From: Candidatus Saccharimonadota bacterium
GTDB taxonomy: Bacteria; Patescibacteriota; Saccharimonadia; Saccharimonadales; Saccharimonadaceae
Assembly: GCA_028286285.1 (NCBI GenBank)
Contig: JAQBRV010000002.1
Coordinates: 116,814-180,813 of the forward strand
Reading direction: 5' to 3'
Length of the DNA stretch: 64,000 bases
A program made the translations under genes and the position numbers. Positions 1 through 64,000 of the stretch are shown in pieces; positions within the stretch are counted from its first letter, which is position 1; every line of letters begins with the position of its first letter. Under the pieces are notes generated by a model that was not told where the DNA came from, made no database searches, and was given only the letters and a program-made list of their open reading frames with translations.

Positions 1-573
1 CGAGAAAGGTGCTGTTGGCTGCGGAAGCCCCGATGGAGTCACGGCTGGTTGCGGGGTGGCCTGAGGTGTTGCTGGAGCAGCCATTGGTGTTGGCATTGTG
101 ACGCTGGGTGTCGGAGCTGCCGTAGGAGCCACTGGAGCTGGCTGAGGTGCTGCAGGTGTTGGCGCCGTGCTGACGGATGGCGGTGTTGCAGGCATGGCTC
201 CGGGCAAATCGCCGAGTACGTCATGGACGGTACGCACAACGTCTTCGATGCCCACTTGTGATTTCACAAGGTAGCGATCAGCACCAAGCTGGACGCCACG
301 TTGGCGTTGGTCCTCGCTAGAAAGCGCGGTCATCATAATAACTTTTATGTCTTTTGTCTCCGTGGTGGAGCGCAGAATATCGAGCATGTCAAAACCGCTG
401 ATTTTTGGCATCATGACATCACTGACGATCAGGCCGGGCTTTTCTTTGATGGCCATTGCGAGCGCTGCTTCGCCGTCGCCAGCCGAAACAATATCGTAGC
501 CCTCCGCTAGTAGACGTACTCCGTAAATTTCTCGCAGACTTTTGTCGTCTTCCACTAACAATATCTTCGTCAT
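1..573 (-). CDS. Response regulator receiver protein with Pro/Ala/Thr-rich C-terminal tail (partial; runs off the left edge)
   Basis: Absent from the ORF track because no stop lies in the window. The minus strand from ATG 573 (GGGAG 5 nt upstream) reads MTKILLVEDDKSLREIYGVRLLAEGYDIVSAGDGEAALAMAIKEKPGLIVSDVMMPKISGFDMLDILR..KVIMMTALS, a CheY-like receiver. A PATPPSVSTAPTPAAPQPAPVAPTAAPTP tail follows and is still open at position 1. Confidence 0.8.
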   Translation of the reverse strand, partial: MTKILLVEDDKSLREIYGVRLLAEGYDIVSAGDGEAALAMAIKEKPGLIVSDVMMPKISGFDMLDILRSTTETKDIKVIMMTALSSEDQRQRGVQLGADRYLVKSQVGIEDVVRTVHDVLGDLPGAMPATPPSVSTAPTPAAPQPAPVAPTAAPTPSVTMPTPMAAPATPQATPQPAVTPSGLPQPTAPFS

Positions 574-631
574 ATTACTCCCTACTATACCTGAGCATTT
601 CTAAAAATACTATACTTCTTATGCTTTGACC

Positions 632-2548
632 TCATGAGGGTTCATCTCGCTTTGGGATAACCACGGCCGTACCTCGCGGATGGATAAATTGTGCGGGATT
701 CTGTTCAATGGCACTCAGGGGTGTATTCACAAGTGGCGGTGCGGTTGGTTGGCTTAATGTTGCCGGTTGCTGGATTGATTGCAGCTGCCTAGCGATAACA
801 TCGGCCGGTGGGCTTGTTACGGTGCCAGAGAGCGACTCGCTAGCCGGAGCGCTAACTGGTGGTGTTACGACAGCGGGTTGACTGGTGACAAAGGTAGACG
901 GCGAACGCACAATCTCAGTTGGCTGCAATGCGGCTTCGATGAGCCGGGTGGCTTCTTCGTGATCGATACGAGGGATCTGAAGGTAAAAGGTACTCCCCTT
1001 GCCATATTGACTCTCTACCCAAATACGGCTGCCCATGATTTCAGCTAGCCGTCGGCAGAGATACAGTCCGAGTCCGGTGCCACCAATCTCTCGAGTCTCA
1101 CTCGTGTCGACGCGATAAAACTTTTGAAACAAATGCGGGATATCCTCAGGTGGGATGCCGATACCACTGTCGGTGACTGAGATAGTGACATGTTCGTTGT
1201 CGCCAGTAATGTCGACGACCACATCGCCTTTCAGGGTATATTTAATGGCATTTTCGGTCAGGTTGGCGATGATTTCACGCAGATGATCGTTGTCGACCAG
1301 TGAATAGTAGACCGGACTCAGGTGTCGGTCAGTTTGCGAATCATCGGGCATCGGTTTGTAGACGAGCTGTAATCGTTTGGCGTCGGCTTGAGGGCGCAAA
1401 CCCTCGACGATATCGTGGGCGAATTCCACTACGTCAACAACTTTTGGATTGTTGGATAAACGGCCATCATCAGCCTTGCTGACGTCGAGAAGATCCTGGA
1501 ATAGCCGACCGAGATGTTGGGCGGATTGGTGGGCTTTGGTAATAAAATCCCGCGCCTTATCATCAATCTGAGCGGTCGCTGGGTTAAGTGTCAATCCTAA
1601 GTATCCCTCAATTGACGCCACCGGCGTGCGCATTTCGTGACTGGCGGTGCTGATAAATTCTGCTTGCTCACGTTCCTGGGCTTTTTCTTTGGTGATGTCT
1701 CGGAATACAATAATAGCACCCGAGCCGAGTTGACCGACTGGCGATACGGTTACTGACACCAGGAGCTTTTTGTCAAAATGTGTCGTCAGTGACAGATCAT
1801 CACGCTCCACTTCTTTATTGGTCGATAGAACCTCCAGGACTGGGTCGACCGACTCATCGAGCTCCTGGTCTTTTTGATCGGTCAACTTCAGAACCGACTT
1901 ATAACTGAGCGTGGTGGCGTCTTGTTTGCCCCAGCCAGTGATCTCTTGAGCGGCTGGGTTGATCAGCTGGATGATACCCTGGTTATCAACCGCAATCACG
2001 CCGTCGGCGATGGCATTAATGACGACCTCAGCCTTGCTGGCAACTTCGCTCAGCTCACTGGCGAGGTCTCGGAAGGCGCGATCCTTCCCTTCTTCGTGTG
2101 TTTTGCGCCCATGCCAAATGATATAGCTGGCAACGAGGGGTAGCCAACCGGCGATAAAGGTTGTCACAACCGCGTCTTGGATAATCGTCCCCTCGATAAA
2201 GCCGAGTACCAGATACATACTCCCCGCTACCAGCATGGGGACAATGCCCAGTAGGCCAAAGATGCCAGCGAAAATAGCGATTAAAATCCAGAGCGCAATA
2301 AAGGGAGACTGTAGCCCTCCACTGGTGGCAATGAGGCTGCCGGCAGTTGTGGCGAGCAGTACGTAGACCCCGAGAGACATGGCGGTAATCAGCTTGGTCG
2401 GTGACCATAGGTATGACACGACGGCGATAAGGAATGCGCCGGCGGAAACAATAACAGATATGGGATTGATGACAAGACCGGCATCATATCCGTCAGATAA
2501 GAACGATACGAAGTAGAGAGCGATGACACATCCCGCAACAAACATCAC
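632..2548 (-). CDS. Membrane sensor histidine kinase (multi-TM N-terminus, PAS-like region, HisKA, HATPase_c, Pro-rich C-terminal tail)
   Basis: 638-aa ORF. H-box FISTASHEMRTPVASIEGYL, N-box NLTENAIKYT, G-boxes DSGIGI and GTGLGL. Hydrophobic N-terminal 150 aa. About 90 aa of P/T/S/Q-rich sequence follow the ATPase domain. Confidence 0.9.
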   Translation of the reverse strand: MMFVAGCVIALYFVSFLSDGYDAGLVINPISVIVSAGAFLIAVVSYLWSPTKLITAMSLGVYVLLATTAGSLIATSGGLQSPFIALWILIAIFAGIFGLLGIVPMLVAGSMYLVLGFIEGTIIQDAVVTTFIAGWLPLVASYIIWHGRKTHEEGKDRAFRDLASELSEVASKAEVVINAIADGVIAVDNQGIIQLINPAAQEITGWGKQDATTLSYKSVLKLTDQKDQELDESVDPVLEVLSTNKEVERDDLSLTTHFDKKLLVSVTVSPVGQLGSGAIIVFRDITKEKAQEREQAEFISTASHEMRTPVASIEGYLGLTLNPATAQIDDKARDFITKAHQSAQHLGRLFQDLLDVSKADDGRLSNNPKVVDVVEFAHDIVEGLRPQADAKRLQLVYKPMPDDSQTDRHLSPVYYSLVDNDHLREIIANLTENAIKYTLKGDVVVDITGDNEHVTISVTDSGIGIPPEDIPHLFQKFYRVDTSETREIGGTGLGLYLCRRLAEIMGSRIWVESQYGKGSTFYLQIPRIDHEEATRLIEAALQPTEIVRSPSTFVTSQPAVVTPPVSAPASESLSGTVTSPPADVIARQLQSIQQPATLSQPTAPPLVNTPLSAIEQNPAQFIHPRGTAVVIPKRDEPS

Positions 2549-2689
2549 CGCTTCGCATATGCGGCGGTGCCAAAATTGGTTGAGCGGTAATGGTTTTATG
2601 ATGCCCCCTAGGAAAATCTCGATTTCGCTTATGTATTATTATGGCGAATTTTAGCGATAATGCAATCATGGAACGTGCACGGGGGGATT

Positions 2690-2708
2690 TTGGTGATCTC
2701 ACGGAGAA
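2690..2708. repeat. Distal att-like direct repeat (copy of the tRNA-Glu 3' end)
   Basis: 19/19 identity with 4379-4397, read directly from the sequence. Confidence 0.8.
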
Positions 2709-2865
2709 GGCGGCCACTTTGCTCCCGCAAAAGACCGGAGTTCAATTCTCGCGCTGAGATGAGCCAAGTAAAAACGCCCACCTAGAGGTGAGCGACTTTA
2801 CTTCGTGAACTACATAACCTAGAAATGGAACGAGATCCAGTATCAGATCATCTCAATGGTAAATA

Positions 2866-3444
2866 TTAAGCCTTCATCAAACGAAGTGACGAATAGTGTA
2901 TAGGTATGCAAATAGCCACTTCTTCGGGAATTGATTCAGCACCACCCTTACCATCACTAAGTATTGGATCATCCAGCACCAATGCTAGTCCGAATGGGAT
3001 AGTAGGGACATCTTCCCACTCTTCATCAGAGTCTGCTTTATCTTTTAATCCAAAAAATACACTTTCGTCAGGTACAGGCCCTACGTAGAGTCCTCCAATT
3101 CTTCCGTAAATTTGACTATCTTCGTCTAGAAAGTTTGCCTCGGCTCCACCTTCACTTTCATCTAACATGAGGATTATTGTGCCACCCTGAACGATAACTT
3201 CAGTGTCATAAGCAAGTTTCTCTGAACCAGAGATGAATCTATTTATTTTTTCAGTAAGAAGAGCTTGTCTTTGGGAGAGAGCATCATTATCATTAAGATC
3301 AATACTTCCTGCTGCAGCAAGCAGTTCAAGGAAGTGATCAAGCAATGCTTGAACAGTATCATCAAGTGGAGTAGGCTCACTTGAGCCAAGATCTATAGCT
3401 GCAGTTAAGTCGCGAAAAGCAGCTTCCATATCGGGCGAATTCAT
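2866..3444 (-). CDS. Hypothetical acidic protein (island cargo)
   Basis: 192-aa ORF, D/E-rich, AT-rich codons relative to neighbours. No recognisable motif. Confidence 0.5.
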   Translation of the reverse strand: MNSPDMEAAFRDLTAAIDLGSSEPTPLDDTVQALLDHFLELLAAAGSIDLNDNDALSQRQALLTEKINRFISGSEKLAYDTEVIVQGGTIILMLDESEGGAEANFLDEDSQIYGRIGGLYVGPVPDESVFFGLKDKADSDEEWEDVPTIPFGLALVLDDPILSDGKGGAESIPEEVAICIPIHYSSLRLMKA

Positions 3445-3578
3445 TATCCGCCATTATAGTGAAAATAGATAATATCAACAAGCATGAGCATATTTCTGAC
3501 TCGCAAATGTACCCTGAAACGTCGAAAACCCCGCCTCCCAGAGGGAGCCGGAGCTCGACGTCTGGATGACGGGGTACT

Positions 3579-3908
3579 TCACCCGAAGGAGGCGTTCATG
3601 AGGCGATACCTCACGGCGATCTGAGATGGGCGAAGGTGTAGAAACGTGGCTACCCGCTTCTTGATTAGCTTCCTGATCTTCTCCTGGTGCTTCTTTGTCC
3701 ACTTGGTGGTCTCACCGTCCACGACCAGGATGTAGTCGTAATCGCTGACGTTCCTCAACGAGTACTCGCTGTAGTCGAAGTTGGAGTGTCCGGGGCGGCG
3801 CTTGTTGTACTTCTCGATCACGTCGTGGACGATGGTGATGATCTTCTCACCAGCACTCTCCTCGATAGTGCAGCCGTCGGTGTAGACCTTCAGTTCGATT
3901 CCCGGCAT
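3579..3908 (-). CDS. Hypothetical protein (island cargo)
   Basis: 109-aa ORF in a locally GC-rich patch. It overlaps other short ORFs in the track. No motif recognised. Confidence 0.35.
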   Translation of the reverse strand: MPGIELKVYTDGCTIEESAGEKIITIVHDVIEKYNKRRPGHSNFDYSEYSLRNVSDYDYILVVDGETTKWTKKHQEKIRKLIKKRVATFLHLRPSQIAVRYRLMNASFG

Positions 3909-4012
3909 GACTTGCCTCTTTCTCTCAAAGGGATGAACGTGTTTGTATAATACAATAATTATTATAAGCTGTAAATACTAAAGAGAAAAGCCTCCATAGG
4001 GCCTTAGAACGC

Positions 4013-4379
4013 CTCAGAACGCAAAAACAACAGGCCATTAGCCGTGTTGTGAATGGGGATCTTACAGGTGATGAGAAAGATGAGTATCTCAAGACTATTG
4101 ATACAGAGGTATAACGTTTGCAAGATGACCTTGCGAAGGTGGGTCAGATTACGTCACTCAAGGAAGAAGCTATCGATTACTCGTTGTCCTTTATAAAAAA
4201 TGCTCCAAAGATTTGGAACAACAGTGGTATTGAGCATAAAATAATTTATCAGAACCTCTTGTTCCCTTCAGGTCTTCCCTACGACCTAAAGACCAATAAA
4301 TTTGGAACGGCTGAAATTAACCCACTTTACAGATTGATGGCAACACAAAAAGACGCCAAAGCGTCTTCTGATGATGTCT
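4013..4379 (+). pseudogene. C-terminal remnant of a large serine recombinase-like gene (frameshifted, catalytic domain missing)
   Basis: Two frames joined at about 4112 read ..QKQQAISRVVNGDLTGDEKDEYLKTIDTEV / LQDDLAKVGQITSLKEEAIDYSLSFIKNAPKIWNNSGIEHKIIYQNLLFPSGLPYDLKTNKFGTAEINPLYRLM. This resembles the coiled-coil/C-terminal region of large serine recombinases. No N-terminal resolvase domain lies upstream. The ORF runs into the tRNA. Confidence 0.45.
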
Positions 4380-4454
4380 TGGTGATCTCACGGAGAATCG
4401 AACTCCGATTGCCAGGATGAAAACCTGGTGTCCTAACCGTTAGACGATGAGACC
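4380..4454 (-). tRNA. tRNA-Glu (anticodon UUC), CCA encoded
   Basis: The reverse complement GGTCTCATCGTCTAACGGTTAGGACACCAGGTTTTCATCCTGGCAATCGGAGTTCGATTCTCCGTGAGATCACCA folds as a cloverleaf. Anticodon loop TTTTCAT, T-loop GTTCGATTC. Confidence 0.9.
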
Positions 4455-4614
4455 AAATTTTGAGAGAAATGTAACCAAAAATGCTGGCATTTTTGTTCAT
4501 TTCCGAGGAATTTGGAGCTCATATGGTCCGGAGGATCCATATGGAGCTATTGGGTCGCAGGGCATTGCATACCGTTTTGACTCTGTTAACTGTACCAAAA
4601 ACAGCTAAAAATGT

Positions 4615-5001
4615 CTAGGAATCGTCTGAATCAAGCTGCTTGATGAGCGATAGAAGCTTTTTTGGCGTAATTTCGGCTTTGATCAGATACGCCTGGGCAT
4701 TGTGTTGCAGCGCCAGGCGTGACTCGTCGTTTTGATCAAAGTTAGTCAGGATGACCACTTTGCTGTTGGGAATCAGATCTTTTTTACCGCCCCGCAGTGC
4801 TTCGAGGATCTCGGTGCCGCGGCGTTCGGGCAGCATGACGTCGAGCAGGATGACGTCGTAGGATTTATTACGTGCCGCGATGAGACCGTCGTTGCCATCG
4901 ACCATCCAGTCGACTTCGTAGCCAGCTTTTTTCAGACTGCGCACATACATCTCACCAATGAAGCGATCGTCCTCGATACATAAGATTGTTTTTATAGCCA
5001 T
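4615..5001 (-). CDS. Single-domain response regulator (CheY-like receiver only)
   Basis: 128 aa. ILCIEDD..DVILLDVMLPERRGTEIL..VVILTN..KAEITP. It lies 4 nt downstream of the kinase gene. Confidence 0.85.
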   Translation of the reverse strand: MAIKTILCIEDDRFIGEMYVRSLKKAGYEVDWMVDGNDGLIAARNKSYDVILLDVMLPERRGTEILEALRGGKKDLIPNSKVVILTNFDQNDESRLALQHNAQAYLIKAEITPKKLLSLIKQLDSDDS

Positions 5002-5005
5002 GTCG

Positions 5006-6535
5006 TTATCCCCTCATCGATCCGTGGTTTTTTATCCAGCCGTCGTGGTGCCTAATGAGTCCTTCGGTAGTATTATCGCCCGCTTTTAGTTTTTCGGCAA
5101 CCGTGGCGTAGATTGGCAATGTAAAACTGAAGGTTGACCCCTCGCCTTCGACACTTTTCACACTGATGGTGCCACCGTGCGATTCCACGATTGCTTTACA
5201 AATATAGAGACCAATGCCGGTGCCGGCGACGGTTTCGCGCGAGCGATGCGAACGGTAAAATTTATGAAAAAGATTACTGACCACATTGCTTGGCATGCCA
5301 ATTCCCTGGTCGGCGACAGAAACTTCCACAGAATTTTGCACGACCTGAGCACTGACGCTGACCGAGCCACCATCGTTACTATATTTGATAGCATTGTCGA
5401 TCAGATTGCCCATCACCTCACCGATCGCCGATCTGTCGGCGGCAACGGTCGGTAGGTCGGATGGCAGTGACACGGCGAGTAAGCGATTTTGGGCAATTGC
5501 GCGGAGTTGCATATCGTCTTTGATTGCGTCGTACATGATGCCCATTGATTCTTCGTGCAGATGAACCGTCAAATGACGACGGTCGTATTTGGCGGCGTTG
5601 AGAATATTATTGACGTAGCTACTAAGGCGATTGGCTGACACGACCAGACGGTTGAATAGTTCTTGCTCGTCGTTGGCGAAACGGTCGGATAGCTCATCGC
5701 CAAGGGTATCGAGATAGCCACGAATAACCGTGATCGGACCACGCAGTTCGTGGGCGGCAAACGAAATGAAGTCGAGATCGTTGTCCTCGGGAAGGTACTC
5801 GTCGGTTCGTTCTACCAGGGCTAAGACCACCTCAACCTCGCTTCCCTTTTGGTAGGAGGCGGTCATGTCGTAGATCTTACGCTCGTCTTCGCCGACGAGC
5901 TTATTGGCCACCCGGCGCCACGTTTTGGTAGCATTGACCGCGTGTTCATCACATTCTGCAATCCACTCATCAATAGTTTGATCGACATCGGTGATGATAT
6001 CAAGTTGCAACGAGCCGTCTTTATCGGTGTGTATGGGTGCGGATTTATTGGCATAGATGACGTTACCTTCCTTTAGGAAAACGATTCCTGTCGACGATGT
6101 GCCAAGGATGGTTTCAAAGGCTAAGTCTCCTTTGGTGTGAGATTCCGACGGCGCATTAGGCTGACTGCCGCCGAGCTCGTAGATAGTTTGCAGTAGTGGT
6201 TTGAAGCCACTTTTTTCGTAGCGACGGGTATTTGGATTCGGTGGTGTGGTAATCGTCGATTCTCCGGCGGCGTGCGCGAGGGCATGACTGAGCATTTGGA
6301 GCGGCTCAGTCAGAACGGAAAAAACCAAAATATTGATACCGACGGCCGTGGCTCCGATGGCAGTCATGATAATCCAAAATATAGAGTTAGTTGGCTCAAC
6401 AACCTCTGCCAGCATCAGTGCGATGACGATGACGAGCGTCGCAATGATTTGCATGCAGACCACGAAAAATAAGGAACGGCGGCGATACTGTGGCCAGTAA
6501 TCCTTAACCAGCTGGGGCGGCTTATCTATTGCCAT
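5006..6535 (-). CDS. Membrane sensor histidine kinase
   Basis: 509 aa. Two N-terminal TM helices, H-box FISFAAHELRGPITVIRGYL, N-box NLIDNAIKYS, DQGIGM and GTGIGL boxes. Confidence 0.9.
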   Translation of the reverse strand: MAIDKPPQLVKDYWPQYRRRSLFFVVCMQIIATLVIVIALMLAEVVEPTNSIFWIIMTAIGATAVGINILVFSVLTEPLQMLSHALAHAAGESTITTPPNPNTRRYEKSGFKPLLQTIYELGGSQPNAPSESHTKGDLAFETILGTSSTGIVFLKEGNVIYANKSAPIHTDKDGSLQLDIITDVDQTIDEWIAECDEHAVNATKTWRRVANKLVGEDERKIYDMTASYQKGSEVEVVLALVERTDEYLPEDNDLDFISFAAHELRGPITVIRGYLDTLGDELSDRFANDEQELFNRLVVSANRLSSYVNNILNAAKYDRRHLTVHLHEESMGIMYDAIKDDMQLRAIAQNRLLAVSLPSDLPTVAADRSAIGEVMGNLIDNAIKYSNDGGSVSVSAQVVQNSVEVSVADQGIGMPSNVVSNLFHKFYRSHRSRETVAGTGIGLYICKAIVESHGGTISVKSVEGEGSTFSFTLPIYATVAEKLKAGDNTTEGLIRHHDGWIKNHGSMRG

Positions 6536-7602
6536 GTCACGCTTCCGTGACCGTTTGGTACTGCTGATATCCAGGTTTGACCGCGATTCAGTGCAATCGG
6601 CTTGCCGGCGGCATCAGTAAAAGTCATTTGTGAGGCGCGATCAGCTTTGGTCCAGGTGGAGGTGGTGACAATGCCATTTTGGAAAATGATTGCTTCACCA
6701 GAACCGGTGGTTGTAATACTCTGACGGTAACCGTCTTCCATGACGGTGACTTCATCCACCTTCAGGGCGATCACTACACTTGGTGTGATTTGGCCAGCTT
6801 CCCGATCGGTGTGTGGGACTCCAGCCAAACTACGATTGTAGAGGTTTGTGGCGGCATCATAGGTGTAGGTGGAATTGTAAAGCGCACTACTAATGTCGAT
6901 AGCAATTGAGGTGGCGTTCGGCGCTGTGGAAGCTTTACCATCAGCTCTTGGAAAGCCGGTGAAACTCGATGACGTGTAGCCTTTGGCTATATTCAGGGCA
7001 TCGAGTCGCTCAAAACTAGTGTAGACATTGTGTGGAGCGTAGCGGTCGGTCGCGCGCCAGTATGAGCCGGCGTTGAAGAACTGATCGATATCGCGATACT
7101 TGCCATTACGCACCTCTGCGAGAGCAAGAGCACTTCCTCCGATATGGGCGACACTAGCGTTAAACGGAGCCAACCAGTCGACGTAGTACATGCGCAGGCT
7201 ACGAACAGGGCCGATCAGCTGCGGTTTGTCTTCTTGATGAAGTGTTAGAAAGCGAGTAATTCCGCCCTCAGCAATAGCTTCGAACACAATACCGGCGGCT
7301 TTGAGGCCGGACTGAGGCCGAGCGTCAGGGCTGTTCTCGATCATGATAGCGGTAACGGCTTGCTTGGTGGCCGCATCATCTGCGACCTCCACACCTGTCA
7401 GGGGCGAATAATATTTAACGATCGGCTTCGGTTTTGGCTTGACTACGGCCTTGGCAAATTGTGGCACGGGCTGACTCAAAAGCGCGTACGTGATACCACT
7501 TGCCACGAGAATGAGGATGACGCCAACAATGATGATAGTGAGAAGACGATGGGTGCGTATCCAACGAAGCAGTTTTTGAAAGGGATTTCGCTTTAGTTCC
7601 AT
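6526..7602 (-). CDS. DUF3048-like membrane-anchored protein
   Basis: The ORF track gives 6526-7647. I prefer the start at MELKRNPF (ATG 7602). TM anchor, then IMIENSPDARPQSGLKAAGIVFEAIAEGGITRFLTLH, typical of DUF3048/YerB-like proteins. It overlaps the kinase start by 10 nt. Confidence 0.65.
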   Translation of the reverse strand: MELKRNPFQKLLRWIRTHRLLTIIIVGVILILVASGITYALLSQPVPQFAKAVVKPKPKPIVKYYSPLTGVEVADDAATKQAVTAIMIENSPDARPQSGLKAAGIVFEAIAEGGITRFLTLHQEDKPQLIGPVRSLRMYYVDWLAPFNASVAHIGGSALALAEVRNGKYRDIDQFFNAGSYWRATDRYAPHNVYTSFERLDALNIAKGYTSSSFTGFPRADGKASTAPNATSIAIDISSALYNSTYTYDAATNLYNRSLAGVPHTDREAGQITPSVVIALKVDEVTVMEDGYRQSITTTGSGEAIIFQNGIVTTSTWTKADRASQMTFTDAAGKPIALNRGQTWISAVPNGHGSVTWQ

Positions 7603-7655
7603 ATGCCTGATTATAGCAAACTTGCTTATGGTTACGAAGTAGACCACTTGGTGGG

Positions 7656-9089
7656 TTACTGGTTTGTTGCTGGCCTCGTAGCGCTATCGAGGCGTGCAAG
7701 CACTATGTCTTTGCCAAGTACTGACAAAGTATCATTCAACGCTGGGCTAAATGGTGCCCAAGAGACAGCTAGTCGGATGACACTAAAGAGGATGCCCGGT
7801 TTTTGACCTGTCGTTTCAAGTAGGTCGTTAAGGGTATTCTGGATACCATCGGCCGAAAAATCATCGCTTTTTTCAAAAGCATCTTTAGCTGCGTGCAGCA
7901 ATCCAGCTAGGGTGTCGTTATCGAGCTTTTTTAGCTGCTTGTTTTCAGCGATCATGTTCCAGTCAGGGGTTGGGTCTGCGAAGAAATAGTCAGTAATCAC
8001 TGAGAGGTCTTTCAATGTTTTGAGGCGATCTTGCACTAAGGCGAGGATTGTTTTCTTTCGTTCGTCACTTGCGGTCGCGGCGCTGACTGGCCAAAAGTCG
8101 CGTACCCGCTCGAACAGATCGTCGATACTGAGTAGGCGGATGTGTTGCCCGTTGAGCCAGAGCAATCTTTGCTCATCAAAGCGAGCCGGTGATTTTTGGA
8201 CGCGTTCCAGGCTGAATTTTTCGACTAGTTCATTGCGAGTGAAAATTTCTTGTTCACTGCCGTCATTCCAGCCGAGCGTGGCGAGAAAGTTCATCATCGC
8301 TTCGGGTAAGTACCCGTCATTGGCGTATTCCAGGATATCTTTGGCGCCATCACGTTTGCCAAGTTTCTTTTTGCCATCGATCGCCATGACATACGGCAAG
8401 GTTGCCAGAATTGGTGGTGCAATACCGAGTGCCTCGTACAGATTGAGGTATTTGGGAGTACTGCTAATAAACTCTTGGCTGCGTAATACATGGGTTATTT
8501 CCATCAGCATATCGTCGACGATGTGACAGAAATTATAGGTCGGATAGCCGTCGGATTTCATCAGGATGAAATCGTCGATAGCCTCTGATCCGGCGGCGAG
8601 GTCACCCATAACAGCATCGGTCCAGGTGTACGATTTTGGATCGGATTTAAAACGGAGTGGCTGCGAACCGTCCCATTCGGGTGGATTTTCAGGGCGATGA
8701 TTCCGATATAGAAATGGTTGCTTACTGGTCTTTGCGTCGTCACGGAAAGCTTCGAGCTCGTCTTTAGTATAGGGATCCGCGTAGGCTCGCCCATTATCGA
8801 CTAATTTTTGAGCCCAGTCTTTGTAAATAGCCAGTCGTTCTGATTGGAGGTACGGCGCGTGGGGGCCACCTTTGTCGATGCCCTCTTGCCAGTCGATACC
8901 AAGCCAGCGTAGGCTGCTTTCTATCTGGGCGATGCTGCCGTCGACCTCGCGGGCTTTATCGGTGTCTTCGATACGAAGAATAAAAGTACCATGGTCTTTT
9001 TGAGCAATCAGCCAGGCGAAAAGCGCCGTGCGGACGCCACCGACGTGCATGAAACCAGTGGGACTAGGAGCAAAACGAGTTCGAGTCAT
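7656..9089 (-). CDS. gltX: Glutamate--tRNA ligase
   Basis: 477 aa. MTRTRFAPSPTGFMHVGGVRTALFAWL (HIGH-type motif) and KLGKRDG (KMSKS-type motif). Confidence 0.92.
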   Translation of the reverse strand: MTRTRFAPSPTGFMHVGGVRTALFAWLIAQKDHGTFILRIEDTDKAREVDGSIAQIESSLRWLGIDWQEGIDKGGPHAPYLQSERLAIYKDWAQKLVDNGRAYADPYTKDELEAFRDDAKTSKQPFLYRNHRPENPPEWDGSQPLRFKSDPKSYTWTDAVMGDLAAGSEAIDDFILMKSDGYPTYNFCHIVDDMLMEITHVLRSQEFISSTPKYLNLYEALGIAPPILATLPYVMAIDGKKKLGKRDGAKDILEYANDGYLPEAMMNFLATLGWNDGSEQEIFTRNELVEKFSLERVQKSPARFDEQRLLWLNGQHIRLLSIDDLFERVRDFWPVSAATASDERKKTILALVQDRLKTLKDLSVITDYFFADPTPDWNMIAENKQLKKLDNDTLAGLLHAAKDAFEKSDDFSADGIQNTLNDLLETTGQKPGILFSVIRLAVSWAPFSPALNDTLSVLGKDIVLARLDSATRPATNQ

Positions 9090-9119
9090 AACTCTATGGT
9101 AACAGAGGAAGGATGATTT

Positions 9120-10088
9120 CTAAAGTGGTGGCCCAGTTGACGATGAGTTGTTGGTCGTACCGTTCCAAATCCAGTCGGTGGAGCTACCATCAGCATAATT
9201 ACTCAATGCGGCACCTTCAGTTATCATTACGCTATCGACAAAAAATTGCATCCCAGACGTAACAGCGGCGGCGTTTAGGACATATAGCGCTACATTGCCC
9301 GTCGAAGTTGTTGTGACTGAGCATGATAACCTAATCCATGTATCCTTTGTCGCCGTACTGGCTGAAGAGCATGTCGAGGAGGCAACGCCTGCACCTTGAG
9401 CACTTAATATCGCATTTACAGTAGTTGCCGCTGGTACATATACCCATGTTGATAATATATAGGTCGTACTTGCCTTCATGTTCGCCGGAACCATAAATCC
9501 GGCTGAAACATTCACACCAACCCCACTAGAGCCATAGGTAGGAAACACTGCCTGTGTAGAATACGTACCATTTTTTGCCTGTGTACTTGTGCGGGTAAGT
9601 GTCGTGCCATTTGCACCTACAAAGTTTGTAAGGTTTGATTCGGCTGAAGGATTGAGGCTGACATTCGTGACCGCCCCCACACCCCCCACTCCATGCCCGG
9701 CACAGCCGCCAGCGGTTGGTTTCGTGGACTCGGTTATCTTGTAGCTGGTTGGGCCGGTGGTAGCGGTAATACAGTAGGCACCGTTTGTCCCAGCTGTGTA
9801 TTGGTAGTCAACTGCACTGGCGGTAAAGGCACAGCCCGAACCAGTACTATTGAGTAGCGTATTAAACTCAGCACAGGTTGGTGAGGTCGCTGGAGTATCG
9901 ACTTGCCAGACACTGATCTTCTTGGCTGCTTGAGCAAGGGCTGAACTCACACTACTGACTCGGGCTCGATCCTGGATGCCATTGTAGGCCACGATGGTAA
10001 TCGCTGCTAGGATACCGATCACCACGATCACTATGAGGAGTTCGACGATGGTAAAAGCGGATTGTTTTTTATGTGCCCACATAGACAC
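9120..10088 (-). CDS. Type IV pilin-like protein fused to a CBM4_9-like carbohydrate-binding domain (paralog 1)
   Basis: 322 aa. Prepilin-type N-terminus SAFTIVELLIVIVVIGILAAITIVAYNGIQDRAR. The C-terminal half begins VTNVSLNPSAESNLTNF (compare the NLxxNPSFE start of CBM4_9 modules). Ends WIWNGTTNNSSSTGPPL. Confidence 0.75.
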   Translation of the reverse strand: MSMWAHKKQSAFTIVELLIVIVVIGILAAITIVAYNGIQDRARVSSVSSALAQAAKKISVWQVDTPATSPTCAEFNTLLNSTGSGCAFTASAVDYQYTAGTNGAYCITATTGPTSYKITESTKPTAGGCAGHGVGGVGAVTNVSLNPSAESNLTNFVGANGTTLTRTSTQAKNGTYSTQAVFPTYGSSGVGVNVSAGFMVPANMKASTTYILSTWVYVPAATTVNAILSAQGAGVASSTCSSASTATKDTWIRLSCSVTTTSTGNVALYVLNAAAVTSGMQFFVDSVMITEGAALSNYADGSSTDWIWNGTTNNSSSTGPPL

Positions 10089-10108
10089 CCTTCATTTTAG
10101 CATACGTG

Positions 10109-11089
10109 TTACAACGGTGGACCGGTCGAGGTTGAGCCATTAGTCGTAGTAGTCCAGACCCAGCTAGGGGAGTTGCCGTCGGCGTAAGTATAGGTTCCGT
10201 TTCCGTCGACAAGCATGGCTGCATCAACATCGTATGTGTCACCTGAATTAAAGATGACCGTACTGCCGCTGGAGGGTGTGGTGAGGGTGAGTCTCACGGT
10301 AACTGCGCTGGCAGGTGCCACCCCAGTTGCGGAAATTGGTGTCCACGTATTGGGAGCCATAATGATTGAAGATCCGTTTGAACCACTAATAACGGCACTT
10401 GCAGCATCAAGCCACGATAGCTGGGCATACACATTCTGAGCTCTTGAGGATCGCATATAACCGAGCCCGTAGTACGTCCTGCCGGCTGTAACGGGACTTG
10501 CAATGTAGTAGCCAACATTGATACTGTTGGTCGCCGTATTAGAGAACGTCTTGCGATAATAACCTGAACCGCTATAGCCCCCATCGGTCATGCGGGTCGC
10601 CGTCCCCGTGCCGCTACCACCGTACCAAAGCAATGTCCACCCTGTGGTATTTGCCTCGAGGCTCGGATTGGAGATCAAATTCATGATCGCTGCTACGCCA
10701 CCCACCCCGTGCCCGCTACACCCCCCTGCGGTTGGTTGGGTGTTTTCGGTGATCTTGTAGCTGACACTACCGGTTGTGGCCGTAATACAATAACCAGTGC
10801 CACCACCTGTCTGTGAATATTGAAAAGCGACATCACTCGTGTCGCTCACCCCGGCGGTTGATAGCGAACTTGGCGAGACGCCAGGATTATCCACTTGCCA
10901 GACCGCTATTTTCTTAGCGGCTTGGTTGAGTGCACTACTCACACTACTCACTCGGGCTCGTTGTTGAATGCCATTGTAGGCGACAATGGTGATGGCAGCC
11001 AGAATACCAATCACCACGATGACAATCAGGAGTTCGACGATAGTGAAACCGCTTTTGGTTTTAAACATACGCTTACTATAGTCGAACAC
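10109..11089 (-). CDS. Type IV pilin-like protein fused to a CBM4_9-like carbohydrate-binding domain (paralog 2)
   Basis: 326 aa. The same N-terminal roughly 130 aa as the neighbour (GFTIVELLIVIVVIGILAAITIVAYNGIQQRAR..YCITATTGSVSYKITENTQPTAGGCSGHGVGG), then MNLISNPSLEANTTGWTL. Ends WVWTTTTNGSTSTGPPL. Confidence 0.75.
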   Translation of the reverse strand: MFDYSKRMFKTKSGFTIVELLIVIVVIGILAAITIVAYNGIQQRARVSSVSSALNQAAKKIAVWQVDNPGVSPSSLSTAGVSDTSDVAFQYSQTGGGTGYCITATTGSVSYKITENTQPTAGGCSGHGVGGVAAIMNLISNPSLEANTTGWTLLWYGGSGTGTATRMTDGGYSGSGYYRKTFSNTATNSINVGYYIASPVTAGRTYYGLGYMRSSRAQNVYAQLSWLDAASAVISGSNGSSIIMAPNTWTPISATGVAPASAVTVRLTLTTPSSGSTVIFNSGDTYDVDAAMLVDGNGTYTYADGNSPSWVWTTTTNGSTSTGPPL

Positions 11090-11112
11090 CGAGGTGAAGA
11101 CAAGGAGGTCGC

Positions 11113-12045
11113 CTACAGGCTCGTGGCAATACGGAGAACTTGGTCTTTCGAGAGTGGCGCGTCGCCATCGATGGTGTAGAGAATACCACCATTGACCCAG
11201 GCTGCACTATTTTTATAGGTGTAAATTGTCAGACCGCTTTGAGTGTGCGTACCGTATTCACTGCCTGCTTTTGGCTCGACATAGTTTTCAAGCACCGCGC
11301 TGGAATTGAGGTTGCTGCGCTGTTCATTGATAACGAAACTTTGCGGGCCAGCATTGGCGGCGAAGCGCATACTCACCTTGCCGTCGTTATAGGCAATCGG
11401 ACCATCTAGGCGGTAGCCACTAGGACGATAATCGGGGTATGAGGCGTCAATACCGGCTTGTACGGCGGCAACTCGAATCGAAATCGTTGGCATATTAAGA
11501 TATGTCAGGTAGCCAGCAAGTAATAATACCGCCAGGCTAGCCGAAGAAACGCTGAAAAGTCGCGGGAAACGATGCTTCATCGGTTGTTTGGCCTGTGCTC
11601 TAGTTGGGGTGTTGAGGGCTTTGGCGATAGCTTCATTTTTCAGGACGCGTGAAGGCTGAACGGCTTGAGATTGCTTCTTAGCTGCGTTGGCCTGGTGGGC
11701 TTTTTGTGCGAGGGGGTGCGAGACGGGTCCGATCAAATCGGACTCAGCAACGGGTTGGATAACCACGGGGTGCGACGCGAAGCGACTAATCGATGCGCTA
11801 CGGGCGATATCCATATGCTTACGACCTTGGCTAGGCCGCGGTGTAGTGTTTTTGACTAGGATATGCTTTTTAACGATGTTGCGATTGAGTGTTTTTGATT
11901 TTTGGACAGAGGCGTGAATGCCAATAGATTGAGTACCGACAGGGTCTCCTACTGGTGTCGTTTCTTCAATCGGCGCACTAACTGGAAGTCCGCTCTGAAC
12001 GTCGTAATGCCTGCCATTGATAATAATTGTTTGTTTACCGGCCAT
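11113..12045 (-). CDS. Membrane-anchored hypothetical protein (DUF4367-like C-terminal domain)
   Basis: 310 aa. Central TM helix (LFSVSSASLAVLLLAGYLTYL). The C-terminus ..AAWVNGGILYTIDGDAPLSKDQVLRIATSL resembles DUF4367-type domains. Weak call. Confidence 0.5.
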   Translation of the reverse strand: MAGKQTIIINGRHYDVQSGLPVSAPIEETTPVGDPVGTQSIGIHASVQKSKTLNRNIVKKHILVKNTTPRPSQGRKHMDIARSASISRFASHPVVIQPVAESDLIGPVSHPLAQKAHQANAAKKQSQAVQPSRVLKNEAIAKALNTPTRAQAKQPMKHRFPRLFSVSSASLAVLLLAGYLTYLNMPTISIRVAAVQAGIDASYPDYRPSGYRLDGPIAYNDGKVSMRFAANAGPQSFVINEQRSNLNSSAVLENYVEPKAGSEYGTHTQSGLTIYTYKNSAAWVNGGILYTIDGDAPLSKDQVLRIATSL

Positions 12046-12192
12046 TATCCCCTATTCCCTATTTGGATGATTATATTTATAGTAGTGTTCTTAGCGCTAA
12101 TTTGCAAGTAGTTTTGCAGTATAAGACTCACTCGCTCTCTGATACCCTGGAGCCTATCTGAAAGTGAGTAAGTCCTATATAATAAGAATCAA

Positions 12193-13656
12193 ATGTATCA
12201 CCCACCTTCAAAAAAGAAAGCCATGGCCGCACGTGTCCTCACCTATACCCTGATGAGCGTCAGTGTTGTTACCCTTGTGACGGTGTCGCTACTGTATACA
12301 CTTGGCTATCGGTTTGATACCGAGGATAAGCAGTTGGAGCTCAGCGGATTGGTTCAATTCGCCACCACGCCAACAGGCGCAACCGTGGAAATAGATGGCG
12401 TCAAGCACGATCAGATTACCCCGACGAAAGAAACGGTCACGTCAGGTTCGCACGAATTTGTCATGTGGCGTGAGGGCTATGAAACCTGGCGTAAGACAGT
12501 GTTGACCAATGCGGGTACATTGACCTGGCTCAATTATGCCCGGCTGGTGCCAAAAATCCGTACGGTCGAGAGTGTGGCTTCTATCTCAACCCTCGCCCAA
12601 ACCCTCGCCTCACCGGATAAGCGTTTTATGGCAGCGGTACCCGATGCCTCGAAACCGGTTGTGTCGTTTTATGATTTGACTGCAGATACGGTGAGCGAGA
12701 GCTCTCTAGTACTGACATCGGATAGCTACAGTGATGCTTCTACCCCTCAAACTGTCCACCATTTCGAACTTGATCAGTGGGATCAAAACGGCCGCTACTT
12801 ACTCGTAAAACATACCTACAGCGATAAAGTAGAGTGGCTAGTGATTGATCGTCAGGATGGCAAAATGGTAGCAAATATTACTCGTACATTCGATATGGCG
12901 ATCAGTCAAGCCGTCTTTGCAGATAATAGCGCCACCGTTCTGTATGCCATGGTGGACGGTAATCTTCGCAAGATAAATTTGCGCGAGGCGACCGTTTCAG
13001 CGCCACTGGTAAGTTCGATTACTGAGTTTGATCTCTATAGTGACGTGATCGGCTATGTGCACACACCAGACCCAATCACCGGCAAGCGACAGGTCGGTCT
13101 CATAAAGGATGGCAAGGAACCAGTCTCAATTTATACCTCCACGTCATTAGTGCAGGTGCCTGTCCATATCGCTCTGTCACACTACTTTAATAAAGATTAC
13201 GCCATTGTGTCTGATGGTGCCAAGGTTATCGCTCTGAGTGGTAGCTTCCCAACCACTCAAACAGAACGGAGTCGGCTTAAAACAACCTCGTCGTTTGTGT
13301 TCTCGAGTGATGTTGGGTGGCTACAAATGAGTCCCGCGGGCAGGTTCATTATCGTCCAGAATGCCGCTTCATATGCTGCCTATGATCTTGAAAGAGGAGA
13401 ACTTTCTCCTGTTGCTACGTTGGCCGGTACGACGATACCTCGTGAAGTCGACTGGCTGGATGATTATTATGTATGGTCAGATCGATCGGATACTCTCACT
13501 ATGCGAGAATTCGACGGTGCTAATCAACACACGATTGCACAAGTGGTGACTGGGTTCGATGCAACTCTCAGCCAAAATGGCCGCTGGCTCTACACAATCG
13601 GCAAGCACGCCAGTGGGCACTACCAATTGCAGCGTGTTCGTATGATTCTTCTCTAG
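12193..13656 (+). CDS. PEGA domain-containing membrane-anchored protein with a beta-propeller-like C-terminal region
   Basis: 487 aa. TM anchor, then TTPTGATVEIDGVKHDQITPTKETVTSGSHEFVMWREGYETWRKTV (PEGA motif). Confidence 0.65.
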   Translation: MYHPPSKKKAMAARVLTYTLMSVSVVTLVTVSLLYTLGYRFDTEDKQLELSGLVQFATTPTGATVEIDGVKHDQITPTKETVTSGSHEFVMWREGYETWRKTVLTNAGTLTWLNYARLVPKIRTVESVASISTLAQTLASPDKRFMAAVPDASKPVVSFYDLTADTVSESSLVLTSDSYSDASTPQTVHHFELDQWDQNGRYLLVKHTYSDKVEWLVIDRQDGKMVANITRTFDMAISQAVFADNSATVLYAMVDGNLRKINLREATVSAPLVSSITEFDLYSDVIGYVHTPDPITGKRQVGLIKDGKEPVSIYTSTSLVQVPVHIALSHYFNKDYAIVSDGAKVIALSGSFPTTQTERSRLKTTSSFVFSSDVGWLQMSPAGRFIIVQNAASYAAYDLERGELSPVATLAGTTIPREVDWLDDYYVWSDRSDTLTMREFDGANQHTIAQVVTGFDATLSQNGRWLYTIGKHASGHYQLQRVRMILL

Positions 13657-14822
13657 TTAGCGCCGAACAATCGTTCGAATATCGTCGGAGAGGTTCCGGC
13701 CATTTCGGGTGCAGCTGATGTGCCGGTTGCTTCAGGTGCTTTGGTGGCCGCGGCCGGGCTTGGGTTGACTTGTTCGGCCGTGACGAGCAAGCGTTTTTGA
13801 GCGGTTCCGAGCGGTGTACACGTAATCAGCGTAAGGAGTGGTTTATCTGTAGCGTAGACTAGCCTGCTGACCTCGTTCGGGAGGACTATCTCTTTTTTGG
13901 TAACAATATAGGTGTAGCGGGTACCCTGGTAGTTGGCGTAGACCGCATCGCCAGGCAGTACTTTGTCGAGCTGGGCAAAAATAAATTTATAACTTCCGGT
14001 CTCGATCACGTCGTTACTCGAGTGACCAGCCACGGGCGTATTGCCTACCTGTCCCGGTTTACTGTTAGCACCGGCGATGCCGAAATAGGCCAGACCATTT
14101 TTCATAGCTGCCATCTGCGAGTCGTGGTCAGGTGTGGCATTGTAGTCGACAGGTACATCGACGTTGATCTTCGGGATAATAATATTTGTGAGGGCTGGAT
14201 CAACCGTGGTCGTCAGAGTGGGATCGACAATAATATTCTGAGGATCAATTGTTCCCGGGCTGATGTAGGCCTGGACGTTTGCAATCAGTAGTTGGTTGTA
14301 CTGCAAGAATGCGAAGAGTAGCATGACAGACAGCGCTGCCGCAATTGGGATGAAGTGACGGCTTTTACGGACTTCACCCGCCTTCTTCTGGACAGTATCA
14401 CGTAATTGGTGACGTAGTTCGTGCAGAGCCTGGTCATTATCAACGCTCTGGGGCTCGGCGCTGCCAATCACCTGCTGAACGGGTGCCGTGCCTTGTGCTG
14501 CGATCGCTTGTCGTGCCTGGTGGACGTGGCCGACGTAGTAGCGTTCGTAATATTTTTGGTAATAATCCTGCCAGGCGCTGTGGTATTGCTTCCATTGCCC
14601 TTCAGTAGGCTGTGGCGTTTGCTGATGGGTTCGGTGGTAGGGGTTGGTGGTTTCTTCTGGTGGGGTGTCGGAGGGTTGATTATAGACTGTATCAATCTGG
14701 CTGCGCACGACATTGGCCGCGGCTTCTTGCTGTGCTTTGGCTACGGACAGATTTGCTAAGCCAGCATTTGGCTGAGAATCGGGCTTTAGAGGGTCTGGTG
14801 ACGGTGATGTATCAGGGTGCAT
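13653..14822 (-). CDS. Sortase family transpeptidase with Q/P/Y-rich N-terminal region
   Basis: 389 aa. TM helix IPIAAALSVMLLFAFLQY, VAGHSS and the catalytic TLITCTP (TLxTC) motif. Confidence 0.8.
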   Translation of the reverse strand: MHPDTSPSPDPLKPDSQPNAGLANLSVAKAQQEAAANVVRSQIDTVYNQPSDTPPEETTNPYHRTHQQTPQPTEGQWKQYHSAWQDYYQKYYERYYVGHVHQARQAIAAQGTAPVQQVIGSAEPQSVDNDQALHELRHQLRDTVQKKAGEVRKSRHFIPIAAALSVMLLFAFLQYNQLLIANVQAYISPGTIDPQNIIVDPTLTTTVDPALTNIIIPKINVDVPVDYNATPDHDSQMAAMKNGLAYFGIAGANSKPGQVGNTPVAGHSSNDVIETGSYKFIFAQLDKVLPGDAVYANYQGTRYTYIVTKKEIVLPNEVSRLVYATDKPLLTLITCTPLGTAQKRLLVTAEQVNPSPAAATKAPEATGTSAAPEMAGTSPTIFERLFGAN

Positions 14823-14901
14823 ATCTATAGATTCCTACTACTATTTAGTATACAATACGAAGCGAACCTTAGACAGGTTCGTATTGTTTTATACGTTTGA
14901 T

Positions 14902-14988
14902 GCCGCGATGGCGGAATTGGTAGACGCGCGGGACTCAAAATCCCGTTCCATTAGTGGAGTGAGAGTTCAATTCTCTCTCGCGGCACCA
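14902..14988 (+). tRNA. tRNA-Leu (anticodon CAA), long variable arm, CCA encoded
   Basis: GCCGCGATGGCGGAATTGGTAGACGCGCGGGACTCAAAATCCCGTTCCATTAGTGGAGTGAGAGTTCAATTCTCTCTCGCGGCACCA. Anticodon loop CTCAAAA. Confidence 0.9.
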
Positions 14989-15010
14989 AACATAGGAAAC
15001 GATAAGAATT

Positions 15011-15883
15011 TTAAGTTGGAATAACGCTTATTCGACCGTCAGGTGCAATATACACAAGATTTGATCCTGTATAACGCTCAATCATCCACTGGCTAATCTT
15101 ACGACGTTTTACCTCGTTGGGTCGATCCACAATCCATTCACCGCTTGAACTTTGGTGTATGATGTCCAGATCATGCGTTTGGTTTCGTTTATAAGTCCCA
15201 CTATCACCCCGTATAGTTGCAGGTAATGCAATGGCATCGCCCGGTTTTTTGTACGTCGACCAGACGCGAAACAGATCGCGTAGTTCGCCGCCAAAGCCTC
15301 GAGCATGACGAGGGTCGGTATTATCATGAGTAGCAAGCAGATGCCTGAGTAACAGCTCGCAGATTTCCTCGACTGTTGCGGGGGTAAGCTCTTCACAGGC
15401 GACATCTTTATACGCCTGCTCAAAATCAATTTTTAATTGAAGCCGTTGGCGATAGGTTGTCATATTATCTTCTCCGAGCGCTTGTTGCGCCTGCCGAAGC
15501 GCATTAATGCCTTCGTCAACGAGAGCAATCCGATCGTCCTGCGCATCGATAGCGTTTTTGCCTAGCCGAGGCATGTCGAGTGCTGAAAACGATGCTTCAA
15601 TGAGTGCCGAGCCTGCTAGTTCGTAAAATTCTGCCGCCTCTTCTCCTGGCTGTGATTCCGCAAGGATGAGGTTATTAAGGGCAATGTCAACCAGGGTGCT
15701 ACTCGGTATTCCCCCTATCTTTTTGTCGGCTTTGAAATAATCTTTTGAGGAACGAACCAGAAGGCTATCGCGCCAATATTGCTGGGGTGTCATCAGTACT
15801 TCACTAGTTTCCGGATCAATAATCTGGTGGTTATCAAGTTTGTACCTTCCAGAAGGAAGCTCAAGGGGTAATGTAACAGTCAT
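15011..15883 (-). CDS. Hypothetical protein with a PD-(D/E)xK-like C-terminal motif
   Basis: The track ORF (to 16081) overlaps the upstream gene, so I take the start at MTVTLPLELP (ATG 15883). The C-terminus HDLDIIHQSSSGEWIVDRPNEVKRRK fits a D..(D/E)xK nuclease signature. Sits directly beside tRNA-Leu. Confidence 0.5.
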   Translation of the reverse strand: MTVTLPLELPSGRYKLDNHQIIDPETSEVLMTPQQYWRDSLLVRSSKDYFKADKKIGGIPSSTLVDIALNNLILAESQPGEEAAEFYELAGSALIEASFSALDMPRLGKNAIDAQDDRIALVDEGINALRQAQQALGEDNMTTYRQRLQLKIDFEQAYKDVACEELTPATVEEICELLLRHLLATHDNTDPRHARGFGGELRDLFRVWSTYKKPGDAIALPATIRGDSGTYKRNQTHDLDIIHQSSSGEWIVDRPNEVKRRKISQWMIERYTGSNLVYIAPDGRISVIPT

Positions 15884-15929
15884 TATGTAATAACTATATA
15901 ACAAATATAATTTTGAGCAACATTCAAAT

Positions 15930-16721
15930 CTATATTTGTAAGCTTGTACTAATGGCGGGGATAATATTAGTCTTGTTCCATAGCCAATAACTCGCAGCCT
16001 TAGCTGCCACGCTGCCTCGCCAGATGGCCATTGCATTGTCCCAGGGTTGGCTGACGATATCACCGGCACTCGCCACGACAATGTGGTCTTTGTGTAGCAC
16101 GACGATGGAACATGGGTACGTGATCGTAAATTTATGGAGCGCCTCCACCAGCTGTGCCAGCTGCATGCTGAATGTCAGAATCTTCGGGTAATACACTGAT
16201 TGGAATAATTTCTGTAACTGAGCAAACGATACAACCAGAAGTGTGTCGGGTCGTTCCACGAGTAGCTGGGTGCTATTCTTGACCAGATCGACCGCGTCGC
16301 GTGTTATCGTTAGCATTCCAGTATATTCGCGAACAAAATCTTCGTAGACGATTGCTGTTTCGCTGTTGCGCCCGGCGTCACCAACCAGTAGTACTCCGTC
16401 CGCCCAAGTGCCGAGTGCTTTCATCTCGTGGAAGGCATCTTTGGCAAGGCCACCAGATGGATTGCTGGTAGCAAAAATGACGTCGCTCATCGTGGGTGGG
16501 ATGGTTTTTTTCAGGACATCGGGCAGCAGTACTTTGACGATTCCGACGCCTGCTGAGAGCGTTTGACTGTAGCTTTCGGCTACCCCAGCAAAGCCGAGCT
16601 TATTGCCGCCAATGACGGCGAGTTTACCAGCCTGATCACGACGCTCGGGTTTACCCCATTCGATATCAGGAAAAAGTGGCTTGCCTGCTTCTTGAGTTTG
16701 CCAGTACGTGTGAGCATCCAT
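15930..16721 (-). CDS. YjeF_C-like (ribokinase-fold, NAD(P)HX dehydratase-related) protein, divergent
   Basis: 263 aa. GKLAVIGGNKLGFAGVA, ADGVLLVGDAGRNSET and LTITRDAVDL are collinear with YjeF C-terminal domains. The usual GxGDxLxG motif is not visible. Confidence 0.45.
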   Translation of the reverse strand: MDAHTYWQTQEAGKPLFPDIEWGKPERRDQAGKLAVIGGNKLGFAGVAESYSQTLSAGVGIVKVLLPDVLKKTIPPTMSDVIFATSNPSGGLAKDAFHEMKALGTWADGVLLVGDAGRNSETAIVYEDFVREYTGMLTITRDAVDLVKNSTQLLVERPDTLLVVSFAQLQKLFQSVYYPKILTFSMQLAQLVEALHKFTITYPCSIVVLHKDHIVVASAGDIVSQPWDNAMAIWRGSVAAKAASYWLWNKTNIIPAISTSLQI

Positions 16722-16735
16722 GGGGTGTCTGTGAT

Positions 16736-17584
16736 CTATGATCGAATGTAGCTTACGTATGCCACAAGACCGCCGACGAGCAAGAGTAAGACCAGAAGAC
16801 CAAGAGGAATAAGAAGAGTCAACCAGGACAGTACATGGGCAGCTGGTTTTTTGGCTTTTGCTGCATCGAACGCATTTAGCTGGCGATACAGGACAGCGAC
16901 CGTACCTGGTTGCAAGATAGCCTGGAGCATGCCAAGTGTGACAATATTAAACAGCGCGAATGAACTGAAGGTCGTAAGCCAGGCTCCTTTGACGAGACGA
17001 CTACTGTGTTTAGTGGCAGCATTGGCACCGAGACCTTTTTCAAAAAAGGCTGCGCCAGACAATGAGTAACGCACCGCCATGATGATACCTGGCACGATGA
17101 GTAACAGTGACCACAGGAAGACCTTAATACCTATCAGGATGTTGAGCCACAAATAGCCAAAGAATCGGCGGAGGACGCCTTTGAGGGCTTCTTGCAGCGT
17201 CACAGTCTTGCCTTTGGCAAGTTGGGCGGCCGTATAATCAAATACACCAGCGATAAGGGTTGAGACAAAAATAAGAACTAGGAGTACTATGAGCCCAACG
17301 CCGACAAATACAGCGACTTCTTCCCTCGAGATGGATTCAAAGAAGTTATTAACGGTCTGCTCGGACGCTTTATCATCCATCATTCGCTCATCTGAGGGGC
17401 TGTTGGCACCGGTGCTTATATCGACTGCGGTTTGTGCCATATTACCAAATAGTGAGAGGCAGGCCAAAACAATAGCTAGGATTGCTACCGGCATCGCCTT
17501 CTTGAATAGTAGTGTTAATCCGTCGGTTGCGACAAAGAATGGATTATTTTGGTAATTGGGTTTTTGCTGTTTGGCTGTAGCCAC
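16736..17584 (-). CDS. Integral membrane protein, function unknown
   Basis: 282 aa with about 6 hydrophobic helices. No catalytic motif recognised. Confidence 0.55.
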   Translation of the reverse strand: MATAKQQKPNYQNNPFFVATDGLTLLFKKAMPVAILAIVLACLSLFGNMAQTAVDISTGANSPSDERMMDDKASEQTVNNFFESISREEVAVFVGVGLIVLLVLIFVSTLIAGVFDYTAAQLAKGKTVTLQEALKGVLRRFFGYLWLNILIGIKVFLWSLLLIVPGIIMAVRYSLSGAAFFEKGLGANAATKHSSRLVKGAWLTTFSSFALFNIVTLGMLQAILQPGTVAVLYRQLNAFDAAKAKKPAAHVLSWLTLLIPLGLLVLLLLVGGLVAYVSYIRS

Positions 17585-17625
17585 AAGATTGCTCCTTGAT
17601 TAGTTGTATCTTCATAGTATCAGAT

Positions 17626-18429
17626 TCAGGTCAATTTCAGCTCAATACTGACCGGACAGTGATCTGACCCTGGGACATCGGGATGAATCTTAGCTTCAAT
17701 CACCGAGTCGGCGATCGATTGACTGGCGAGCCAGTAGTCGATCCGCCAGCCGACATTGCGAGCGCGAGCGTTGGCCCAGTGCGTCCACCAACTGTACGCT
17801 TCGGTCGTATCGGGGTACTTGGCACGAAAGGTGTCGACGAAACCGGCGGCTTCAAAGGTGTCAAAGCCTTCTCGTTCTTCGTTGGTAAAGCCGTGTTTAC
17901 CAACGTTTGGCGCTGGGTTAGCCAGATCGATCTCGTTATGGGCGACATTAAGATCACCAGAAAATAAGACTGGTTTTGTTTTTTCGAGCTCTTTGAGGTG
18001 CTCTAAAAAGGCCGGATCCCACTGCTTGTGGCGGAGTTCGAGCCGACTGAGATCACCTTTTGAATTGGGTGTATAGACCGTGACGACCCAAAACTCATCA
18101 AATTCGGCCGAGATTACGCGCCCTTCTTTGGTCGGGTCACCGTAACTATCCCCCGCTAAATGGTATTTTTCGGCGATAGCATCAGCGAAACCGTTGATGA
18201 CGCTGAAGGGTTTTACTTTGCTGAAAATTGCCGTGCCGCTGTAACCGGCTTTATCGGCACTATTCCAGTACTTGTAGTAGTCTGGCAAATCGAGCTCGGC
18301 TTGATCCTCCCTGGCCTTCATTTCCTGCAGACACAGGATATCTGGCTGTTCGTTTTTGATAAATTCTTGAAATGTTCCTTTTTTGAGGACTGCCCGAATG
18401 CCGTTGACGTTCCATGAGTATAACTTCAT
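17626..18429 (-). CDS. xth: Exodeoxyribonuclease III
   Basis: Start taken at MKLYSWNVNGIRAV (ATG 18429). QEMK, NVAHNEIDL and the C-terminal PGSDHCPV are typical of the ExoIII/APE1 family. Confidence 0.9.
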   Translation of the reverse strand: MKLYSWNVNGIRAVLKKGTFQEFIKNEQPDILCLQEMKAREDQAELDLPDYYKYWNSADKAGYSGTAIFSKVKPFSVINGFADAIAEKYHLAGDSYGDPTKEGRVISAEFDEFWVVTVYTPNSKGDLSRLELRHKQWDPAFLEHLKELEKTKPVLFSGDLNVAHNEIDLANPAPNVGKHGFTNEEREGFDTFEAAGFVDTFRAKYPDTTEAYSWWTHWANARARNVGWRIDYWLASQSIADSVIEAKIHPDVPGSDHCPVSIELKLT

Positions 18430-18561
18430 GAGACTAGTATAGCGTATTTCACACTTGGCTCTACGACCTAAAGCAGAGTGTGAAATCGACAAGCCATGAT
18501 TCATAGCGTGCCCGAGAACGCCAACGGAAGCAATTCACTCCCGTTGGCGTTCTGCCGTGTG

Positions 18562-18888
18562 TCAGGGTGCATTCCAGCAAAGGAACCCCTCCTGGAAGTC
18601 GGCCGTGCTCTTGAAGACGGGATCCTTGAACCATCTTTTCTCAACGTTGTAGCTCCGGAGGGGATCGAGCGTGTCGAAGACAGCATGAGGCACTTCCTGT
18701 GTGTCGCCGTCGAGGAGTTTGAGGCTGTATGCCCCGTTCTCGGTCGTCAGCTTCTCGCAGACCGTGACCTGTGAGGTGCTCGGAACCGCCATTTGCCAGG
18801 CAAAAGCGAGGGCGATGACCACCCCAGCTAGAGGGAGAACCGTTATTGCGAACTGACGGTCAATCTTGGCCATTTCAGTATTGGACAT
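18562..18888 (-). CDS. Small membrane-anchored hypothetical protein
   Basis: 108-aa ORF with one TM helix (FAITVLPLAGVVIALAFAW), in a locally GC-rich patch flanked by inverted repeats. Confidence 0.45.
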   Translation of the reverse strand: MSNTEMAKIDRQFAITVLPLAGVVIALAFAWQMAVPSTSQVTVCEKLTTENGAYSLKLLDGDTQEVPHAVFDTLDPLRSYNVEKRWFKDPVFKSTADFQEGFLCWNAP

Positions 18889-18999
18889 GTAAAACTCCTG
18901 TCACTTCGGCGGGCGAACGAATACGATGACTTGTCATAATACAACCGCAAGAAAAATCCCTGCAGCGTGTGACAGTTATATTACATAATTAATAATAAG

Positions 19000-19482
19000 T
19001 CAAAACTTGTGGAGGTTTTTGCGGGCGTCACGGTCAAGGTCGCGCTGTTTGATGGTTTGACGTTTATCGTAGTGCTTCTTGCCCTTGCCAAGCGCGATGA
19101 CAAGCTTAATGAAGCGACCGGTGGTGAGAAGTTTGATGGGAACAATGCTCATGCCACCTTGTTTTTGGGCTGCCAGTCCGTCGATTTGTTTACGGCTGGC
19201 GAGAAGTTTGCGCGGTGAGGTATCAATTGAGCGGGCGCCGACTTTCCCCTTTTCGTTGAGTTTCATGCTAAAACTGGCGTTGTTGAGCCACAATTCGTTA
19301 TCTTTAATCGTGACGAACGAGCCTTTCAGTTGGACATGTCCGTCGCGAGCCGCCCGGACTTCGGGGCCGGTCAATGCCACCCCAGCGACGATTTCGTCGC
19401 CAAGTTCATAATCAAAGCGCGCCCTACGGTTAAGGACGGCTTTGTGACTGGTTGAGGGCTTCTTCTTCTGTGCCATAACCAC
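19000..19482 (-). CDS. smpB: SsrA-binding protein
   Basis: 160 aa. NRRARFDYELGDEIVAGVALTGPEV..LKGSFV..ELWL.N..I matches SmpB. Confidence 0.9.
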   Translation of the reverse strand: MVMAQKKKPSTSHKAVLNRRARFDYELGDEIVAGVALTGPEVRAARDGHVQLKGSFVTIKDNELWLNNASFSMKLNEKGKVGARSIDTSPRKLLASRKQIDGLAAQKQGGMSIVPIKLLTTGRFIKLVIALGKGKKHYDKRQTIKQRDLDRDARKNLHKF

Positions 19483-19589
19483 TCTAGTATAGCGTACTCG
19501 ACAAGGGGTTGAATAATGTTAACCATTTGGCTTATGGCAGGGATCACGTATAGTAAAGACATGTCCCAGTTGATTTTCAGGTTCTGCCT

Positions 19590-20414
19590 ATGACCAGCTT
19601 GCCTTATTCTGTTTGGGGAGATACCCATCTTCGTCAGCACACTATGAAAGTTGACGGCTACAACGTCTCGTATTGGGCGAGTGATGTGCGACCTCATCTG
19701 CCGACGATGCTACTTGTTCACGGTATTACCGGCGATCATCACGGCCTCATCCCCCTTGCCCGTGAGCTCTACGCAACTTGTAATATTATCCTGCTTGAAC
19801 TACCGGGTCATGGCAATAGTCAGCTACGAAGCCTCAAGAATGCGCAGGCTTTCCAGGCTTGGTTCGACGCTGCGTTTCAGGTGCTCGCTCAAACTGTTGG
19901 CCTCATCGACTGGGTGGTGGCTCATTCGTTTGGCTGTAGTGCGGTACTAAAAAGTAACCGTGCCAAGATCATCTTGCTCTGCCCCGTCCCAACGCCGAGC
20001 AATCTATACAGCCAGTATGCGCGGATTATCATGCGCCTGGCGCCATTTTGGGCGCTGTTCTATAGCTGGCGGTTATTTGTTCTGCTGCGCGGCAGAGCCC
20101 TTCGAAAAGTCCGCACGCGTGCAGCCCGTCGCCTAGTGCGCTGGGTAGGATTTCAGTCGCGCGCCTCGTATAAACAGATTATCTATCAGGCACGACTGAT
20201 CGACATCATTCTCGACCCCACAGCCTATAGCGATGTGTCTGACCGGGTCAAGCTGGTGATTGCAGGACTGGAAGATACCACCGCGCGAGAGCGAGATAGT
20301 GCCGAGCTTGGGGCTGTCTTTGCTCGCACACCAGTCGAGTTTTTGCGCGGCGGACATCTGCTGCCGATCGAATCACCCGAACGCACCGCCCAGCAGATCC
20401 GACGCATACTGTGA
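19590..20414 (+). CDS. Alpha/beta hydrolase fold protein
   Basis: 274 aa. LLVHGITGDHHG and the nucleophile elbow VAHSFGCS. Confidence 0.7.
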   Translation: MTSLPYSVWGDTHLRQHTMKVDGYNVSYWASDVRPHLPTMLLVHGITGDHHGLIPLARELYATCNIILLELPGHGNSQLRSLKNAQAFQAWFDAAFQVLAQTVGLIDWVVAHSFGCSAVLKSNRAKIILLCPVPTPSNLYSQYARIIMRLAPFWALFYSWRLFVLLRGRALRKVRTRAARRLVRWVGFQSRASYKQIIYQARLIDIILDPTAYSDVSDRVKLVIAGLEDTTARERDSAELGAVFARTPVEFLRGGHLLPIESPERTAQQIRRIL

Positions 20415-20431
20415 TAGAATGAACGTAGTTT

Positions 20432-21454
20432 ATGGCGAATAATATAGTGGTTAATATGGTGTCCGAAAGTGATATCTCGGTCCAGGGTCATGGGGTTCAT
20501 ACGTCCTACGATGAGATCGCCTCTGCACTCGAGGCGCGTGGTGATGTGACGGTTATCAGAGGTGATTTTGGTCACCAAACCGACTGTGATGTCGTGCATT
20601 TTCATACCATCGGGCCGCGCACGTGGCGCAAGCTTCTCCAAAGAGGCCCGAAAAAAGTCGTGACCGCCCATGTTGTACCCGATTCGTTCGTGGGTTCGAT
20701 CATCTTGGCAAAATATTGGCTGTTTGCCGCTCGGTGGTACATGCGCTGGTATTATAATCGAGCCGATAAAGTCCTAGCTGTTTCGGGTATGGTAGCGGAT
20801 ACTCTGCACGATGAATTGCATGTTCCCAAGGCGAAGATCGTGACTATGTACAATACGATCGACATGTCGCGCTATCACCCGACCGCTACGAGCAAAGTGG
20901 CGGCACGTCAGGAGCTTCGGATCGATCCAGACGCGTTTGTGGTGCTTGGCAACGGCCAAGTCCAGCCTCGCAAACGCCTCGATGTGTTTGTGGCGATGGC
21001 TCAGTCACTGCCCGACGTGCAGTTTATATGGGTTGGTGGGATTCCATTCAAACAACTTGGCGCCGATTTTAAAAGTATGGACAAGTTGATGCATGCGTTG
21101 CCGTCAAATATGCGTATAACTGGTGTTATTCCTCATCGGGACGTCAAACACTATATGCAAGCGGCGGATTTGTTTTGCTTGCCAGCCGATCAGGAAAACC
21201 ACCCGATGTGTGTCTTAGAGGCGGCCAGCGCTGAGCTACCAATCATCCTGCGGGATATCCCAGAATACGACGATACTTTCGGCAACAACGTCGTGCGCTG
21301 CGCGACTAACGCAGCCTTTATTGCGGCTGTTACAGATCTGCGCCAGCCAGTCCAGCAAGACAGGTGGCGCCTTAAAACTAAGAAGATTGCCCAGACATTT
21401 GATAGCCAAACCGCCGCCGACGAACTTATGCGGCTCTACCGTAGTCTGGTATAA
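20432..21454 (+). CDS. Glycosyltransferase family 4-like
   Basis: 340 aa. GT-B layout, with the C-terminal E..P..LEA motif region (FCLPADQENHPMCVLEAASAELPII). Confidence 0.7.
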   Translation: MANNIVVNMVSESDISVQGHGVHTSYDEIASALEARGDVTVIRGDFGHQTDCDVVHFHTIGPRTWRKLLQRGPKKVVTAHVVPDSFVGSIILAKYWLFAARWYMRWYYNRADKVLAVSGMVADTLHDELHVPKAKIVTMYNTIDMSRYHPTATSKVAARQELRIDPDAFVVLGNGQVQPRKRLDVFVAMAQSLPDVQFIWVGGIPFKQLGADFKSMDKLMHALPSNMRITGVIPHRDVKHYMQAADLFCLPADQENHPMCVLEAASAELPIILRDIPEYDDTFGNNVVRCATNAAFIAAVTDLRQPVQQDRWRLKTKKIAQTFDSQTAADELMRLYRSLV

Positions 21455-21463
21455 TGGATCTCA

Positions 21464-22759
21464 ATGCGTATTGGCCTTTTTACTGATACTTACCGCCCGT
21501 CGATTAACGGCATTGTCTTTGTTGTCGAATCACTCAAAAAACACCTCGAAGCCGAAGGTCATGAGGTGTTTATTTTTTGTCCGGCGCGCTCCATTCGGCG
21601 CTCTCAGCATGCTCTGACGTTTGAAGAAGACGAACACGTCATCCGGTTCCCGAGTATCAAGGGTGCTTTTTATGATGATTACGATACCAGCTTGTTTTTT
21701 CCGCCACGCGTTTTGTCGCAGGTGCGTGAACTTGATCTCGATGTGATCCATTTCTTTACGCCTGGCCAAGTCGGCATGATGGGTGTCTACGCTGCATTTA
21801 AAACCAACACACCGCTGATTGCCCAGCACTGTACCGACCTGCGCGAATACGTCGAACACTACCGCGATGGCCTGCTACTGCCCGGTATGTTGGCGCTTGT
21901 CGCGCTCCTTCCCTTCACGATGAAAGTGAACGGCAAAGACATCCGCGAGATTATGCGACTCTATCGGCCGCGTCGTGGTCGCGTGCAGTGGAATATTGAT
22001 ATTGTCGAAAAAATGGTGACACTGGTCTACAGCAAATGTGATGGCGTGATTGCACTGAGTCGCAAAAGTAAGTCGCAACTCGAAAGTTGGCAAACGGACG
22101 AGAATTACCGATACGAAGTGACGTTGATGCCAAATGGTGTCGATCCATTGCCAGTTGCCAAGAAAAAACAAATCGCCGAGTTTCACGATATCTATAACAT
22201 CGCACCCGATGATGAAGTAATTGGGTTTGTTGGCCGACTGGGAGCCGAAAAGAATCTGGCGACCTTGATTCCGATGATTGAACGTGTCGTGGCTCAGCGA
22301 CCTAAAGCCCGCTTGTTATTCGTCGGCGACTTTGAGTACCGCGCCACACTGGAAAAACTTGCCCACGGCTCATCATGCCCTAACCGAATCACCTTTACTG
22401 GTGCCTTGCCGCGCGAAACCCTTGGCTTGGCCTATGGTAGTATGAGTATCTTTGTTCACCCGTCGCTAACCGATACTCAGGGATGGGTTATTCACGAAGC
22501 AGCCCTATCTGGACTCCCATTGGTATTGGTGGACACGGAACTGTCTGAAGTACTCGAACCCGGACGCAATGGTCTGTATGCTAATAATGATCCGGCCGAC
22601 ATCGCCTCGCGCATCCTGGAGTTGCTCGAAGACGACGCGAAGCGGCAAACATTTGGCGAAGAGAGCAAGAAACTAGCCAAACGTTTTACCGAACAAGGCC
22701 AGGTTCAGAAACTCGCCGTATTCTACAAGCAAGCCATCACCAGGCATCAACAGAAGTAA
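21464..22759 (+). CDS. Glycosyltransferase family 4-like
   Basis: 431 aa. MRIGLFTDTYRPSINGIV N-terminus and FVHPSLTDTQGWVIHEAALSGLPLV motif. Confidence 0.8.
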   Translation: MRIGLFTDTYRPSINGIVFVVESLKKHLEAEGHEVFIFCPARSIRRSQHALTFEEDEHVIRFPSIKGAFYDDYDTSLFFPPRVLSQVRELDLDVIHFFTPGQVGMMGVYAAFKTNTPLIAQHCTDLREYVEHYRDGLLLPGMLALVALLPFTMKVNGKDIREIMRLYRPRRGRVQWNIDIVEKMVTLVYSKCDGVIALSRKSKSQLESWQTDENYRYEVTLMPNGVDPLPVAKKKQIAEFHDIYNIAPDDEVIGFVGRLGAEKNLATLIPMIERVVAQRPKARLLFVGDFEYRATLEKLAHGSSCPNRITFTGALPRETLGLAYGSMSIFVHPSLTDTQGWVIHEAALSGLPLVLVDTELSEVLEPGRNGLYANNDPADIASRILELLEDDAKRQTFGEESKKLAKRFTEQGQVQKLAVFYKQAITRHQQK

Positions 22760-22780
22760 AGCTGTTATACTCGTACAGAT

Positions 22781-24418
22781 ATGATTGCTGATATTACTGT
22801 CACGGAAAAAAGTTTTGGTCCCAAGATGCTTATGAGCGGGATCAAATTTTCAATTGATGACGCCGAGAAAGTCGGTGTGATTGGTCGCAACGGTGTTGGC
22901 AAATCGACACTATTCGGTATTTTAGCTGGCGAGGATAAAGATTTCACCGGTGAGATTATTTACAAACGCGGTACCGTGGTAGTGGCGACACAACAAGAGC
23001 ACCATGAGCTGGGCGACACCACTGTGTTGCAATACGTGCTTGCTGGCTTGCCGGAATACGCCGACCTGTCGCATATTATCGAGACCTATCCCGAAACCAT
23101 GGGCGACGACATGAAGCTGATCAATGCATACACTGATGCCCTGCAGCGTTTCGACGACAAAGGCTTTTACCAGATCGAAGAGCAGATTGAGCGCGAGTTG
23201 GATAATTTCCAGCTGCCTGGTATCGCCCACCGCCCGTTTACTTCCCTCTCGGGTGGCCAGAAACGTCTGGTTGAAGTAGTAAAAGTCATGCACTCTGATG
23301 CGCATTTGGCGCTTGTCGACGAACCGACGAACCACATGGACTATGTGGCAAAAGCGCAGTTTATCGACTGGATGCAAGGCGCCCGTGAAGCTATGCTGGT
23401 GATTACCCACGACCGTGATGTACTGCGCGAAGTCGATCGCATCATTGAGCTTAAAGACGGAGCCTGCGTCAGCTACAAGGGTAACTATGATGCCTATCTC
23501 AAACAAAATGCCGTCTCGACTGGCAGTCAAATGAATGAGTTTGAAATGGTTGAAAAACGCATTGCCAATCTGAAAGTCAAAGTGATCGATTACCAGCGCC
23601 TTAAAGAAAAATCTCGCAATCCCGGTACTATCCAGAAGTTTAAACGTCTGGAAGAAAATAGCCGTAAGGAACTGATGGAGCTGCAAGCCAAAGAAAAACC
23701 GACCTTCTGGATCGATAAAGAATCGGTCGAGAATCTCAACTACAAAGTTGCTTCGCAGTACGATAAATTCAAAGCCAAGAATATTCGCATGAATCTTAAA
23801 AATGACGACAGTCGCAGCAAGCATATTATCGTCAGTGCCCGTGAGTTGTCACTTGGCTACGATACGCCGCTGTTTGATAAGGTCACGATTGATCTGCGTG
23901 AGGGCGAAGCTTTGGAACTCCGTGGTCGTAACGGTGCGGGTAAAACCACCGTTATTAAGTCGTTGCTCGGTGATTCGTCTGCCACTGTCTTTAGCGGCGA
24001 GATGTCGCTCGATAAAAACGTCCGCGTTGGTATTTACGAACAAGAAGTATCGTCGCAGTACTTCGAGCTCTCATTAACTGATGCGATCGAGCGCATGTAC
24101 TTAGATAAAGACCTATCAATCAGCAACACTAAAGTACGTAACCTCCTGAGCGACTATCTCTTTACTGAAGGTGATGGTAAAACGCCGATCAACCGCCTGT
24201 CTGGTGGTCAGAAAGCTCGTTTCCAAGTGATTTCGATGCTGGCCAACGACCCGCAGTTATTGATCCTCGATGAGCCAACCAATCACCTCGATCTTCCAAG
24301 TATTGAAGAACTCGAAACTGCTCTGAAAAAGTATTCAGGCGCCATTTTATATGTCAGTCACGACGGCTACTTCCAAAATTCCATCGGTGGCGAAGTTGTT
24401 CAAATCGGCAGTCGATAA
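22781..24418 (+). CDS. ABC-F family ATPase (two ABC cassettes, no TM domain)
   Basis: 545 aa. GRNGVGKST / LSGGQKRL / LVDEPTNHMD, then GRNGAGKTT / LSGGQKAR / ILDEPTNHLD, with a charged linker between the two cassettes. Confidence 0.9.
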   Translation: MIADITVTEKSFGPKMLMSGIKFSIDDAEKVGVIGRNGVGKSTLFGILAGEDKDFTGEIIYKRGTVVVATQQEHHELGDTTVLQYVLAGLPEYADLSHIIETYPETMGDDMKLINAYTDALQRFDDKGFYQIEEQIERELDNFQLPGIAHRPFTSLSGGQKRLVEVVKVMHSDAHLALVDEPTNHMDYVAKAQFIDWMQGAREAMLVITHDRDVLREVDRIIELKDGACVSYKGNYDAYLKQNAVSTGSQMNEFEMVEKRIANLKVKVIDYQRLKEKSRNPGTIQKFKRLEENSRKELMELQAKEKPTFWIDKESVENLNYKVASQYDKFKAKNIRMNLKNDDSRSKHIIVSARELSLGYDTPLFDKVTIDLREGEALELRGRNGAGKTTVIKSLLGDSSATVFSGEMSLDKNVRVGIYEQEVSSQYFELSLTDAIERMYLDKDLSISNTKVRNLLSDYLFTEGDGKTPINRLSGGQKARFQVISMLANDPQLLILDEPTNHLDLPSIEELETALKKYSGAILYVSHDGYFQNSIGGEVVQIGSR

Positions 24419-24467
24419 GAAAGAACGCTACTGATAAATTTGTGTCCAGATCTTTCGGGGCAAAATG

Positions 24468-24743
24468 TTAAGCAGTTGCTTTAATGCCGTGAGAGTCCAT
24501 GGCCGCTTGTAGTTTCGGGCGGTCAAAGCCGAGGATGATATCACCAGCCACATCGGTGACAGGGACGCCCTGGAAGTTGCCACCGAGCTTGCTCATTAGT
24601 TCGTCGTGGGCATCTTCGTCTTCTTCAATATTCTTTGAAATATAGGAAATACCGAGGTGATCGAGCCACTGCTTCTCGGTTTTACAAAATGCGCACCAGG
24701 TCGTGCTGTAAATAGTAATCTGTGGTGTTGCTGTGTCGCTCAT
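24468..24743 (-). CDS. Glutaredoxin/NrdH-like redoxin
   Basis: 91 aa. ITIYSTTWCAFCKTEKQWL (CxxC) and GVPVT. Confidence 0.75.
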   Translation of the reverse strand: MSDTATPQITIYSTTWCAFCKTEKQWLDHLGISYISKNIEEDEDAHDELMSKLGGNFQGVPVTDVAGDIILGFDRPKLQAAMDSHGIKATA

Positions 24744-24778
24744 GCTAAGTTAATTCCCCTTCTTATTTACTATACATT

Positions 24779-24991
24779 TTATACTAAAGGCTTCTGGCGT
24801 GTCAAATGCCAACCGCCGCATAGTTCGCATTTATATACATCGAGCTCAAGCTCGGGTTTTATGAGCATTTGGTATTCGGCCGCGTCCCGAGCTTTCTTTT
24901 CAGTATCAAAGCGGCGCTTTTGGTCGCAATTAGATGCGAAACGAAATGGATGGTGGGGTGTGGATTTGGTGCGTCGTGGCATGCTTTGCAA
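24779..24991 (-). CDS. Small basic protein with C-terminal CxxC..WH knuckle
   Basis: 70 aa ending VYKCELCGGWHLTRQ. Function unknown. Confidence 0.5.
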   Translation of the reverse strand: MQSMPRRTKSTPHHPFRFASNCDQKRRFDTEKKARDAAEYQMLIKPELELDVYKCELCGGWHLTRQKPLV

Positions 24992-25023
24992 AAGCCTCTT
25001 TCTCTGTTACAGTATATAGGTAG

Positions 25024-25278
25024 ATGAGCACATCACCAAACAAACGTGATGCCCCGACACCGCCGGATAAATCGACGGTCGTTTTATTGCTCGGTGACAT
25101 AGCGGATACTACCTGGCGCATGTTTGTGCCAACAATTGGCAGTATCGGTCTCGGCTTCTGGGCAGATTACAGCTGGGGTACTGAGCCATGGCTCACCATT
25201 GCCGGAATCGTCGTGGGTATCGGCGCGACGGCGCTTCTCATTAAACAACAATTTCAGAAAGTAAAGAATGATAACTAA
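25024..25278 (+). CDS. AtpZ/AtpI-like small membrane protein
   Basis: 84 aa with two TM helices, immediately upstream of and overlapping atpB. Confidence 0.65.
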   Translation: MSTSPNKRDAPTPPDKSTVVLLLGDIADTTWRMFVPTIGSIGLGFWADYSWGTEPWLTIAGIVVGIGATALLIKQQFQKVKNDN

Positions 25279-26101
25279 TTTTGCCTCCACAATTGAGATC
25301 AGTGTTGCCTCACAACCTGTGTTTACTGTGGCCGGCTTCCCGATTACCAATACTCTCCTGACGGGCTTCGTCAGTACCCTGGCCATGTTGGGTGTTTTCG
25401 CCTATGTGATACGCAAGGTAAAGCGCGGCGAGTACAACCGTTTTGTCGGCTTAGTTCAGTGGGCTTTTGAGGGTATGCTTGGCCAAATTGAGAGTGTCAT
25501 CCCCGATAAGAAACTGGCGCGGAAGATTATGCCGCTGGCTCTTTCGATCTTCTTCATTATGCTTGCTAGCTACTGGATGAGTGTCCTACCTGGACTTGAT
25601 TCGATAAAATACCATGGCGTACCGGTGATCCGTTCGTTGGCCTCAGATTTGAATTTCACTCTGGTCGTCTCGATGATTGTATTCGTCGTAGTGCAATTTT
25701 TAGCACTGCAGGCTCATGGGCCGATTGGTAACGCCAAGCGTTATCTTCGCAATCCCATCAAGGATCCGATCGGTAGTTTCGAAGGCATTCTGGAATTGAT
25801 CGGCGAAGTCTCGCGCTACTCTGCCCTGGCCGTACGTATGTTCGGTAACTGTTTTGCGGGTGAAATCCTGTTGATTATCATTGCGGTGCTCACTAGCTAT
25901 GTGTCAGTCGCTATGTTGCCGCTCTTCATGGTGTTTGAGCTATTCATCGGCTTTGTACAGGCGTACGTATTCTTTATACTGACTGTTATTTTCACGTCGC
26001 TCGCGGTTGAAGTCCATGGCGATTCACATTCTTCTGATCATTCTCCTGCTGCTGAACCAATCGGAAAAAGCGGTGCGCCCGGAAGCGCAGAGATGGTATA
26101 A
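25268..26101 (+). CDS. atpB: F-type ATP synthase subunit a
   Basis: 277 aa, multi-TM. Contains LAVRMFGNCFAGE (the conserved Arg region of subunit a). Confidence 0.9.
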   Translation: MITNFASTIEISVASQPVFTVAGFPITNTLLTGFVSTLAMLGVFAYVIRKVKRGEYNRFVGLVQWAFEGMLGQIESVIPDKKLARKIMPLALSIFFIMLASYWMSVLPGLDSIKYHGVPVIRSLASDLNFTLVVSMIVFVVVQFLALQAHGPIGNAKRYLRNPIKDPIGSFEGILELIGEVSRYSALAVRMFGNCFAGEILLIIIAVLTSYVSVAMLPLFMVFELFIGFVQAYVFFILTVIFTSLAVEVHGDSHSSDHSPAAEPIGKSGAPGSAEMV

Positions 26102-26130
26102 TGATAGTAATAAATCGAAGGAGTAAATAA

Positions 26131-26346
26131 ATGGAACAATTAGCATTTGTCCTCGCGTATGCCTTGCCTGCGCTTGGTGCAGCAGTCGGTATTGGTGTAA
26201 TCGGTGGCGGCGCGCTTGGCGCGTTTGGTCGTAATCCAGAGCAACTCGGTCAAATCCGTACGTTGATGATTACCGCTATCGTCTTTGCCGACTCACTGGC
26301 TATTATTGGTATCGTGGTAGCATTTATCGCAAAAGCGGTAGCGTAA
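26131..26346 (+). CDS. atpE: F-type ATP synthase subunit c
   Basis: 71 aa hairpin protein. GRNPE loop and a carboxylate in helix 2 (IVFADSLAI). Confidence 0.9.
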   Translation: MEQLAFVLAYALPALGAAVGIGVIGGGALGAFGRNPEQLGQIRTLMITAIVFADSLAIIGIVVAFIAKAVA

Positions 26347-26353
26347 GGGGTAT

Positions 26354-26899
26354 ATGACGGGATCGTTATTTAATTTTGCCGCTGAACCTGTCGCCGCTAA
26401 GGCCGATATGTTTACAGCGCTCGGTATCGATTGGCAAATGCTGATTTTTCAGGGTTTAGCTTTTTTGGTATTGGTATGGATTCTGGCAAAGTTTGTGTTT
26501 CCACCACTCCTAAAGGCAGTCGATGACCGTCAAGCAGTTATTGAAGAAGGCACCAAAGCAGCAGTTGAGGCCGAAAAGAAAGCCGAAAGTGCTGAAGCCA
26601 AAATTGAGGCAACGCTGAAAAAAGCTCGTCTCGAAGCAGCCGACATCGTCACGACGGCCAAGAATGAAGCCACTGCGGCGATTGAAAAGGCTGAGACGCA
26701 GGCCAAAGCTCGTGCCGAACGCATTGTCAGCGAAGCACACGAAGACATCAGTAAAGAAGTGTTAGCAGCCCGCACGACGCTCAAAAAAGATACCTTGAAG
26801 TTTGTAAAACAGGCAGCAGAAGCAGCATCTGGTCACGTGGCTGATGATAAATTCGACGCCGCGCTGGTGAAAAAATCTATCCAGGAGACTTCGAGCTAG
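26354..26899 (+). CDS. atpF: F-type ATP synthase subunit b
   Basis: 181 aa. Single TM helix followed by a long A/E/K-rich helix. Operon position fits. Confidence 0.85.
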   Translation: MTGSLFNFAAEPVAAKADMFTALGIDWQMLIFQGLAFLVLVWILAKFVFPPLLKAVDDRQAVIEEGTKAAVEAEKKAESAEAKIEATLKKARLEAADIVTTAKNEATAAIEKAETQAKARAERIVSEAHEDISKEVLAARTTLKKDTLKFVKQAAEAASGHVADDKFDAALVKKSIQETSS

Positions 26900-26900
26900 T

Positions 26901-27290
26901 ATGACAAAGATTTCCAGGCGTAAATTAGCTCAGCACGCCGCGTCTCGGCTTGCGAGTGGTGACAAAGCCGGTGATGTCATGCGCGAGCTCGGCGCCTATC
27001 TCATCGAGAGCCGCCGTCAGCGCGAGCTGGAGCTTATTGTGCGCGATATCGAGACTGCCCTGCTTGGTAAAGGCATCGCAATCGCGAATACTACGTCGGC
27101 CAGGACTCTTTCCGAGACGGCAAAACGTGATATCACGGATATGATTAAGGCCAACTACAGCGGGGTATCACAGGTACTGCTGCGTGAGCAGATCGATCCT
27201 AGCGTGATCGGCGGTGTTAAGATCGAACTTCCCGACCGCCAACTCGACGCCACCGTACGAACTAAACTTGAAAAATTGACGCTAAGCTAA
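26901..27290 (+). CDS. atpH: F-type ATP synthase subunit delta (short form)
   Basis: 129 aa. The C-terminus [29 protein letters not shown] matches the OSCP/delta C-terminal domain. The N-terminal domain looks shortened. Confidence 0.75.
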
Positions 27291-27303
27291 GCAAAGGAAC
27301 CAA

Positions 27304-28830
27304 ATGGCAGCTATAGAAATTACAGAACTATCAAAAGAACTCGAACAAGCCATTGCAGGCCTTGAGAAAAATGAAGGCTTAAAAGATGCCGGTATCGTTA
27401 TTCGCGTCGGTGACGGCGTGGCATGGGTGCACGGGCTTTCCGGTGCTGGTTATAGCGAAGTCCTGGAAATCGACACCAAAAATGGTGTGGTTGAAGCCTT
27501 TACGCTGAACCTCATGGAAGACGAAATCGGTGCCGTGATTTTGGGTGATGACAGCAAAGTCGCCGCTGGCGACACGGTTCGCTTAAAAGGCGTCGTATTG
27601 GAAGTTCCGGTCGGCCCAGAACTCCTCGGCCGCGTGGTTGATCCACTCGGTAACCCACTTGATGGTGGCCCAGCGATCAAAACCAAGCTGACTGGTCCGG
27701 TTGAGCGCGAAGCAATCGGCGTGATGGGTCGAAAATCGGTTCATGAACCACTGATGACTGGCATTATGGCGATCGACGCCATGTTTCCGATTGGTCGTGG
27801 TCAGCGCGAGCTGATTATTGGTGACCGCCAAACTGGTAAGACGGCGATTACTATCGATACCATGATCAACCAAGCCAAACAAAAGACTGGCGTGGTCAAC
27901 ATTTACGTCGCGATTGGCCAAAAACTATCGAAGGTCGCTCGACTCGTGGAGCGTCTGAAGCAAGAAGGCGTCATGGAACAAACGATCGTCGTGGCGACGG
28001 GTCCGTCTGACTCTGCCTCACTACTCTACCTGGCGCCGTACGCCGGGACTGCCATGGGTGAATATTTCCGTGATAACAAACAACATGCGCTCATGATTTA
28101 CGATGACTTGACCAAGCATGCTGTGGCCTACCGTCAAATGTCACTACTGCTACGTCGTCCACCAGGCCGCGAAGCCTTCCCTGGTGACGTTTTCTACCTG
28201 CACTCTCGCCTGCTGGAGCGCTCCGCGAAACTATCCGACGACCTCGGTGCCGGTAGCTTGACTGCCCTGCCGATCATTGAAACCCAAGCCGGCGACATTT
28301 CGGCCTACATCCCGACTAATGTAATTTCGATTACCGATGGTCAGATCTTCATGGAAACAGACCTGTTCTACCAGGGTATCCGCCCGGCGATCTCGGCTGG
28401 TCTATCGGTCTCACGTGTCGGTGGTGCGGCGCAAACCAAAGCCGTTAAAGGCGTTTCAAGCCACCTCAAGCTTGGCCTGTCACAGTTCCGCGAAATGGCC
28501 AGCTTTGCCCAGTTCGGGAGTGACCTCGACGAAGCCACTAAGTCACAAATTGACCGTGGTCAACGCTTGACTGAACTGCTCAAACAGCACCAATACCAGC
28601 CAATGAGTATTTGGGAGCAAGTTGCCTCTATCTTTGCTGTTTCAGAAGGTCTGTTCGATAAAGTTGCTGTCGCCAAGATTAAAGACGCCCAAGCTGCCCT
28701 GTTGACTAAGCTCTGGACCGATCACAAGGCGGAAATGAAAGAGCTTTCCAGGGGCGACAAGATGGCTGAAGCCACTGAAAAGATGATTAGAAAAGCTGGC
28801 GAAAGCGCCGCGAAGGGTTTTGAAGGCTAG
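27304..28830 (+). CDS. atpA: F-type ATP synthase subunit alpha
   Basis: 508 aa. GDRQTGKT P-loop and the conserved ITDGQIF. Confidence 0.95.
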
Positions 28831-28837
28831 CTAATTT

Positions 28838-29700
28838 ATGGCGTCACAACAGCAACTTAAATCTCGTATTCGCTCCGTCAAATCGACGAAGCAGATTACC
28901 AAGGCCATGCAAATGGTGGCAGCGAGTAAGATGCGTCGAGCGCAGGAAGCGACTAAAGCGACTGCTCCGTATACGCAGACCGCTCGTGAGATTTTGGCGC
29001 ATTTAGCTAAACAAGGTGCGACTAAAAACCACCCGTTGTTCGATGCTCGCCCAGTCAAAAAGCGCCTGCTGATCGTGATTGCCAGCGATAAGGGCTTGGC
29101 TGGTGCTTACAATAGTAACGTTGCGAAGATATACCTCCGAGAGCTTATCAACGATGATAAAGAGGGCGTAAAATCGAGCTCAATCGCGGTTGGTCGCAAA
29201 GTCACCCAATTTGTGACCCGCCTCAAAGACGCCGAACTTGTCGGAGCGTATGAAGATCTACCAGATGCACTCGAAGGTCACGAACTCCGTTCGGTTCTCG
29301 ACACAGCCTACGATAAATTTGTTGCGAAAGAAATTGATGCCGTCGACGTGGTTTATACCGAATTCGTCAGTAGTTTGACGCAAACGGCACAAGTGGAGCG
29401 GCTACTGCCGGCTGGAAGCATCGACGAGCCGCTGAATGAAGCGATTCGCGAAGCAACCTTTGAACCAGACACCGATGTCGTACTACAAAGTGTCGTGTAT
29501 CGTCTGATCGGCGCGCAGCTATTTCAAGCCCTGCTCGACGCACGCGCTAGTGAACACAGCATGCGTATGCTGGCCATGAAAAATGCCACCGACAATGCCA
29601 GTGATTTGATCGATGATCTAACGCTCGAAATGAACAAAGCCCGCCAAGCGGCGATTACCCAGGAGCTGGCTGAAATCAGCGGCGGCTCGGAGGCAATGAA

Positions 29701-29704
<4 letters not shown>
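28838..29704 (+). CDS. atpG: F-type ATP synthase subunit gamma
   Basis: 288 aa. IKSTKQITKAMQMVAASKMRRAQ N-terminus and ITQELAEI C-terminus. Confidence 0.92.
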
Positions 29705-31249
<1,545 letters not shown>

Positions 31250-31256
31250 GACTGAA

Positions 31257-31679
31257 GTGAAACTTGAACTCGTCACACTAATGGGCGTCCAGCTCGACAA
31301 GGAAGTCTACGAAGTCATGCTGCCGACTGCTGCCGGGCCAATCGCGGTCTTCCCTGGTCACGAACCGCTGGTGTCAATCGCTATACCTGGCGTCATCTCG
31401 GTACGTCACAACAAAGGTGACGCTGATAGCCAGCTAGAATTCTTCGCTATTAGTGGTGGAGTAATCGAAGTGACGACCAAAAACGTACGCGTATTAGTGG
31501 ACGAAGCCGATCATGGTGACGATATCATCGAAGCCGAAAGCCAAGCGGCACTCGAACGTGCTATCAAACTTCGTGATAGTGCCAAAGATCAAATCGAGCT
31601 TGAAAAAGCTCACCAATTGGTTGACCGTCATATGGTACGACTCAAGGTGGCTGACCTGCGTCGCCGACACCACCGATAA
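31257..31679 (+). CDS. atpC: F-type ATP synthase subunit epsilon
   Basis: 140 aa, GTG start. GHEPLVS motif. Operon position fits. Confidence 0.85.
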   Translation: MKLELVTLMGVQLDKEVYEVMLPTAAGPIAVFPGHEPLVSIAIPGVISVRHNKGDADSQLEFFAISGGVIEVTTKNVRVLVDEADHGDDIIEAESQAALERAIKLRDSAKDQIELEKAHQLVDRHMVRLKVADLRRRHHR

Positions 31680-31685
31680 GATAGG

Positions 31686-32627
31686 TTAGGCATCAATTAA
31701 AGCGCGGACTTCGTCCGTGCTTTTTGCGTGCATCAGTTTGTCTCTTAGTTCAGCTGCCCCATCAAACTCCCGCACATAAATCTTAAAGAACCGTTTCAAC
31801 GGATCGAATTTACGGGGGGCGAGTTTTTCGTATTCATCATGCAGATCGAGCTGGAGATTGAGCAATTCAAGCAGATCTTCTTTTGTGTGAGTATTAGGTT
31901 TAGTCTCGAAAGCAAATGGGTTATGAAAGATGCCGCGACCAACCATGACACCATCGACGCCGTGTTTAGCAATCAATTCTTCACCATGCTGACGGTCGCG
32001 AATATCGCCGTTGATCGTTAGGAGTGTTCCAGGCGCAATCTCGTCGCGCAGTTGCTTGATGTCGTCGATCAGCTCAAAGTGGGCGTCGACTTTGCTCATC
32101 TCTTTTTTGGTACGCAGATGGATCGTCAGATTGGCGATGTCCTGGCGAAAAAGATGACCAAGCCACTCTTGCCATTCACTCGGAGTGCTATAGCCCAGCC
32201 GTGTTTTGACACTGACGGGTAGACCACTAGCCTTAGCGGCCGCGATCATGGCAGACGCTAGTTCTGGTGTGCGGATCATGCCTGCGCCACCACCACTTTT
32301 GACAGCCGAAGCATCGGGACAACCCATATTGATATCAATCCCGTCGTAGCCCAGCTCCTTACAGTGTAATGCTAGTTTAGTCATAGCCTCGGGCTCTGCG
32401 CCCCAGAGTTGGGCGACAATCGGGTGCTCGTCATCGGTCTTGACGAGTCGCGTGCCAATGGCTTTGTCGCCCGCTGCGGCCCAGCCAGTGGCATTGGTAA
32501 ATTCCGTGAAGAAAAGATCAGGCGCGGCGGCATGTTTGACGACATGCCGAAAGACAACATCAGTTACTGCCTCCATCGGAGCCAGAATAAAGAAAGGTTT
32601 TGGTAGGTCGTGCCACAATGAATTCAT
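31686..32627 (-). CDS. dus: tRNA-dihydrouridine synthase
   Basis: Start taken at MNSLWHDLPKPFFILAPMEAVTD (ATG 32627). IDINMGCP and a TIM-barrel Dus signature. Confidence 0.85.
   Translation of the reverse strand: MNSLWHDLPKPFFILAPMEAVTDVVFRHVVKHAAAPDLFFTEFTNATGWAAAGDKAIGTRLVKTDDEHPIVAQLWGAEPEAMTKLALHCKELGYDGIDINMGCPDASAVKSGGGAGMIRTPELASAMIAAAKASGLPVSVKTRLGYSTPSEWQEWLGHLFRQDIANLTIHLRTKKEMSKVDAHFELIDDIKQLRDEIAPGTLLTINGDIRDRQHGEELIAKHGVDGVMVGRGIFHNPFAFETKPNTHTKEDLLELLNLQLDLHDEYEKLAPRKFDPLKRFFKIYVREFDGAAELRDKLMHAKSTDEVRALIDA
31701..31725 (+). terminator. Intrinsic terminator of the atp operon (lies inside the 3' end of the convergent dus gene)
   Basis: AGCGCGGAC-TTCG-TCCGTGCT hairpin followed by TTTTT. 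Confidence 0.6.
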
Positions 32628-32797
32628 AGATAGGTTTACGGTAGTCTTTATTATATCAGCAACGATATGAAATAAAAAACGCCTCACATCTGACACAAAT
32701 GATTTATGTCGAATGTGAGACGGACAGGAATAGTGCGTGAGGCGGAAGCCTCGTTCCCTCTTTGCTTCGCAGCAATGAGTGTCCGTTCTCTGGAGGG

Positions 32798-32965
32798 TCA
32801 GCTGAGGATTCCCCAGCCACTGGACTTCCCCTTGGGGAGTCGCGCTTCGGCTGCCTTCTCGGCTGCCTTCAGCGTTTCCAGATCCCTGCCCTTCACCTTG
32901 GCTTTCTCCGCAGTTTCTCGATTACTCCGAGCTATACGAAGAGCCTCTTCCTGGTTGCTTGGCAA
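32798..32965 (-). CDS. 55-aa Lys/Ala/Glu-rich small protein (below the ORF-track length cutoff)
   Basis: TTG start at 32965, preceded at 5 nt by a perfect AGGAGGTGA. Translation MPSNQEEALRIARSNRETAEKAKVKGRDLETLKAAEKAAEARLPKGKSSGWGILS, then TGA. Found by reading the minus strand. Confidence 0.45.
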   Translation of the reverse strand: MPSNQEEALRIARSNRETAEKAKVKGRDLETLKAAEKAAEARLPKGKSSGWGILS

Positions 32966-33459
32966 CTAGTTCACCTCCTAGGGTGATATTGGGTTCGAAC
33001 CGAACAAATGGGTTGGACTACGAGCAGGTGCATCACCTGCAGCGGCGCTAAGCAACGCACCTGCCCGTAGGTTGAACGACGAACGGCAGAGAGCTGCTAC
33101 CTCGGCTGCTCAAACCAAGAGCTCTCCACCGTTCGCCGACTCGTGGACTGCAGGCAGGTGAAGGTCAGACACTGCCTTCCCCTTGCGATGTCATCACGAC
33201 ACCTGCCTGCAGATTGAACGACGAGCACCGAGGTGGGTTTCATGGGCCCACGCGGTCGACAACGCACTGCCCAGACTCTCGGTTGTCTGGGTGGCGTTAT
33301 AGCCGACGGCTTTCCTCGGTACTCGTCGAATCTATGGGAGACCGCGAGACAGACTATTGGAGTCTATCTCGCGGTCTCATTGAAACAAGTACGCCGCTTG
33401 AGGGAATCCTTGTTAGCGTGGGCACTGATCTCTGTCACAGCGCCTTTTACTTGTTTCAG
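32966..33459 (-). ncRNA. Large structured RNA or leader of unknown class (series of long helices with a duplicated helix pair)
   Basis: No credible ORF and locally GC-rich. Helices at 33381-33458 (11 bp), 33338-33378 (12 bp plus 5 bp), 33211-33233/33314-33333, 33148-33160/33200-33212 (13 bp), 33078-33094/33121-33137 (17 bp) and 33018-33030/33058-33070 (13 bp). Mismatches become G-U pairs only on the minus strand. Confidence 0.55.
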
Positions 33460-33532
33460 TGCGGCTGACAGGATTCGAACCTGCAACCTCCATCTTGTCG
33501 AGATGACGCTCTACCAGTTGAGCTACGGCCGC
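33460..33532 (-). tRNA. tRNA-Val(GAC)-like gene with atypical features
   Basis: GCGGCCGTAGCTCAACTGGTAGAGCGTCATCTCGACAAGATGGAGGTTGCAGGTTCGAATCCTGTCAGCCGCA. The D and T arms are canonical. The anticodon loop is TCGACAA (C at position 33), there is a C6-A67 mismatch, and no CCA is encoded, unlike the other three tRNAs here. Confidence 0.6.
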
Positions 33533-33797
33533 ACGACAACACCGTACCACCCAGCTTGAAAGCTGCTGCGTGAGCAGCCTCTCTCTACCGAGTGGCATGA
33601 TGAGCCGGATCGCCAAGCAGGGTGGGTCGATGTCGACCAACTTACTGCCTGACGAACTATTTTGCACTATTCCTGTCTATTAAATTACGACTTGCGAATA
33701 GGCGGAGAGTGAGCCATGACGACTGTGTCCCGAATCACTCATCGCCTACTCAAGCAAGTGTGATCATTATTTTATCACTTTAACAGAGTGGAGTCAA

Positions 33798-36700
33798 CTA
33801 TCTATCTAATAAAAAGTCTTCAAAAGCTAACATACCTTTGAAGCTTGGATCAAACTGACTGATGTCGGGCAGATCAAGCTCGATGATGTGTTGCCAGACT
33901 TTTTGGATCAGATGAGCAAGCCGTTCACACTCATCGGCATCAAACTCAAAATCAAGTGAAACAATTTCGCCACTGCGAGTAGGCTCGACGAATTGGAGTG
34001 ACGCCGAAACGACAGAATAATTACTATAATCACGTGAATGTTCGATCAAGAATTTATAGAACATCAGCTGTTGTTTGTACTTGTGCAATTTGATCTTCTC
34101 AAAGTCGGTTTTACCCTGCCATGAACGCGAGGCTTTACCGGTTTTGTAGTCAGTCACATGAATCGTGCGAGTGACTTCGTCGATGTCGAGCAGGTCAAGC
34201 GCGCCTGTCAGTCTGGCCTCACCCAGTATGACTTGCTGACCACTAAAACCAAGCTCCACTTTTTGGTCGGGAGAAAAGGTGTCATGACGTGCGGTGAAAA
34301 ATGCTCGTAAAGCATCAATACCACGCTGCAGGAAGCTATCGTAATCCTCAACCGGTAGACGGTGCTCCTGAAGTGTGTGTTCGAAATCACTCAGAATATC
34401 TTCCTGCGGTTTTTGTTCGCGAGTTGCCTTCAGGTGATTGTGCGCCCGCTGCAAGACAGCATGAATTGCCGAACCGTAGGCGGCAGCTGGTGACATGGCA
34501 CTCGGAAAATGAAGTAAGTTGCTAAGCAAGAAATGATGCGGACCGCCACGGGACACATCGAGGAAATTATTGAGATGTGTGGCACTGAGCTTGTAGCGGG
34601 TCAGTTGGGGCGTTAAGATATCTTGCATGGAGCCCGAGATCGGCGCGACCAGCGGTGCATACCACTCAAGTTTGGTCACTTCGAGATGGTCATCCAGTGA
34701 CAACGAGGCCTCGAGGACTTGCTCTTCCACGGTACTGGCCAGAAGGAACGAGGCTTTGCGGGTTTCTTTACCACTATCATCACGCGATGCATAGCTGATG
34801 ATGAGGTCTTTTTTGGCACGGGTCATGGCCACGAAAAACAGTCGAAGTCGCTCGTCGAGTGACGAACCGCTCGGTGCCAATGGCAGATTCTCAGGATAAC
34901 TTATCATACGGCTGCGAGAACGTACTTTCTCTCCCCAGCTTGTGTCGATTGCGCCGACGATGTAGACGGTGTCAAATTCGAGGCCTTTTGATTTGTGGGC
35001 AGTCATCAAATTGACGGCTTCGTTCATAGTGTCGCGGTGCTGAGAGGTATTCATAATCGGTGTTTCGGTTGTGCGGTGCAAATCGATGAACTCGATAAAG
35101 GTTAGTAGTGAGGGTGTCTCAGCACTATGGTATTCACGCAGTTTAGCGCGGATAGTCCGCAGGCTTTGCAGGTATGACAGGTAGGCGCGCGGATCATTGG
35201 CCAGCCGCTCCTCGCTAAAGTAGTAGTCGTAGAGGGGTGACCGGAATGTTTCATTTTCGTTGCAGCCGATCAGGAGGTCAAGCATATATTCCAGCGGTGT
35301 CTGCGGCATTTTCTGCGCCAGCATTACCAACCAACTATGGATAGTAGTCAATTCGGGCATGACCGACATGATATCCAGCCAGAGTCGGTGTTCGGTGTGG
35401 GCTTGGAGACTCAGTTTCCAGATGTTCTCGGGCGTTATATTCCAGGCGGGATGAGATAGGAGTTCTGGTAGCAGGGCGTCAGCATCGGCCAGTCGTTTCT
35501 CGTGTAGAGCGATCACGATAGTCGCCAGGCATTCTAGACTAGCCAGGACATCGCTGTCGAGGATATTCTCACGTTTCTCGTAACTGACTGATACCTCAGC
35601 CTTAGCAAAATACGGCAACAGTTCGCCGATTTCGTAGTGACGCCGTGCTAGCACCGCGATCGAACTCGGCGCTTCACCACTTTCGATACGGTGTTTGATA
35701 CTATCGACCAGCCACTGGCGTTCGTCGGTACGCGAAGCGGCCTGGACAATGCGCGTTTCGGGTTTAACTACCTCATGATGAGCGGTCAGACTCTTATCGA
35801 GCTCCTCAATATACCGCTCCAGACGCTCACTTCCCTGAGTAATGACCTCCCGAGCGGCGTTAAGGATCGGCGCGGCTGAGCGGTAGTTGTCAGTCAGGGT
35901 AATCAATGTGACGTCGTGGTAGGCCTGGCGAAAATTTAGGATATTACTGACATCGGCACCTTGGAAACTATAAATGGCTTGATCGTCGTCACCAACCACC
36001 ATGATGTTCGGTCGTCCATTATTGACCTCATTGTCAGTCAGGTTATGGAGGATACGAGCCTGGGCTAAGTTTGTGTCCTGGAATTCGTCGACCATGATGT
36101 ACTGATATTTTTCCTGGATATTAAACTTTAGATCAGGCTGAGTCTCCATGGTGTGGACGACTTGCAAAATCATGTCGTCAAAGTCATAGAGTTCAGCCTC
36201 TTGCATGTGCGCCAAGTAACTATCGTAAATGGCCGCAATCGCCCGTAGTTTGACATGACGCTTGCGATCTTTGAACACAAATGCACCGCTGTCATCTTTT
36301 TCGAGCCAGGCATTCTTCCAGGCGGTAACTGGTTTAGTGGAGTGAGCGGTCTGCGCTTCATTGAGCGAGTGAGCCAGCTGGATGGCGATGACATGTGATA
36401 GCGGTGTAATCTCTGCTGGTAGTTTAGCCTCGGTTAGAGTAGCAACTTCCTGGGCAATTGGAATCAGCTGGTCGAGCGTCTTGGAGCTGATGCGCTGGTC
36501 GAACACAGTCGACAGCTTCTTTTCTATTTGGTCACAAACAGCTTCGTTGGCGTCGAGAATAGCCAGCAGCTCACTACTGGTAAGGCCGCTTCGTTTTAAC
36601 TCGGAGATCACCATAAAAGCGTCTTTTAGATAGGTGTACTCACCGTTCATTTTACTGGCGAGTAGATTAGTATAATCGAGTTCATCGAAAATAGCCCGCA

Positions 36701-37067
36701 AAATCTCGTAACTGCTGAGCTCTTCAGCCGGTGCAAAAGTAGCGCCGTTATAAAAGTATTCACTATTTTGGTTGATAATTTCGGTACCAAAACTATGAAA
36801 CGTATGTATTGCCACTTTGTATGCATCTTGCCCAATGATACTAATCAAGCGATCGCGCATGGCGTCTGCCCCACTGTCGGTAAAGGTCAAACAGAGGATA
36901 TTTGCTGCTAGGGTATCGGTCTTTGCCAAGATATTAGCGGTGCGCATACTGAGCAGCTCGGTTTTGCCGGTGCCAGGTCCAGCCACCACCATAATTGGCC
37001 CTTCGATAGTTTCGACGGCTTGTTTCTGGGCAGTGTTGAGCTTGACAAAACGACTATTAAAATCCAT
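33798..37067 (-). CDS. UvrD/PcrA-type helicase fused to a C-terminal PD-(D/E)xK (RecB/AddB-like) nuclease
   Basis: 1089 aa. AGPGTGKT Walker A, VDEFQDTN, TAHKSKGLEF. The C-terminus has HVTDYKTGK plus a QLMFYKFL-type nuclease motif. Confidence 0.85.
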   Translation of the reverse strand: MDFNSRFVKLNTAQKQAVETIEGPIMVVAGPGTGKTELLSMRTANILAKTDTLAANILCLTFTDSGADAMRDRLISIIGQDAYKVAIHTFHSFGTEIINQNSEYFYNGATFAPAEELSSYEILRAIFDELDYTNLLASKMNGEYTYLKDAFMVISELKRSGLTSSELLAILDANEAVCDQIEKKLSTVFDQRISSKTLDQLIPIAQEVATLTEAKLPAEITPLSHVIAIQLAHSLNEAQTAHSTKPVTAWKNAWLEKDDSGAFVFKDRKRHVKLRAIAAIYDSYLAHMQEAELYDFDDMILQVVHTMETQPDLKFNIQEKYQYIMVDEFQDTNLAQARILHNLTDNEVNNGRPNIMVVGDDDQAIYSFQGADVSNILNFRQAYHDVTLITLTDNYRSAAPILNAAREVITQGSERLERYIEELDKSLTAHHEVVKPETRIVQAASRTDERQWLVDSIKHRIESGEAPSSIAVLARRHYEIGELLPYFAKAEVSVSYEKRENILDSDVLASLECLATIVIALHEKRLADADALLPELLSHPAWNITPENIWKLSLQAHTEHRLWLDIMSVMPELTTIHSWLVMLAQKMPQTPLEYMLDLLIGCNENETFRSPLYDYYFSEERLANDPRAYLSYLQSLRTIRAKLREYHSAETPSLLTFIEFIDLHRTTETPIMNTSQHRDTMNEAVNLMTAHKSKGLEFDTVYIVGAIDTSWGEKVRSRSRMISYPENLPLAPSGSSLDERLRLFFVAMTRAKKDLIISYASRDDSGKETRKASFLLASTVEEQVLEASLSLDDHLEVTKLEWYAPLVAPISGSMQDILTPQLTRYKLSATHLNNFLDVSRGGPHHFLLSNLLHFPSAMSPAAAYGSAIHAVLQRAHNHLKATREQKPQEDILSDFEHTLQEHRLPVEDYDSFLQRGIDALRAFFTARHDTFSPDQKVELGFSGQQVILGEARLTGALDLLDIDEVTRTIHVTDYKTGKASRSWQGKTDFEKIKLHKYKQQLMFYKFLIEHSRDYSNYSVVSASLQFVEPTRSGEIVSLDFEFDADECERLAHLIQKVWQHIIELDLPDISQFDPSFKGMLAFEDFLLDR

Positions 37068-37180
37068 TACTCTTATTGTACCCCACTAAGGTGTTATATC
37101 GATACTCTTGGGTCGATGTAACACGTCGTCACTCGGAAAAGTTTGCAAGACAATCTTCTCTCTCGTTTCCTAGTGTTATA

Positions 37181-37681
37181 ATGACAGACAGTATGAACGA
37201 TGAAGTGTATGACGACTTAGCACTCGAACGGATCGTAAAGGATCATTTCGGGTTTAAAGCAGATATCGATAAAGTAATCGTGCGGCAGGTATCGGTCAGT
37301 CCGACTGCGGAAGCGACGGTCTTTTTGACGAACAAAAAACAGCTACTGGTGTACATCCACGCTCAGTCAAAATTGCAACTGGGTGATATCAAAAAGATCA
37401 TCGCCCGCATGGGTATGAAGGCCGAACTCTACCTTCCACCGAAAGGTCGGCCAGATTATTTCGACGCGATCGGTCGTGAAAAATTCCGCGAAGTGTTTCC
37501 GGGGCGAACCCATGTCACCGATCACGATATTATGTTTTATCGAACCCTCGCCGTCTACAACCCGGCGCTAGTGCTGATCAGTGAAATCAAGCGCGGTGAG
37601 ATCAGTGAATACAATCGAGATACGCGCGGCAACTGGCGGGTGGCTGCCAAGTTTGCCTATCGTCGCATTAAGACTAGTTAG
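37181..37681 (+). CDS. Hypothetical protein
   Basis: The track ORF starts at a TTG (37076), 9 nt from the divergent helicase start. I prefer ATG 37181 (MTDSMNDEVYDD..). No motif recognised. Confidence 0.5.
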   Translation: MTDSMNDEVYDDLALERIVKDHFGFKADIDKVIVRQVSVSPTAEATVFLTNKKQLLVYIHAQSKLQLGDIKKIIARMGMKAELYLPPKGRPDYFDAIGREKFREVFPGRTHVTDHDIMFYRTLAVYNPALVLISEIKRGEISEYNRDTRGNWRVAAKFAYRRIKTS

Positions 37682-37754
37682 ATTATTAGGGAAGTTAACT
37701 TCCCTAGCATGAACGAAAAGACTAGGCTACGCTAGGAGTGAAAAAGGAGAGGTA

Positions 37755-38453
37755 ATGAGTCACGAAGCATCCATTCACCAAACACAAGTCGATATCCTAC
37801 GCGAATTATTATTTACGCCCGATGCTAGTTTTTCTGACCTACGGAAAGTAACCGGTCTTGAGAGTGATCATTTCAAATTTCACATCGGACGCCTGAACGA
37901 GCTCGGTTACGTTGAGCGTCTGGCGCGCGGTCGCTATAGCTTGAGTGCCAAAGGTAAGGAATACGCCAACAAACTTGATACAGACGAGCGAACCATCGAA
38001 CGGCAGCCAAAATCAGCTGTTATTCTGGTGATTGAACATGAGGGGCGCTATCTTGTCCAAGAGCGCCTCAAGCATCCGTATTTTGGCTATTATGGCTTTC
38101 CTGGTGGCAAAATTCGCTGGGGGGAGACAATTATCGAAGCCGGCCAGCGTGAACTGTTAGAAGAAACAGGCTTGGCAGCAGAGCTGACCTATCGCGGAGT
38201 TTATCACGAACATGTCCAGTCCGCAGAGGACGGCAACGTGATCGAAGACAAAATATTCCATGTAGTATACGGTACGGATCCCACTAATGAATTGATTGAA
38301 AATTTTGAAGGTGGACGAAATGTCTGGATGACACTCCGAGAAATTGCGGATGAGGACAAGGTTTATAAAAGCTTCGATATTGAACTCGCTGTCGGTACAG
38401 GCCAAAAGCAATTTGTCGAAGCCACTCAAATCTACGCCAAACACGAGTTTTAA
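37755..38453 (+). CDS. Winged-helix DNA-binding domain fused to a NUDIX hydrolase domain
   Basis: 232 aa. N-terminal wHTH-like region (ILRELLFTPDASFSDLRKVTGLESDHFKFHIGRLNELGYVER) and Nudix box GGKIRWGETIIEAGQRELLEETGL. Confidence 0.75.
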   Translation: MSHEASIHQTQVDILRELLFTPDASFSDLRKVTGLESDHFKFHIGRLNELGYVERLARGRYSLSAKGKEYANKLDTDERTIERQPKSAVILVIEHEGRYLVQERLKHPYFGYYGFPGGKIRWGETIIEAGQRELLEETGLAAELTYRGVYHEHVQSAEDGNVIEDKIFHVVYGTDPTNELIENFEGGRNVWMTLREIADEDKVYKSFDIELAVGTGQKQFVEATQIYAKHEF

Positions 38454-38454
38454 T

Positions 38455-38874
38455 ATGGCATTTGGATCCGTTATTCGCTGCACCCTGTCGGGCTCGTTTC
38501 GTCGCGACCAGGCAGGCATCAAACGTGCCTACCACGAGCTTGTCACCTGTGGTTGCCAAGTCCTCTCGCCCCATCGACTTGAGTTTGACGCGCCTGATAC
38601 ATTATTTGTAAAAGATAGTGCCGAGCGAGATATGAGCGACGCCGACATCGAAGCCCATCACCTACAGGCAATCAAGCAGTCTGATTTCGTTTGGGTACAT
38701 CTACCCGATGGCTATATGGGTCTGAGTGCGGCATGTGAAATTGGCTACGCCACGGCACTTGGTCTGCCGGTGTTTTCCGACCAAACGCCAAGCGAGCCAG
38801 TCTTTCAATCGTTGGTAACGACAGTGCCGAGTGTCTTTCGAGCACTCGAATTACTTAACCAAAATAGTAGCTAG
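38455..38874 (+). CDS. Nucleoside 2-deoxyribosyltransferase-like protein
   Basis: Start at MAFGSVIRCTLSGSFRRD (ATG 38455, 1 nt after the upstream stop). SDFVWVHLPDGYMGLSAACEIGYATALGLPVF resembles the NDT-fold C-terminal motif. Weak call. Confidence 0.4.
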   Translation: MAFGSVIRCTLSGSFRRDQAGIKRAYHELVTCGCQVLSPHRLEFDAPDTLFVKDSAERDMSDADIEAHHLQAIKQSDFVWVHLPDGYMGLSAACEIGYATALGLPVFSDQTPSEPVFQSLVTTVPSVFRALELLNQNSS

Positions 38875-40175
38875 GGTTTGACATCGAGAATGACAAGATG
38901 CTCGATATGTGGTGTACGTGGAAAGAAATTATAGCCTTGATGATGATTAATGCCATAGACACTCGCCAGTCGCATAACGTCGCGCGCCTGGGTAGCGGGA
39001 TTACAACTAAGGTAGATGATTCGGGCTGGTTTGGTTTCGAGTAGTCGGTCGATGACGTCCTCGTGCAATCCGGCACGCGGCGGATCGACGATAATCGTAG
39101 CATCCGACGTGATATACTCGACGGCGTCTTCACTGGCGGCCAGAACGGCTTTGACGGTATCTTTCCTGCCGAGTTCGTAGATGTTACGTTTCATTTCGTG
39201 CACCGCGTGCTTGCTGAGCTCGATTAGGGTCAGGTCGTCGCCGCCAATCGTGAGGCCGATTGTCCCGACACCACTGTAGAGATCGACTACCGGGGTGCCC
39301 GCAATAATCCACTGTTTCATATCGCGTAGCGCTTGTTCGTAGACTGGCAAATTGATCTGGAAAAAGCCTTCGGTAGCATAGCGAAATGGGATATCGAGAA
39401 TGGTGTCCGACAGCGTTAGCTCACTCGACGAAGCCAGTCGTTTAGTGATAACACTGGCGGGACTCTGGGGATTGGAATAGATCACTTCGCCGCAGATGCT
39501 TGGTTGTACCGATTCGATAGCTGCTAAGATTTCATCAGCATTGATCGACTCTTCTTTGACGTAGAGTTGCCATGTCACCTCACCCTGGGCGTTGGAGCGG
39601 ATGAGGAGTGTTTTGAGGTCGCGTCCGCCAATCTTGAGACCATTAAGAACACTGACGATAACTTTCGACATGACGGTAATAGCTGGTGACGCCAGGCTCA
39701 TCTGGTCGATGGCGATCTTGCCATGGGTGCCGCGCCGAAAAAAGGCCAGACTGAGTTTTTCGGTTTCGGTGTCGAACCAAAAACTATACTCAATTTTATT
39801 ACGGTATTCATATTGATTACCGTCGGTGAAGACTTCAATCGGGTTCGGTAAAACAATATCATGCTGTTCGAAGGCTTCTTCGATCAGGGCAGCCTTGTAA
39901 TGTTGCTCGGCTTCGAAAGCCATTATTTGCCAGGGGCTGGTAGAGAGATAGCTGTCTGGATCTCGAGGCTCGACGCGTTCTTTGCTGGGTGTCTGGACGT
40001 TCGTCACCGTACCTTCAAGATAGTTCGATTTCTTTTTCGACACGGCCACCTCGACTGTTTCGCCGGGCAGACCGCCCCATGTTAGGACTTTTTTGCCATC
40101 AGCACCAGTGCCAATGGCTTGTCCCCCGCCGATGATACGTGAAAGTGTAACGGTGACGGGGTCGAACTGCTTCAT
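38871..40175 (-). CDS. RumA/TrmA-family RNA (uracil-5)-methyltransferase with TRAM-like N-terminus
   Basis: 434 aa. DLYSGVGTIGL, VDPPRAGL and YLSCNPATQARD motifs. Confidence 0.85.
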   Translation of the reverse strand: MKQFDPVTVTLSRIIGGGQAIGTGADGKKVLTWGGLPGETVEVAVSKKKSNYLEGTVTNVQTPSKERVEPRDPDSYLSTSPWQIMAFEAEQHYKAALIEEAFEQHDIVLPNPIEVFTDGNQYEYRNKIEYSFWFDTETEKLSLAFFRRGTHGKIAIDQMSLASPAITVMSKVIVSVLNGLKIGGRDLKTLLIRSNAQGEVTWQLYVKEESINADEILAAIESVQPSICGEVIYSNPQSPASVITKRLASSSELTLSDTILDIPFRYATEGFFQINLPVYEQALRDMKQWIIAGTPVVDLYSGVGTIGLTIGGDDLTLIELSKHAVHEMKRNIYELGRKDTVKAVLAASEDAVEYITSDATIIVDPPRAGLHEDVIDRLLETKPARIIYLSCNPATQARDVMRLASVYGINHHQGYNFFPRTPHIEHLVILDVKP

Positions 40176-40182
40176 AATCTAA

Positions 40183-40563
40183 CTAGACGTCTTTACGCGC
40201 AAGGTCAACAGCTTTGGTAATTCCCCATGTGACGAGGGCGTAGACAGCGGCTGCTAGGAGTGTTTCCACTTCAAGGCGAGACACGCCAGCCTGGAACTCG
40301 CCGACCTGCAACAGACCTCTAAATGGTGCAACCAGTGGATCAGTTAGGGCGTAAATGAAACTGGCAAAACTATTATCGAGATTAGCACCAAGCATCGCAA
40401 GTACGGCTCGCACTAAGAGTAGCGCAATCAAAACGCCCGCAATGTACCAAATAATCTGAGTCACTTTAGATACTTGTCGATCATGTTCCACCTCTGGTGC
40501 AGTGGCGGTGGCGTTTGTTTCGACGACTTCCGTCGTTCGTTTTGTAGTCGGATCTTCGTTCAT
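40183..40563 (-). CDS. YggT family membrane protein
   Basis: 126 aa. IALLLVRAVLAMLGANLDNSFASFIYALTDPLVAPFR matches YggT. Confidence 0.7.
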   Translation of the reverse strand: MNEDPTTKRTTEVVETNATATAPEVEHDRQVSKVTQIIWYIAGVLIALLLVRAVLAMLGANLDNSFASFIYALTDPLVAPFRGLLQVGEFQAGVSRLEVETLLAAAVYALVTWGITKAVDLARKDV

Positions 40564-40634
40564 ACAATGTTCCTCCCTTATGTATCTATACTATAGCATA
40601 GAATCACTGGCTGGAGCCACGCCCGGAGCCGTGA

Positions 40635-42995
40635 ATGCGGTACAATAAAGGCATGGATATAAGCACGAGTGGATTTTCTGATGAACTGCCTGTCTTCAAT
40701 TTCCGCCAAGCAATTGTGGACGCTGTTGATAGCAACCAGGTAACGATTATTACGGCTGAGACTGGTGCTGGCAAGAGTACCCAAGTGCCGCAATATCTAG
40801 CTGAGCACGGCTACAGCAAAGTGGTTGTAACCCAGCCGCGCATCTTGGCAGCTCGCAATCTTTCGCGACGAGTGCGTGAAGAGTGGGCGCTGAGGACAGG
40901 CAGCGACAGCGAACTGGTTATTGGCTACCGAACGGCTCACGAGCGCGATGACTCACCGAATACTGCCATATTGTACTGTACCGATGGATTACAGCTAGTG
41001 CGTGAGATTACTGGCGCTGGTATCACTGAGCGCCAAGTACTGATTCTGGATGAAGTACATGAGTGGAACGAAAACATGGAAGTCTTGATTGCTTGGGCGA
41101 AAAAACGCTGTCAGGAAGAGCCGCGCTTTAAAGTCGTGATTATGAGCGCGACCATCGAGACTGACAGTTTGGCTAGCTTCTTTGATACCCCCGCCGTGAT
41201 CGATATACCGGGACGTAGCTTCGAAGTAAAAAAGCGCACCGGAACCGATGTGATCAGTGAGATTATCGACTCCATACAGTCACGAGCCAGTAATGTATTG
41301 GTATTTTTGCCGGGCAAAGCTGAGATTCAAGATGTAACCGATGCGATTGCCAAAAAAGCCAGTGCCGCTGGCGTGCCAATCATTCCTCTGCATTCACAGC
41401 TCGAAGCCACCGCCCAGCAGCAGGCATTTGCCGGTTATCCGAATGGCAAAGTGATCCTAGCTACGAATATTGCTCAGACGAGCGTCACGATCGACGACAT
41501 CGATGTGGTGATTGATAGCGGGCTGGAGCGGCGCAGCGAAGTGCGTAGCGGCGTGGAGGGCTTATTCATCGCCCAGATATCCCAGGCCGACTGTTTACAG
41601 CGTGCGGGACGTGCCGGCCGCACCAAGGCCGGTGAGTATATCCTAGCACCGTACGATACCTTGCCTTGTCTGCCCTTTGAAGAGCGACCGGCCTACGCCA
41701 CACCGGAAATCTTGCGCAAACATATTGATCGTCTGACGCTGCGACTGGCCAACGTCGGTATGGACATCGAACAACTCGATTTTTATCACGACCCGAGTAC
41801 GAAAGCTATCCAGCGCGCCAAGCGAACACTTATTGCTCTCGGAGCACTGACATCCTCGGGCGACGTCACCAAAATCGGCCGCGCTATGGAGCAGTATCCA
41901 GTTGAATCGAGTTATGCCCGCATGCTCGTCGAGGCGCAGTCGCAATCATCAGATATACAGTCAAAACTGGCGGCGATTATTGCTATTCAGGAAATTGGTG
42001 GCATCGTCAAAGGTGGCACGCGCTACACCGGCTGGCATAAATTCACGAAGCAGTCAAAATCCGACCTCCTCGCGCAATATGATGTATTCTTGGCACTGCC
42101 GAATATCTACCCTGAAGATTACGAAGAGCTCGGCATTATTAGTAAAAACATCAGTAAGGCTCGTGAGGTTATGCAACGCCTCAACCATGATTTACGTGAT
42201 ATAGAACTCGACGATACATTACTTACGCCGATTACTGACGACGAGCAAGATGAACTGATGCGCTGTATTATTGCCGGTCAGATTGACCAGCTATGGGTCG
42301 TGGACGAAACCGGCGCGGCCACGCATATTGCTTCCAAGGTGACGCGTGAACTCTCGAGCAGTACGGTGGTTCGGAACCCAAAGCTTGTCGCCGGGACGCC
42401 ATTCGACCTCCAGGTTCCAGCTCGTGATGGCTCACTGCAGACCCTCCATCTCGTACAGGGCGTAACGGCCGTCAATACCGACTGGCTGATCGATCTTGCT
42501 CCCGAACAGTTCGCAAGTAGACGTGGCCGTATGATGTACGATCCGCACACTGGCAGATTGGCAACTCGTCAGCAAGTTCGCGCCGGCAAGCAAGTACTCG
42601 AAGGCACGGGTATCCCGGTTACGAAGAACACCAAACAGAATCAGCAAATCTTTCAGGAGACATTCAGTCGCTGGGCATACGACCAATTAGAGCGCGAACG
42701 CCGCAGTCTGGCTGGACGTCACACCAAGCGAGTGCCGGCTATTTCGATTTCGCAGATCAAGCAACGAGTGCATGCCGCCGCAGGAGGCATTATCAGTTTA
42801 GAAAATCTGCCCGCCCAAAAACGTCAGCAACTGATTGCCACATCAAAACTCGTCACCTATCTCGGTGCCGATTTTATGAATCAATTAGCCTCGACCTTCA
42901 GACGCAACCAAACAGGTGGCCAGCCGCGTAGTCGCCGGGGTTGGCAACCCGCCCATAAGCGGTCATACAGTCGCGCGCCAAAACATCGCCGCTAG
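40635..42995 (+). CDS. DEAH-box ATP-dependent helicase (HrpA/HrpB-like)
   Basis: 786 aa. TGAGKSTQVPQYL, LDEVHEW, SATI, TNIAQTSVTIDDI and QRAGRAGR. The start could instead be ATG 40653. Confidence 0.88.
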   Translation: MRYNKGMDISTSGFSDELPVFNFRQAIVDAVDSNQVTIITAETGAGKSTQVPQYLAEHGYSKVVVTQPRILAARNLSRRVREEWALRTGSDSELVIGYRTAHERDDSPNTAILYCTDGLQLVREITGAGITERQVLILDEVHEWNENMEVLIAWAKKRCQEEPRFKVVIMSATIETDSLASFFDTPAVIDIPGRSFEVKKRTGTDVISEIIDSIQSRASNVLVFLPGKAEIQDVTDAIAKKASAAGVPIIPLHSQLEATAQQQAFAGYPNGKVILATNIAQTSVTIDDIDVVIDSGLERRSEVRSGVEGLFIAQISQADCLQRAGRAGRTKAGEYILAPYDTLPCLPFEERPAYATPEILRKHIDRLTLRLANVGMDIEQLDFYHDPSTKAIQRAKRTLIALGALTSSGDVTKIGRAMEQYPVESSYARMLVEAQSQSSDIQSKLAAIIAIQEIGGIVKGGTRYTGWHKFTKQSKSDLLAQYDVFLALPNIYPEDYEELGIISKNISKAREVMQRLNHDLRDIELDDTLLTPITDDEQDELMRCIIAGQIDQLWVVDETGAATHIASKVTRELSSSTVVRNPKLVAGTPFDLQVPARDGSLQTLHLVQGVTAVNTDWLIDLAPEQFASRRGRMMYDPHTGRLATRQQVRAGKQVLEGTGIPVTKNTKQNQQIFQETFSRWAYDQLERERRSLAGRHTKRVPAISISQIKQRVHAAAGGIISLENLPAQKRQQLIATSKLVTYLGADFMNQLASTFRRNQTGGQPRSRRGWQPAHKRSYSRAPKHRR

Positions 42996-43141
42996 GCTAT
43001 TTCTGCTGAGATTTGAGTTTTTTCTTCAAGATGCGCTTACGTGAGGCACCGTGCATGTTTCGTTGTTTTGCCATGAGGTTTTTGTCCAATCTTTATAATC
43101 TACCAATCATACCACGGTCAGAGGTAGGAAGCGAGGCTGCA

Positions 43142-43606
43142 CTAGATTGCGTTATTGGCAGCGGCTTCAAGTTTGGCCACATTGATCTTGGTCATCTTGA
43201 GCATCGCTTGCATGACGCGGCTGGCTTTTTCTTGGTCAGGATCACCCATTAGCTCGCCTAACCGTGTGGGTATGATCTGCCACGAGACACCGTATTTGTC
43301 CTTGAGCCAGCCGCATTGGCCAGGGGCGCCGCCGTCGGCCGTCAGGTTATCCCAGTAGTAATCCACCTCAGCTTGGTCGGTGCAGCTGACAAATAACGAC
43401 ATGCCGTCTTCGAATTTGAAGTGGTCACCACCATCCATCGCCGCAAACTCCGTACCGTTGAGCTCGAATGACGCGTGCAATAGTTGGTCGCTACCGGGCA
43501 TTGTCATGACTTGATTAATCTTCGAATTTTTAAAGAGTGAGCAGTAGAAATCGACTGCTTCTTTACCATGATCTTTGAATGTTAAAAAGGTTGTTACCTG
43601 GCTCAT
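43142..43606 (-). CDS. VOC-superfamily protein (PhnB / 3-demethylubiquinone methyltransferase-like domain)
   Basis: 154 aa. TFLTFKDHGKEAVDFYCSLF .. GWLKDKYGVSWQI. Confidence 0.75.
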   Translation of the reverse strand: MSQVTTFLTFKDHGKEAVDFYCSLFKNSKINQVMTMPGSDQLLHASFELNGTEFAAMDGGDHFKFEDGMSLFVSCTDQAEVDYYWDNLTADGGAPGQCGWLKDKYGVSWQIIPTRLGELMGDPDQEKASRVMQAMLKMTKINVAKLEAAANNAI

Positions 43607-43625
43607 AGTGCTCTCCTTATATATT

Positions 43626-44012
43626 TTATGAACTCAGTACTGACAGAATGTTTCCCGCAGGATCTTTGAACCACGCAATGTCCGGGCCTTGGTTGGCGGC
43701 TTTGCCGCGCATGATACCCTTGTCGTCCTGCCCGCCAGGCATATCAGGATACCGTTCAAAGACGACTCCCTTGGTTGTGAGATCATCGACGACGCTGTCG
43801 ATGTCATCAACAGGAAAATTGAGTACCGTGAAAGTCGCTGGCACGTGATCATCTTTTTGATACAAGAAGACGACGACACCATTTGAAAATGTGAGCTTGA
43901 GCCCCATCCAGTCCTCGGTGACGGTTAGTCCGAGAACGTCTTGGTAAAATTGCTTGGCCATCGCCATGTCAGCGACCGAGTACCCACTAAACACTTTACT
44001 ATCGTTTAACAT
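43626..44012 (-). CDS. Glyoxalase/bleomycin-resistance (VOC) family protein
   Basis: Start at MLNDSKVF (ATG 44012), preceded by GAGGAGG. AKQFYQDVLGL .. FKDPAGNIL. Confidence 0.75.
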   Translation of the reverse strand: MLNDSKVFSGYSVADMAMAKQFYQDVLGLTVTEDWMGLKLTFSNGVVVFLYQKDDHVPATFTVLNFPVDDIDSVVDDLTTKGVVFERYPDMPGGQDDKGIMRGKAANQGPDIAWFKDPAGNILSVLSS

Positions 44013-44143
44013 TGCTACCTCCTCTTTATGCATCTAGTATACTCCTAGTCGACGAAGGACGTCTGTAAATTGATGACGCTTAATAGCCACCATCTTCGTA
44101 TCGACAGGAGTATAATGAAGGTTATAAGGCTAACAGAGGATAT

Positions 44144-44605
44144 ATGGAAACAAGCGAGCAAACTCAAACCAATTCGACAAACAAATCAATAAAATATGTA
44201 GTATTGGGCGTCGTCGTCCTCATCTTAATTATTGGGATTGTTGCATATCTTCTGGTGGCTCCTAAAGCAGCTAGTCCATCGGGCATGGTCAGCTCAGACT
44301 GTTCAAGCATGCTCAAGCGAGAATCAGTCGACATCACCTATACGAAGGACAATAAATTTAGCCCGGGTTGCGTGGAAGTGACCGCAGGCACGAAACTGGT
44401 ATACCTGAACCAAAGTCAAAGCATGTTGCAAGTTGGTGCTGATCCGCACCCTATCCATGATGGCAATAAGGAGCTCTCAAACGGAGAGTTTGTCCTCGAG
44501 GTTGCCGAAGGTGGCACTGCCTCATCTGTAGTGCATGAAACAGGCACATTCGGCATACATAATCATTTGAACCCTAGCGCAACTGCTACCGTAGTAGTTA
44601 AATAA
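44144..44605 (+). CDS. Membrane-anchored cupredoxin-fold-like protein
   Basis: 153 aa. TM anchor, then FSPGCVEVTAGTKLVYLNQS..HPIH..GTFGIHNHLNP. The fold assignment is tentative. Confidence 0.45.
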   Translation: METSEQTQTNSTNKSIKYVVLGVVVLILIIGIVAYLLVAPKAASPSGMVSSDCSSMLKRESVDITYTKDNKFSPGCVEVTAGTKLVYLNQSQSMLQVGADPHPIHDGNKELSNGEFVLEVAEGGTASSVVHETGTFGIHNHLNPSATATVVVK

Positions 44606-44611
44606 GGTTTA

Positions 44612-44815
44612 CTAAGCGCCAAGCATTTGTAGTACGTGGTACACCAAGAAGCCTGGCCATACCAATGCCTCAAGAAATGCATAGACAAAATCGCCGAAAT
44701 CATTCGCACCTTGGCAGAAGTGGATGAATGCTCCTACGAATGCTGTAAACATGACAAACCCTGCAGGGGCGTGGCGGTTCATCCCCTTATATGATACGTG
44801 ATCGCCTTTTTTCAT
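44612..44815 (-). CDS. Small membrane protein
   Basis: 67 aa with two hydrophobic helices. Confidence 0.45.
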   Translation of the reverse strand: MKKGDHVSYKGMNRHAPAGFVMFTAFVGAFIHFCQGANDFGDFVYAFLEALVWPGFLVYHVLQMLGA

Positions 44816-44909
44816 AGATATGCTCCTTTTAGATAGTAACTACAGTATAGCAAACAATTTGCTTAAAGATGCATGAGCTTAAATTCGGGAAGCTGGTATA
44901 CTATGTGGT

Positions 44910-46277
44910 ATGACAAAGCAGCAGAGATTAGTATTGTTTATCGCTATCTTGGCTTCGTTCGTGGCTTTTCTTGATGGGTCGGTTGTCGGCGTGGCACTCC
45001 CCTCAATCAGTGAACAGCTTGGTGGCGGACTTTTGACGCAGCAATGGGTCAATGATGCCTACTTAATCACGCTCGGTACACTGATATTGACCGCTGGATC
45101 CCTCTCGGATATATTTGGCCGCAAAACAATTCTTAGTATTGGATTATACGGTTTTTTGGTCGCTTCAATACTGTGCGCAATTGCCCCCACTGATCTATTT
45201 CTCATAATCTCACGGGGGCTGCAAGGTATCGCCGGTGCCCTGCTGGTGCCGAGCTCCTTGGCGCTCATCATTAGCACATTCTCTGGACAAGCTCAGTCAA
45301 AGGCTATTGGCACATGGACGGCCTGGACGGGGATCGCATTTGTGATTGGTCCGCTCGTCGGTGGTCTGCTGGTTGATTTCGCATCGTGGCGATGGGTCTT
45401 CGCTATCAATGTTATACCAATCGCGATCGCCCTGTGGTTTGTCCGTTCCCTCGCCGTGTCCGCTGATAAACCTCAACACAAAAATGTCGATGTGCTCGGT
45501 ATTATTCTCGGGATCGTCGCGCTTGGTGGTATCGTCTATGCCCTCATTGAACAAGGAAACTATGGATGGCACAGCCCGCAGATTTACGGCACGTTTGCGC
45601 TGGGTGTGATTGCGATGAGCGCCTTTCTCTTCCATGAACACCGAACCCCATACCCTATGCTGCCACTCAGGTTATTTAAGGTCCAGAACTTCAGTGTGGG
45701 AAATCTTGCAACATTCTTTATTTATGCTGCCCTATCCCTCCAGGGTTTCCTACTCGTTATATTCTTGCAGCAAACCGCCGATTTCTCGGCACTAGCAGCA
45801 GGCCTTGCATCCGTTCCGATCACGATCATACTGTTCATACTATCTCCCCGCTTTGGTGCACTGTCGGGTAAATATGGGCCCCGATGGTTTATGGCGCTGG
45901 GACCAATCGTCTCTGGGCTGGGTGTGCTACTCTTGCTGGGCGTCAACTTGCCAGTTCAGTACTGGACGCAACTGTTGCCAGGTATCCTCCTATTTGGGCT
46001 CGGTCTCTCAGCAACAGTCGCGCCGCTTACCTCGGCAATCCTTGGTTCAATTCAACCGTCGCAAGCTGGTATCGGATCGGCGATCAATAATGCCGTGGCT
46101 AGGATCGCTGGATTACTGGCGATCGCGGCAATCGGGATTTTTATCGGCCACAGCGTTTCGCTGCAAGGGTTTCATCAGGGATTGCTTCTATGTGCCGGAC
46201 TCTTGATTGCGGGTGGGATAATTGCAGCGATTGGGATAGAGAATAGATCTGTCAAAGCCCCAGTCAACCCCAACTAG
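44910..46277 (+). CDS. MFS transporter (DHA2/EmrB-like, about 14 TM)
   Basis: 455 aa. LDGSVVGVALPSI and GSLSDIFGRK motifs. Confidence 0.85.
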   Translation: MTKQQRLVLFIAILASFVAFLDGSVVGVALPSISEQLGGGLLTQQWVNDAYLITLGTLILTAGSLSDIFGRKTILSIGLYGFLVASILCAIAPTDLFLIISRGLQGIAGALLVPSSLALIISTFSGQAQSKAIGTWTAWTGIAFVIGPLVGGLLVDFASWRWVFAINVIPIAIALWFVRSLAVSADKPQHKNVDVLGIILGIVALGGIVYALIEQGNYGWHSPQIYGTFALGVIAMSAFLFHEHRTPYPMLPLRLFKVQNFSVGNLATFFIYAALSLQGFLLVIFLQQTADFSALAAGLASVPITIILFILSPRFGALSGKYGPRWFMALGPIVSGLGVLLLLGVNLPVQYWTQLLPGILLFGLGLSATVAPLTSAILGSIQPSQAGIGSAINNAVARIAGLLAIAAIGIFIGHSVSLQGFHQGLLLCAGLLIAGGIIAAIGIENRSVKAPVNPN

Positions 46278-46301
46278 TGTAATCGTCAACACCAATAACC
46301 C

Positions 46302-46955
46302 TTATTGCAGAAGATTAGCGTAAGCGGCGAGGAAAACTGTGCTGACCTTGCCATTGCAATCAAACGAGAAGGAAATAACTTTCTGGTTACCCGCCTTTCC
46401 GACGACGGCGCTATCCGGGAAATACTGAGCGTAACCACCGTTGCTGTATGTGCTGAGGGTCGAGTCTGGCAACGAGAAATTATAATCCCATGCTGTACTA
46501 TCAGACGTGATGAAGTCGGTAACTGCCAAGACCGCTTCCGTAGGTGTCTTTTGACCGAGTCCTTCTGAGGCGGCAATGATCACGTTGACACTTGAGGCCA
46601 TGTAGCCTTCCAGCGCAGCGGTGTTGCCAGAGGTTATCGAAGCTTTGATATTGTCGATAGTAGCTGCGCTTGGTGGTTTAGGGGTGCAGGCTGTTTGTTC
46701 GGATGTGCCACCCGTGGCGATATTTTTAGCTTTTTCAGCCGCTAAGTCTTTTTCCAACTTCGTATTCTTCTGCTGCAGAGAGGTTATGTCAGCGGCCTGT
46801 TGTTTGGCGGCTGCGTCGCGCCACCAGTACGCGGTACCTGCGGCTGCTCCTACTAAGAGTAGTACCAGTAGGCTGAGCAAGATCGTCTTTTTACGATTAC
46901 TCCTAGTGTGTTTTGTCGGTTGTGCACTTGTGACTGGTTCAGTTTCCGTGTCCAT
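46302..46955 (-). CDS. Membrane-anchored extracytoplasmic hypothetical protein
   Basis: 217 aa. N-terminal TM helix, a coiled segment, then a globular C-terminus. No motif recognised. Confidence 0.55.
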   Translation of the reverse strand: MDTETEPVTSAQPTKHTRSNRKKTILLSLLVLLLVGAAAGTAYWWRDAAAKQQAADITSLQQKNTKLEKDLAAEKAKNIATGGTSEQTACTPKPPSAATIDNIKASITSGNTAALEGYMASSVNVIIAASEGLGQKTPTEAVLAVTDFITSDSTAWDYNFSLPDSTLSTYSNGGYAQYFPDSAVVGKAGNQKVISFSFDCNGKVSTVFLAAYANLLQ

Positions 46956-47128
46956 GTAGCCTCCTTAGCTTGTTAATTCAAGGATACCATAAACATAAGG
47001 ATTAAAGTCTATTGCACATGACTTTTAGACGTTGAATTATACACGACACCACTCCGTGTCCAATTCGCTTTAGCGCCGTCACACCGCTAATTTGTACCCG
47101 TAGTCCTACCGAGCCTATAATTATTAGT

Positions 47129-47686
47129 ATGGATGTAGTGGAGCAAGCATTTAGAGAAGTTAATCGGACGGATTTTGTGCCTGATGCAATGCGTGACAAG
47201 GCTTCTATTGATGCACCATTACCGATCGGTTTTGGACAAACTATTAGCCAGCCTTCGACTGTTCGGAGCATGTTGAGATGGCTCGATGCCAAGCCCGGAA
47301 ATGATGTGTTGGACGTAGGTTCCGGTTCGGGCTGGACCACGGCACTATTGTCTTATATTGTTGGGTCCCGCGGGAGGGTTTTTGCTGTCGAAAGGATACC
47401 CGAGTTAGTAGAATTAGGACGGGATAATATTAATAAGGACGGCGTCTCAAATGTCCAGTTCTTTCAAGCGATCAAAGAGATCGGACTTCCTGAATATTCG
47501 CCATATGACCGGATACTCGTGAGCGCATCGGCGCAAAAATTACCTAAAGTATTACTAGGTCAATTGAAAACGGGAGGCAAGCTCGTTGTTCCTGTTAGAA
47601 ATGATATTTTAGAAATTACCAGAACAGCAAAACATGGCTTTAGAACCAAGGTTCATCCTGGTTTCGTTTTCGTACCACTTCTTTGA
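47129..47686 (+). CDS. pcm: Protein-L-isoaspartate O-methyltransferase
   Basis: 185 aa. GQTISQPSTVRSML and VLDVGSGSGWTTALL. Confidence 0.85.
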   Translation: MDVVEQAFREVNRTDFVPDAMRDKASIDAPLPIGFGQTISQPSTVRSMLRWLDAKPGNDVLDVGSGSGWTTALLSYIVGSRGRVFAVERIPELVELGRDNINKDGVSNVQFFQAIKEIGLPEYSPYDRILVSASAQKLPKVLLGQLKTGGKLVVPVRNDILEITRTAKHGFRTKVHPGFVFVPLL

Positions 47687-47689
47687 TAT

Positions 47690-47721
47690 GGGTTGAGGTG
47701 GTGGATATGATTTGGCAAGAA
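47690..47721. repeat. Degenerate junction-box-like sequence (outlier)
   Basis: GGGTTGAGGTGGTGGATATGATTTGGCAAGAA compared with the box TGGCTGGGGTTAGTGGATATGGTTAGAA. Roughly two thirds identity with one gap. Confidence 0.3.
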
Positions 47722-47773
47722 TCCTGATAATCATGAGCCCCAATGGGAATGCATATCGTAACCCCAAAAGGCT

Positions 47774-48340
47774 TTACGACTCGGTGTTATCGTACAGCCA
47801 GCGTTTTAAGACCCTTTGAGTCAAAAATGGCATCAATAGATAGGTCAGAATAATCGGCGCCAGGACTGGCAAAAATAGTGCTCGGATCCAGACGGGCCAA
47901 TCTGCAATGTAGGGAGCCAAGAATACCGAGAAGAGCAAACTTATCGGGTAAATCGCAATAAAGGTAGCTACTACCATTTTCCACTTTGGCGGTGGTGTAA
48001 TTTGCTGGCCTGGAATCTCAAACCAGGTTTCGAGCCCAGTAGCCTTGACAGCAGTATCTATGTGGGCGATATTTCCCATGGCTTTCATCATCTTTCGACG
48101 TATAGGAGAACTCAACCACGCTTCAAGGTGGTTCGTAGTATCAAAACGTAAAACGGTCTGGAAGCTGTCTTTACGGGTCGGAGATTGCAGCGTGGTAACT
48201 CCCATATGTCCAGGAAAAGTACGGGCTACTTTATGAATGTCATGCATCATACGCTCAAACACCTGCACATTACCTTGTTTCACCGTCCAGCTGAACACTG
48301 TGGTGACTGGTTCGTTGGAGAATTTGTTTGATTGTGCCAT
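47774..48340 (-). CDS. ABM (antibiotic biosynthesis monooxygenase-like) domain protein with C-terminal TM helices
   Basis: 188 aa. FPGHMGVTTLQS..FQTVLRFDTTNHLEAWLSSP, then two hydrophobic helices. Confidence 0.6.
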   Translation of the reverse strand: MAQSNKFSNEPVTTVFSWTVKQGNVQVFERMMHDIHKVARTFPGHMGVTTLQSPTRKDSFQTVLRFDTTNHLEAWLSSPIRRKMMKAMGNIAHIDTAVKATGLETWFEIPGQQITPPPKWKMVVATFIAIYPISLLFSVFLAPYIADWPVWIRALFLPVLAPIILTYLLMPFLTQRVLKRWLYDNTES

Positions 48341-48400
48341 GACTACCTCCTATCTACCCACTCTTATATTATATGCCTACAAGAAAGAGGGAGCAAAGCC

Positions 48401-48430
48401 TGGCTGGGGTTAGTGGATATGGTTAGAATT
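48401..48430. repeat. Junction box copy (outlier, overlaps the stop of the GDPD gene)
   Basis: TGGCTGGGGTTAGTGGATATGGTTAGAATT. Confidence 0.6.
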
Positions 48431-49268
48431 TTTGATCTTGAGTGTTATTTTTACTTCGTAAAAACGGTAACCTCGATCGTTGACGATGCTGGTGCGGAGC
48501 GTCAACAAATGCATAGCGTGCACCTTTGATTTTGCGAACATCCTGCTCATCACGAGTCCACCACCAAGCGCCTATGTGGAGATTGAGTTTCTTTGCTTTT
48601 TTAATAAGCTCTGGCGTAATGTCATTACCATCTGGATGGTAGCTGTAGAGCCCCTGTGCTGAGGCCCATTCTAAACCTTCGTCGGTGACTTTGTTGACAA
48701 TAATTTCGTGCACGACAGTCGATGGGAGAAGCTTCATCGACACCAGGAGCATCGACCGGTCTTCTGAAGATATAATAATTTTCGGTTTTGTCAGCTTACG
48801 GCTCACTGCGCTACGATTTATATCATCAAGCCAGCCTGTTGAATGAAGTAGCTCGGCAACTTTTTGGGGCAAAGTAGGCTGATTTTTCTTTAGCTCAATA
48901 TGAACGTAGGCCTTCCCTCTTAAGAGTTTTAGCACTTCCAGAAGCGAGGGAATGGTTTGGTCTTTGTAGTTTGTACCGAACCATGAACCGGCATCTAGCA
49001 TTTTTAACTCAGCGTAGGTATGGTCTTTTAGTGCCCCACTGCCATTCGTCGTTCGATCTATAGTGGTGTCGTGCATAATCATCGGGACACCATCTTTGGT
49101 GAGCTGTACATCAAATTCAATATCTTTATAACCTCGATCGATAGCCATCATAAAAGCGGCATGCGTATTCTCGGGAGCGTGGATGGAATAACCACGATGG
49201 GCTACAAGCGTCGTACGTTTAAACACAATCTTAGTATACAAGATGAAAACGATGTGCAACACTAGCAT
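48423..49268 (-). CDS. Glycerophosphodiester phosphodiesterase family protein
   Basis: 281 aa. VAHRGYSIHAPENT..EFDVQLTKDGVPMIMHDTTIDRTTNG. Confidence 0.85.
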   Translation of the reverse strand: MLVLHIVFILYTKIVFKRTTLVAHRGYSIHAPENTHAAFMMAIDRGYKDIEFDVQLTKDGVPMIMHDTTIDRTTNGSGALKDHTYAELKMLDAGSWFGTNYKDQTIPSLLEVLKLLRGKAYVHIELKKNQPTLPQKVAELLHSTGWLDDINRSAVSRKLTKPKIIISSEDRSMLLVSMKLLPSTVVHEIIVNKVTDEGLEWASAQGLYSYHPDGNDITPELIKKAKKLNLHIGAWWWTRDEQDVRKIKGARYAFVDAPHQHRQRSRLPFLRSKNNTQDQKF

Positions 49269-49303
49269 TTACTGATACACTTAGCGAATGAGTTTATATA
49301 CTG

Positions 49304-50266
49304 ATGAGTATGTCAAAAACTAGATTATTATCTATCGTTGTGCCGCTCTTTAATGAGAGCGCTAGCTTCGAGGCGTTTCATGCGTCTCTGGTCGCTGTAC
49401 TCGAAAAATCAATCGAGATGCCTTACGAAATCCTTTATTGTAATGATGGCAGTTGGGATGACACGCTTAAAAAATTGACAGCGGCCGCTCACGAACATCC
49501 AAACATTCGTATCATTAGTTTATCTCGTAATTTCGGTAAAGAGCTGGCTACCACGGCTGGTATTCATGAGGCTCGGGGTAACGCTGTCCTCACTCTTGAC
49601 GCCGACGGTCAACATCCGGTAGAACTTATTCCTGAATTTGTGTCCCGCTGGCTAGCGGGTAGTAAGGTGGTGATTGGTATTCGTACCGCCAACCAAAAGG
49701 AGGGTATTGTTAAGCGCTATGGCTCAAAACTGTTTTATGGGCTTTTTAGTCGCATTACTGGCATGAAGCTTAGTGCTGGTCTGAGCGATTTTCGACTTAT
49801 TGATCGTGCCGTACAGCAAGATTTCATACGTATGACCGAACGTAATCGTATTACACGCGGGCTCGTTGAATGGCTGGGATACCCGCGCGAATATATCAAG
49901 TTCAAAGCGCATCCGCGCCTCGCTGGAGATGCTACCTACTCTATTAGGAAGTTATCAAAGCTGGCGATCGACAGCGCTGTTTCGCTTAGTATTTCGCCTC
50001 TCTACATCACCGCATACATGGGCGCCTTCGTGTTGCCCGTGTCCATACTCTTGGGCCTTGGCATGTTGATTGATACTTTGACGAATGATCCCCTTCATCT
50101 GCATATTACAGGTAGCGCGTACGTCGTTGTGTTACTACTCTTTTTGATAGGAATCTTGCTTATATCACAAGGAATCATTGGCCTGTACTTATCTCATATC
50201 CATTCCGAAACACAAAATCGTCCACTCTATATTATCGATAAAGACAGCTCGCTGGGCATCGAATGA
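49304..50266 (+). CDS. GT2 polyprenyl-phosphate glycosyltransferase (DPM1/ArnC-like)
   Basis: 320 aa. LSIVVPLFNE, DDGSWDDT, LDADGQHP and two C-terminal TM helices. Confidence 0.85.
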   Translation: MSMSKTRLLSIVVPLFNESASFEAFHASLVAVLEKSIEMPYEILYCNDGSWDDTLKKLTAAAHEHPNIRIISLSRNFGKELATTAGIHEARGNAVLTLDADGQHPVELIPEFVSRWLAGSKVVIGIRTANQKEGIVKRYGSKLFYGLFSRITGMKLSAGLSDFRLIDRAVQQDFIRMTERNRITRGLVEWLGYPREYIKFKAHPRLAGDATYSIRKLSKLAIDSAVSLSISPLYITAYMGAFVLPVSILLGLGMLIDTLTNDPLHLHITGSAYVVVLLLFLIGILLISQGIIGLYLSHIHSETQNRPLYIIDKDSSLGIE

Positions 50267-50679
50267 GAGCGGCTGTCAAATCCTTCCTCCGTCACCCCAC
50301 GAGGCGTTACTTGCTTATTGGGCTGAGCGTCTATATTCTTGAGCTCGGTGTTATTGTTGTTGCACAATGGCTCGGTGCTAGTGCGATTATTGCCGTGGCG
50401 CTTAGTTTCTGGCTTGGGGTCGCCGTGTCCTTTTTGTTGCAAAAGTTCATCACGTTTCGAGATACGCGTTTGCATCACCGTGTATTGCTGCCACAGATCA
50501 TTGCGGTATCGATGTTGATACTGTTCAATTTTGGCTTCACGATGGTCATAACGGGATTATTGACAAATCTCCTCCCGGCGGTCGTCATTCGAACGATAGC
50601 GTTGGGTATAACCACGCTCTGGAATTTTTATCTCTATCAGACTCATATCTTCAAAACGAGTGAAGGCCCAGCACGCTGA
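50263..50679 (+). CDS. GtrA family membrane protein
   Basis: 138 aa with four TM helices. Overlaps the GT2 stop by 4 nt. Confidence 0.7.
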   Translation: MRAAVKSFLRHPTRRYLLIGLSVYILELGVIVVAQWLGASAIIAVALSFWLGVAVSFLLQKFITFRDTRLHHRVLLPQIIAVSMLILFNFGFTMVITGLLTNLLPAVVIRTIALGITTLWNFYLYQTHIFKTSEGPAR

Positions 50680-53317
50680 GATGTCGAAACTGAAAAAGAA
50701 GTCCGCTCATTATCTTAAGCTTCTTCGAAAAGAGAGTAAAAAATCTTTTTTCGCCAAGAGGTATGCCGTCGTTGCGGTAGGTATATTGATAGCAACGACT
50801 TTGTACTGGGCACTCCTCGGCACCCAGATACACGCAGGCAATGCGGATCAGCTGGCGAATAGCTTTTTATTTGAAAGTGATGGTACTTTTAAAGCCGCTA
50901 CACTGCCCGATCAGCATACGTTTCTCTTAAAATGGCCAGTCTTCTTACTCATTAAACTATTTGGCTTGACGAGTATTGCATTTACAGCCGTCACTGTAGC
51001 CGCGGTACTTATCACTGTCGGAGCACTCGCTTATATAATGCATCGTATTGAGCGACGGCCATTGATTTTTGGTACGCTGTGTCTCGCTCTCGCTTCCTGC
51101 CTATTACTCGTTCCAATCGAGCCATACCCTGGGGCATCGTTGCCAGTTGGTATGGCAATGATAACGACTCGTAATCTTGAATATATTATCTTTTTAGCCA
51201 GTCTGATTTTATTAATACGATCACAGAGATGGCTGAGCTGGCGATTTATGACCGCTAGTTTACTGATAGCGTTACTCATTGCTAGCGACAAATTATTTCT
51301 CTCGGTTTCTATTGGCGGAGCGGTTCTGGCACTGATTTTTTATGCCACGGCTCGTCGGTGGGCTCTAGCAAAGTTAGCGGCAATGTGGCTCGGCGCGAGT
51401 ATTGCCGGTACAGTGGTGGCGACAGGTGTGCTCTGGCTTATTAATGCTTCGGGTATAACACATATTGCGAGTGGTACGATCGCTGGGCCCTATGCGTTCG
51501 TGCAGACTGGCAAGGAAGTGGTGCTGGGTATTGTCCATGCCATGCTCAGTTTGTTGACGAATCTCGGAGCTAATCCCGCAAGCGATACGCGACTGCTTGG
51601 TACGGTGCCGAGTCAAGCGGCGGCAAGTCTCACAAGTCCACGTGGCCCTGGGCTCATTATTAATGTCTTGATCGCTCTGGCTGGATTCACTGCTGTCGTT
51701 TACATAATCCGTATCAGTATGCAGCGTATCAAGACCAAAAAGAAAGCACGCACAAGAAAGGCAGTTTCACCCCGGGACGAAGCACTCAACATCTCAGCCA
51801 TGCTTATCTGGAGTACGATTGCAGCATGCGGTGCCTTCGTCATTAGTAATCATTATTACCCTGTAGACGCACGCTACGTAGGAATCGCTGTGTTCGCTCT
51901 CTTCATCTCGCTGGCAACCTTTGTACGGAGCTACCGGTTTAAGCGTCCAGAACGGATAGTATTAGTTGGCGCGGTTATTGTAGTAAGTATTTTCATGAGC
52001 TTGGGAGCTGCCACCAGTAGCCATAATGAGGAAAAAGCAGCCCATGCTGACATAGCCGGACGCAATAGCAGTATTCTTGGAGCGATCAAGCACCACCCTG
52101 TCGATGTATTGGTCGGCGACTATTGGCGCGTCTTGCCGATCAAGCTGGCGGCAAAGACTCCACTCGCCATCACTCCGCTGGCCGGCTGCACCCAGAGCCG
52201 CGAGGTGCTCAGCAGCCACATCTGGCAACTAGATTTGCGACACCATAGCTTTGCCTACATACTGACACTAGACCGTGGCATCACCGATGATTATCCATCG
52301 TGTTCGCTCGCACAGGTAACCAAAACGTACGGGCAGCCGAATACAAGCGTTGTACTATCAGGTAGCCTCAAGCAGCCGAAAGAACTCCTGCTGTTTTATG
52401 ACAAGGGTATTCACAAGAGCACGCCAAAAGCCCTTACTCCTTTTTCCCCGTTGGTACCGGCTACTGTAGTTCCAATTGCGATCGAGAGCGCCCCTTATAC
52501 TCGTTGTACAGAACCAACTACTATGAATATCGTGGCACACGAGGATGACGATTTATTATTTATGAACCCCGATCTATTGCATGACATCCAAGCAGGTCGG
52601 TGCATTCGTACCGTGTATGTGACATCTGGAGATGCAGGCACGGATAAATACTATTGGCTTGGTCGTGAAATGGGATCGGAAGACGCCTATCTCAGCATGG
52701 AGGGTCTTGCCGAGGACACTCTCTGGATCCAACGTATTATTAAACTACCGGGCGGCCAGTTCATTACCATTGCTAATCCTCGAGGGAATGCAAAAGTATC
52801 ACTTATCTTTATGCATTTGCCAGATGGTAATGTCGGCGGACAAGGATTTGGTTTATCACACCACGAAAGTTTGAGCTATCTTGAACGTGGCCGAATCCCT
52901 CAAATTCATACCACCGATCACCAATCGACTTACTCCTCGAGCCAACTTGCCGAAGCACTCACTACACTCATGGAGACTTATCGTCCGGACGAGATACGGA
53001 CACAGGCAAACATGGTAGACCGCCGCTATCCCGCTGATCATAGCGACCACATGGCGGTTGGACGGTATGTGAAACAGGCGTATCAAAAATATATCGACAA
53101 TTCAGGTGCGCAGATAATTTCTCCACTGGTATTTTATGTAGGGTACCCTATATCTGGTATGCCGGCTAATGTTGTCGGTGAAGATTTGGCTCAAAAGCAA
53201 CGTGCCTTTTTTACTTACGCCCGCAATGATCTTGCTGTGTGTGGCTCATTGGAGCAATGCTCACACGGCTCGGCATATAGTTCCTACCTGAAGCGTCAAT
53301 ACAAAACTGACTACTAG
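50660..53317 (+). CDS. Fusion protein: GT-C-like multi-TM glycosyltransferase domain plus C-terminal PIG-L/LmbE-family deacetylase domain
   Basis: 885 aa. About 12 TM helices in the first 440 aa. The C-terminal NIVAHEDDDLLFMNPD..VTSGDAG..HSDH matches the LmbE-type AHPDDE/HxDH pattern. Confidence 0.65.
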   Translation: MKAQHAEMSKLKKKSAHYLKLLRKESKKSFFAKRYAVVAVGILIATTLYWALLGTQIHAGNADQLANSFLFESDGTFKAATLPDQHTFLLKWPVFLLIKLFGLTSIAFTAVTVAAVLITVGALAYIMHRIERRPLIFGTLCLALASCLLLVPIEPYPGASLPVGMAMITTRNLEYIIFLASLILLIRSQRWLSWRFMTASLLIALLIASDKLFLSVSIGGAVLALIFYATARRWALAKLAAMWLGASIAGTVVATGVLWLINASGITHIASGTIAGPYAFVQTGKEVVLGIVHAMLSLLTNLGANPASDTRLLGTVPSQAAASLTSPRGPGLIINVLIALAGFTAVVYIIRISMQRIKTKKKARTRKAVSPRDEALNISAMLIWSTIAACGAFVISNHYYPVDARYVGIAVFALFISLATFVRSYRFKRPERIVLVGAVIVVSIFMSLGAATSSHNEEKAAHADIAGRNSSILGAIKHHPVDVLVGDYWRVLPIKLAAKTPLAITPLAGCTQSREVLSSHIWQLDLRHHSFAYILTLDRGITDDYPSCSLAQVTKTYGQPNTSVVLSGSLKQPKELLLFYDKGIHKSTPKALTPFSPLVPATVVPIAIESAPYTRCTEPTTMNIVAHEDDDLLFMNPDLLHDIQAGRCIRTVYVTSGDAGTDKYYWLGREMGSEDAYLSMEGLAEDTLWIQRIIKLPGGQFITIANPRGNAKVSLIFMHLPDGNVGGQGFGLSHHESLSYLERGRIPQIHTTDHQSTYSSSQLAEALTTLMETYRPDEIRTQANMVDRRYPADHSDHMAVGRYVKQAYQKYIDNSGAQIISPLVFYVGYPISGMPANVVGEDLAQKQRAFFTYARNDLAVCGSLEQCSHGSAYSSYLKRQYKTDY

Positions 53318-53340
53318 ATCGGTCGGCTAGTAGATGTCTT

Positions 53341-53583
53341 TCAAGAAAGTTTGGAAGCAAGCCACTCTCTTAATAAGAGCGTTGTGCCGGCGTACGGGAA
53401 TATTGCGTAGAACATGTCAGAAACAGAGTGAGCATTCCGCGCTGCGGTCATAACTACAGTAACTACGAATAACATAGCAACGGCATCGATAAGGTAGCTG
53501 CCAGAGGTAATGGGTACGTGGACAATTTTACTATTTCGGTAAAGTTTCACAGCCTCAGTATACCAGAACATCTTTAATATCAA
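53341..53583 (-). CDS. Small membrane protein
   Basis: 80-aa ORF with two hydrophobic helices. Leftmost unit of the array. Confidence 0.4.
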   Translation of the reverse strand: MILKMFWYTEAVKLYRNSKIVHVPITSGSYLIDAVAMLFVVTVVMTAARNAHSVSDMFYAIFPYAGTTLLLREWLASKLS

Positions 53584-53612
53584 ATATCAGAGATGTTAAA
53601 ATGCATGCATCT

Positions 53613-53649
53613 CGGCTGGGCTTAGTGGATGTGTTTCAAACTTTTCAGG
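53613..53649. repeat. Junction box copy
   Basis: CGGCTGGGCTTAGTGGATGTGTTTCAAACTTTTCAGG. Overlaps the stop codon of ORF 53645-54058. Confidence 0.75.
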
Positions 53650-54058
53650 TCGATGTTGGTAAAATAGCGTACATCGGCACTCCCGGAAGCCTTTTCCTGA
53701 AACCTGACGTCGCCTGAAATATGTTGTTATTGTACGGCAGATTGATCCATGGATCCATCCAACCTTTATTGTGTCGAATGAGATAATGTCCGCTTGGATA
53801 GCGTTTTGATCGCCGAATAAGTACTATAGTGCCTTCCTGGTATATTAATTTTCTAATATGCGGCTTTACATGCTTTGATATGTACCCTGCACCTGCACAA
53901 TTTAGTGCAGTAGTTAAATCATTAACCCAAAATCGCGTACTCACGGCCTGCTTTGAGCCTAATTGTGTCGCTGCTTGCTGGTAATTCAAATTAAGCGCGA
54001 ACGCATAGCAAGCAATCCCGCATCCATGATCAAATTCTTGTGTAACGCTTTCCTTCAT
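53645..54058 (-). CDS. Peptidase C39-like (papain-fold cysteine peptidase) domain protein
   Basis: Start at MKESVTQEF (ATG 54058). FDHGCGIACYAFALN (Cys) and PSGHYLI (His). Confidence 0.55.
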   Translation of the reverse strand: MKESVTQEFDHGCGIACYAFALNLNYQQAATQLGSKQAVSTRFWVNDLTTALNCAGAGYISKHVKPHIRKLIYQEGTIVLIRRSKRYPSGHYLIRHNKGWMDPWINLPYNNNIFQATSGFRKRLPGVPMYAILPTST

Positions 54059-54090
54059 GTAGCTAGTGTAGAATTTATAATTATATAAAC

Positions 54091-54126
54091 AAGTGCAAAA
54101 CAAAAAGACTTTGCAAGGAAGTCTTT
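54091..54126 (-). terminator. Intrinsic terminator-like hairpin (minus strand) following a junction box
   Basis: AAAGACTT/AAGTCTTT stem (54104-54126), followed on the minus strand by a T-rich run. Confidence 0.45.
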
Positions 54127-54133
54127 AACATGC

Positions 54134-54171
54134 TTGGCTGGGCTAGTGGACATATTTAGAACTTTTCAAGG
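54134..54171. repeat. Junction box copy
   Basis: TTGGCTGGGCTAGTGGACATATTTAGAACTTTTCAAGG. Lies 10 nt from the cassette A hairpin. Confidence 0.75.
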
Positions 54172-54580
54172 TAGTTATTTGGGTGAGGAGGTCGATGTTC
54201 AGACCTCCTCACCCTGGGTGAGTTTTGAGTTTGACCACTAGACTTGCGTCTATCATTCATGTGGATGGCAGTGAGGAAACGAGAGTAGAGAACTCAACCA
54301 AGAAACATTCACTCTCTTCACATACCTTTTTCGGTTGCGGCTTATCTTGTCAGCGTTGCTGATCTGACTTAGATAGCCGATGCCCCGCTTGCGCGGAGCG
54401 CCCCTACTGTCGGGTATCTAATCCGACGGGGTATTTCTTTCGGCACGCGATACTTTCGTACCACGGACTCTTGCCAGCACTTAGCGCAACAATGTCACGG
54501 GGTTACCGGCAAAGAGACGAACGCGCATTAGATATTTCACACCTGCACATTCATCATTTTTTATCATAACATTCTTTTAC
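54172..54580 (-). ncRNA. ORF-less cassette A: GC-rich structured RNA containing a 16S 790-loop-like hairpin
   Basis: No ORF of 60 aa or more in any frame across 54104-54664. Minus-strand hairpins capped by GNRA loops: GGUAC-GAAA-GUAUC (54449-54462) and CUCCGC-GCAA-GCGGGG (54383-54398). GUCGG-AUUAGAUAC-CCGAC at 54410-54428. A 13-bp perfect hairpin lies at the 3' end (54181-54214). Confidence 0.5.
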
Positions 54581-54613
54581 CGGAAAATAAAAAGACTTCG
54601 CTAGGAAGTCTTT
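54581..54613 (-). terminator. Intrinsic terminator (minus strand) following a junction box
   Basis: AAAGACTTC-GCTAG-GAAGTCTTT hairpin, followed on the minus strand by TTATTTTCC. Confidence 0.5.
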
Positions 54614-54627
54614 TAGCGTGAGCGTCT

Positions 54628-54659
54628 TGGCTGGGGCTAGTGGATGTGTTTCAGGAAAG
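54628..54659. repeat. Junction box copy
   Basis: TGGCTGGGGCTAGTGGATGTGTTTCAGGAAAG. Lies 5 nt from the Nudix stop codon. Confidence 0.8.
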
Positions 54660-54664
54660 TGAAA

Positions 54665-55066
54665 CTACAAACTTTTTAGAACTTCAGCTAAATATGGCTC
54701 CGCGTTAATAGATTTTATGTTGTCCAAGCTTACCCATTGGTATACCTCATGCTCATCGCTTAAATGTATCTCTGATATATTTTCTTCAATTACGTAAGTA
54801 AGACGCACGACATGGAGGTCTTTGGTAGTCACAAAAATATCTTGTGCGGCTATTAGTTCTGGTGTTGAATATATATCATAACCAACCTCTTCTTTTATCT
54901 CACGTTTTAATGCATCAATTAAGTTCTCGTCTGGATTAATTCTCCCTCCTGGAATGTCCCAAGATGTTTCACTAGAGTCAGTAGTTAGTAAGTTACTTCT
55001 TCGCAGGAATAAGCATTCATTACCACTATTCTTAATAATCGCTTTTACACCAATTTGAAGTATCAT
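54665..55066 (-). CDS. NUDIX hydrolase
   Basis: 133 aa. Nudix box GGRINPDENLIDALKREIKEEVGY. Confidence 0.85.
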   Translation of the reverse strand: MILQIGVKAIIKNSGNECLFLRRSNLLTTDSSETSWDIPGGRINPDENLIDALKREIKEEVGYDIYSTPELIAAQDIFVTTKDLHVVRLTYVIEENISEIHLSDEHEVYQWVSLDNIKSINAEPYLAEVLKSL

Positions 55067-55110
55067 ACATACATTGTAGCAGGAAGGTGGTCTTACCCTT
55101 CATTAAACTT

Positions 55111-55557
55111 TTAAGTCAAAATGTCTAGCATTGCATCCTGCTCATTAAGCGAAAGTGGTTCAAATTTATCTCTGCTCCATCGCAAAGCTTCTGTGTATGC
55201 TTCCTCGCCTGGATTACTGGGTAGGATATGAAAATGAACATGATTCATTTTTACTCCGTCCTGATCTATAGAAGGTCTTGTTTTTTGCCACACATCAACC
55301 CCAAGAGCAATCGTCCCCAAAAGACGTCTATATATAGGTGAAATAAGTTCATGTATCGCCTGTACCTCATCGCTACTCAAATCATCCAATGACTCTGAGT
55401 GTCTTTTAGGTATAACCAAACTATGTCCAGTCACTAAGCGTGGCGATGAAAGTAGGCTTATCGCGTGTTCATTGGAGCTTATCATTCTTTCAGAAAAGCT
55501 TGAAGGTTCACAAAAATTGCATTCGCTGCTCGACATCATGATCAAGTATTTGGCCAT
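55111..55557 (-). CDS. HIT (histidine triad) family protein
   Basis: HVHFHILP triad and a CNFC N-terminal motif. The start is uncertain (the track ORF extends to 55611; alternatives at 55557 or about 55539). Confidence 0.75.
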   Translation of the reverse strand: MAKYLIMMSSSECNFCEPSSFSERMISSNEHAISLLSSPRLVTGHSLVIPKRHSESLDDLSSDEVQAIHELISPIYRRLLGTIALGVDVWQKTRPSIDQDGVKMNHVHFHILPSNPGEEAYTEALRWSRDKFEPLSLNEQDAMLDILT

Positions 55558-55608
55558 AGGTATGAAATTGCAAGCACAACCATAAAACAAAAAAATACCA
55601 TGATTGAC

Positions 55609-55661
55609 CATAGTGTTTATACTGGGCTGGGGCTAGTGGATGTGTTGAGAACTTTTGAGAC
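55609..55661. repeat. Junction box copy with left extension
   Basis: CATAGTGTTTATACTGGGCTGGGGCTAGTGGATGTGTTGAGAACTTTTGAGAC. Lies 4 nt from the MazG-like stop codon. Confidence 0.8.
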
Positions 55662-55665
55662 AGGG

Positions 55666-56022
55666 CTAATCGTTGTTTAACATGAGTAAGCGCAACTTGA
55701 ATCCGCCACGCTTTTGACGCTTTTCATCTTGAATAGCTTGGATTTGTTCAAGAGAGACGCCTTTTAGTTCGAGGATTGCATCTAGAATCTCTCTTACATC
55801 TGCAATTTCTTCAAGGATATTCGAATCAGTTACCGCGTTCTCTAGCTCTTGTGCCTCTTCGGTAACTTTTTTAAGAAGGAAATGTAAAAACTCTTCATCA
55901 TCAAGTGTTCTTGTATCAACTTCTCTACCGTCAGCTAGTATAATCTCCGGAATCCGATCTCGAATTAATTTAGGGTATTCGTTTTCTGCTGGTAGATCAG
56001 TGATCGTATGTTCAAATGTCAT
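55666..56022 (-). CDS. MazG-like / all-alpha NTP pyrophosphohydrolase family protein
   Basis: Start at MTFEHTITD (ATG 56022). KLIRDRIPEII, EEAQELENA, EEIADVREILDAI and QDEKRQKRGGF. Confidence 0.7.
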   Translation of the reverse strand: MTFEHTITDLPAENEYPKLIRDRIPEIILADGREVDTRTLDDEEFLHFLLKKVTEEAQELENAVTDSNILEEIADVREILDAILELKGVSLEQIQAIQDEKRQKRGGFKLRLLMLNND

Positions 56023-56066
56023 AATTTGATTATAGCAAACAAAAGACCTCACAGTGGAGTCATTCG

Positions 56067-56112
56067 TATAGCGCTTATGCTCGGCTGAGCTAGTGGGTAT
56101 TTCAGGAAATGG
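56067..56112. repeat. Junction box copy with left extension
   Basis: TATAGCGCTTATGCTCGGCTGAGCTAGTGGGTATTTCAGGAAATGG. Abuts the stop codon at 56113. Confidence 0.75.
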
Positions 56113-56304
56113 TTATTGATTCTGCTGATTCATCGCTGCAATTTGGTCACTAAACCTTTTCAGTTCAGCTTGAGATTGGTAGAAATCACTCAATAGCTGA
56201 TCATCGACCCCCTCTTGCAAGATGCCCTTGCTCTGCACCTTTGCCATAATATCGGTTGCTCGTCTCAGTACTGCACCATATGCTTCTATAAATTCTGGAG
56301 TCAT
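56113..56304 (-). CDS. Small helical hypothetical protein
   Basis: 63-aa ORF. Its stop abuts a junction box. Confidence 0.4.
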   Translation of the reverse strand: MTPEFIEAYGAVLRRATDIMAKVQSKGILQEGVDDQLLSDFYQSQAELKRFSDQIAAMNQQNQ

Positions 56305-56364
56305 GCTCTTACTATACGCTGGTACTAGCTGTAAAGGTATAGGCCGCCCAAGTCAGAGTATTAT

Positions 56365-56392
56365 TTGGGGCTAGTGGATGTTTCAGGAAGAA
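56365..56392. repeat. Junction box copy (left part missing)
   Basis: TTGGGGCTAGTGGATGTTTCAGGAAGAA. Confidence 0.7.
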
Positions 56393-56463
56393 TTACAACT
56401 TACGAATCGCACCTTCATGGCGTTCGCCTAGTTCGCGAAGATGTGCGGGTACAGTCGCTAGTC

Positions 56464-56934
56464 CTATCGCAGACATAACCCCCCTGAAATATGTGTAAGT
56501 GTTTCGTTGCCTCCTGCTGACATTGACATGAATGCTGCAGTCGCTAGATTTGTCGCCTTCTGATAAGACTGACCCTTGGTTACTTCGCCTGTCTTTAGTA
56601 GGTGGACACTATTGAAAGTGCCTGCAGCAATAGCACGCGCCGCCAGAACTATCGCGTATGGGACTGAAGCCGGATTAGTTTTTGTAATTTCATATGTGAC
56701 CCTCGCAATAGATAAATGGTCGACAACACCATCTGCAACTCTACGCATTGGAGTATCGGCGTTAAATTTTCTTAAGATTGCACCATCAAGAACATCAGCT
56801 ATGACAAATGCTGCCATATGACCACAGATTGGTTTATGTTGATCAACTCGACGAGCCATTTTCTCGGCAAGTAAATATCTGGCACCTGTCAGTGCTATGC
56901 CTGGCAACTCTTTAGAAATATGCGATATCTTCAC
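56464..56934 (-). CDS. Short CDP-alcohol phosphatidyltransferase-like protein
   Basis: 156 aa, GTG start. DVLDGAILRKFNADTPMRRVADGVVDH fits D-x2-DG-x2-AR-x8-G-x3-D-x3-D, except that the Gly is replaced by Arg. Confidence 0.45.
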   Translation of the reverse strand: MKISHISKELPGIALTGARYLLAEKMARRVDQHKPICGHMAAFVIADVLDGAILRKFNADTPMRRVADGVVDHLSIARVTYEITKTNPASVPYAIVLAARAIAAGTFNSVHLLKTGEVTKGQSYQKATNLATAAFMSMSAGGNETLTHISGGLCLR

Positions 56935-56982
56935 TCAGATCAATATTAGCAAAAATACCCCATACAATATATAGGGTATTTT

Positions 56983-57030
56983 TATAGTGCTTATGCTCGG
57001 CTGGGGCTAGTGGACGTGTTTCAGGAAGAA
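56983..57030. repeat. Junction box copy with left extension
   Basis: TATAGTGCTTATGCTCGGCTGGGGCTAGTGGACGTGTTTCAGGAAGAA. Confidence 0.85.
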
Positions 57031-57383
57031 TCAATTCATGGATAGTCGCGGTGGACGAGGGGTTCATTCATCCCTCGTCCACCGCTTATAGCGAGCAGTA
57101 CTAGAGCCTTCGGCTATATTAACTCGAAGGTCGTGCCTCATCCAGTGACTGGTATTCAAAGATCGACTCCACGACAACTTGCGCCGTCGCTTCATTGTCT
57201 CCCAGCTATCCTATACATCTGGAATATTGACTCTACGTACCTAGGTGTGAGGAACCGAACCCCGCAAGCGCAGATCAATCTACGCAGGCCACCCAACGTC
57301 ACCATATTCGCAAGATTATTATATCCGGCTTCGTAACAAAACTACAAGCATAAACAAGAAGACTTCCGAAGGGATCTTGATTC
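57031..57383 (-). ncRNA. ORF-less cassette B: GC-rich structured RNA
   Basis: No convincing ORF (only a 67-aa plus-strand ORF of odd composition). A 14-bp perfect hairpin at 57048-57085 lies directly next to the box, as in cassette A. On the minus strand, the GACGGC-GCAA-GUUGUC hairpin has G-U pairs that would be A-C mismatches on the plus strand. Confidence 0.4.
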
Positions 57384-57431
57384 TATAGTGCTTATGCTCG
57401 GCTGGGGCTAGTGGATGTGTTTCAGGAAGAA
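57384..57431. repeat. Junction box copy with left extension
   Basis: TATAGTGCTTATGCTCGGCTGGGGCTAGTGGATGTGTTTCAGGAAGAA. 47/48 identical to the copy at 56983. Confidence 0.85.
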
Positions 57432-57480
57432 ACTGCGGCTATAACAATAGAAAACGGAGTTAGTATAATCAATCAAATGC

Positions 57481-57918
57481 CTATGCTTGTCCATCTCTAT
57501 TAGGGTCGAATTCTACCGTCCACTCAATACCGTACTTGTCTCTAAACATCCCGAAATACGTATCCCATGGGCTATCGCCCATAGGCATTTCAATCGTTCC
57601 ACCTACAGTAAGTCCGGTGAATATGTTGTCGGCTTCTGCACGACTTTCCGTACTAATTGATATCTTAGACCTGTTTTCTTTTTCATTTACTGGACCCATA
57701 CTTTCAGGAACATCATTGGCTATTAAAGTATTCGCACCAATCGGCAAAGCAATACGCATGATTTTATTTGCTTCATTTTCTGGTACAGGAAACTCTGAGC
57801 TTTCTAGATCTTTGAAGCGCACAATAGTTTCGAACTCTCCACCAAACACAGATTTGTAAAAAATGAAGGCTTCTTCGGCATTTCCGTTGAAGTTAATGTA
57901 AGGATTGATAGTTGCCAT
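57481..57918 (-). CDS. VOC-superfamily protein (PhnB-like)
   Basis: 145 aa. INPYINFNGNAEEAFIFYKSVFGG .. FRDKYGIEWTV. Confidence 0.75.
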   Translation of the reverse strand: MATINPYINFNGNAEEAFIFYKSVFGGEFETIVRFKDLESSEFPVPENEANKIMRIALPIGANTLIANDVPESMGPVNEKENRSKISISTESRAEADNIFTGLTVGGTIEMPMGDSPWDTYFGMFRDKYGIEWTVEFDPNRDGQA

Positions 57919-57977
57919 TTAGATTATTCCCCTTAGTAAATATTTAGTTTCATTTCTATTTTAGCAGATGTAACTTT

Positions 57978-58024
57978 CATAGCACTTCTGTTTGGCTGGG
58001 CTGGCGGACGTGTTTCAGGAAGAA
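57978..58024. repeat. Junction box copy with left extension (diverged)
   Basis: CATAGCACTTCTGTTTGGCTGGGCTGGCGGACGTGTTTCAGGAAGAA. Confidence 0.75.
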
Positions 58025-58058
58025 TTTCCACCCTCCTAATTATTAATCTGGAGATTAA

Positions 58059-58517
58059 TCACTTACCAGCAAACACGTCCACTTGATCTTTAGCAGTAAT
58101 AATAAAGTTGCGAAGATTCTTCTGCACGAGCGTTTCCCAGCCATCGGAGCAATTTAGATAGCACGCAATCAGGGGCACTAAGCCTCTATGCGTAAAGACC
58201 AACTCAGTTTTGCCATCTTTTTCATTAATCTCGAAGATTATGTCAGTACCTTTCCACTCGTCTTTTTTATCGACAAAGCTTAAGTAACCATCTGTAACAT
58301 GCCACACTATCTTTTCTGCTGGAACAAATTCAGTTACTTTTTGTGTAGATCGGTGTATGTCACTGTATCGATAGGTAAATTCCGCGCCAAGTTTTTCTGG
58401 GTTTCCTTCGATCTCACCTGACCACCAGCCACGAACATTATTGATCGCATCAAATACTTCTTGAGGGGTTTGCTCCACCAATATGCTGGTGGTGAAATCT
58501 TGGTTATTATTTGTCAT
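58059..58517 (-). CDS. SRPBCC / AHSA1-domain protein
   Basis: Start at MTNNNQDF (ATG 58517). VFDAINNVRGWWSGEIEG..FTYRY. Confidence 0.7.
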   Translation of the reverse strand: MTNNNQDFTTSILVEQTPQEVFDAINNVRGWWSGEIEGNPEKLGAEFTYRYSDIHRSTQKVTEFVPAEKIVWHVTDGYLSFVDKKDEWKGTDIIFEINEKDGKTELVFTHRGLVPLIACYLNCSDGWETLVQKNLRNFIITAKDQVDVFAGK

Positions 58518-58596
58518 GATGAATCTCCTCTTATTTATTAAGTATAGTGTATATATAGTGGTTTCAAATTGCAACCGCTTTTGTTATACTTATGAT

Positions 58597-59004
58597 ATGA
58601 AAAAGCGAAGCCCAACAATATGTCCGATTGTTTTTTCTCTTGATACATTTGGAGACACATGGAGCTTAGTGATACTCAGAGACATCTTGCTTTTTAATAA
58701 ATCCCATTTTCGAGAATTTCTAGTATCCAAAGAAAAGATTGCGAGCAATATTTTGAGTGCCCGGCTCGAGACCCTTATTGACAACGGATTACTTACCAAA
58801 GAAGCAGATATGAATAATAAAAGTGCTGCTATCTACAAGCCGACGAATAAAACACTCGAGTTGTTGCCCATGATATTAGAGATGATGAAGTGGGGTGTTA
58901 GGTATAATCCAGACACAGATAGGAAAAGTGGTCCGATCATGCATCTACTGCTTACTGACCCCGAGGGATTACGTACGAGCGTAGTCTCAAAGTTCAAAGC
59001 TTAG
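58597..59004 (+). CDS. HxlR-type winged-helix transcriptional regulator
   Basis: Start at MKKRSPTICPIVFSLDTFGDTWSLVILRDIL (ATG 58597). Divergent from the SRPBCC gene. Confidence 0.75.
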   Translation: MKKRSPTICPIVFSLDTFGDTWSLVILRDILLFNKSHFREFLVSKEKIASNILSARLETLIDNGLLTKEADMNNKSAAIYKPTNKTLELLPMILEMMKWGVRYNPDTDRKSGPIMHLLLTDPEGLRTSVVSKFKA

Positions 59005-59090
59005 TCAGCTGTACTGAGGCGAAAAAACGAGTGTTCTGATCCCGATCCGAATTATGAAAAACGCCAGACTGCACGGTCTGACGTTTTTCA

Positions 59091-59121
59091 TGGCTGGGGT
59101 TAGTGGACGTGTTTAGGAAAC
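59091..59121. repeat. Junction box copy
   Basis: TGGCTGGGGTTAGTGGACGTGTTTAGGAAAC. Preceded by the bidirectional terminator-like hairpin AAAAACGCCAGAC..GTCTGACGTTTTT (59056-59087). Confidence 0.75.
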
Positions 59122-59153
59122 ACTAATGCATAATTCAATCGGGAATCCGATTC

Positions 59154-59735
59154 TTAACTTTTAATTTCGTGTGCAGTGCCATCGTTAAATGTTGCCTTCA
59201 ATTCAACGAATACATCTGTTGGATGTAGATCGGTTTGGTCAAAGGCTAATCTTTTGGCCTCAGGCTCAATAAATATTTGCGTCTTTTGTTTTTTGCCCTT
59301 TTCTCCAGCATACACAACTAATTGAATGCCTCTTTTAGATTCCATTAGTTGTGATGTTACAAAGTATTTGTCATCACTAGTCTTGAGTTTCTCTTTAGCA
59401 ATAGGTACAGCCTCGTCATCAAGATTAATGGTAGCCATCTTTGAGTAATTAAGGGCATCTAAACGTTTTTGTACATATAGTCTTTCTTGCGAATAAATAC
59501 GAGGCATTGTGTACATGTGCCCTTCATCGCAGTATAAATACTGGCCGTCTGACCAGCTTATTGTCGATTGTCCGTTAATAGTAGCAGAATGGTTGCTACT
59601 TGATGGGGTTAATTTCATTGAATGTTTGGGGCATATTGCATGCACTTCCTCAACTAGCTTACCCCTTACATTTATCCTTTGGGCTGAATGCCATTTAACA
59701 CTATCCACTCGTACCAATTTGTCATCGGAATTCAT
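59154..59735 (-). CDS. Hypothetical protein with a possible CxxH..CxxxH metal knuckle
   Basis: Start at MNSDDKLV (ATG 59735). AICPKH .. YCDEGH. No family recognised. Confidence 0.5.
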   Translation of the reverse strand: MNSDDKLVRVDSVKWHSAQRINVRGKLVEEVHAICPKHSMKLTPSSSNHSATINGQSTISWSDGQYLYCDEGHMYTMPRIYSQERLYVQKRLDALNYSKMATINLDDEAVPIAKEKLKTSDDKYFVTSQLMESKRGIQLVVYAGEKGKKQKTQIFIEPEAKRLAFDQTDLHPTDVFVELKATFNDGTAHEIKS

Positions 59736-59824
59736 ATATGAATTATACACCCATATGTACAGCATATCTTCTATCTGTTAGAATAGTATCAAATTTATTG
59801 TGGTGGGCTGAAAGTCGGCTACTC

Positions 59825-60940
59825 ATGGTTTTAAAAGAATTTCTCCAAGACTTAGATATAACTACAGAGTTCTTCAATTTTACAGGTTTTATTGATAATT
59901 TTGCTGTTACTGCCAATATTGCGCAAAATGCAAAAAATGGAACAAGTTCAGACTGGCGTACTGAACTTGACGCACAAATTACCATAATAGATGAAGCCGT
60001 CCTAAGCTTTGAGGTTAGCCAGTCTACTCTTCTTATCGAAAATTCTTACATAGAGGCTTCCGATTCTGCATATACGATTTTGAATTATCGATCAACATTA
60101 ATTAATATTTTTGACGATATCCTAACAGCGGATGTAGAGATTAATCGGCATTCAGAAGAGTTAAGAACTTTTCGAGCCAATACCGTTCAGATTAAAGACA
60201 GCCTAGAAGAGGTGGGCATCAATATTCCAAAGCAAGAAGAGCACGATGGCTATTTGGTAAAGTTTGAGTTTAAACAATTGAGCGACTTTGATTCGATGGG
60301 AAAGCTTGGAGCTACTGGGCATGCCTTAAATAGGCATATTCGCTCGCTCATGAAATTAGATCCAGATGCCCCACTAAAAGATATCGAAATTTCAACAGTA
60401 TCTAAATCATCTCCTTTTATGATTAGTGTATGGCTAACTAAGAAGGCTGCTGATGCAATCAACGCTATTATTGGTGGCGGTCTAGAGAACTATAAAAAGA
60501 TGCAAGAGATCCAAGTATTAAATGAAGATGTCAAAAAAGCAAAGCTAGGAACTCGCTCAGCGCAGATCGGTGTCATTCTTGATGAGGCCCGAGCGGACTT
60601 GGAACTATCTGTCATTAACGAACTTAAAAATGATCTGATGGTGGGATATCCACCAGAAGGCCCCAACGGCACAAAATCCGAAGTTGAAGAAGGAGTAGCA
60701 AAAGCGATTCAATACCTAGTCTCTCAAACCGGCAAAGGCCTTGAGGTAAAAGTTCTGCCCCCCACTACGGATATTAATTCTGACGCAACCGGGAGGGACA
60801 TAATTAAGGAATATGCACAAAAGAGAATCCGCGCAGAACAGATTATGAAGCAATTGCCTAATAGTATCGAGTCAGACGATTCTGCGGATGAGGTCGAAGT
60901 TCATCCTGATCCTGTTGAAGACGCATATATTGTAGCTTAA
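59825..60940 (+). CDS. Hypothetical 371-aa protein, largely helical, acidic C-terminus
   Basis: Start at MVLKEFLQDLD (ATG 59825). No catalytic motif recognised. Divergent from the previous ORF. Confidence 0.55.
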   Translation: MVLKEFLQDLDITTEFFNFTGFIDNFAVTANIAQNAKNGTSSDWRTELDAQITIIDEAVLSFEVSQSTLLIENSYIEASDSAYTILNYRSTLINIFDDILTADVEINRHSEELRTFRANTVQIKDSLEEVGINIPKQEEHDGYLVKFEFKQLSDFDSMGKLGATGHALNRHIRSLMKLDPDAPLKDIEISTVSKSSPFMISVWLTKKAADAINAIIGGGLENYKKMQEIQVLNEDVKKAKLGTRSAQIGVILDEARADLELSVINELKNDLMVGYPPEGPNGTKSEVEEGVAKAIQYLVSQTGKGLEVKVLPPTTDINSDATGRDIIKEYAQKRIRAEQIMKQLPNSIESDDSADEVEVHPDPVEDAYIVA

Positions 60941-61107
60941 TATTGCTGACGGCTAAAGCATAGATTAATTGTCAAAAAATTCAACGGCTAAGAAGCCGAT
61001 AGGCACATGGCGAAGACTGTGCTAGAATCGAGCTCGCCGTTGAAAATGATGACTTTACAACAGCTACGTAACTAGAAGTAGTTTAACCTCAATGATATAA
61101 TAGACCT

Positions 61108-61220
61108 ACGACCTACGCAGCGGGGCGCGGATGAATCAAATAGCTACATTGTAGGAAAGAAACATCCGTAGTTGGAGACCACGCAAAGAAGTAAATATCT
61201 TCGTTCGTGGTCTCTTTTAT
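61108..61220 (+). ncRNA. Candidate small RNA bracketed by an extended -10 promoter and an intrinsic terminator
   Basis: TGATATAAT at 61093-61101. GAGACCACG/CGTGGTCTC stem at 61175-61214, followed by TTTT. The interval contains only a 7-codon ORF. Confidence 0.3.
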
Positions 61221-61239
61221 TATCCCTATCAATCAAACT

Positions 61240-61425
61240 TGGCTGGGGTGGAGGGATTCGAGTCACGTTCCGCGACCCCGCAACTTCGCGATTGACGATT
61301 AATCGTCATCGGAAGATTGCTCTCAAACTGCCACTGGCAGTTTTCGCCCCGAATGTGCACTCGAGGGTTTGAACCCACTCATCCGCAATCACGCAAAAAC
61401 CCGACCAAATGGTCGAGCCTCTGCG
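61240..61425 (-). pseudogene. Degenerate partial tRNA-Gln copy (anticodon-stem to 3' end) interrupted by about 95 nt
   Basis: The minus strand reads ..GTGCACATTCGGGG[insert]TCGAATCCCTCCACCCCAGCCA, against the gene's GTGCCGACATTCGGGGGTTCGAATCCCTCCGCCCCAGCCA. Confidence 0.55.
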
Positions 61426-61475
61426 TGGCTGGGGTGGAAGGCCTGCCTACCGGCAGGGATTCACTACATGCTTCC
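61426..61475 (-). repeat. 50-nt segment ending in a second copy of the tRNA-Gln acceptor 3' end (ACCCCAGCCA)
   Basis: TGGCTGGGGTGGAAGG.. lies directly downstream of the tRNA-Gln CCA end and contains a CCTGCC-GGTA-GGCAGG hairpin. Confidence 0.55.
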
Positions 61476-61550
61476 TGGCTGGGGCGGAGGGATTCGAACC
61501 CCCGAATGTCGGCACCAAAAGCCGATGCCTTACCACTTGGCGACACCCCA
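61476..61550 (-). tRNA. tRNA-Gln (anticodon UUG), CCA encoded
   Basis: TGGGGTGTCGCCAAGTGGTAAGGCATCGGCTTTTGGTGCCGACATTCGGGGGTTCGAATCCCTCCGCCCCAGCCA. Anticodon loop TTTTGGT. Confidence 0.9.
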
Positions 61551-61612
61551 GTACTGGCCAATTATATCATACGACTAACAGATGTGACCAGAGGTCTATA
61601 GACACGCCTACC

Positions 61613-64000
61613 CTACTTGGCGAGGTTTGGTGACATGTAGAAGTGTCGGCCGATAAATTTATGGATCTCGACCACCACGATAGGGATAATAAAGGCGATG
61701 AGGCTCGTCACAAATAAGTCGCCGAACGAAACTGGATGAATGTGGAGCACCTCTTGGAGCGGGCCAAATAGGGCGAGTAGTTGTAGGCTGATTGCGACCG
61801 TCATGCCAATGGCGAAGTGTTTGTTGATGACCTTGAGCCGTCCGACCAGCGACTGGTAGTCACTGCGGGCGTTCAGCGCGTTCGCCCACTGCATAACCAC
61901 TAGGGCGGAGAACGCGATCGTCCGGCCGTAGTCGACGCCGTATTTGTTGCTGAACATGACATACATTACCAAAGTGACGGTGGCCATGGTGAGTGCCATC
62001 AAGATCATGCGGCCGATCATATGCCGGCTGAGGATCGGCGCATTCGGACGCTTAGGCTTGTGTGCCATGACAGTCTTTTCACCCGGTTCGAGCCCAATAG
62101 GGATCACCAGCGAGGTATCAGTCACCAGGTTGACCCAGAGTATCTGTACTGGCACTAGTGGGATTGGCACACCGATCAGCAGCGCCCCGATGGCTGTTAG
62201 TACCTCACCGGCATTGGTAGAGAGTAGATAGACGAGCATTCGGCGGATATTGGCAAAAATGATTCTGCCCTCACGCATAGCATCGATGATGCTCTTGAAG
62301 TCATCGTCCAGTAAGATAATATCCCCAGCGTCTTTGGCGATCTGCGAGCCGCTCCCCATTGCGACCCCTACATGGGCGTTGACGAGGGCGGGCACATCAT
62401 TGACGCCGTCACCTGTCATGGCCGTGATGTTATTTTTCTTAAGTAGACTCAGGATGCGGTATTTGTGTTCTGGAATAACTCGAGAGAAAATACGAACATC
62501 ACCTATGATATCTTCTAGTTCTTCGTCGCTCATAAGATTCATCTTGCGGCTATCGAACACCTGTTCTCTGTTGGTCACCATACCGAGCTGTTTACCAATA
62601 TGATAAGCGGTTTCTAAATGATCGCCAGTGATCATGCGCACCGTCACGCCGGCAGCTTGGGCGGCAGCAATAGCGCGCTTGGCGGCGGGTCTCAGGACGT
62701 CGGCTACGGCGACAAAACCGACGAATGTCAGTGGATGGGAATGAGGCAAGTCACTAAAGTTGGTTAGCTCACCTTTTAAATACGTTTCAGCCAGTGCAAT
62801 CACCCGGTAGCCTTGACTCGTCAGCTGGTGGAGGGCGTGGATGGCTTCTTCTTCCTCGCCACTCGTCAGGCTACTGCGTGCCAGGATGTGCTCGGGTGCG
62901 CCTTTGACATACAGCTCATAGGCTTCGCCTTTATGCCAGACATTGCCACTCATGGCACTGGCTTGGTCGAACGGCAAACTGACGATTGGCTTGGTCTTAG
63001 GTAGCGCGGCGCGCTCGCGGGCGACGAATTCGAGCATGGCTATATCAAGTGGATCATGGGATTTGGTGGTACCGATATTGACGCTGAGCGACACGTGGTG
63101 GGCGATGTTGGTGCGCATATGCGGTGGTTGCCAGACTTCCTGGACGGTCAACTTATTCTGCGTCAGCGTACCTGTTTTATCGGTGGCAATCGTGGTAATG
63201 ACCCCGACCGTTTCGATGGCGCGCATATTACGAACCAAGGCTTTTTTGAGCGCCATGCGGCGCATGCCGAGCACTAGGACGACGGAGATAGCGATGGGAA
63301 GGCTCTCCGGGACAGCCGACACCGCGAGCGCCATGACGAAGCGAATACTCTCACTCAGCTCCATCCCGCGCAGTAGAGCCAAACCAAAGGCGACCAGGGC
63401 GAGCGCTGTAACACCAGCGATAATACGCGAAATAAGGGTGTCGATTTTACGCTGAACGGGGCTGCTCATGTCGGTATTGCTCGTGAGGGCGGCTAATTGA
63501 CCAAACTCGGTGTCGTTTCCCGTGTAGACAACGACAGCCGTTACCTCGCCCGCGACAATAAAAGAGCCTTGGAACAACATGTTGTTGCGCTCGTAGACTT
63601 CCCTGTCACCGTTTATCGCCTCGATTTGTTTGGACACTGGCGATGACTCACCGGTCAGCAGGGCTTCGTCGGTGCGCACCGCACTGGCATAAAGAATGCG
63701 GGCGTCGGCCGGTATCCTTTCACCCTCGGTCAGCTGAATGATATCGCCGGGCACCAGCAGCGTCGTATCAATCAGTGTTATATTGCCGTCGCGCAGCGTA
63801 TCGACGTCTTGGGCGGTATGTGCCTGAAGCGAGCGCAAGATACGCTCGGTCGAAAATTGTTGCACATAGTAAATAAGTGCACTGACTGCAATAATCACGA
63901 GTATGATAAATGCATCAAGGCCATGACCTTGAAACAAACTAATCCCGGCGGCTACGAAGAGTACTAGCATGAAGACATTGGCAAATGGCTCGACAATTTT
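61613..64000 (-). CDS. P-type cation-transporting ATPase (Ca/Mg-type, P2-like), N-terminus beyond the right edge
   Basis: DKTGTLT phosphorylation site, TGES, MITGDH, TGDGVNDVPAL. The frame stays open upstream of the listed Met through position 64000 (..IVEPFANVF-MLVL). Confidence 0.9.
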   Translation of the reverse strand, partial: KIVEPFANVFMLVLFVAAGISLFQGHGLDAFIILVIIAVSALIYYVQQFSTERILRSLQAHTAQDVDTLRDGNITLIDTTLLVPGDIIQLTEGERIPADARILYASAVRTDEALLTGESSPVSKQIEAINGDREVYERNNMLFQGSFIVAGEVTAVVVYTGNDTEFGQLAALTSNTDMSSPVQRKIDTLISRIIAGVTALALVAFGLALLRGMELSESIRFVMALAVSAVPESLPIAISVVLVLGMRRMALKKALVRNMRAIETVGVITTIATDKTGTLTQNKLTVQEVWQPPHMRTNIAHHVSLSVNIGTTKSHDPLDIAMLEFVARERAALPKTKPIVSLPFDQASAMSGNVWHKGEAYELYVKGAPEHILARSSLTSGEEEEAIHALHQLTSQGYRVIALAETYLKGELTNFSDLPHSHPLTFVGFVAVADVLRPAAKRAIAAAQAAGVTVRMITGDHLETAYHIGKQLGMVTNREQVFDSRKMNLMSDEELEDIIGDVRIFSRVIPEHKYRILSLLKKNNITAMTGDGVNDVPALVNAHVGVAMGSGSQIAKDAGDIILLDDDFKSIIDAMREGRIIFANIRRMLVYLLSTNAGEVLTAIGALLIGVPIPLVPVQILWVNLVTDTSLVIPIGLEPGEKTVMAHKPKRPNAPILSRHMIGRMILMALTMATVTLVMYVMFSNKYGVDYGRTIAFSALVVMQWANALNARSDYQSLVGRLKVINKHFAIGMTVAISLQLLALFGPLQEVLHIHPVSFGDLFVTSLIAFIIPIVVVEIHKFIGRHFYMSPNLAK

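What the first reader, a model, noticed from the sequence alone, without database searches (positions are those of the whole stretch)
32966..33459. RNA of about 490 nt made of long helices, with a duplicated helix pair supported by compensatory changes; unknown class
The stretch between the tRNA-Val-like gene and a small ORF has no credible coding potential but folds into consecutive long helices. A two-helix module is repeated. Module 1 is helix X1 (33211-33233 with 33314-33333) followed by Y1 (CUGCAGGCAGGUG/CACCUGCCUGCAG; 33200-33212 with 33148-33160). Module 2 is X2 (33078-33094 with 33121-33137) followed by Y2 (CUACGGGCAGGUG/CACCUGCUCGUAG; 33058-33070 with 33018-33030). The two junctions share CGUCGUUCAA(U/C)CU. 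Between Y1 and Y2, two positions changed on both strands so that pairing is kept (G-C to A-U, and A-U to G-C), and a third became G-U. Mismatches in X1 and X2 are C-A on the plus strand but G-U on the minus strand, so the RNA is a minus-strand transcript. The last hairpin (UCACC..GGUGA, 32971-32986) pairs with part of the AGGAGGUGA Shine-Dalgarno of the downstream 55-aa ORF. It could be a stand-alone ncRNA or a very long regulatory leader. I could not fit it to tmRNA, RNase P, SRP, 6S or T-box consensus.
Basis: seen in the sequence. Interest (0 to 1): 0.75.

Follow-up and report, generated by a model that had tools for sequence, protein, structure and literature searches.

The report
Structured leader of framed small-protein transcript
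The 490-base stretch is a real, strand-specific folded RNA, but it is one module of a roughly 1.1-kb transcript in Saccharibacteria that a conserved long-range helix closes around a tRNA look-alike, this RNA and a 55-residue protein gene, and no database or paper searched describes that arrangement.

Summary
All four helices (X1, Y1, X2, Y2) and the repeated junction lie at the stated coordinates. The minus strand folds far better than shuffles (z = -11.2). A metagenomic homolog (L205, 65% identical) keeps all 132 consensus pairs, 24 of them through compensatory changes. No Rfam family matches.

The interpretation needs widening. The stretch is not a separate gene. It lies inside a transcription unit that runs from about 33797 to 32674 on the minus strand. 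The unit has a near-consensus promoter, a leader hairpin and a 14-nt 5' arm. Next come a tRNA-Val-like element with C33, the 490-nt helix array and AGGAGGUGA. Then follow a genuinely coding 55-aa ORF, a 3' UTR, the complementary 3' arm and a conserved 3' hairpin with a U-tract.

The arms covary across 28 Saccharibacteria loci (96.9% paired, 11 of 14 pairs compensatory). The unit always sits between a UvrD-like helicase gene and dus. Its interior is mosaic: the same RNA occurs with different ORFs, and the same ORF with different RNAs.

Function is inferred only: a processed, clamped, structured mRNA chassis. It is a new variant of structured leader or dual-function RNA. Interest is moderate to high.

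The parts
33769..33797 (-). Sigma-70-type promoter, TTGACT, 17 nt, TAAAAT (TG before the -10), just after the stop of the UvrD-like helicase gene
   Evidence: 10 of 12 matches. The same TTGACN-17 nt-TAnnnT arrangement scores at least 9/12 in 34 of 37 related units.
33678..33762 (-). Leader hairpin (about 85 nt, -37 kcal/mol) with a 5' UUGAG flank and a 2-nt 5' bulge. The 5' end is an estimate taken from the -10 box.
   Evidence: the same hairpin shape appears in nearly all units; only 8 pairs were recovered by alignment folding, 7 of them with compensatory changes, because the alignment is poor.
33664..33677 (-). 5' arm GACAGGAAUAGUGC of the long-range closing helix
   Evidence: I4: perfect 14-nt inverted repeat, 927 nt apart. 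It pairs in the MFE of the whole unit. Covariation across 28 units: 96.9% paired, 11 of 14 pairs compensatory, 0 of 500 shuffles.
33533..33663 (-). Two hairpins between the 5' arm and the tRNA-like element (GUUCGUC...GGCGAUC and CAUCAUGCCAC...GUGGUACGGUG)
   Evidence: This segment is homologous in L205, L216 and L217 (60-72% identity).
33460..33532 (-). tRNA-Val(GAC)-like element. The cloverleaf is intact, but the anticodon loop is UCGACAA, with C33 in place of U33.
   Evidence: Rfam tRNA 62.3 bits. ARAGORN. Elements at the same position in relatives have non-decoding loops: L205 'gttg', L216 'ctgt', L217 'cta'.
33382..33457 (-). H1: a 9-bp closing stem with two inner hairpins. It starts 2 nt after the tRNA-like 3' end. 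The loop UGACAGAGAU is identical in L205.
33337..33378 (-). H2: a near-perfect 16-18-bp hairpin
   Evidence: I2. 6 compensatory pairs against L205 (helix 4).
33211..33333 (-). X1: a long helix (14-bp base, extended by AGAUU/AAUCU) with a branched top
   Evidence: I5; helix 6
33148..33212 (-). Y1: a 13-bp perfect helix, CUGCAGGCAGGUG/CACCUGCCUGCAG, with GGGGAAG in its top
   Evidence: I7. Identical in L205 (helix 11). Module covariation.
33077..33138 (-). X2: a 19-bp helix with three G-U pairs (a paralog of X1)
   Evidence: I3. Also (helix 13).
33018..33070 (-). Y2: a 16-bp helix (a paralog of Y1)
   Evidence: I6. Also (helix 15).
32966..33017 (-). Pyrimidine-rich tail with a small UUCG...CGAA hairpin, the UCACC/GGUGA hairpin (32971-32986) and the Shine-Dalgarno AGGAGGUGA (32971-32979)
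   Evidence: AGGAGGT occurs in 19 of 36 units. SD sequestration is not above the control.
32798..32965 (-). Real 55-aa ORF (TTG start), predicted to form a helical hairpin
   Evidence: Against L081: differences by codon position 12/7/31, with 24 synonymous and 11 non-synonymous codon changes. Homologs P0001, P0012 and P0016 lie at the same locus. AF2 pLDDT 73, helices 4-21 and 27-42. No Pfam, NCBIfam, PHROG or PADLOC hit.
32737..32797 (-). 3' UTR with the conserved ACGGACA motif (32780-32786) and two small hairpins
   Evidence: This segment is homologous in units that carry unrelated ORFs (65-72% identity).
32723..32736 (-). 3' arm GCACUAUUCCUGUC of the closing helix
32674..32722 (-). Conserved two-part 3' hairpin (CGUCUCACA...UGUGAGGCG) abutting the 3' arm, then UUUUUU; it acts as an intrinsic terminator here
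   Evidence: 11 of 17 pairs compensatory; U-G/U-A at one pair. Model R1 scores 79.5 bits on the minus strand against 29.1 on the plus strand, and hits 35 of 83 related loci.

Best explanation
**Shown**
- The 490 nt are the central, modular leader of one minus-strand transcription unit (about 33797 to 32674). The unit belongs to a Saccharibacteria-specific family that always lies between a UvrD-like helicase-nuclease gene and dus.
- The order of parts is: strong promoter, leader hairpin, 5' arm, two hairpins, tRNA-like element, helix array (H1, H2, X1-Y1, X2-Y2), AGGAGGUGA, 55-aa ORF, 3' UTR, 3' arm, 3' hairpin with U-tract.
- The two arms form a covarying 14-bp helix that closes the whole interior next to the leader and 3' hairpins.
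- The interior is a mosaic of exchangeable modules.

**Inferred mechanism**
- The RNA acts in cis as a chassis for the small-protein mRNA.
- RNase P and RNase Z would cut at the tRNA look-alike, whose anticodon loop is free to decay. That would leave an mRNA whose 5' end is the H1 stem, which starts 2 nt after the tRNA 3' end.
- The closing helix plus the 3' hairpin would clamp and protect the 3' end.
- The X-Y helix array would sit between the processing site and the ribosome-binding site. There it could set mRNA stability and translation, possibly through a factor that binds the recurring X-Y and GGGGAAG elements.
- No step of this mechanism has been tested.
For: **One transcription unit**
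- There is a single promoter-like site upstream and a single hairpin plus U-tract downstream. Nothing of either kind lies between the tRNA-like gene, the RNA and the ORF.
- The closing helix pairs in the MFE fold. It covaries in 28 units, including G-U intermediates and a matched 1-bp deletion in L222.
- The 3' hairpin covaries and is strand-specific.

**Leader structure**
- The helices are conserved with 24 compensatory changes against L205.
- X and Y module types recur in L205, L216, L217, L081, L222 and L218: 98.8% paired and 17 of 27 pairs compensatory. The strands for this count were picked by hand.

**Coding ORF**
- The ORF is under purifying selection. An SD of the AGGAGGU type is present in 19 of 36 units.

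**Mosaic interior**
- Window and L205 share the leader (72%) but not the ORF. Window and L081 share the ORF (75% nt, 78% aa) but not the leader. The 3' UTR is shared by all.

**tRNA look-alike**
- The element scores 62 bits against the tRNA model but has C33. Its positional orthologs have 4-nt 'anticodons' or rod-like anticodon arms.
- H1 begins 2 nt after the discriminator base in both the window and L205.

**Single locus**
- The locus is fixed wherever contigs are long enough to see it.
Against: - No expression, processing or translation data exist. The transcript ends are inferred from consensus motifs only.
- Minimal units (L046b, L075, L210, L031) have no leader array and no tRNA-like element, so these modules are dispensable for expressing the ORF.
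- The RNA module is kept while the ORF next to it is replaced (window against L205). That could mean the RNA has a function of its own.
- SD masking is no stronger than composition predicts.
- The candidate alternative pairing ACGGAC/GUCCGU is barely above shuffled controls and does not covary where the junction changes.
- About a third of the 3' hairpins lack a U-tract, so termination is not their only role.
- L058 and L060 units have only 7-codon ORFs.
Confidence: 0.5

Rival explanations
1. Stand-alone or dual-function ncRNA. The helix array, alone or with the tRNA-like element, is released from the precursor by RNase P, RNase Z and a second cut. It then acts in trans, for example as a protein sponge or scaffold or as a base-pairing regulator. 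The ORF is only a co-transcribed passenger, as with delta-haemolysin in RNAIII.
For: - The RNA is conserved independently of the ORF: window and L205 share the leader with 24 compensatory changes but carry unrelated ORFs.
- Conserved unpaired stretches exist. The H1 loop UGACAGAGAU is identical in the two. GGGGAAG occurs in 11 of 36 units against 1.9 in shuffles.
- The fold is extremely stable.
- The known large RNAs GOLLD and ROOL are also often next to tRNAs (PMC5737381).
Against: - The closest ORF homologs lack most of the array, and minimal units lack all of it.
- There is no terminator or recognisable processing site between Y2 and the SD.
- The array is always followed within about 50 nt by a strong SD and an ORF.
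- Most helices are plain rods, and no conserved multi-helix junction or pseudoknot was detected.
Confidence: 0.27
2. Cis-regulatory leader or attenuator for dus. The unit, with its tRNA mimic, senses tRNA status or Dus itself and controls read-through of the 3' hairpin into the dihydrouridine synthase gene.
For: - The 3' hairpin lies directly upstream of dus in 32 of 35 loci with an R1 hit.
- In L006 and L017 the hairpin has no U-tract and the dus ATG follows within about 25 nt.
- The tRNA-like elements keep a canonical D-arm, which is the substrate region of Dus.
- An ACGGAC motif complementary to the arm/hairpin junction recurs at -37 to -60.
Against: - In the window and in most units a U-tract and an extended -10 box separate the unit from dus.
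- The ACGGAC pairing is not above the control and does not covary.
- L057, L058 and L060 units lie about 4.3-5.7 kb from dus.
- Many units have no tRNA-like element.
Confidence: 0.1
3. Type I toxin-antitoxin-like locus. A small-protein mRNA is kept translationally inert by 5'-3' fold-back pairing, as in hok, and is activated by processing.
For: - A long-range 5'-3' helix encloses a small ORF with a strong SD.
- The ORFs are highly variable.
Against: - The proteins are hydrophilic helical hairpins or Cys-rich zinc-ribbon-like peptides, not membrane peptides.
- There is no PADLOC hit.
- No convincing antisense promoter was found; the only plus-strand match is 9 of 12 and lies in the dus promoter region.
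- The locus is a single, vertically conserved one.
Confidence: 0.06
4. A DNA-level feature: remnants of a mobile element or MITE with terminal inverted repeats and internal palindromes, with no function as RNA.
For: - A perfect 14-bp inverted repeat flanks a variable interior.
- The interior shows internal duplications.
- Assemblies often break inside the interior.
Against: - There is one copy in 64 kb and the chromosomal site is always the same.
- Compensatory changes with G-U intermediates fit only one strand.
- Model R1 scores 79.5 bits on one strand and 29.1 on the other.
- No transposase or integrase gene is nearby.
- No real copies were found in viral contigs.
Confidence: 0.03

Closest known systems
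Staphylococcus aureus RNAIII and other dual-function RNAs (SR1/SR1P, SgrS/SgrT)
   Same: It is a long (about 0.5-1 kb), many-hairpin RNA whose domains are closed by long-distance helices and which also encodes a small protein. (What is stated about RNAIII rests on my own knowledge.)
   Different: There is no sequence or covariance-model relation. No trans targets are known. The RNA carries a tRNA-like element, the ORF is swapped between relatives, and the locus is fixed between the helicase gene and dus.
hok-type mRNAs with 5'-3' fold-back (tac/fbi) pairing
   Same: A long-range helix joins the 5' and 3' ends of a small-ORF mRNA, and the mRNA body is highly structured.
   Different: The encoded proteins are hydrophilic rather than membrane toxins. 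No antisense RNA is evident. The helix encloses a tRNA-like element and up to 700 nt of leader.
tRNA-mRNA co-transcripts and tRNA-like processing signals (bacterial tRNA-tufB operon, mitochondrial 'tRNA punctuation', MALAT1-mascRNA)
   Same: A tRNA-shaped element is embedded in a longer transcript, at a position where RNase P and RNase Z cleavage would define the ends of the neighbouring RNA.
   Different: Here the element's anticodon loop is degenerate or replaced by a rod in relatives. Cleavage has not been tested.
ROOL and GOLLD large ornate RNAs
   Same: They are large bacterial structured RNAs of unknown function that often lie next to tRNA genes (PMC5737381).
   Different: There is no match to their Rfam models. 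This RNA is a string of rod-like helices followed by a translated ORF. It is chromosomal at one syntenic site and is not linked to a prophage.
RNase III processing stems that flank rRNAs in rRNA operons
   Same: Conserved complementary sequences hundreds of nucleotides apart pair to enclose a structured RNA.
   Different: The stem is only 14 bp, the enclosed RNA includes an mRNA, and cleavage is untested.

Membership tests
tRNA (Rfam RF00005), for the adjacent 'tRNA-Val-like' gene | Cloverleaf that scores above the family gathering threshold (29 bits) | tested here: met
   62.3 bits at 33460-33532, minus strand. ARAGORN calls Val(gac).
tRNA (Rfam RF00005), for the adjacent 'tRNA-Val-like' gene | Canonical 7-nt anticodon loop with U33, and a decoding identity kept in orthologs | tested here: not met
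   The loop is UCGACAA, so C33 (alignment). Positional orthologs are read as 'gttg', 'ctgt' and 'cta'. Others have 98-129-nt forms with rod-like anticodon arms.
ROOL / GOLLD / OLE / HEARO / raiA (large bacterial ncRNAs in Rfam) | Match to the family covariance model | tested here: not met
   No hit at gathering threshold or at E up to 10 in 32500-33800. None in 13 related loci or in L046.
ROOL / GOLLD | Frequent location next to tRNA genes or in prophages | tested here: inconclusive
   It lies next to a tRNA-like gene, but at a fixed chromosomal site with no phage genes. No true copies were found in viral contigs.
T-box leader | Match to RF00230, a T-box sequence with antiterminator, and a downstream aminoacyl-tRNA synthetase or amino-acid gene | tested here: not met
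   No Rfam hit. The downstream gene is a 55-aa ORF of unknown family.
Type I toxin mRNA (hok-like) | 5'-3' long-range pairing of the mRNA | tested here: met
   14-bp helix, covarying
Type I toxin mRNA (hok-like) | Small hydrophobic or membrane toxin, plus a cis-encoded antisense RNA | tested here: not met
   The proteins are hydrophilic (sequences; helical hairpin). Only a weak 9-of-12 plus-strand promoter match was found. Antisense transcription itself cannot be tested here.
Retron ncRNA | Flanking inverted repeats (a1/a2) plus an adjacent reverse transcriptase gene | tested here: not met
   Inverted repeats are present, but the neighbours are a UvrD-like helicase gene and dus. No RT gene is present.
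MITE / transposon with terminal inverted repeats | Many dispersed copies, target-site duplication, and strand-neutral evolution | tested here: not met
   There is a single copy in the window and the site is the same in all genomes. The G-U pattern is strand-specific.
Dual-function (coding plus structured) bacterial RNA | One transcript holds extensive conserved structure and a translated small ORF | tested here: met
   Structure. Coding signature of the ORF. Co-transcription is inferred from the lack of internal signals.
Dual-function (coding plus structured) bacterial RNA | Demonstrated regulatory activity of the RNA part | not testable with these tools
   This needs genetics or biochemistry.

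The most novel reading that the evidence does not exclude
Saccharibacteria carry, at one fixed chromosomal site, a previously undescribed RNA 'chassis'. A sequence-conserved three-helix frame (leader hairpin, 14-bp closing helix, 3' hairpin) holds modules that are exchanged by recombination. The modules are a tRNA mimic that no longer needs to decode, arrays of X-Y helices, and unrelated small-protein ORFs. The RNA modules would have a function of their own, such as a processing handle, a protein-binding scaffold or a trans-acting RNA. The locus would then work as a cassette system for fast-diversifying small effectors of an epibiotic bacterium.
Probability: 0.3. Interest if true: 0.8.

Novelty: new variant of a known kind. 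Interest (0 to 1): 0.6.

Why it matters
- Saccharibacteria and other CPR bacteria have tiny genomes, and almost nothing is known about their RNA biology.
- A conserved 0.4-1.1-kb transcription unit takes up about 0.1% of such a genome. It has a near-consensus promoter, a covarying end-to-end clamp, tRNA look-alikes with decayed anticodon loops, and ORFs that are swapped between otherwise homologous RNAs. A unit like this is likely to be highly expressed and under unusual selection.
- It offers a defined, testable case of tRNA mimicry used inside an mRNA, and of modular evolution of a structured RNA.
- It gives a family of unannotated small proteins to study.
- It may provide a natural expression scaffold for the new genetic systems in these organisms.
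- It also shows that 'tRNA' calls at this locus in MAG annotations should be treated with care.

Tried and rejected
1. **Rfam.** I searched the whole window at gathering threshold and 32500-33800 at E up to 10. I also searched 13 related loci and the two-unit stretch of L046. Only tRNA matched.
2. **blastn.** The unit was compared with 80 syntenic loci. Only the 3' arm and hairpin and a few tRNAs matched, so the 490 nt are not widely conserved in sequence.
3. **Metagenome scan with the 55-aa protein profile.** It found no relatives.
4. **Viral contigs.** The module pattern gave 0 hits. Only one weak hit resulted (27.9 bits), so the matches are chance.
5. **SD sequestration as a regulatory hairpin.** It is not above the composition-matched control.
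6. **ACGGAC/GUCCGU alternative (antiterminator-like) pairing.** The mean longest match is 7.2 against 6.25 in shuffles, and nothing compensates where the junction differs.
7. **Alignment folding of the leader hairpin.** The alignment is too poor, and only 8 pairs were recovered.
8. **Small proteins against Pfam, NCBIfam, PHROGs and PADLOC.** Nothing was significant.
9. **Literature.** No paper in the library holds both 'Saccharibacteria' and 'tRNA-like'. The human-microbiome structured-RNA survey does not mention Saccharibacteria.
10. **Multi-copy chassis idea.** Homologous ORFs are always at the helicase-dus locus.
11. **Coding potential of the 490 nt.** It was rejected.
12. **Fold search of the AF2 model.** I did not run it, because a 2-helix hairpin at pLDDT 73 would give non-specific matches.
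Full report
**1. Checking the observation**

- X1 is 33219-33233 with 33314-33328.
- Y1 is 33148-33160 with 33200-33212 (13 of 13).
- X2 is 33077-33095 with 33120-33138.
- Y2 is 33018-33031 with 33057-33070.

The 24-nt junction plus Y 5' strand, CGTCGTTCAAYCTRCRGGCAGGTG, occurs exactly twice in the 64-kb window. None is expected by chance.

The minus strand folds to -252.5 kcal/mol (z = -11.2). The plus strand folds to -227.7 kcal/mol (z = -7.9). The wobble pairs in X1 and X2 are G-U only on the minus strand.

Rfam gives nothing but the neighbouring tRNA, either at gathering threshold or at E up to 10. The observation, the strand call and 'unknown class' therefore all stand.

**2. Surroundings in the window**

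The window is from a Saccharibacteria (TM7) genome. On the minus strand the order of features is as follows.
- A UvrD-like helicase-nuclease gene at 33798-37067.
- A promoter-like site, TTGACT, 17 nt, TAAAAT, at 33797-33769.
- A leader hairpin of about 85 nt.
- The sequence GACAGGAAUAGUGC at 33677-33664.
- Two hairpins.
- A tRNA-Val(GAC)-like gene at 33532-33460.
- The 490-nt array.
- AGGAGGUGA, followed by a TTG-started 55-codon ORF at 32965-32798.
- A 61-nt 3' UTR.
- GCACUAUUCCUGUC at 32736-32723.
- A two-part hairpin at 32722-32680, followed by UUUUUU.
- An extended -10 box and then dus, whose conserved start is the ATG at 32627.

The two 14-mers are perfectly complementary and lie 927 nt apart (I4). 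They pair in the MFE fold of the whole 1-kb RNA. No promoter-like or terminator-like signal lies between the tRNA-like gene, the array and the ORF.

**3. The outer frame is conserved and covaries**

Synteny (helicase, about 1 kb of intergenic DNA, dus) holds across 80 loci fetched through Dus. By blastn only the 3' arm and hairpin region is conserved. Reading the loci nevertheless shows the same architecture everywhere.

- *Arms.* The arm sequences change in step. Examples are GACAGGAAUGAUGC/GCAUCAUUCCUGUC, GACAGGCACAGUGA/UCACUGUGCCUGUC and GACAGAGAUAGUGA/UCACUAUCUCUGUC. L222 has a matched 1-bp deletion in both arms.
- *Arm statistics.* On 28 mini-frames, 96.9% of cells pair and 11 of 14 pairs show changes on both sides. 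No shuffle out of 500 reaches this, and slid controls pair at 31-47%.
- *Caveat on the arms.* For some units the 5' arm was located by its complementarity. The first 13 units were found arm by arm from sequence similarity alone.
- *3' hairpin.* It has 11 of 17 compensatory pairs and a U-G/U-A position.
- *Model R1.* A covariance model of the 3' arm plus hairpin (R1) scores 79.5 bits on the window's minus strand and 29.1 bits on the plus strand. It finds one copy in the window. It also finds copies in 35 of 83 related loci, all on the dus strand and all in Saccharibacteria, none in the Firmicutes loci.
- *Promoters.* 34 of 37 units have TTGACN-17-TAnnnT at 9/12 or better, and nearly all have a long leader hairpin.

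**4. The 490 nt have real homologs and their helices are kept**

A metagenome scan with the frame's 19-mer returned 14 loci.

L205 has the same interior as the window: a tRNA-like element, H1, H2, X1, Y1, X2, Y2 and the tail. Over 480 aligned columns the two leaders are 65% identical. They differ by 14 indels, mostly not multiples of three, and the substitutions spread evenly over the three phases (55/66/46). The stretch is therefore non-coding.

The consensus fold has 132 pairs. All of them are standard pairs in both sequences, and 24 changed on both sides. Slid controls give 1-3, and 0 of 500 shuffles reach the observed values.

Single X-Y modules of the same type sit just upstream of the SD in L216, L217, L081, L222 and L218. 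On ten module instances, 98.8% of cells pair and 17 of 27 pairs are compensatory. The strands for this count were extracted by hand, so it is illustrative.

The window and L205 thus carry a tandem duplication of a module that is single in their relatives, plus H1 and H2.

**5. The ORF is a gene, and the interior is a mosaic**

Compared with L081, the 55-codon ORF differs at codon positions 1/2/3 by 12/7/31. There are 24 synonymous and 11 non-synonymous codon changes.

Homologs P0001, P0012, P0016 and a wider 'GNQ...' family are always encoded at the helicase-dus locus. AF2 predicts a two-helix hairpin with pLDDT 73. No Pfam, NCBIfam, PHROG or PADLOC family matches any of the small proteins.

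Segment-by-segment identities show a mosaic.
- Window and L205 share the leader (72%) but have unrelated ORFs. L205 encodes a Cys-rich CxxCxGxG peptide.
- Window and L081 share the ORF (75% nt, 78% aa) but not the leader. L081 has no tRNA-like element and only one module.
- The SD region and the 3' UTR are homologous in all.

At least four unrelated ORF families occupy this slot.

**6. The tRNA-like element**

The window's element scores 62 bits as tRNA, but its anticodon loop is UCGACAA, with C33. The elements at the same position in L205, L216 and L217 are 72-77% identical to it. ARAGORN reads them with 4-nt 'anticodons' or as CUA.

L001, L002, L010 and L026 carry 98-129-nt versions. These keep the acceptor, D and T arms, but the anticodon arm is a long rod (Rfam tRNA 43-51 bits). 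Selection therefore acts on the tRNA shape and not on decoding.

In the window and in L205, H1 starts 2 nt after the discriminator base.

**7. How it most likely works (inference)**

The simplest reading that uses all the parts is a cis-acting mRNA chassis.
- RNase P and RNase Z recognise the tRNA look-alike.
- Their cuts leave an mRNA whose 5' end is a stem (H1).
- The 5' fragment stays annealed to the 3' arm next to the conserved 3' hairpin, which clamps the 3' end.
- The X-Y array lies between the processing site and the ribosome-binding site. There it could tune stability or translation, or bind a factor.

GGGGAAG is enriched, often in the top loops of X helices (11 of 36 units against 1.9 in shuffles).

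None of these steps has been tested. Two specific regulatory ideas failed their controls.
- SD masking: 0.70 against 0.69.
- ACGGAC/GUCCGU antitermination-like pairing.

Some facts argue against a purely cis role. The RNA persists while the ORF next to it is replaced. Minimal units lack the array altogether. L058 and L060 units have only 7-codon ORFs.

I therefore give the stand-alone or dual-function reading about a quarter of the probability. A dus attenuator, a type I toxin locus and a DNA-level element are less likely, for the reasons listed under the rivals.

**8. Comparison with what is known**

- *In the way it would work.* It is nearest to dual-function structured RNAs such as RNAIII, to fold-back small-ORF mRNAs such as hok, and to tRNA-punctuated transcripts.
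- *In size, unknown function and tRNA adjacency.* It recalls ROOL and GOLLD (PMC5737381). It matches neither model and is built of rods followed by a translated ORF.
- *In the literature.* No paper in the library links Saccharibacteria with tRNA-like elements.

**9. Verdict**

I rate it a new variant of a known kind (a structured leader or dual-function RNA with a tRNA mimic and an end-to-end clamp), with interest 0.6.

The most novel reading still open is a modular RNA chassis with exchangeable RNA and ORF cassettes, whose RNA modules have functions of their own. I give it a probability of about 0.3.

Noticed in passing
L001 5103-5231; L002 5145-5250; L010 178-286; L026 4930-5027: tRNA-shaped elements of 98-129 nt (Rfam tRNA 43-51 bits). 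The anticodon arm is replaced by a long rod-like hairpin, while the acceptor, D and T arms are canonical. ARAGORN also reports odd anticodons (aaa, atc, att, and 2- or 4-nt forms) at this locus in other genomes (L020, L027, L029, L033, L034, L043, L045).
   Followed up: partly
window 33173-33179 and 32828-32834 (minus strand); apical loops in L002, L009, L012, L081, L206, L213, L216, L217: The 7-mer GGGGAAG is enriched in unit interiors (11 of 36 units against 1.9 in shuffles). It is often the top loop of an X helix (CCGGUGGGGAAGCCGG). In the window it also occurs inside the ORF, within a 17-nt repeat (D3).
   Followed up: partly
L222, about 50-62 and 775-787: Both arms of the closing helix have lost one base (GACAGGATAGTGC / GCACTATCCTGTC). 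This is a compensatory indel.
   Followed up: partly
L006 5928-6000; L017 5929-6000: The conserved 3' hairpin has no U-tract, and the dus start codon follows within about 25 nt. In these genomes dus is probably co-transcribed with the unit. About a third of the units lack the U-tract.
   Followed up: partly
L046 4745-5080 and 5214-5518; L075 1241-1557 and 1667-1969: Two complete framed units lie in tandem, each with its own promoter, arms and 3' hairpin.
   Followed up: no
L057 9-338; L058 1360-1691; L060 1593-1922: In oral-type Saccharibacteria a short framed unit (about 275 nt between the arm ends) lies 4.3-5.7 kb from dus. It holds only 7-codon ORFs after an AGGAGG. This may be a non-coding or leader-peptide version of the frame.
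   Followed up: no
window 32627-32696: The longest mechanical ORF for dus starts at GTG 32696 and overlaps the 3' hairpin of the unit. The conserved N-terminus (MNSLWHDLPKPF) starts at ATG 32627, downstream of an extended -10 box (TGATATAAT).
   Followed up: partly
window 33428-33437 (H1 loop) and the same position in L205: The 10-nt loop UGACAGAGAU is identical in the window and L205. It repeats the first 9 nt of the variant 5' arm GACAGAGAUAGUGA used in L037, L042, L078 and L080. It could compete for the 3' arm's CUGUC.
   Followed up: no
L218-L221 (contig starts): Several short-read metagenome contigs that carry the 55-aa homolog begin inside the structured leader. Assemblies seem to break at its repeats or hairpins, which may hide such leaders in MAGs.
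   Followed up: no
L001 5813-6004; L081 5370-5558; L218 701-922; L222 891-1091: An extra ORF of 62-73 aa lies between the framed unit and dus in some genomes. The window has none.
   Followed up: no
units in L006, L011, L017, L043, L206, L216 (ORF ends): Many of the otherwise unrelated small ORFs end in ...KGK or GK followed by TAG. GGCAAGT occurs in 9 of 36 units against 1.2 in shuffles.
   Followed up: no

Follow-up and report, generated by a model that had tools for sequence, protein, structure and literature searches.

The array beside tRNA-Gln

The locus examined here raises the question of how small one- or two-gene units of 0.3-2 kb, each closed by the same 33-base box, came to be lined up beside a tRNA gene. 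Within the window, i.e. the whole 64-kb stretch of DNA that was analysed, the array reads from tRNA-Gln outward as repeated units of terminator, promoter, ORF and box, with all boxes in one orientation (Table 1). A sequence-only reading had proposed ten such boxes, a tRNA-Gln anchor and an AT-rich island. All ten were recovered on the minus strand (E 7e-16 to 7e-8) by a profile made from these copies, the anchor was identified as tRNA-Gln(UUG) by ARAGORN and Rfam, and the GC content was 0.39-0.43 in the island versus about 0.50 in the flanks. As had been described, the boxes follow minus-strand ORFs or ORF-less units: at eight of the ten a long same-strand reading frame stops 2-72 nt ahead of the box, and the remaining two come after ORF-less, GC-rich units.

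The boxes between 53.3 and 61.5 kb were thus as proposed, but the left limit of the array probably was not. The profile also matched two extra copies, at 48399-48421 (E 0.003) and, in degenerate form, at 53325-53351 (E 0.028); no further comparable match was present anywhere in the window. Read directly, the 48.4-kb copy was a good copy of the AAAAGTTCTAAAC... subtype, and it touches the end of the 281-aa GDPD gene, whose stop codon is the TAA of the box. Because a good box copy adjoins a gene end there, the array probably spans 48.4 to 61.5 kb instead of starting at 53.3 kb. The 48432-53319 block probably belongs to it, as suggested by the boxes on both its flanks.

The cargo assigned earlier as Nudix, HIT, MazG-like, CDP-alcohol transferase, VOC, SRPBCC and HxlR agreed with Pfam. 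The label of a C39-like peptidase was not confirmed, the sole match being a weak one to Guanylate_cyc_2 (E 0.16). The 400-aa and 203-aa ORFs next to the tRNA had no match in Pfam or PADLOC and no homologue in other array loci, and none of the three ORF-less units (61240-61425, 57031-57398 and 54167-54627) matched Rfam.

Table 1 Features of the array in the window, listed from the tRNA gene outward
Position	Strand	Feature	Genes and remarks	Basis
61476..61550	-	tRNA-Gln(UUG), array anchor		ARAGORN; Rfam tRNA 61 bits; direct reading
61426..61447	-	Short tRNA-Gln 3'-end duplicate ccttccaccccagcca	28 nt past the tRNA	Repeat family D6; sequence
61240..61425	-	ORF-less structured unit	Ends in GACTCGAATCCCTCCACCCCAGCCA	Sequence
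59124..61239	-	tRNA-proximal unit	Two unknown-function ORFs: 400 aa, 59738-60940 (+); 203 aa, 59154-59765 (-)	ORF list
59091..59123	-	Box GTGTTTCCTAAACACGTCCACTAACCCCAGCCA	Then terminator hairpin	Profile, direct reading
58031..59090	-	SRPBCC/AHSA1 cassette	SRPBCC/AHSA1 58059-58574 (-); divergent HxlR regulator 58483-59004 (+)	Pfam
57992..58030	-	Box TTCTTCCTGAAACACGTCCGCCAGCCCAGCCA	One deletion	Profile
57432..57991	-	VOC/glyoxalase-fold cassette	Gene 57481-57918; protein with 77% identity to a gene from a cassette of array L030	Pfam; tblastn; blastn
57399..57431	-	Canonical box TTCTTCCTGAAACACATCCACTAGCCCCAGCC(G)		Profile
57031..57398	-	ORF-less GC-rich structured cassette	z-score -3.2; 0/100 shuffles fold as well	RNA fold
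56998..57030	-	Canonical box		Profile
56397..56997	-	CDP-alcohol phosphatidyltransferase-like (CDP-OH_P_transf) cassette	Gene 56464-56934	Pfam
56365..56396	-	Box with truncated core (...CCACTAGCCCCAAATAA)		Profile
56114..56364	-	63-aa ORF cassette	ORF 56113-56304	ORF list
56082..56113	-	Degenerate box CCATTTCCTGAAATACCCACTAGCTCAGCCG		Profile
55657..56081	-	MazG-like (PRA-PH) cassette	Gene 55666-56052	Pfam
55624..55656	-	Box, subtype AAAAGTTCTCAACACATCCACTAGCCCCAGCC		Profile
54661..55623	-	Two-gene cassette	HIT 55111-55611; Nudix 54665-55066, also matching PADLOC family PDC-S07	Pfam
54628..54660	-	Box	Then terminator AAAAGACTTCCTAGCGAAGTCTTTTT	Profile
54167..54627	-	ORF-less strongly structured cassette	z-score -6.6; 0/100 shuffles fold as well	RNA fold
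54134..54166	-	Box, subtype AAAAGTTCTAAATATGTCCACTAGCCCAGCCA		Profile
53646..54133	-	Cys/His-motif protein cassette (137-152 aa)	ORF 53645-54103; 261 homologue clusters	tblastn; cassette alignment
53613..53645	-	Box AAAAGTTTGAAACACATCCACTAAGCCCAGCCG		Profile
53320..53612	-	80-aa ORF unit	ORF 53341-53583; ends in degenerate box CTTTCTTGAAAGACATCTACTAGCCGACCG at about 53320-53351	Profile E 0.028
48432..53319	.	Probable large distal unit, GC 0.45-0.47	GDPD 48423-49268 (-); GT2 49304-50266 (+); GtrA 50263-50679 (+); 885-aa PIG-L membrane protein 50660-53317 (+)	Pfam; composition
48399..48431	-	Twelfth box copy AAAAATTCTAACCATATCCACTAACCCCAGCCA		Profile, direct reading

The box and the anatomy of the cassettes

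In the direction of the tRNA, the box reads TTCTTCCTGAAACACATCCACTAGCCCCAGCCA. Its final nine bases are identical to the 3' end of the adjoining tRNA-Gln (...CCGCCCCAGCCA), the source of the core common to every box. This core, CCCCAGCCA, comprises the acceptor 3' strand, the discriminator base and CCA, and judged by this identity the box is partly tRNA-derived. The core is preceded by a conserved non-tRNA left arm of 24 nt (TTCTTCCTGAAACACATCCACTAG) and directly followed by a variable arm, common forms of which are AGCATAAGCAYTATAGAA and AGATGATTATGCTTAAAA. The leftward extension noted earlier for some boxes (ATAGTGCTTATGCTC, repeat family D4) was present in four to five copies. Several boxes of the window are of a CCAGCCG type; insertion of these beside the tRNA, with a crossover upstream of that final base, would spoil the encoded CCA. 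Two true partial tRNA-Gln 3' ends also lie next to the tRNA gene. One is the duplicate at 61426-61447, which looks like a recombination scar; the other (61240-61264) is in the adjoining ORF-less unit, where a terminator hairpin precedes a 3' fragment of tRNA-Gln, from the variable loop to CCA, whose T-loop is split by about 85 nt of inserted sequence. The match between the box and the tRNA 3' end had been overlooked in the sequence-only reading.

How the box sits relative to genes was followed over 80 copies. Of these, 65 have the end of a long same-strand reading frame no more than 150 nt upstream; the stop falls between -12 and +7 relative to the start of the box in 35, and in eight the TGA of the box itself serves as the stop. 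Past the core come the short variable arm, a terminator hairpin and often a promoter element of -10 type (TGCTATAAT where it is clearest), and then the payload, which is one or two ORFs or structured non-coding sequence. The hairpins with a T-run that had been seen after most boxes were found within 70 nt at 54 of 79 boxes over the array loci, compared with 13.6% of random positions, and a -10-like motif past the box at 34% compared with 7%. The cassettes thus bring a terminator and a promoter of their own. Although the layout is integron-like or tycheposon-like, the array belongs to neither family. As stated before, the box is unlike the attC site of integrons, since it has no attC-like fold; as single-stranded DNA, the box region showed no significant fold (z-scores -2.0 to +0.8).

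Conservation of the array and sharing of cassettes

The box pattern ACAYRTCCACTARCCCCAGCC was scanned against 185,579 species genomes (596 Gb) and matched at 33 loci from 27 genomes, almost all of them Saccharibacteria, where about two matches were expected by chance. The array type is typical of Saccharibacteria. A tRNA was present in 19 of the 33 loci (8-kb excerpts), and every time it was a tRNA-Gln (UUG or CUG) that lies upstream and points the same way as the boxes; in UBA6025, arrays occur at both isoacceptor genes (L021, L031). A generic repeat behind genes all over the chromosome, which had been named as the alternative, is not what was found, as the window has the box at its tRNA-Gln locus and nowhere else. 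Over the 27 species the left arm is almost unchanged, whereas the identity of cargo proteins has fallen to 30-77%; this implies selection on the box.

Sequences of the same families come after genuine tRNA CCA ends and after boxes. For example, one unit of about 190 bp that lacks an ORF comes after tRNA-Gln in L011 and L009 and after a box in L002, L003 and L024, with homology starting at CCCAGCCA (alignment A1), and homologues of the 61240-61425 unit follow tRNA-Gln or boxes in L009, L010, L011, L020, L021, L023, L026, L031 and L033. Four arrays (in the window, L006, L019 and L023) share the Cys/His-motif cassette, with homology that comprises promoter, ORF and box and is bounded by the core on both sides; the cassette has unrelated neighbours, and the four upstream left arms all differ. 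The VOC and Nudix genes also recur in other arrays (tblastn, blastn). Thus, the earlier suggestion of mobile cassettes was supported, as homology between shared cassettes begins and ends at the CCCAGCC core.

These data bear on a possible role of the box at the RNA level, as a mimic of the tRNA-Gln 3' end associated with 3' UTRs or terminators (e.g. in processing or stability), the arrays arising by local duplication and gene replacement. The box is co-oriented with the ORFs and, lying between stop codon and intrinsic terminator, would form part of the 3' UTR. However, boxes occur at tRNA-Gln loci and not behind genes elsewhere, their region lacks a significant fold, and the downstream sequences shared by ORF-less units and the tRNA are a signature of DNA exchange. 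An RNA-level role is therefore very improbable.

The box-ended layout recurring in at least 27 related species points to an integron-like gene-capture system. We consider it probable (about 0.65) that site-specific recombination at the tRNA-Gln 3' end builds a non-autonomous gene-cassette array, using an enzyme supplied in trans. A circular one-box cassette would recombine at another core or at the 3' end of the tRNA, thereby restoring the tRNA and leaving cassettes separated by attP-like box junctions; each unit would be insulated by its leading terminator and expressed from its own promoter. This scheme, with its circles, its direction of insertion and its enzyme, is inferred; the architecture, the tRNA-Gln specificity, the conservation over the lineage and the homology breakpoints at the core were observed. 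Several observations count against the scheme. Besides the CCAGCCG boxes, the right-hand arm beside the core is unevenly conserved, an unusual trait in a recombinase site with two arms, and no circle, empty site or strain-level insertion or deletion was seen among the data, which were mostly metagenome-assembled genomes and 8-kb excerpts. No description of such a Saccharibacteria gene-capture system was found in the literature.

A sister array is located at tRNA-Lys(CUU). Its boxes end in the tRNA-Lys 3' end TGGCCCTCCA, and it has the TTATGCTTAA arm and the design of terminator and promoter in common with the tRNA-Gln arrays. Eight contigs carrying it are 99.5-99.97% identical and perfectly collinear, so movement is rare at that timescale and cassette turnover looks slow. 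Identical cassette order in all relatives, which had been raised as an argument against mobility, was thus seen among these contigs but not between species.

Candidate enzymes and other possible origins of the array

As the sequence-only reading had stated for the island, no recombinase was found there, nor in the whole 64-kb window, by Pfam and phmmer searches (one query being an approximate XerD sequence). The same searches returned one intact recombinase, in L005, in about 270 kb of array loci. Because the cassettes carry no recombinase gene, the enzyme would act in trans.

The lack of a linked recombinase would also fit homologous recombination after natural transformation, in which cassettes are swapped with the box and the tRNA as mere short homology anchors and a dedicated recombinase is absent. 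Saccharibacteria are reported to carry out natural transformation, genes for competence and type IV pili are widespread in these genomes and occur even among the cargo (TfoX_N in L046), and 33-50 bp of near-identical sequence flanks every unit. However, a length of 33 bp lies at the lower limit of what RecA can exchange, and such exchange leaves unexplained why the shared segment ends exactly at the tRNA 3' end, why one-orientation arrays lie only downstream of tRNA-Gln (or tRNA-Lys), and why the same 9-nt core is found under differing left arms. We regard it as distinctly unlikely.

The array could alternatively be a static graveyard, in which successive autonomous elements targeting tRNA-Gln (integrative islands, prophages) have decayed and left little cargo and boxes that are inactive, inherited att scars. 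T4SS integrative islands with a serine recombinase do sit at tRNA-Gln in relatives, and the partial tRNA-Gln copies and the near-identical tRNA-Lys contigs without turnover agree with this explanation. It is unlikely nevertheless, as recombinase fragments are absent from the window, units of only 0.3-2 kb each have terminator, promoter and ORF, the non-tRNA left arm has stayed nearly invariant over cargo of far lower identity, and one cassette is core-bounded in four unrelated arrays.

For site-specific recombination in trans, the leading candidate enzyme is a conserved large serine recombinase of about 560-610 aa, the gene of which lies at the end of a T4SS island and points in antisense into tRNA-Gln; an unlinked Xer-like tyrosine recombinase has about the same probability. 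The L005 protein had 1669 homologues, the best 120 of these 1669 at 54-87% identity and on contigs of up to 1.2 Mb. In RYN_404 (L046), array cores directly adjoin the serine recombinase. The recombinase's own junction there carries a 33-nt tRNA fragment and not a canonical box, so the link between recombinase and box is by location only. The recombinase ORF overlaps tRNA-Gln in antisense in L039, L042 and L044, and in L043 it overlaps a tRNA-Trp with an identical T-arm and an acceptor 3' strand that is nearly the same.

The junction box and the layout of a cassette

A profile HMM built from the ten coordinates of the sequence-only reading was used together with a repeat finder to recover copies of the 33-nt junction box. 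All ten copies, described in that reading as lying in a single orientation, were recovered at its positions on one strand of the 64-kb window (E 7e-16 to 7e-8); a strict pattern search of the window matched just the three best copies. Read on the minus strand, in the direction of the tRNA, the box consensus was TTCTTCCTGAAACAC[A/G]TCCACTAGCCCCAGCC[A/G], directly followed by AGCATAAGCACTATA in five copies. The profile search also returned an additional degenerate box and a further match, which on direct reading was a good box with a second left-arm subtype (AAAAATTCTAACCATATCCACTAACCCCAGCCA), its TAA serving as the stop codon of a GDPD gene. No further box was found by profile search in the remainder of the 64 kb, and all 12 copies in the window were confined to one 13-kb tract and one strand.

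The proposed anchor, tRNA-Gln(UUG), was found on the minus strand, and the island was AT-rich as described, with a GC of 0.39-0.43 versus about 0.50 in the flanks. Two features had been overlooked: the tRNA-Gln 3' end within the box, and a pair of genuine partial copies of that end shortly downstream of the tRNA. In its final nine bases (CCCCAGCCA), the box repeats the acceptor 3' strand, the discriminator base and the CCA of the adjacent tRNA-Gln (...GAATCCCTCCGCCCCAGCCA), and 14 of 20 nt are identical between the box and the tRNA-Gln end, including ATCC at equal spacing. A 5-kb lower-GC block is bracketed by the twelfth box and the degenerate box, and encodes GDPD, GT2, GtrA and an 885-aa PIG-L membrane protein; this cell-envelope glycosylation module may be a large cassette of the same array. 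Accessory-type small genes (two VOC-like, ABM and PCMT) continue on to 43 kb, with no detectable boxes.

The anatomy of a cassette was compared across the loci. Of 80 boxes, 65 had a reading frame of at least 70 codons on the same strand that stopped no more than 150 nt upstream, and the stop codon fell at -12 to +7 of the box start in 35 of the 80; at eight boxes it was the TGA inside CCTGAAAC. A generic promoter and terminator scan gave no significant enrichment, and the figures reported here come from a box-anchored test against random positions, used in its place. A hairpin with a T-run was present within 70 nt after the box in 54 of 79 cases, versus 13.6% at random positions in the same loci, and a -10-like motif, often TGCTATAAT, followed the box in 34% versus 7%. 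The sequences after the CCA could be grouped into a small number of families (AGCATAAGCAYTATAGAA; AGATGATTATGCTTAAAA; an A-run that passes directly into the hairpin), which were assigned by reading the sequences (automatic typing put most in 'other'). The same trailer families follow genuine tRNA-Gln genes in box loci of other genomes, for example L029 (AGCATAAGCAGTATAGAA), L007, L001 and L032 (GATTATGCTTAAA), and L004 and L011 (TGAAAAA); they were not found after the three other tRNAs of the window. Reverse-complementing the 8-mer TTATGCTT of one trailer family gives AAGCATAA, found in another. Rfam held no family for the box or the ORF-less units: at gathering thresholds tRNAs alone were found in the window, and E<=1 on 53-62 kb added one chance-level microRNA match.

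Positions of features in the window and in related loci (L numbers denote box loci and further loci of other genomes)
Feature	Position	Strand	Remarks
tRNA-Gln(UUG)	window 61476-61550	minus	anchor of the array
Partial tRNA-Gln 3' ends	window 61426-61447 and 61240-61264		
Twelfth box	window 48399-48431		profile match 48399-48421
Degenerate box	window about 53320-53351		
Lower-GC block	window 48399-53351		
Cys/His-motif cassette	window 53645-54103		
ORF-less GC-rich cassette	window 54175-54590	minus	RNA fold z-score -6.6; 0/100 shuffles as good
13-mer GGATTAGATACCC	window about 54412-54424		within the preceding cassette
ORF-less GC-rich cassette	window 57040-57380	minus	RNA fold z-score -3.2; 0/100 shuffles as good
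ORF-less element of about 200 nt	window 61240-61425	minus	also in L009, L010, L011, L020, L021, L023, L026, L031, L033
Two pilin-like genes	window 9120-11089		outside the array
Sister array	L054-L061		tRNA-Lys at L054 1862-1938; genome labelled Candidatus Nomurabacteria by NCBI
Pseudo-tRNA-Gln with insert	L026 6990->6830		
Short tRNA-Gln 3'-end duplicates	L020 5107-5150; L026 about 6700-6730 and 3130-3160		
Boxes at contig ends	L017 (match 4-24); L022 (match 4-24); L047 (13558-13588 of 13593)		

Distribution of the arrays and boundaries of their units

The pattern ACAYRTCCACTARCCCCAGCC was scanned against one genome per species (185,579 species, 596 Gb) and matched 33 loci in 27 assemblies, the window's own genome not being among them; by our arithmetic chance alone would produce about 2 matches in 596 Gb. 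Nearly all of these assemblies were labelled Candidatus Saccharibacteria, Saccharimonadia or Saccharimonadales, and the rest were unclassified 'bacterium' MAGs; on this basis the window can be placed in Saccharibacteria (TM7, CPR). By profile, each 8-kb locus contained 1-6 boxes, always in uniform orientation. A tRNA was detected by ARAGORN in 19 of the 33 loci and was in all 19 a tRNA-Gln (UUG or CUG) on the same strand, upstream of the boxes; no other tRNA type was found by ARAGORN in the 33 loci. In UBA6025, arrays were present at both tRNA-Gln isoacceptor genes (L021, L031). The locus maps showed tRNA-Gln followed by regular repeats of ORF and box. In these genomes the box was clustered at one or two loci each, beside tRNA-Gln wherever a tRNA was in range, and the alternative raised in the sequence-only reading, a dispersed REP or terminator-associated repeat, was ruled out because the copies lie in one tract on one strand in the window and are linked to tRNA-Gln elsewhere.

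In ten other loci the genes upstream of tRNA-Gln were unrelated housekeeping genes, including MFS transporters, SAM synthetase, heliorhodopsin, rRNA and tRNA methyltransferases and an ABC ATPase; therefore, the array tracks the tRNA and no particular neighbourhood. When the flanking P-type ATPase was used as query in a single metagenome scan, its relatives (55-62% identical) had neither tRNA nor boxes nearby. The box was absent from IMG/VR viral contigs. Searches of the available literature found no description of such cassette arrays in Saccharibacteria or Patescibacteria. Several contigs end exactly within a box, and most homologues of the Cys/His-motif cassette protein are on very short contigs, many of 0.5-3 kb, which hints that the arrays break assemblies, possibly through population-level variation at boxes.

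The limits of individual units were examined by aligning them with their flanks. One ORF-less unit of about 190 bp lies directly after tRNA-Gln in L011 and L009 and after a box in L002, L003 and L024. The sequence left of CCCAGCCA is either tRNA body or box arm, homology begins at the core, and the unit terminates in ATCCCTCCACCCCAGCCA. The Cys/His-motif cassette is also present in L006, L019 and L023 (protein identity 47-64%), with homology spanning promoter (TTGTTTATATAATTATAAATTCTACACT), ORF and box. Its upstream limit is the CCCAGCC core, which follows four different left arms, and its downstream limit is its own box, past which the sequences of the four loci are unrelated. L030 holds a cassette 77% identical to the VOC cassette, and Nudix cassettes also recur. 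In genome RYN_404, more cores with yet other left arms occur in the same tract. As a rule, the tRNA-3'-end core bounds the units. In the Campbell model, tandem integration at a tRNA gene restores the tRNA and turns the internal junctions into attP-like sites (element arm, core, element arm). Core-bounded units are what tandem site-specific integration at a tRNA predicts, a prediction that we infer from this standard model. Non-autonomous, self-expressing cassettes would then be recombined site-specifically at the tRNA-Gln 3' end by an enzyme supplied in trans, a reading to which we assign a probability of about 0.65. The array is real, and its interpretation in the sequence-only reading was essentially correct.

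A sister array was found through P0336, which among the widely sampled homologues of the Cys/His-motif cassette protein is the closest; its identical sequence was indexed in 42 blocks of the collection, and 24 contigs were read. The P0336 gene belongs to an array, downstream of tRNA-Lys(CUU), of small genes in a common orientation, and no tRNA-Gln-type boxes were found in that array. The junctions there consist of a non-tRNA left arm (e.g. TTGTTGCAACAGCATCTACAC) and the tRNA-Lys 3' end (TGGCCCTCCA), followed by TTGGTTATGCTTAAA, a terminator, and then TTTTTTGATATAAT or GCTATAGT. The TTATGCTTAA arm and the terminator and promoter design are shared with the tRNA-Gln arrays, and an ORF-less element of about 190 nt with a tRNA-Lys-like 3' end lies directly after tRNA-Lys. 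Since the tRNA-Lys junctions keep the same design, the architecture is generic and the core follows the target tRNA. Identical cassette order in all relatives had been named as an observation that would speak against box-bounded exchange. Between species, the neighbours of shared cassettes differ, in line with exchange, while the eight tRNA-Lys contigs (99.5-99.97% identical) are collinear with no box-level insertions or deletions among them, so cassette turnover is slow relative to strain divergence. Five of these eight contigs start inside or just after the tRNA-Lys gene.

Candidate recombinases and comparison with known systems

As claimed for the island, no tyrosine recombinase or other recombinase was found in the window by Pfam (ORFs of at least 150 aa and smaller island ORFs) or phmmer. 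The window Pfam scan returned housekeeping functions only, including ATP synthase, GluRS, Dus, an AddA-like helicase-nuclease, pilins, sortase, glycosyltransferases and histidine kinases. With an approximate E. coli XerD query, phmmer against six-frame ORFs of the window and 38 loci gave no match below E 0.5, and a regex screen together with phmmer using XerD and the L005 serine recombinase found no recombinase beyond L005. The sole recombinase in the array loci is a 602-aa large serine recombinase in L005, whose C-terminus is antisense to a tRNA-Gln 3' fragment.

For this recombinase, 1669 homologues were counted on contigs of up to 1.2 Mb, and the top 120 are 54-87% identical to it. The ORF runs antisense through an intact tRNA-Gln in L039, L042 and L044, and in L043 through a tRNA-Trp whose T-arm is identical to that of tRNA-Gln and whose acceptor 3' strand differs by one base. 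Because the ORF runs through the whole tRNA gene, the C-terminal recombinase tail (…MAGDEGFEPP…ALPLGQSP) is dictated by the tRNA sequence. This conserved large serine recombinase, about 560-610 aa long and with its start overlapped by a 56-aa ORF, closes a Saccharibacteria T4SS island (L005/L046, L039-L045) that carries VirB4, a VirD4-like ATPase, TrbC-type pilins, an M23 peptidase, a Replic_Relax protein and restriction or defence genes. Other T4SS islands (L048, L051) have a different, 495-aa serine recombinase, in L048 at another tRNA-Trp; the contigs examined for the far end of the island either had the 495-aa recombinase at tRNA-Trp or started inside the island. It has been reported that the T4SS of CPR bacteria is chromosomal and largely relaxase-less, with neither recombinase nor tRNA mentioned (bioRxiv 10.1101/2025.01.22.634366). 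The islands described here suggest that this 'chromosomal' cluster is, or was, an integrative element; its tie to a tRNA-targeting serine recombinase is not mentioned in the available literature.

In RYN_404 (L046), the box array directly adjoins the serine recombinase on its tRNA side. Being resident, conserved and targeted to the right site, this enzyme is the leading candidate for acting on the boxes, linked to them by location only. An unlinked Xer-type enzyme is about equally likely, since the recombinase's own junction in RYN_404 is a 33-nt tRNA fragment and not a box, and the shared core is a strict 9 bp, which is more typical of tyrosine recombinases. If the distal att arm of the tRNA-Gln serine-recombinase/T4SS island were TTCTTCCTGAAACACATCCACTAG, the box would be tied to the serine recombinase. 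On the Xer side, the arm TTATGCTTAAA (reverse complement AAGCATAA), which stands to the right after CCA and 6 nt in one junction class and is missing from many junctions, resembles the XerD half-site TTATGTTAAAT, while the rest of the site seems not to fit dif. IMEX at dif and the pdif modules of Acinetobacter plasmids are small modules without a recombinase, bounded by 28-bp sites (XerC arm, 6-bp centre, XerD arm) that the housekeeping Xer recombinases serve, and the present units are similar as small recombinase-less cargo modules with short bounding sites. However, the left arm and core seem not to fit an XerC half-site, the left arm AGCCCCAGCCA being without the conserved ...ATAA, and the spacing appears wrong for a 6-bp centre in the AGCATAAGCATTATG form; moreover, every site here has direct orientation and is tied to a tRNA gene, with no Xer gene seen nearby.

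Integrons are close in layout: the arrays are one-directional and consist of small, co-oriented, mostly single-gene cassettes, each an ORF followed by a recombination site that sometimes provides the stop codon (locus maps, stop-to-box distances), with one fixed primary site, here the tRNA-Gln 3' end, and diverse accessory cargo such as Nudix, VOC and toxin-like proteins. Integron-type cassette arrays in which the integrase is absent are known as CALINs. However, no intI is adjacent to the tRNA-Gln arrays, the primary site is a tRNA gene 3' end, the cassettes have their own terminator and promoter whereas integrons use the common Pc promoter, and the host is Saccharibacteria (CPR). The box, as had been noted, is not an imperfect palindrome and has no GTTRRRY. 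Single-stranded DNA folds of three boxes on both strands gave z-scores of -2.0 to +0.8 (MFE -1.9 to -8.4 kcal/mol); because the box region does not fold significantly as single-stranded DNA, it is not attC-like, and attC was ruled out.

Tycheposons of Prochlorococcus integrate at tRNA genes with their own tyrosine or large serine recombinase and often carry replication genes (bioRxiv 10.1101/2020.12.28.424599). The target, the inward displacement of older units by repeated integration, the partial tRNA repeats at junctions and the niche-gene cargo are alike; on the array side, the likeness lies in the 9-nt tRNA core per box, the longer tRNA-Gln fragments at 61240 and 61426, and tandem accumulation. 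In contrast, the present units are 0.3-2 kb without recombinase or replication genes, Pfam found no primase, helicase, PICI-like or packaging genes in array units, and the junction has just 9 nt of tRNA plus a conserved non-tRNA arm. CIMEs are non-autonomous att-flanked elements beside ICESt1 and ICESt3 of Streptococcus thermophilus, and some mobilizable islands borrow an ICE integrase. Here too, recombinase-less units with att-like bounds appear to pile up at the integration site of a conjugative-type island whose recombinase could act on them, with the RYN_404 array abutting the recombinase end of the T4SS island, but up to a dozen single-gene units stand in a row, and the box is unlike the island's own junction. 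The arrays are thus integron-like in layout and logic, tycheposon-like in target and CIME/IMEX-like in the inferred outside enzyme. They fail defining tests of integrons and tycheposons, and seem not to belong with the CIME/IMEX passengers either.

The genomes of Saccharibacteria, which are ultra-small epibionts, measure about 1 Mb and hold few recognised mobile elements. A broader proposal, to which we give somewhat less than an even chance, is that the arrays are a gene-capture platform of Saccharibacteria, probably also of other CPR, that evolved independently of integrons: it would combine tRNA 3'-end sites (tRNA-Gln; tRNA-Lys in a sister lineage), self-contained cassettes, some with structured ncRNA, and a host-resident recombinase acting in trans, perhaps the T4SS-island serine recombinase at tRNA-Gln/tRNA-Trp. 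If so, the conserved tRNA-anchored array would be the main flexible-genome locus of Saccharibacteria, and an integron-like solution built from other parts (tRNA 3'-end site, unstructured 33-bp box, self-expressing cassettes) would widen the known range of gene-capture systems. The array could also provide a ready-made integration site and a set of parts with which to engineer CPR bacteria, and genetic manipulation is by now possible in some of these.

Cargo and ORF-less units

Most entries of the cargo list in the sequence-only reading were supported by Pfam (Nudix, HIT, MazG, VOC, SRPBCC and HxlR, among others), except the 'C39-like' label, for which Pfam gave no support. Among 30 ORFs from other arrays, Pfam identified pilin-like proteins, HSP20, a DNA methyltransferase, Fic, a histidine kinase and others, with no recombinase apart from that of L005. 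Since variants of type IV pilins are among the cargo, together with nucleotide-housekeeping enzymes (Nudix/HIT/MazG), detoxification folds and small regulators, the array would be a natural place to seek host-interaction and defence genes. The commonest protein family in the array loci is type IV pilin-like, with 17 members in 11 loci (including L011, L013, L015, L021, L022, L023 and L033), mostly as cargo. These proteins have an N-terminal methylation motif and widely differing C-terminal domains, namely 7-bladed lactonase propellers, RCC1 repeats with fn3, or a laminin-G lectin; in L033, two 471-aa copies stand in tandem with a box after each. Two pilin-like genes were also found in the window outside the array. 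The 400-aa and 203-aa window ORFs matched neither Pfam nor PADLOC, and the former had no homologue in other array loci; opposite-strand ORFs beside tRNA-Gln in L011 and L004 had no Pfam match.

The two ORF-less GC-rich cassettes of the window matched nothing in Rfam, have no homologue in any of the other 33 loci and may represent cargo of non-coding RNA. A 13-mer that is presumably also present in 16S rRNA lies in the first. The ORF-less element of about 200 nt is conserved, with copies beside tRNA-Gln or behind boxes. It consists of a tRNA-Gln 3' fragment with a T-loop split by an insert of about 85 nt, and its hairpins show compensatory changes; in L026, a whole pseudo-tRNA-Gln with the same insert lies upstream of the intact gene. 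The helices are also conserved in a second variant, the unit of about 190 bp, with double changes in 10 of 58 predicted pairs. Possible roles for this element are those of a landing pad, an accessory arm for recombination or a small RNA. In L020 and L026, the tRNA-Gln 3' end recurs as short tandem duplicates (GTCGAATCCCTCATCCCCAGCCA, ATCGAATCCCTCCATCCCAGCCA), 20-30 nt past the tRNA or past a box and with identity from the T-loop on; these would point to a second, T-loop-type crossover position used by some other element at tRNA-Gln.

Follow-up and report, generated by a model that had tools for sequence, protein, structure and literature searches.

A Gene-Less Cassette as a Candidate Structured RNA Gene in a tRNA-Gln-Anchored Array of Saccharibacteria

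In an array of small genes anchored at a tRNA-Gln gene of a Saccharibacteria genome, we found a unit that lacks a gene of ordinary size and that may be an accessory structured non-coding RNA gene, a reading to which we assign a probability of about 0.45. The array lies within a contig stretch of 64,000 nucleotides (the window), and the unit, here called cassette A, occupies positions 54135 to 54629 (about 0.5 kb) and has boundaries in common with its coding neighbors. The structured-RNA reading is adopted because of an excess of GNRA-capped hairpins, the folding z scores and their strand asymmetry, the placement of a predicted promoter and terminator, and the lack of any coding signal. Its main rival is that cassette A is non-functional filler, i.e., captured or decayed DNA between two junctions, in which the hairpins are remnants or accidents; we regard this as a serious possibility, though not as the likelier one. 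An earlier suggestion that the unit mimics a loop of 16S rRNA does not hold up in our analysis.

A tRNA-Gln-anchored array with conserved junctions

About eleven direct repeats lie between 48.4 and 59.1 kb of the window, in a region whose G+C content (about 0.42) is lower than that of the window (0.49). All of them are oriented like the tRNA-Gln(UUG) gene at 61476 to 61550 on the minus strand, at which the array starts. Likewise, a tRNA-Gln gene is present just upstream, in the same orientation, in 18 of 33 genome loci with such junctions, and no tRNA type other than Gln was found upstream of arrays among the loci. A junction is composed of a pseudo T-arm and an acceptor 3' strand with CCA (GCCCCAGCCA; junction consensus, TTCCTGAAACACRTCCACTAGCCCCAGCCAAG), then a trailer (AAGATGCTTATGCTT), and then a terminator, which is a perfect hairpin of 9 to 10 bp (AAAGACTTC..GAAGTCTTTTT) with a U-run. 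Terminator hairpins of this type follow both the junctions and the genuine tRNA-Gln genes in many loci, and in L061, L083, and L086, the genuine tRNA-Gln gene is followed by the trailer as well as the hairpin of the junctions.

The preliminary description, which was made from the DNA letters and their open reading frames (ORFs), stated that cassette A has the same boundaries as the coding cassettes, and this is correct. On its 5' side is the junction repeat TTCCTGAAACACATCCACTAGCCCCAGCCAAG (54626 to 54657, minus strand), a pseudo-copy of the tRNA-Gln 3' end that matches the 21-mer junction pattern, followed by a terminator hairpin detected by a terminator scan, AAAAGACUUC-CUAGC-GAAGUCUUUUUAUUUU (54584 to 54614, minus strand), which is predicted to end the transcript of the upstream NUDIX gene. 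On its 3' side are the direct repeat GTTCTAAATATGTCCACTAGCCCAGCCAAG (54133 to 54162, minus strand) and a terminator hairpin with a U-run (54097 to 54126, minus strand) that is 90% identical to 54584 to 54613 and that marks the predicted 3' end of the transcript. Cassette A has everything by which we define a unit of the array: a conserved junction on both sides, the tRNA orientation, and a terminator hairpin.

Searches for the 21-nt junction pattern (ACAYRTCCACTARCCCCAGCC) gave 104 loci, of which 33 are in GTDB genomes and 71 in metagenome contigs; the pattern is absent from IMG/VR. Every genome record that names a taxon belongs to Saccharibacteria; a few records say only "bacterium," and the metagenome contigs are nameless. 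Most loci contain 2 to 5 junction copies in one orientation. At 63 of 168 junction-like sites, the junction terminator is followed by an extended -10 motif (TGnTAnnnT) with an ATG exactly 6 nt on, an arrangement that suggests leaderless mRNAs. Our literature searches turned up no account of such arrays.

The framing of the unit as a cassette holds in the sense that it is a shared-boundary unit in an array, but it does not extend to an integron. Forty-eight ORFs, which make up nearly all those of at least 150 aa in the window, were scanned with Pfam or NCBIfam; neither a tyrosine nor a serine recombinase domain was detected in them, and the array is therefore not an integron. Unlike in integrons, no IntI with attI and Pc was found beside the array within the window, and the junctions are not attC hairpins, having no RYYYAAC/GTTRRRY pair; rather, each reproduces the 3' flank of tRNA-Gln and a terminator, behind which a promoter often lies. 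Nor are the units promoterless as integron cassettes are, given the predicted promoters at the junction-like sites. A 400-aa ORF that adjoins the array has no family match. Units could be moved by a recombinase encoded elsewhere in the genome. Alternatively, we infer that they could move by homologous recombination between the junctions, which are about 80 nt long, after natural transformation.

Coding capacity and composition of cassette A

As the preliminary description had it, no frame of cassette A contains an ORF of at least 60 aa: start-to-stop ORFs reach at most 45 aa in the six frames, and no frame stays free of stops for more than 68 codons. No residual coding signal was found in any frame. 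Twelve stop-free stretches of at least 30 aa from the six frames, searched in concatenated form, had no homolog at an E value of ≤1 among 5.8 billion proteins. The 68-aa stop-free frame, used as a query, gave only two matches, both spurious and to repeat proteins, among 1.8 billion protein representatives, and its back-translated seeds found no relative in JGI metagenomes or IMG/VR. The AtpD protein of the window is 100% identical to one from a Candidatus Saccharibacteria metagenome-assembled genome (MAG), and its close relatives all come from Saccharibacteria or Saccharimonadales. In the annotation of this MAG, locus tags JWM00_412 to 421 correspond to neighboring proteins, and nothing is annotated between the unit with a 152-aa ORF and the NUDIX gene. 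Exact look-ups of the small ORFs and of the neighboring proteins in public assemblies returned only the source MAG and sequencing run SRR13312974, in which the contig is broken at the junction. Assembly of the MAG across repeats could be imperfect, a point that is counted against the RNA-gene reading.

Cassette A might still encode one or more very small proteins (22 to 45 aa), or a protein under an alternative genetic code. Its minus strand contains ORFs of 28 to 34 aa, and a frame of 139 codons opens on the plus strand if TGA is read as sense. We consider such a product very improbable: the Saccharibacteria neighbors use the standard code, the 139-codon frame is opposite in strand to all cassette genes, and neither this frame nor its 68-aa part has a homolog. 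No ribosome-binding context is visible, and the 34-aa ORF crosses a perfect 13-bp hairpin (see below). The alternative codes were accordingly rejected as an explanation.

The unit had also been called GC-rich within an AT-rich island. This is true relative to the array, but not relative to the whole window, and the G+C content is about equal to that of the genome. It amounts to 0.47 for 54172 to 54627 and rises to 0.51 in the core and to 0.56 in the center of cassette A; both of the latter values exceed those of the coding neighbors (0.36 to 0.46).

Predicted promoter and transcript

The layout of cassette A, its lack of coding capacity, its strand-specific structural signals, and the conserved build of its junctions are direct observations; from sequence features, we infer its transcription, the ends of its transcript, and any function that it may have. 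Transcription would proceed on the minus strand, as for all neighbors, from the extended -10 element TGTTATGAT (54563 to 54571, minus strand), which is predicted from a motif-class match rather than measured. The element is a consensus match only, and a generic promoter scan made no call at this site; the identical element precedes coding units in two other loci (L039 and L101). In cassette A, it lies about 20 nt farther from the terminator than usual. Five nucleotides downstream of the -10 element there is what appears to be a vestigial leaderless start, ATGATGAATGTGCAGGTGTGA, opening a 6-codon ORF (MMNVQV*; 54537 to 54557, minus strand), and the first A of ATGATGAATGTGCAGGTGTGA is the predicted transcript start.

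Because a promoter appears to be present and the sole "gene" at the normal leaderless start would be this 6-codon ORF, the predicted transcript is an RNA about 455 nt long from the minus strand, which would extend from about 54557 to the junction terminator at 54126 to 54097. Under the RNA-gene reading, the product would be the RNA itself. It would have a G+C-rich core of five local helices (54339 to 54512), followed on the 3' side by two further hairpins and a clamp of 13 bp, and three GNRA tetraloops that could be available for tertiary or protein contacts, and it might act in trans as an accessory RNA. The 6-codon ORF is open to another interpretation as well: located at the normal start, it resembles the stump of a lost gene, as would be expected for filler. 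On the other hand, the lack of residual coding signal and protein homology in every frame speaks against filler.

A promoter-like element in a unit without a gene is also compatible with a promoter or regulatory cassette that drives or modulates transcription of the next unit, as in the integrons of Vibrio and Treponema. Gene-less cassettes of Vibrio superintegrons and Treponema oral integrons often carry promoters (PMC11014356, PMC6557892). We consider this role quite unlikely for cassette A, for three reasons. (i) At many junctions of these arrays (63 of the 168 sites sampled), there is already an extended -10 motif with an ATG 6 nt on. Because junctions often supply promoters, the promoter-donor role shown for gene-less cassettes of integrons is unnecessary here. 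(ii) The conserved terminator at 54126 to 54097 stands between cassette A and the next gene. (iii) About 400 nt of G+C-rich helices would be unnecessary for a promoter.

Strand-specific helices and GNRA tetraloops

The minus-strand hairpins that were claimed for cassette A are all present, and folding of three different sub-ranges yielded them again. From the 5' side of the minus strand, the core begins with helix H2, UUGCCGGUA..UGCUGGCAA around the hairpin CGUGAC-AUU-GUUGCG (54471 to 54512), which appears in every fold. It is followed by hairpin H3, CGUGGUAC-GAAA-GUAUCGCG (54446 to 54465), with an 8-bp stem and a GAAA tetraloop cap, found both by folding and in the count of GNRA hairpins; by hairpin H4, CCCC-GUCGG-AUUAGAUAC-CCGAC-AGUA-GGGG (54401 to 54431), which contains the 13-mer GGAUUAGAUACCC discussed below; by hairpin H5, GCUCCGC-GCAA-GCGGGGC (54382 to 54399), with a 7-bp stem and a GCAA tetraloop; and by the nested hairpin H6, GGCUAUCU-AA-GUCAG-(10-nt loop)-CUGAC-A-AGAUAAGCC (54339 to 54378). 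Farther 3' are hairpin H7, GAGAGUG..UACUCUC (54281 to 54316), which is of lower G+C content and whose fold is less certain, and hairpin H8, UAGAC-GCAA-GUCUA (54239 to 54252), which provides the third GNRA cap. The last element is a terminal perfect hairpin of 13 bp, GGGUGAGGAGGUC-UGAACAUC-GACCUCCUCACCC (54181 to 54214, minus strand), without a U-run after it.

GNRA-capped hairpins with a stem of at least 5 bp occur three times on the minus strand of cassette A, compared with 0.09 expected in dinucleotide shuffles (P of about 0.001), and not at all on its plus strand. In 4.5 kb of coding cassettes, only one such hairpin was found in the sense orientation and two in the antisense orientation.

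Folded as a whole, the unit has z scores of -5.5 (minus strand) and -3.7 (plus strand), the former being inflated by the perfect 13-bp hairpin and the junction terminator hairpins. Since these elements are included in the whole-unit score, the core was folded alone. The 291-nt core has z scores of -2.6 (minus strand) and -1.1 (plus strand), and the central stretch of 171 to 188 nt has z scores of -3.9 and -1.9, respectively; minus-strand values for eight coding units of the array range from +1.1 to -2.3. Both the thermodynamic measure for the central stretch and the motif count for the unit (three GNRA caps against none) are thus strand specific, as would be expected for a structured RNA. There are also points against a structured RNA: the z score of the core is moderate, one coding cassette reaches -2.3, and the 3' third (54255 to 54335) is A+U-rich and folds weakly. 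As for filler, a decayed, A+T-rich cassette gene would not be expected to have such a G+C content, such strand-specific GNRA caps (P of about 0.001), or such a folding asymmetry.

Resemblance to 16S rRNA

The loop of hairpin H4 had drawn attention because of a match to 16S rRNA. The 13-mer is indeed present (GGATTAGATACCC, 54412 to 54424, minus strand), its 9-nt loop AUUAGAUAC being displayed on a GUCGG/CCGAC stem, and it is identical to positions 785 to 797 of Escherichia coli 16S rRNA. The stretch that is identical to helix 24 (the 790 loop) is 13 nt long and takes in the 9-nt loop together with two closing G-C pairs; unlike in helix 24, the outer stem and all flanks of cassette A are different. 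As an indication of 16S ancestry or function, the 13-mer does not stand up, as matches of this kind are expected by chance in 64 kb. The window and E. coli 16S rRNA have in common six 13-mers (at five sites, one of them in atpA) and one 14-mer, where about three are expected. The best local alignment of cassette A to E. coli rrsH consists of the 13-mer alone, was equaled in 12 of 300 shuffles, and does not continue beyond 13 nt; the 16S rRNA reference used here is that of E. coli.

Two readings had been built on this resemblance. In the first, cassette A would be a fragment of a 16S rRNA pseudogene that suffered heavy deletion and was captured between two junctions. Weaker look-alikes of the 530 loop and the 900 tetraloop had been described as flanking the 13-mer in 16S order, and when the sense strand is aligned to E. 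coli 16S rRNA with free gaps (a spliced alignment), the z score does reach 2.9, with short blocks from 16S positions 350 to 1540; the excess is limited to the sense strand and is absent from the reversed 16S and 23S controls. However, the z score falls to 0.5 to 1.85 without the 13-mer, so that the look-alikes are not colinear with 16S rRNA beyond chance. Moreover, each half of cassette A aligns to the wrong half of 16S rRNA about as well as to the right one, and a coding control cassette reaches a z score of 2.4. After masking of the 13-mer and the wrong-half and 23S controls, the spliced alignment was dropped. The covariance models, for which cmsearch with the bacterial small-subunit model and all Rfam models had been proposed, gave no SSU or LSU match either at the gathering threshold or at an E value of ≤10. 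The 16S-like strings of cassette A sit in local hairpins that are absent from 16S rRNA. With neither a covariance match to SSU rRNA nor colinear similarity to E. coli 16S rRNA past one short motif, a 16S pseudogene is extremely improbable.

In the second reading, the RNA would be an rRNA mimic, with the helix-24 loop acting as a decoy for a factor or toxin, or with a 5' octamer acting against the loop. The loop and closing G-C pairs are identical to those of 16S rRNA and are displayed on a hairpin; 0.83 Mb of array loci contain no second copy of the 13-mer; and UAUCUAAU (54527 to 54534, minus strand) is, as read from the sequence, perfectly complementary over 8 nt to the loop AUUAGAUA, with possible long-range pairing, the rough chance estimate for which is about 0.05 and therefore weak. 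Against these points stand the chance sharing of 13-mers between the window and 16S rRNA, the shuffles that yielded an equal match, and the observation that the rest of the RNA is not specifically 16S-like; there is also no known factor linked to the loop here, and no homologs were found that would display conservation of the loop. Since the idea rests on a 13-mer within chance expectation, we consider a mimic or decoy very improbable and take the 16S-like loop to be a coincidence.

Homolog searches and other units without a gene

No known RNA family accounts for cassette A. In a search of three stretches, including one of 1001 nt and one of 401 nt, against Rfam 15 (4227 families) at the gathering thresholds and at an E value of ≤10, no family match was obtained; the best scores, 13 to 20 bits for miRNA and sRNA models (E values of 0.45 to 5.7), were far under the thresholds of these models. 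Group I and group II introns, RNase P, a T-box, and a single-strand origin were considered by eye and dropped, again with no model match.

Relatives of cassette A were likewise not found. The preliminary description had counted on nhmmer homologs in related genomes for covariation analysis, and none were found for cassette A in about 0.77 Mb of related arrays: searches of at least 110 Saccharibacteria array loci with nhmmer and blastn, using cassettes A and B, gave nothing, and a single-sequence covariance model (R1) over 110 such loci matched only itself. An exact 22-mer around the loop had no match in 185,579 GTDB genomes, with the source genome among the misses. A blastn search of plasmids and phages produced only a 28-nt chance match, and an 18-mer of the GAAA hairpin hit one phage sequence in IMG/VR, which was set aside as a chance match since the flanks are dissimilar. 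Syntenic loci were sought via the neighboring P-type ATPase and PhnB-like cassette; related arrays were found, and cassette A was absent from them. The support for the general reading, an ORF-less cassette with a structured minus-strand RNA, comes from the sequence itself, and the failure of these searches to find a homolog for covariation analysis counts against it. That cassette A is an orphan in every search would also fit filler. Nevertheless, the absence of homologs is weak evidence against a function, because only eight families are common to more than one locus among the 88 unique units sampled.

In related arrays, 10 of 88 units (about 11%) lack an ORF of at least 60 aa, which is in line with filler, as is the fate of the neighboring unit with the 152-aa ORF. 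The latter recurs in three loci (L008, L021, and L025), and in two of them (L021 and L025) its nucleotide homologs have no ORF of more than 41 aa and look decayed. The 10 ORF-less units are A+T-rich and unstructured, with no GNRA excess. It follows that a gene-less state alone does not imply an RNA gene, and also that cassette A is unusual even among gene-less units; that the other ORF-less units lack its traits is an argument against filler.

A second ORF-less unit exists in the same array, at 56999 to 57400. Its G+C content is 0.51, its folding z score is -3.45, it has a GCAA-capped hairpin, and it ends in a perfect 12-bp hairpin (about 57050 to 57085) similar to the terminal hairpin of cassette A. 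A more specific reading is that cassette A, and perhaps also this unit, is a mobile gene of a new class of large structured RNAs in an integrase-less tRNA-Gln array; we put it forward tentatively, as something possible rather than probable.

Comparison with known systems

Cassette A resembles the gene-less cassettes of integrons in that it is a short gene-less unit with the same boundaries as its neighboring single-gene cassettes, belongs to an array in which small accessory genes (NUDIX, HIT, glyoxalase, and similar) all point the same way, and represents a minority class, here about 10% of units. Unlike these gene-less cassettes, it is far more G+C-rich and structured. As a gene-less cassette, it is of a known kind, but it is found on another platform and has RNA-gene traits.

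The array is also similar to tandem accretion at tRNA 3' ends, as its junctions have the orientation of tRNA-Gln and end in the acceptor 3' strand and CCA. In contrast to the accretion of integrative elements at tRNA ends, its units are only 0.3 to 1.5 kb long and have no integrase. Two features distinguish the junctions from att duplications: (i) they are more conserved across units and species than they are similar to the genuine tRNA T-arm, and (ii) they include the tRNA trailer and the terminator, often followed by a promoter.

Among large bacterial RNAs, ROOL, GOLLD, raiA, and OLE offer the closest parallel in size (several hundred nucleotides), in multihelix architecture with GNRA tetraloops, and in an accessory or mobile context. 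Unlike them, cassette A is a single sequence without an Rfam match and is not yet a family.

Implications

The idea of a ribosomal-loop mimic fails the chance test, and nothing about that part of cassette A is exceptional. Cassette A is still a candidate for an accessory RNA gene of a bacterium of the candidate phyla radiation (CPR), a group from which almost no non-coding RNAs are known. If transcription and homologs were found, the arrays would be shown to move RNA genes besides small enzymes. Should the reading as a mobile RNA gene be true, an accessory function would be exchanged between epibiotic CPR bacteria by means of an integron-like platform of Saccharibacteria, the junctions of which supply a terminator and, in many cases, a promoter for a leaderless transcript. 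The array platform may be a more valuable lead than cassette A itself, and it is worth studying as an analogue of integrons in ultra-small, naturally competent epibionts.

tRNA-Gln-anchored cassette arrays in Saccharibacteria

A cassette array anchored at a tRNA-Gln gene appears to be widespread among Saccharibacteria. In the window, it spans positions 47689-61550 and includes the tRNA-Gln(UUG) gene (61476-61550, minus strand); further loci, from genomes and metagenome contigs, are L003-L039 and L041-L111. The pattern occurs at 33 loci from genomes and 71 from metagenomes; for 18 of the 33 from genomes, a tRNA-Gln gene (UUG or CUG) lies directly upstream of the array. The units are 0.3 to 1.5 kb long, mostly carry one small gene each, and all share the orientation of tRNA-Gln. 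Between neighbouring units lies a conserved junction, about 80 nt long, whose sequence copies the 3' end of tRNA-Gln together with its trailer. Searches of the window found no integrase, and no description of tRNA-Gln-anchored arrays came up in the literature searched. Two more stretches, TCGAATCCCTCCACCCCAGCCA (61240-61261) and GGCCTTCCACCCCAGCCA (61426-61447), partially copy the 3' end of tRNA-Gln; they are located less than 250 bp downstream of the intact gene and look like remnants of past recombination events.

Each junction contains a Rho-independent terminator hairpin (example junctions are window 54563-54657 and 56950-57030 and those in L024, L039, L050, L080, and L098). At many junctions, an extended -10 motif (TGnTAnnnT) is located 3' of the terminator, with an ATG exactly 6 nt further on in 63 of 168 sites. 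As far as can be read from these signals, this arrangement implies that the array units are insulated, each with its own predicted promoter and a leaderless mRNA, whereas integron cassettes are promoterless.

ORF-less and atypical units

Cassette B, the second ORF-less unit of the window array (56999-57400), has a GC content of 0.51 and a minus-strand folding z score of -3.45. It contains a GCAA-capped 8-bp hairpin and a terminal perfect 12-bp hairpin, together with a predicted TATAAT promoter; a 43-aa ORF begins at the usual start position. Rfam gave no match to this unit, and no homolog of it was found among the fetched loci. For cassette A, the other ORF-less unit (54135-54629, minus strand), the preliminary description had reported a 13-mer identical to the 16S rRNA 790 loop. 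A 13-mer identical to E. coli 16S 791-803, GATACCCTGGTAG, also occurs inside the protein-coding atpA gene (28368-28380, minus strand), which illustrates that such identities arise by chance within the window.

Positions 48402-53614 form a single "unit" of 5.2 kb, an atypically large multigene insert flanked by two junctions; it encodes a glycerophosphodiester phosphodiesterase and, on the opposite strand, a glycosyltransferase, a 138-aa ORF, and an 885-aa PIG-L-domain protein. The unit closest to the tRNA carries two ORFs, neither of which resembles a recombinase: one of 400 aa, encoded on the opposite strand (59738-60940, plus strand; no match in Pfam, PHROGs, or NCBIfam), and one of 203 aa (59154-59765, minus strand; no match in Pfam or PHROGs).

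Recombinases and shared units in relatives

Large serine recombinases are encoded in the corresponding region of relatives, in L036 (4619-7266), where the gene directly adjoins the orthologous P-type ATPase gene and a rolling-circle Rep gene lies alongside, and in L112 (2334-3932), where a PhnB-like cassette gene lies at a distance of about 6 kb. Their presence suggests that the array region is also used by other mobile elements.

The 152-aa ORF unit adjoining cassette A (53645-54113) also occurs in three other Saccharibacteria arrays (L021, 4913-5391; L008, 3775-4219; L025, 447-894; nhmmer E values of 1e-29 to 1e-35), which indicates that different species have array units in common. The L021 and L025 homologs are probably decayed or frameshifted, because they contain no ORF longer than 41 aa.
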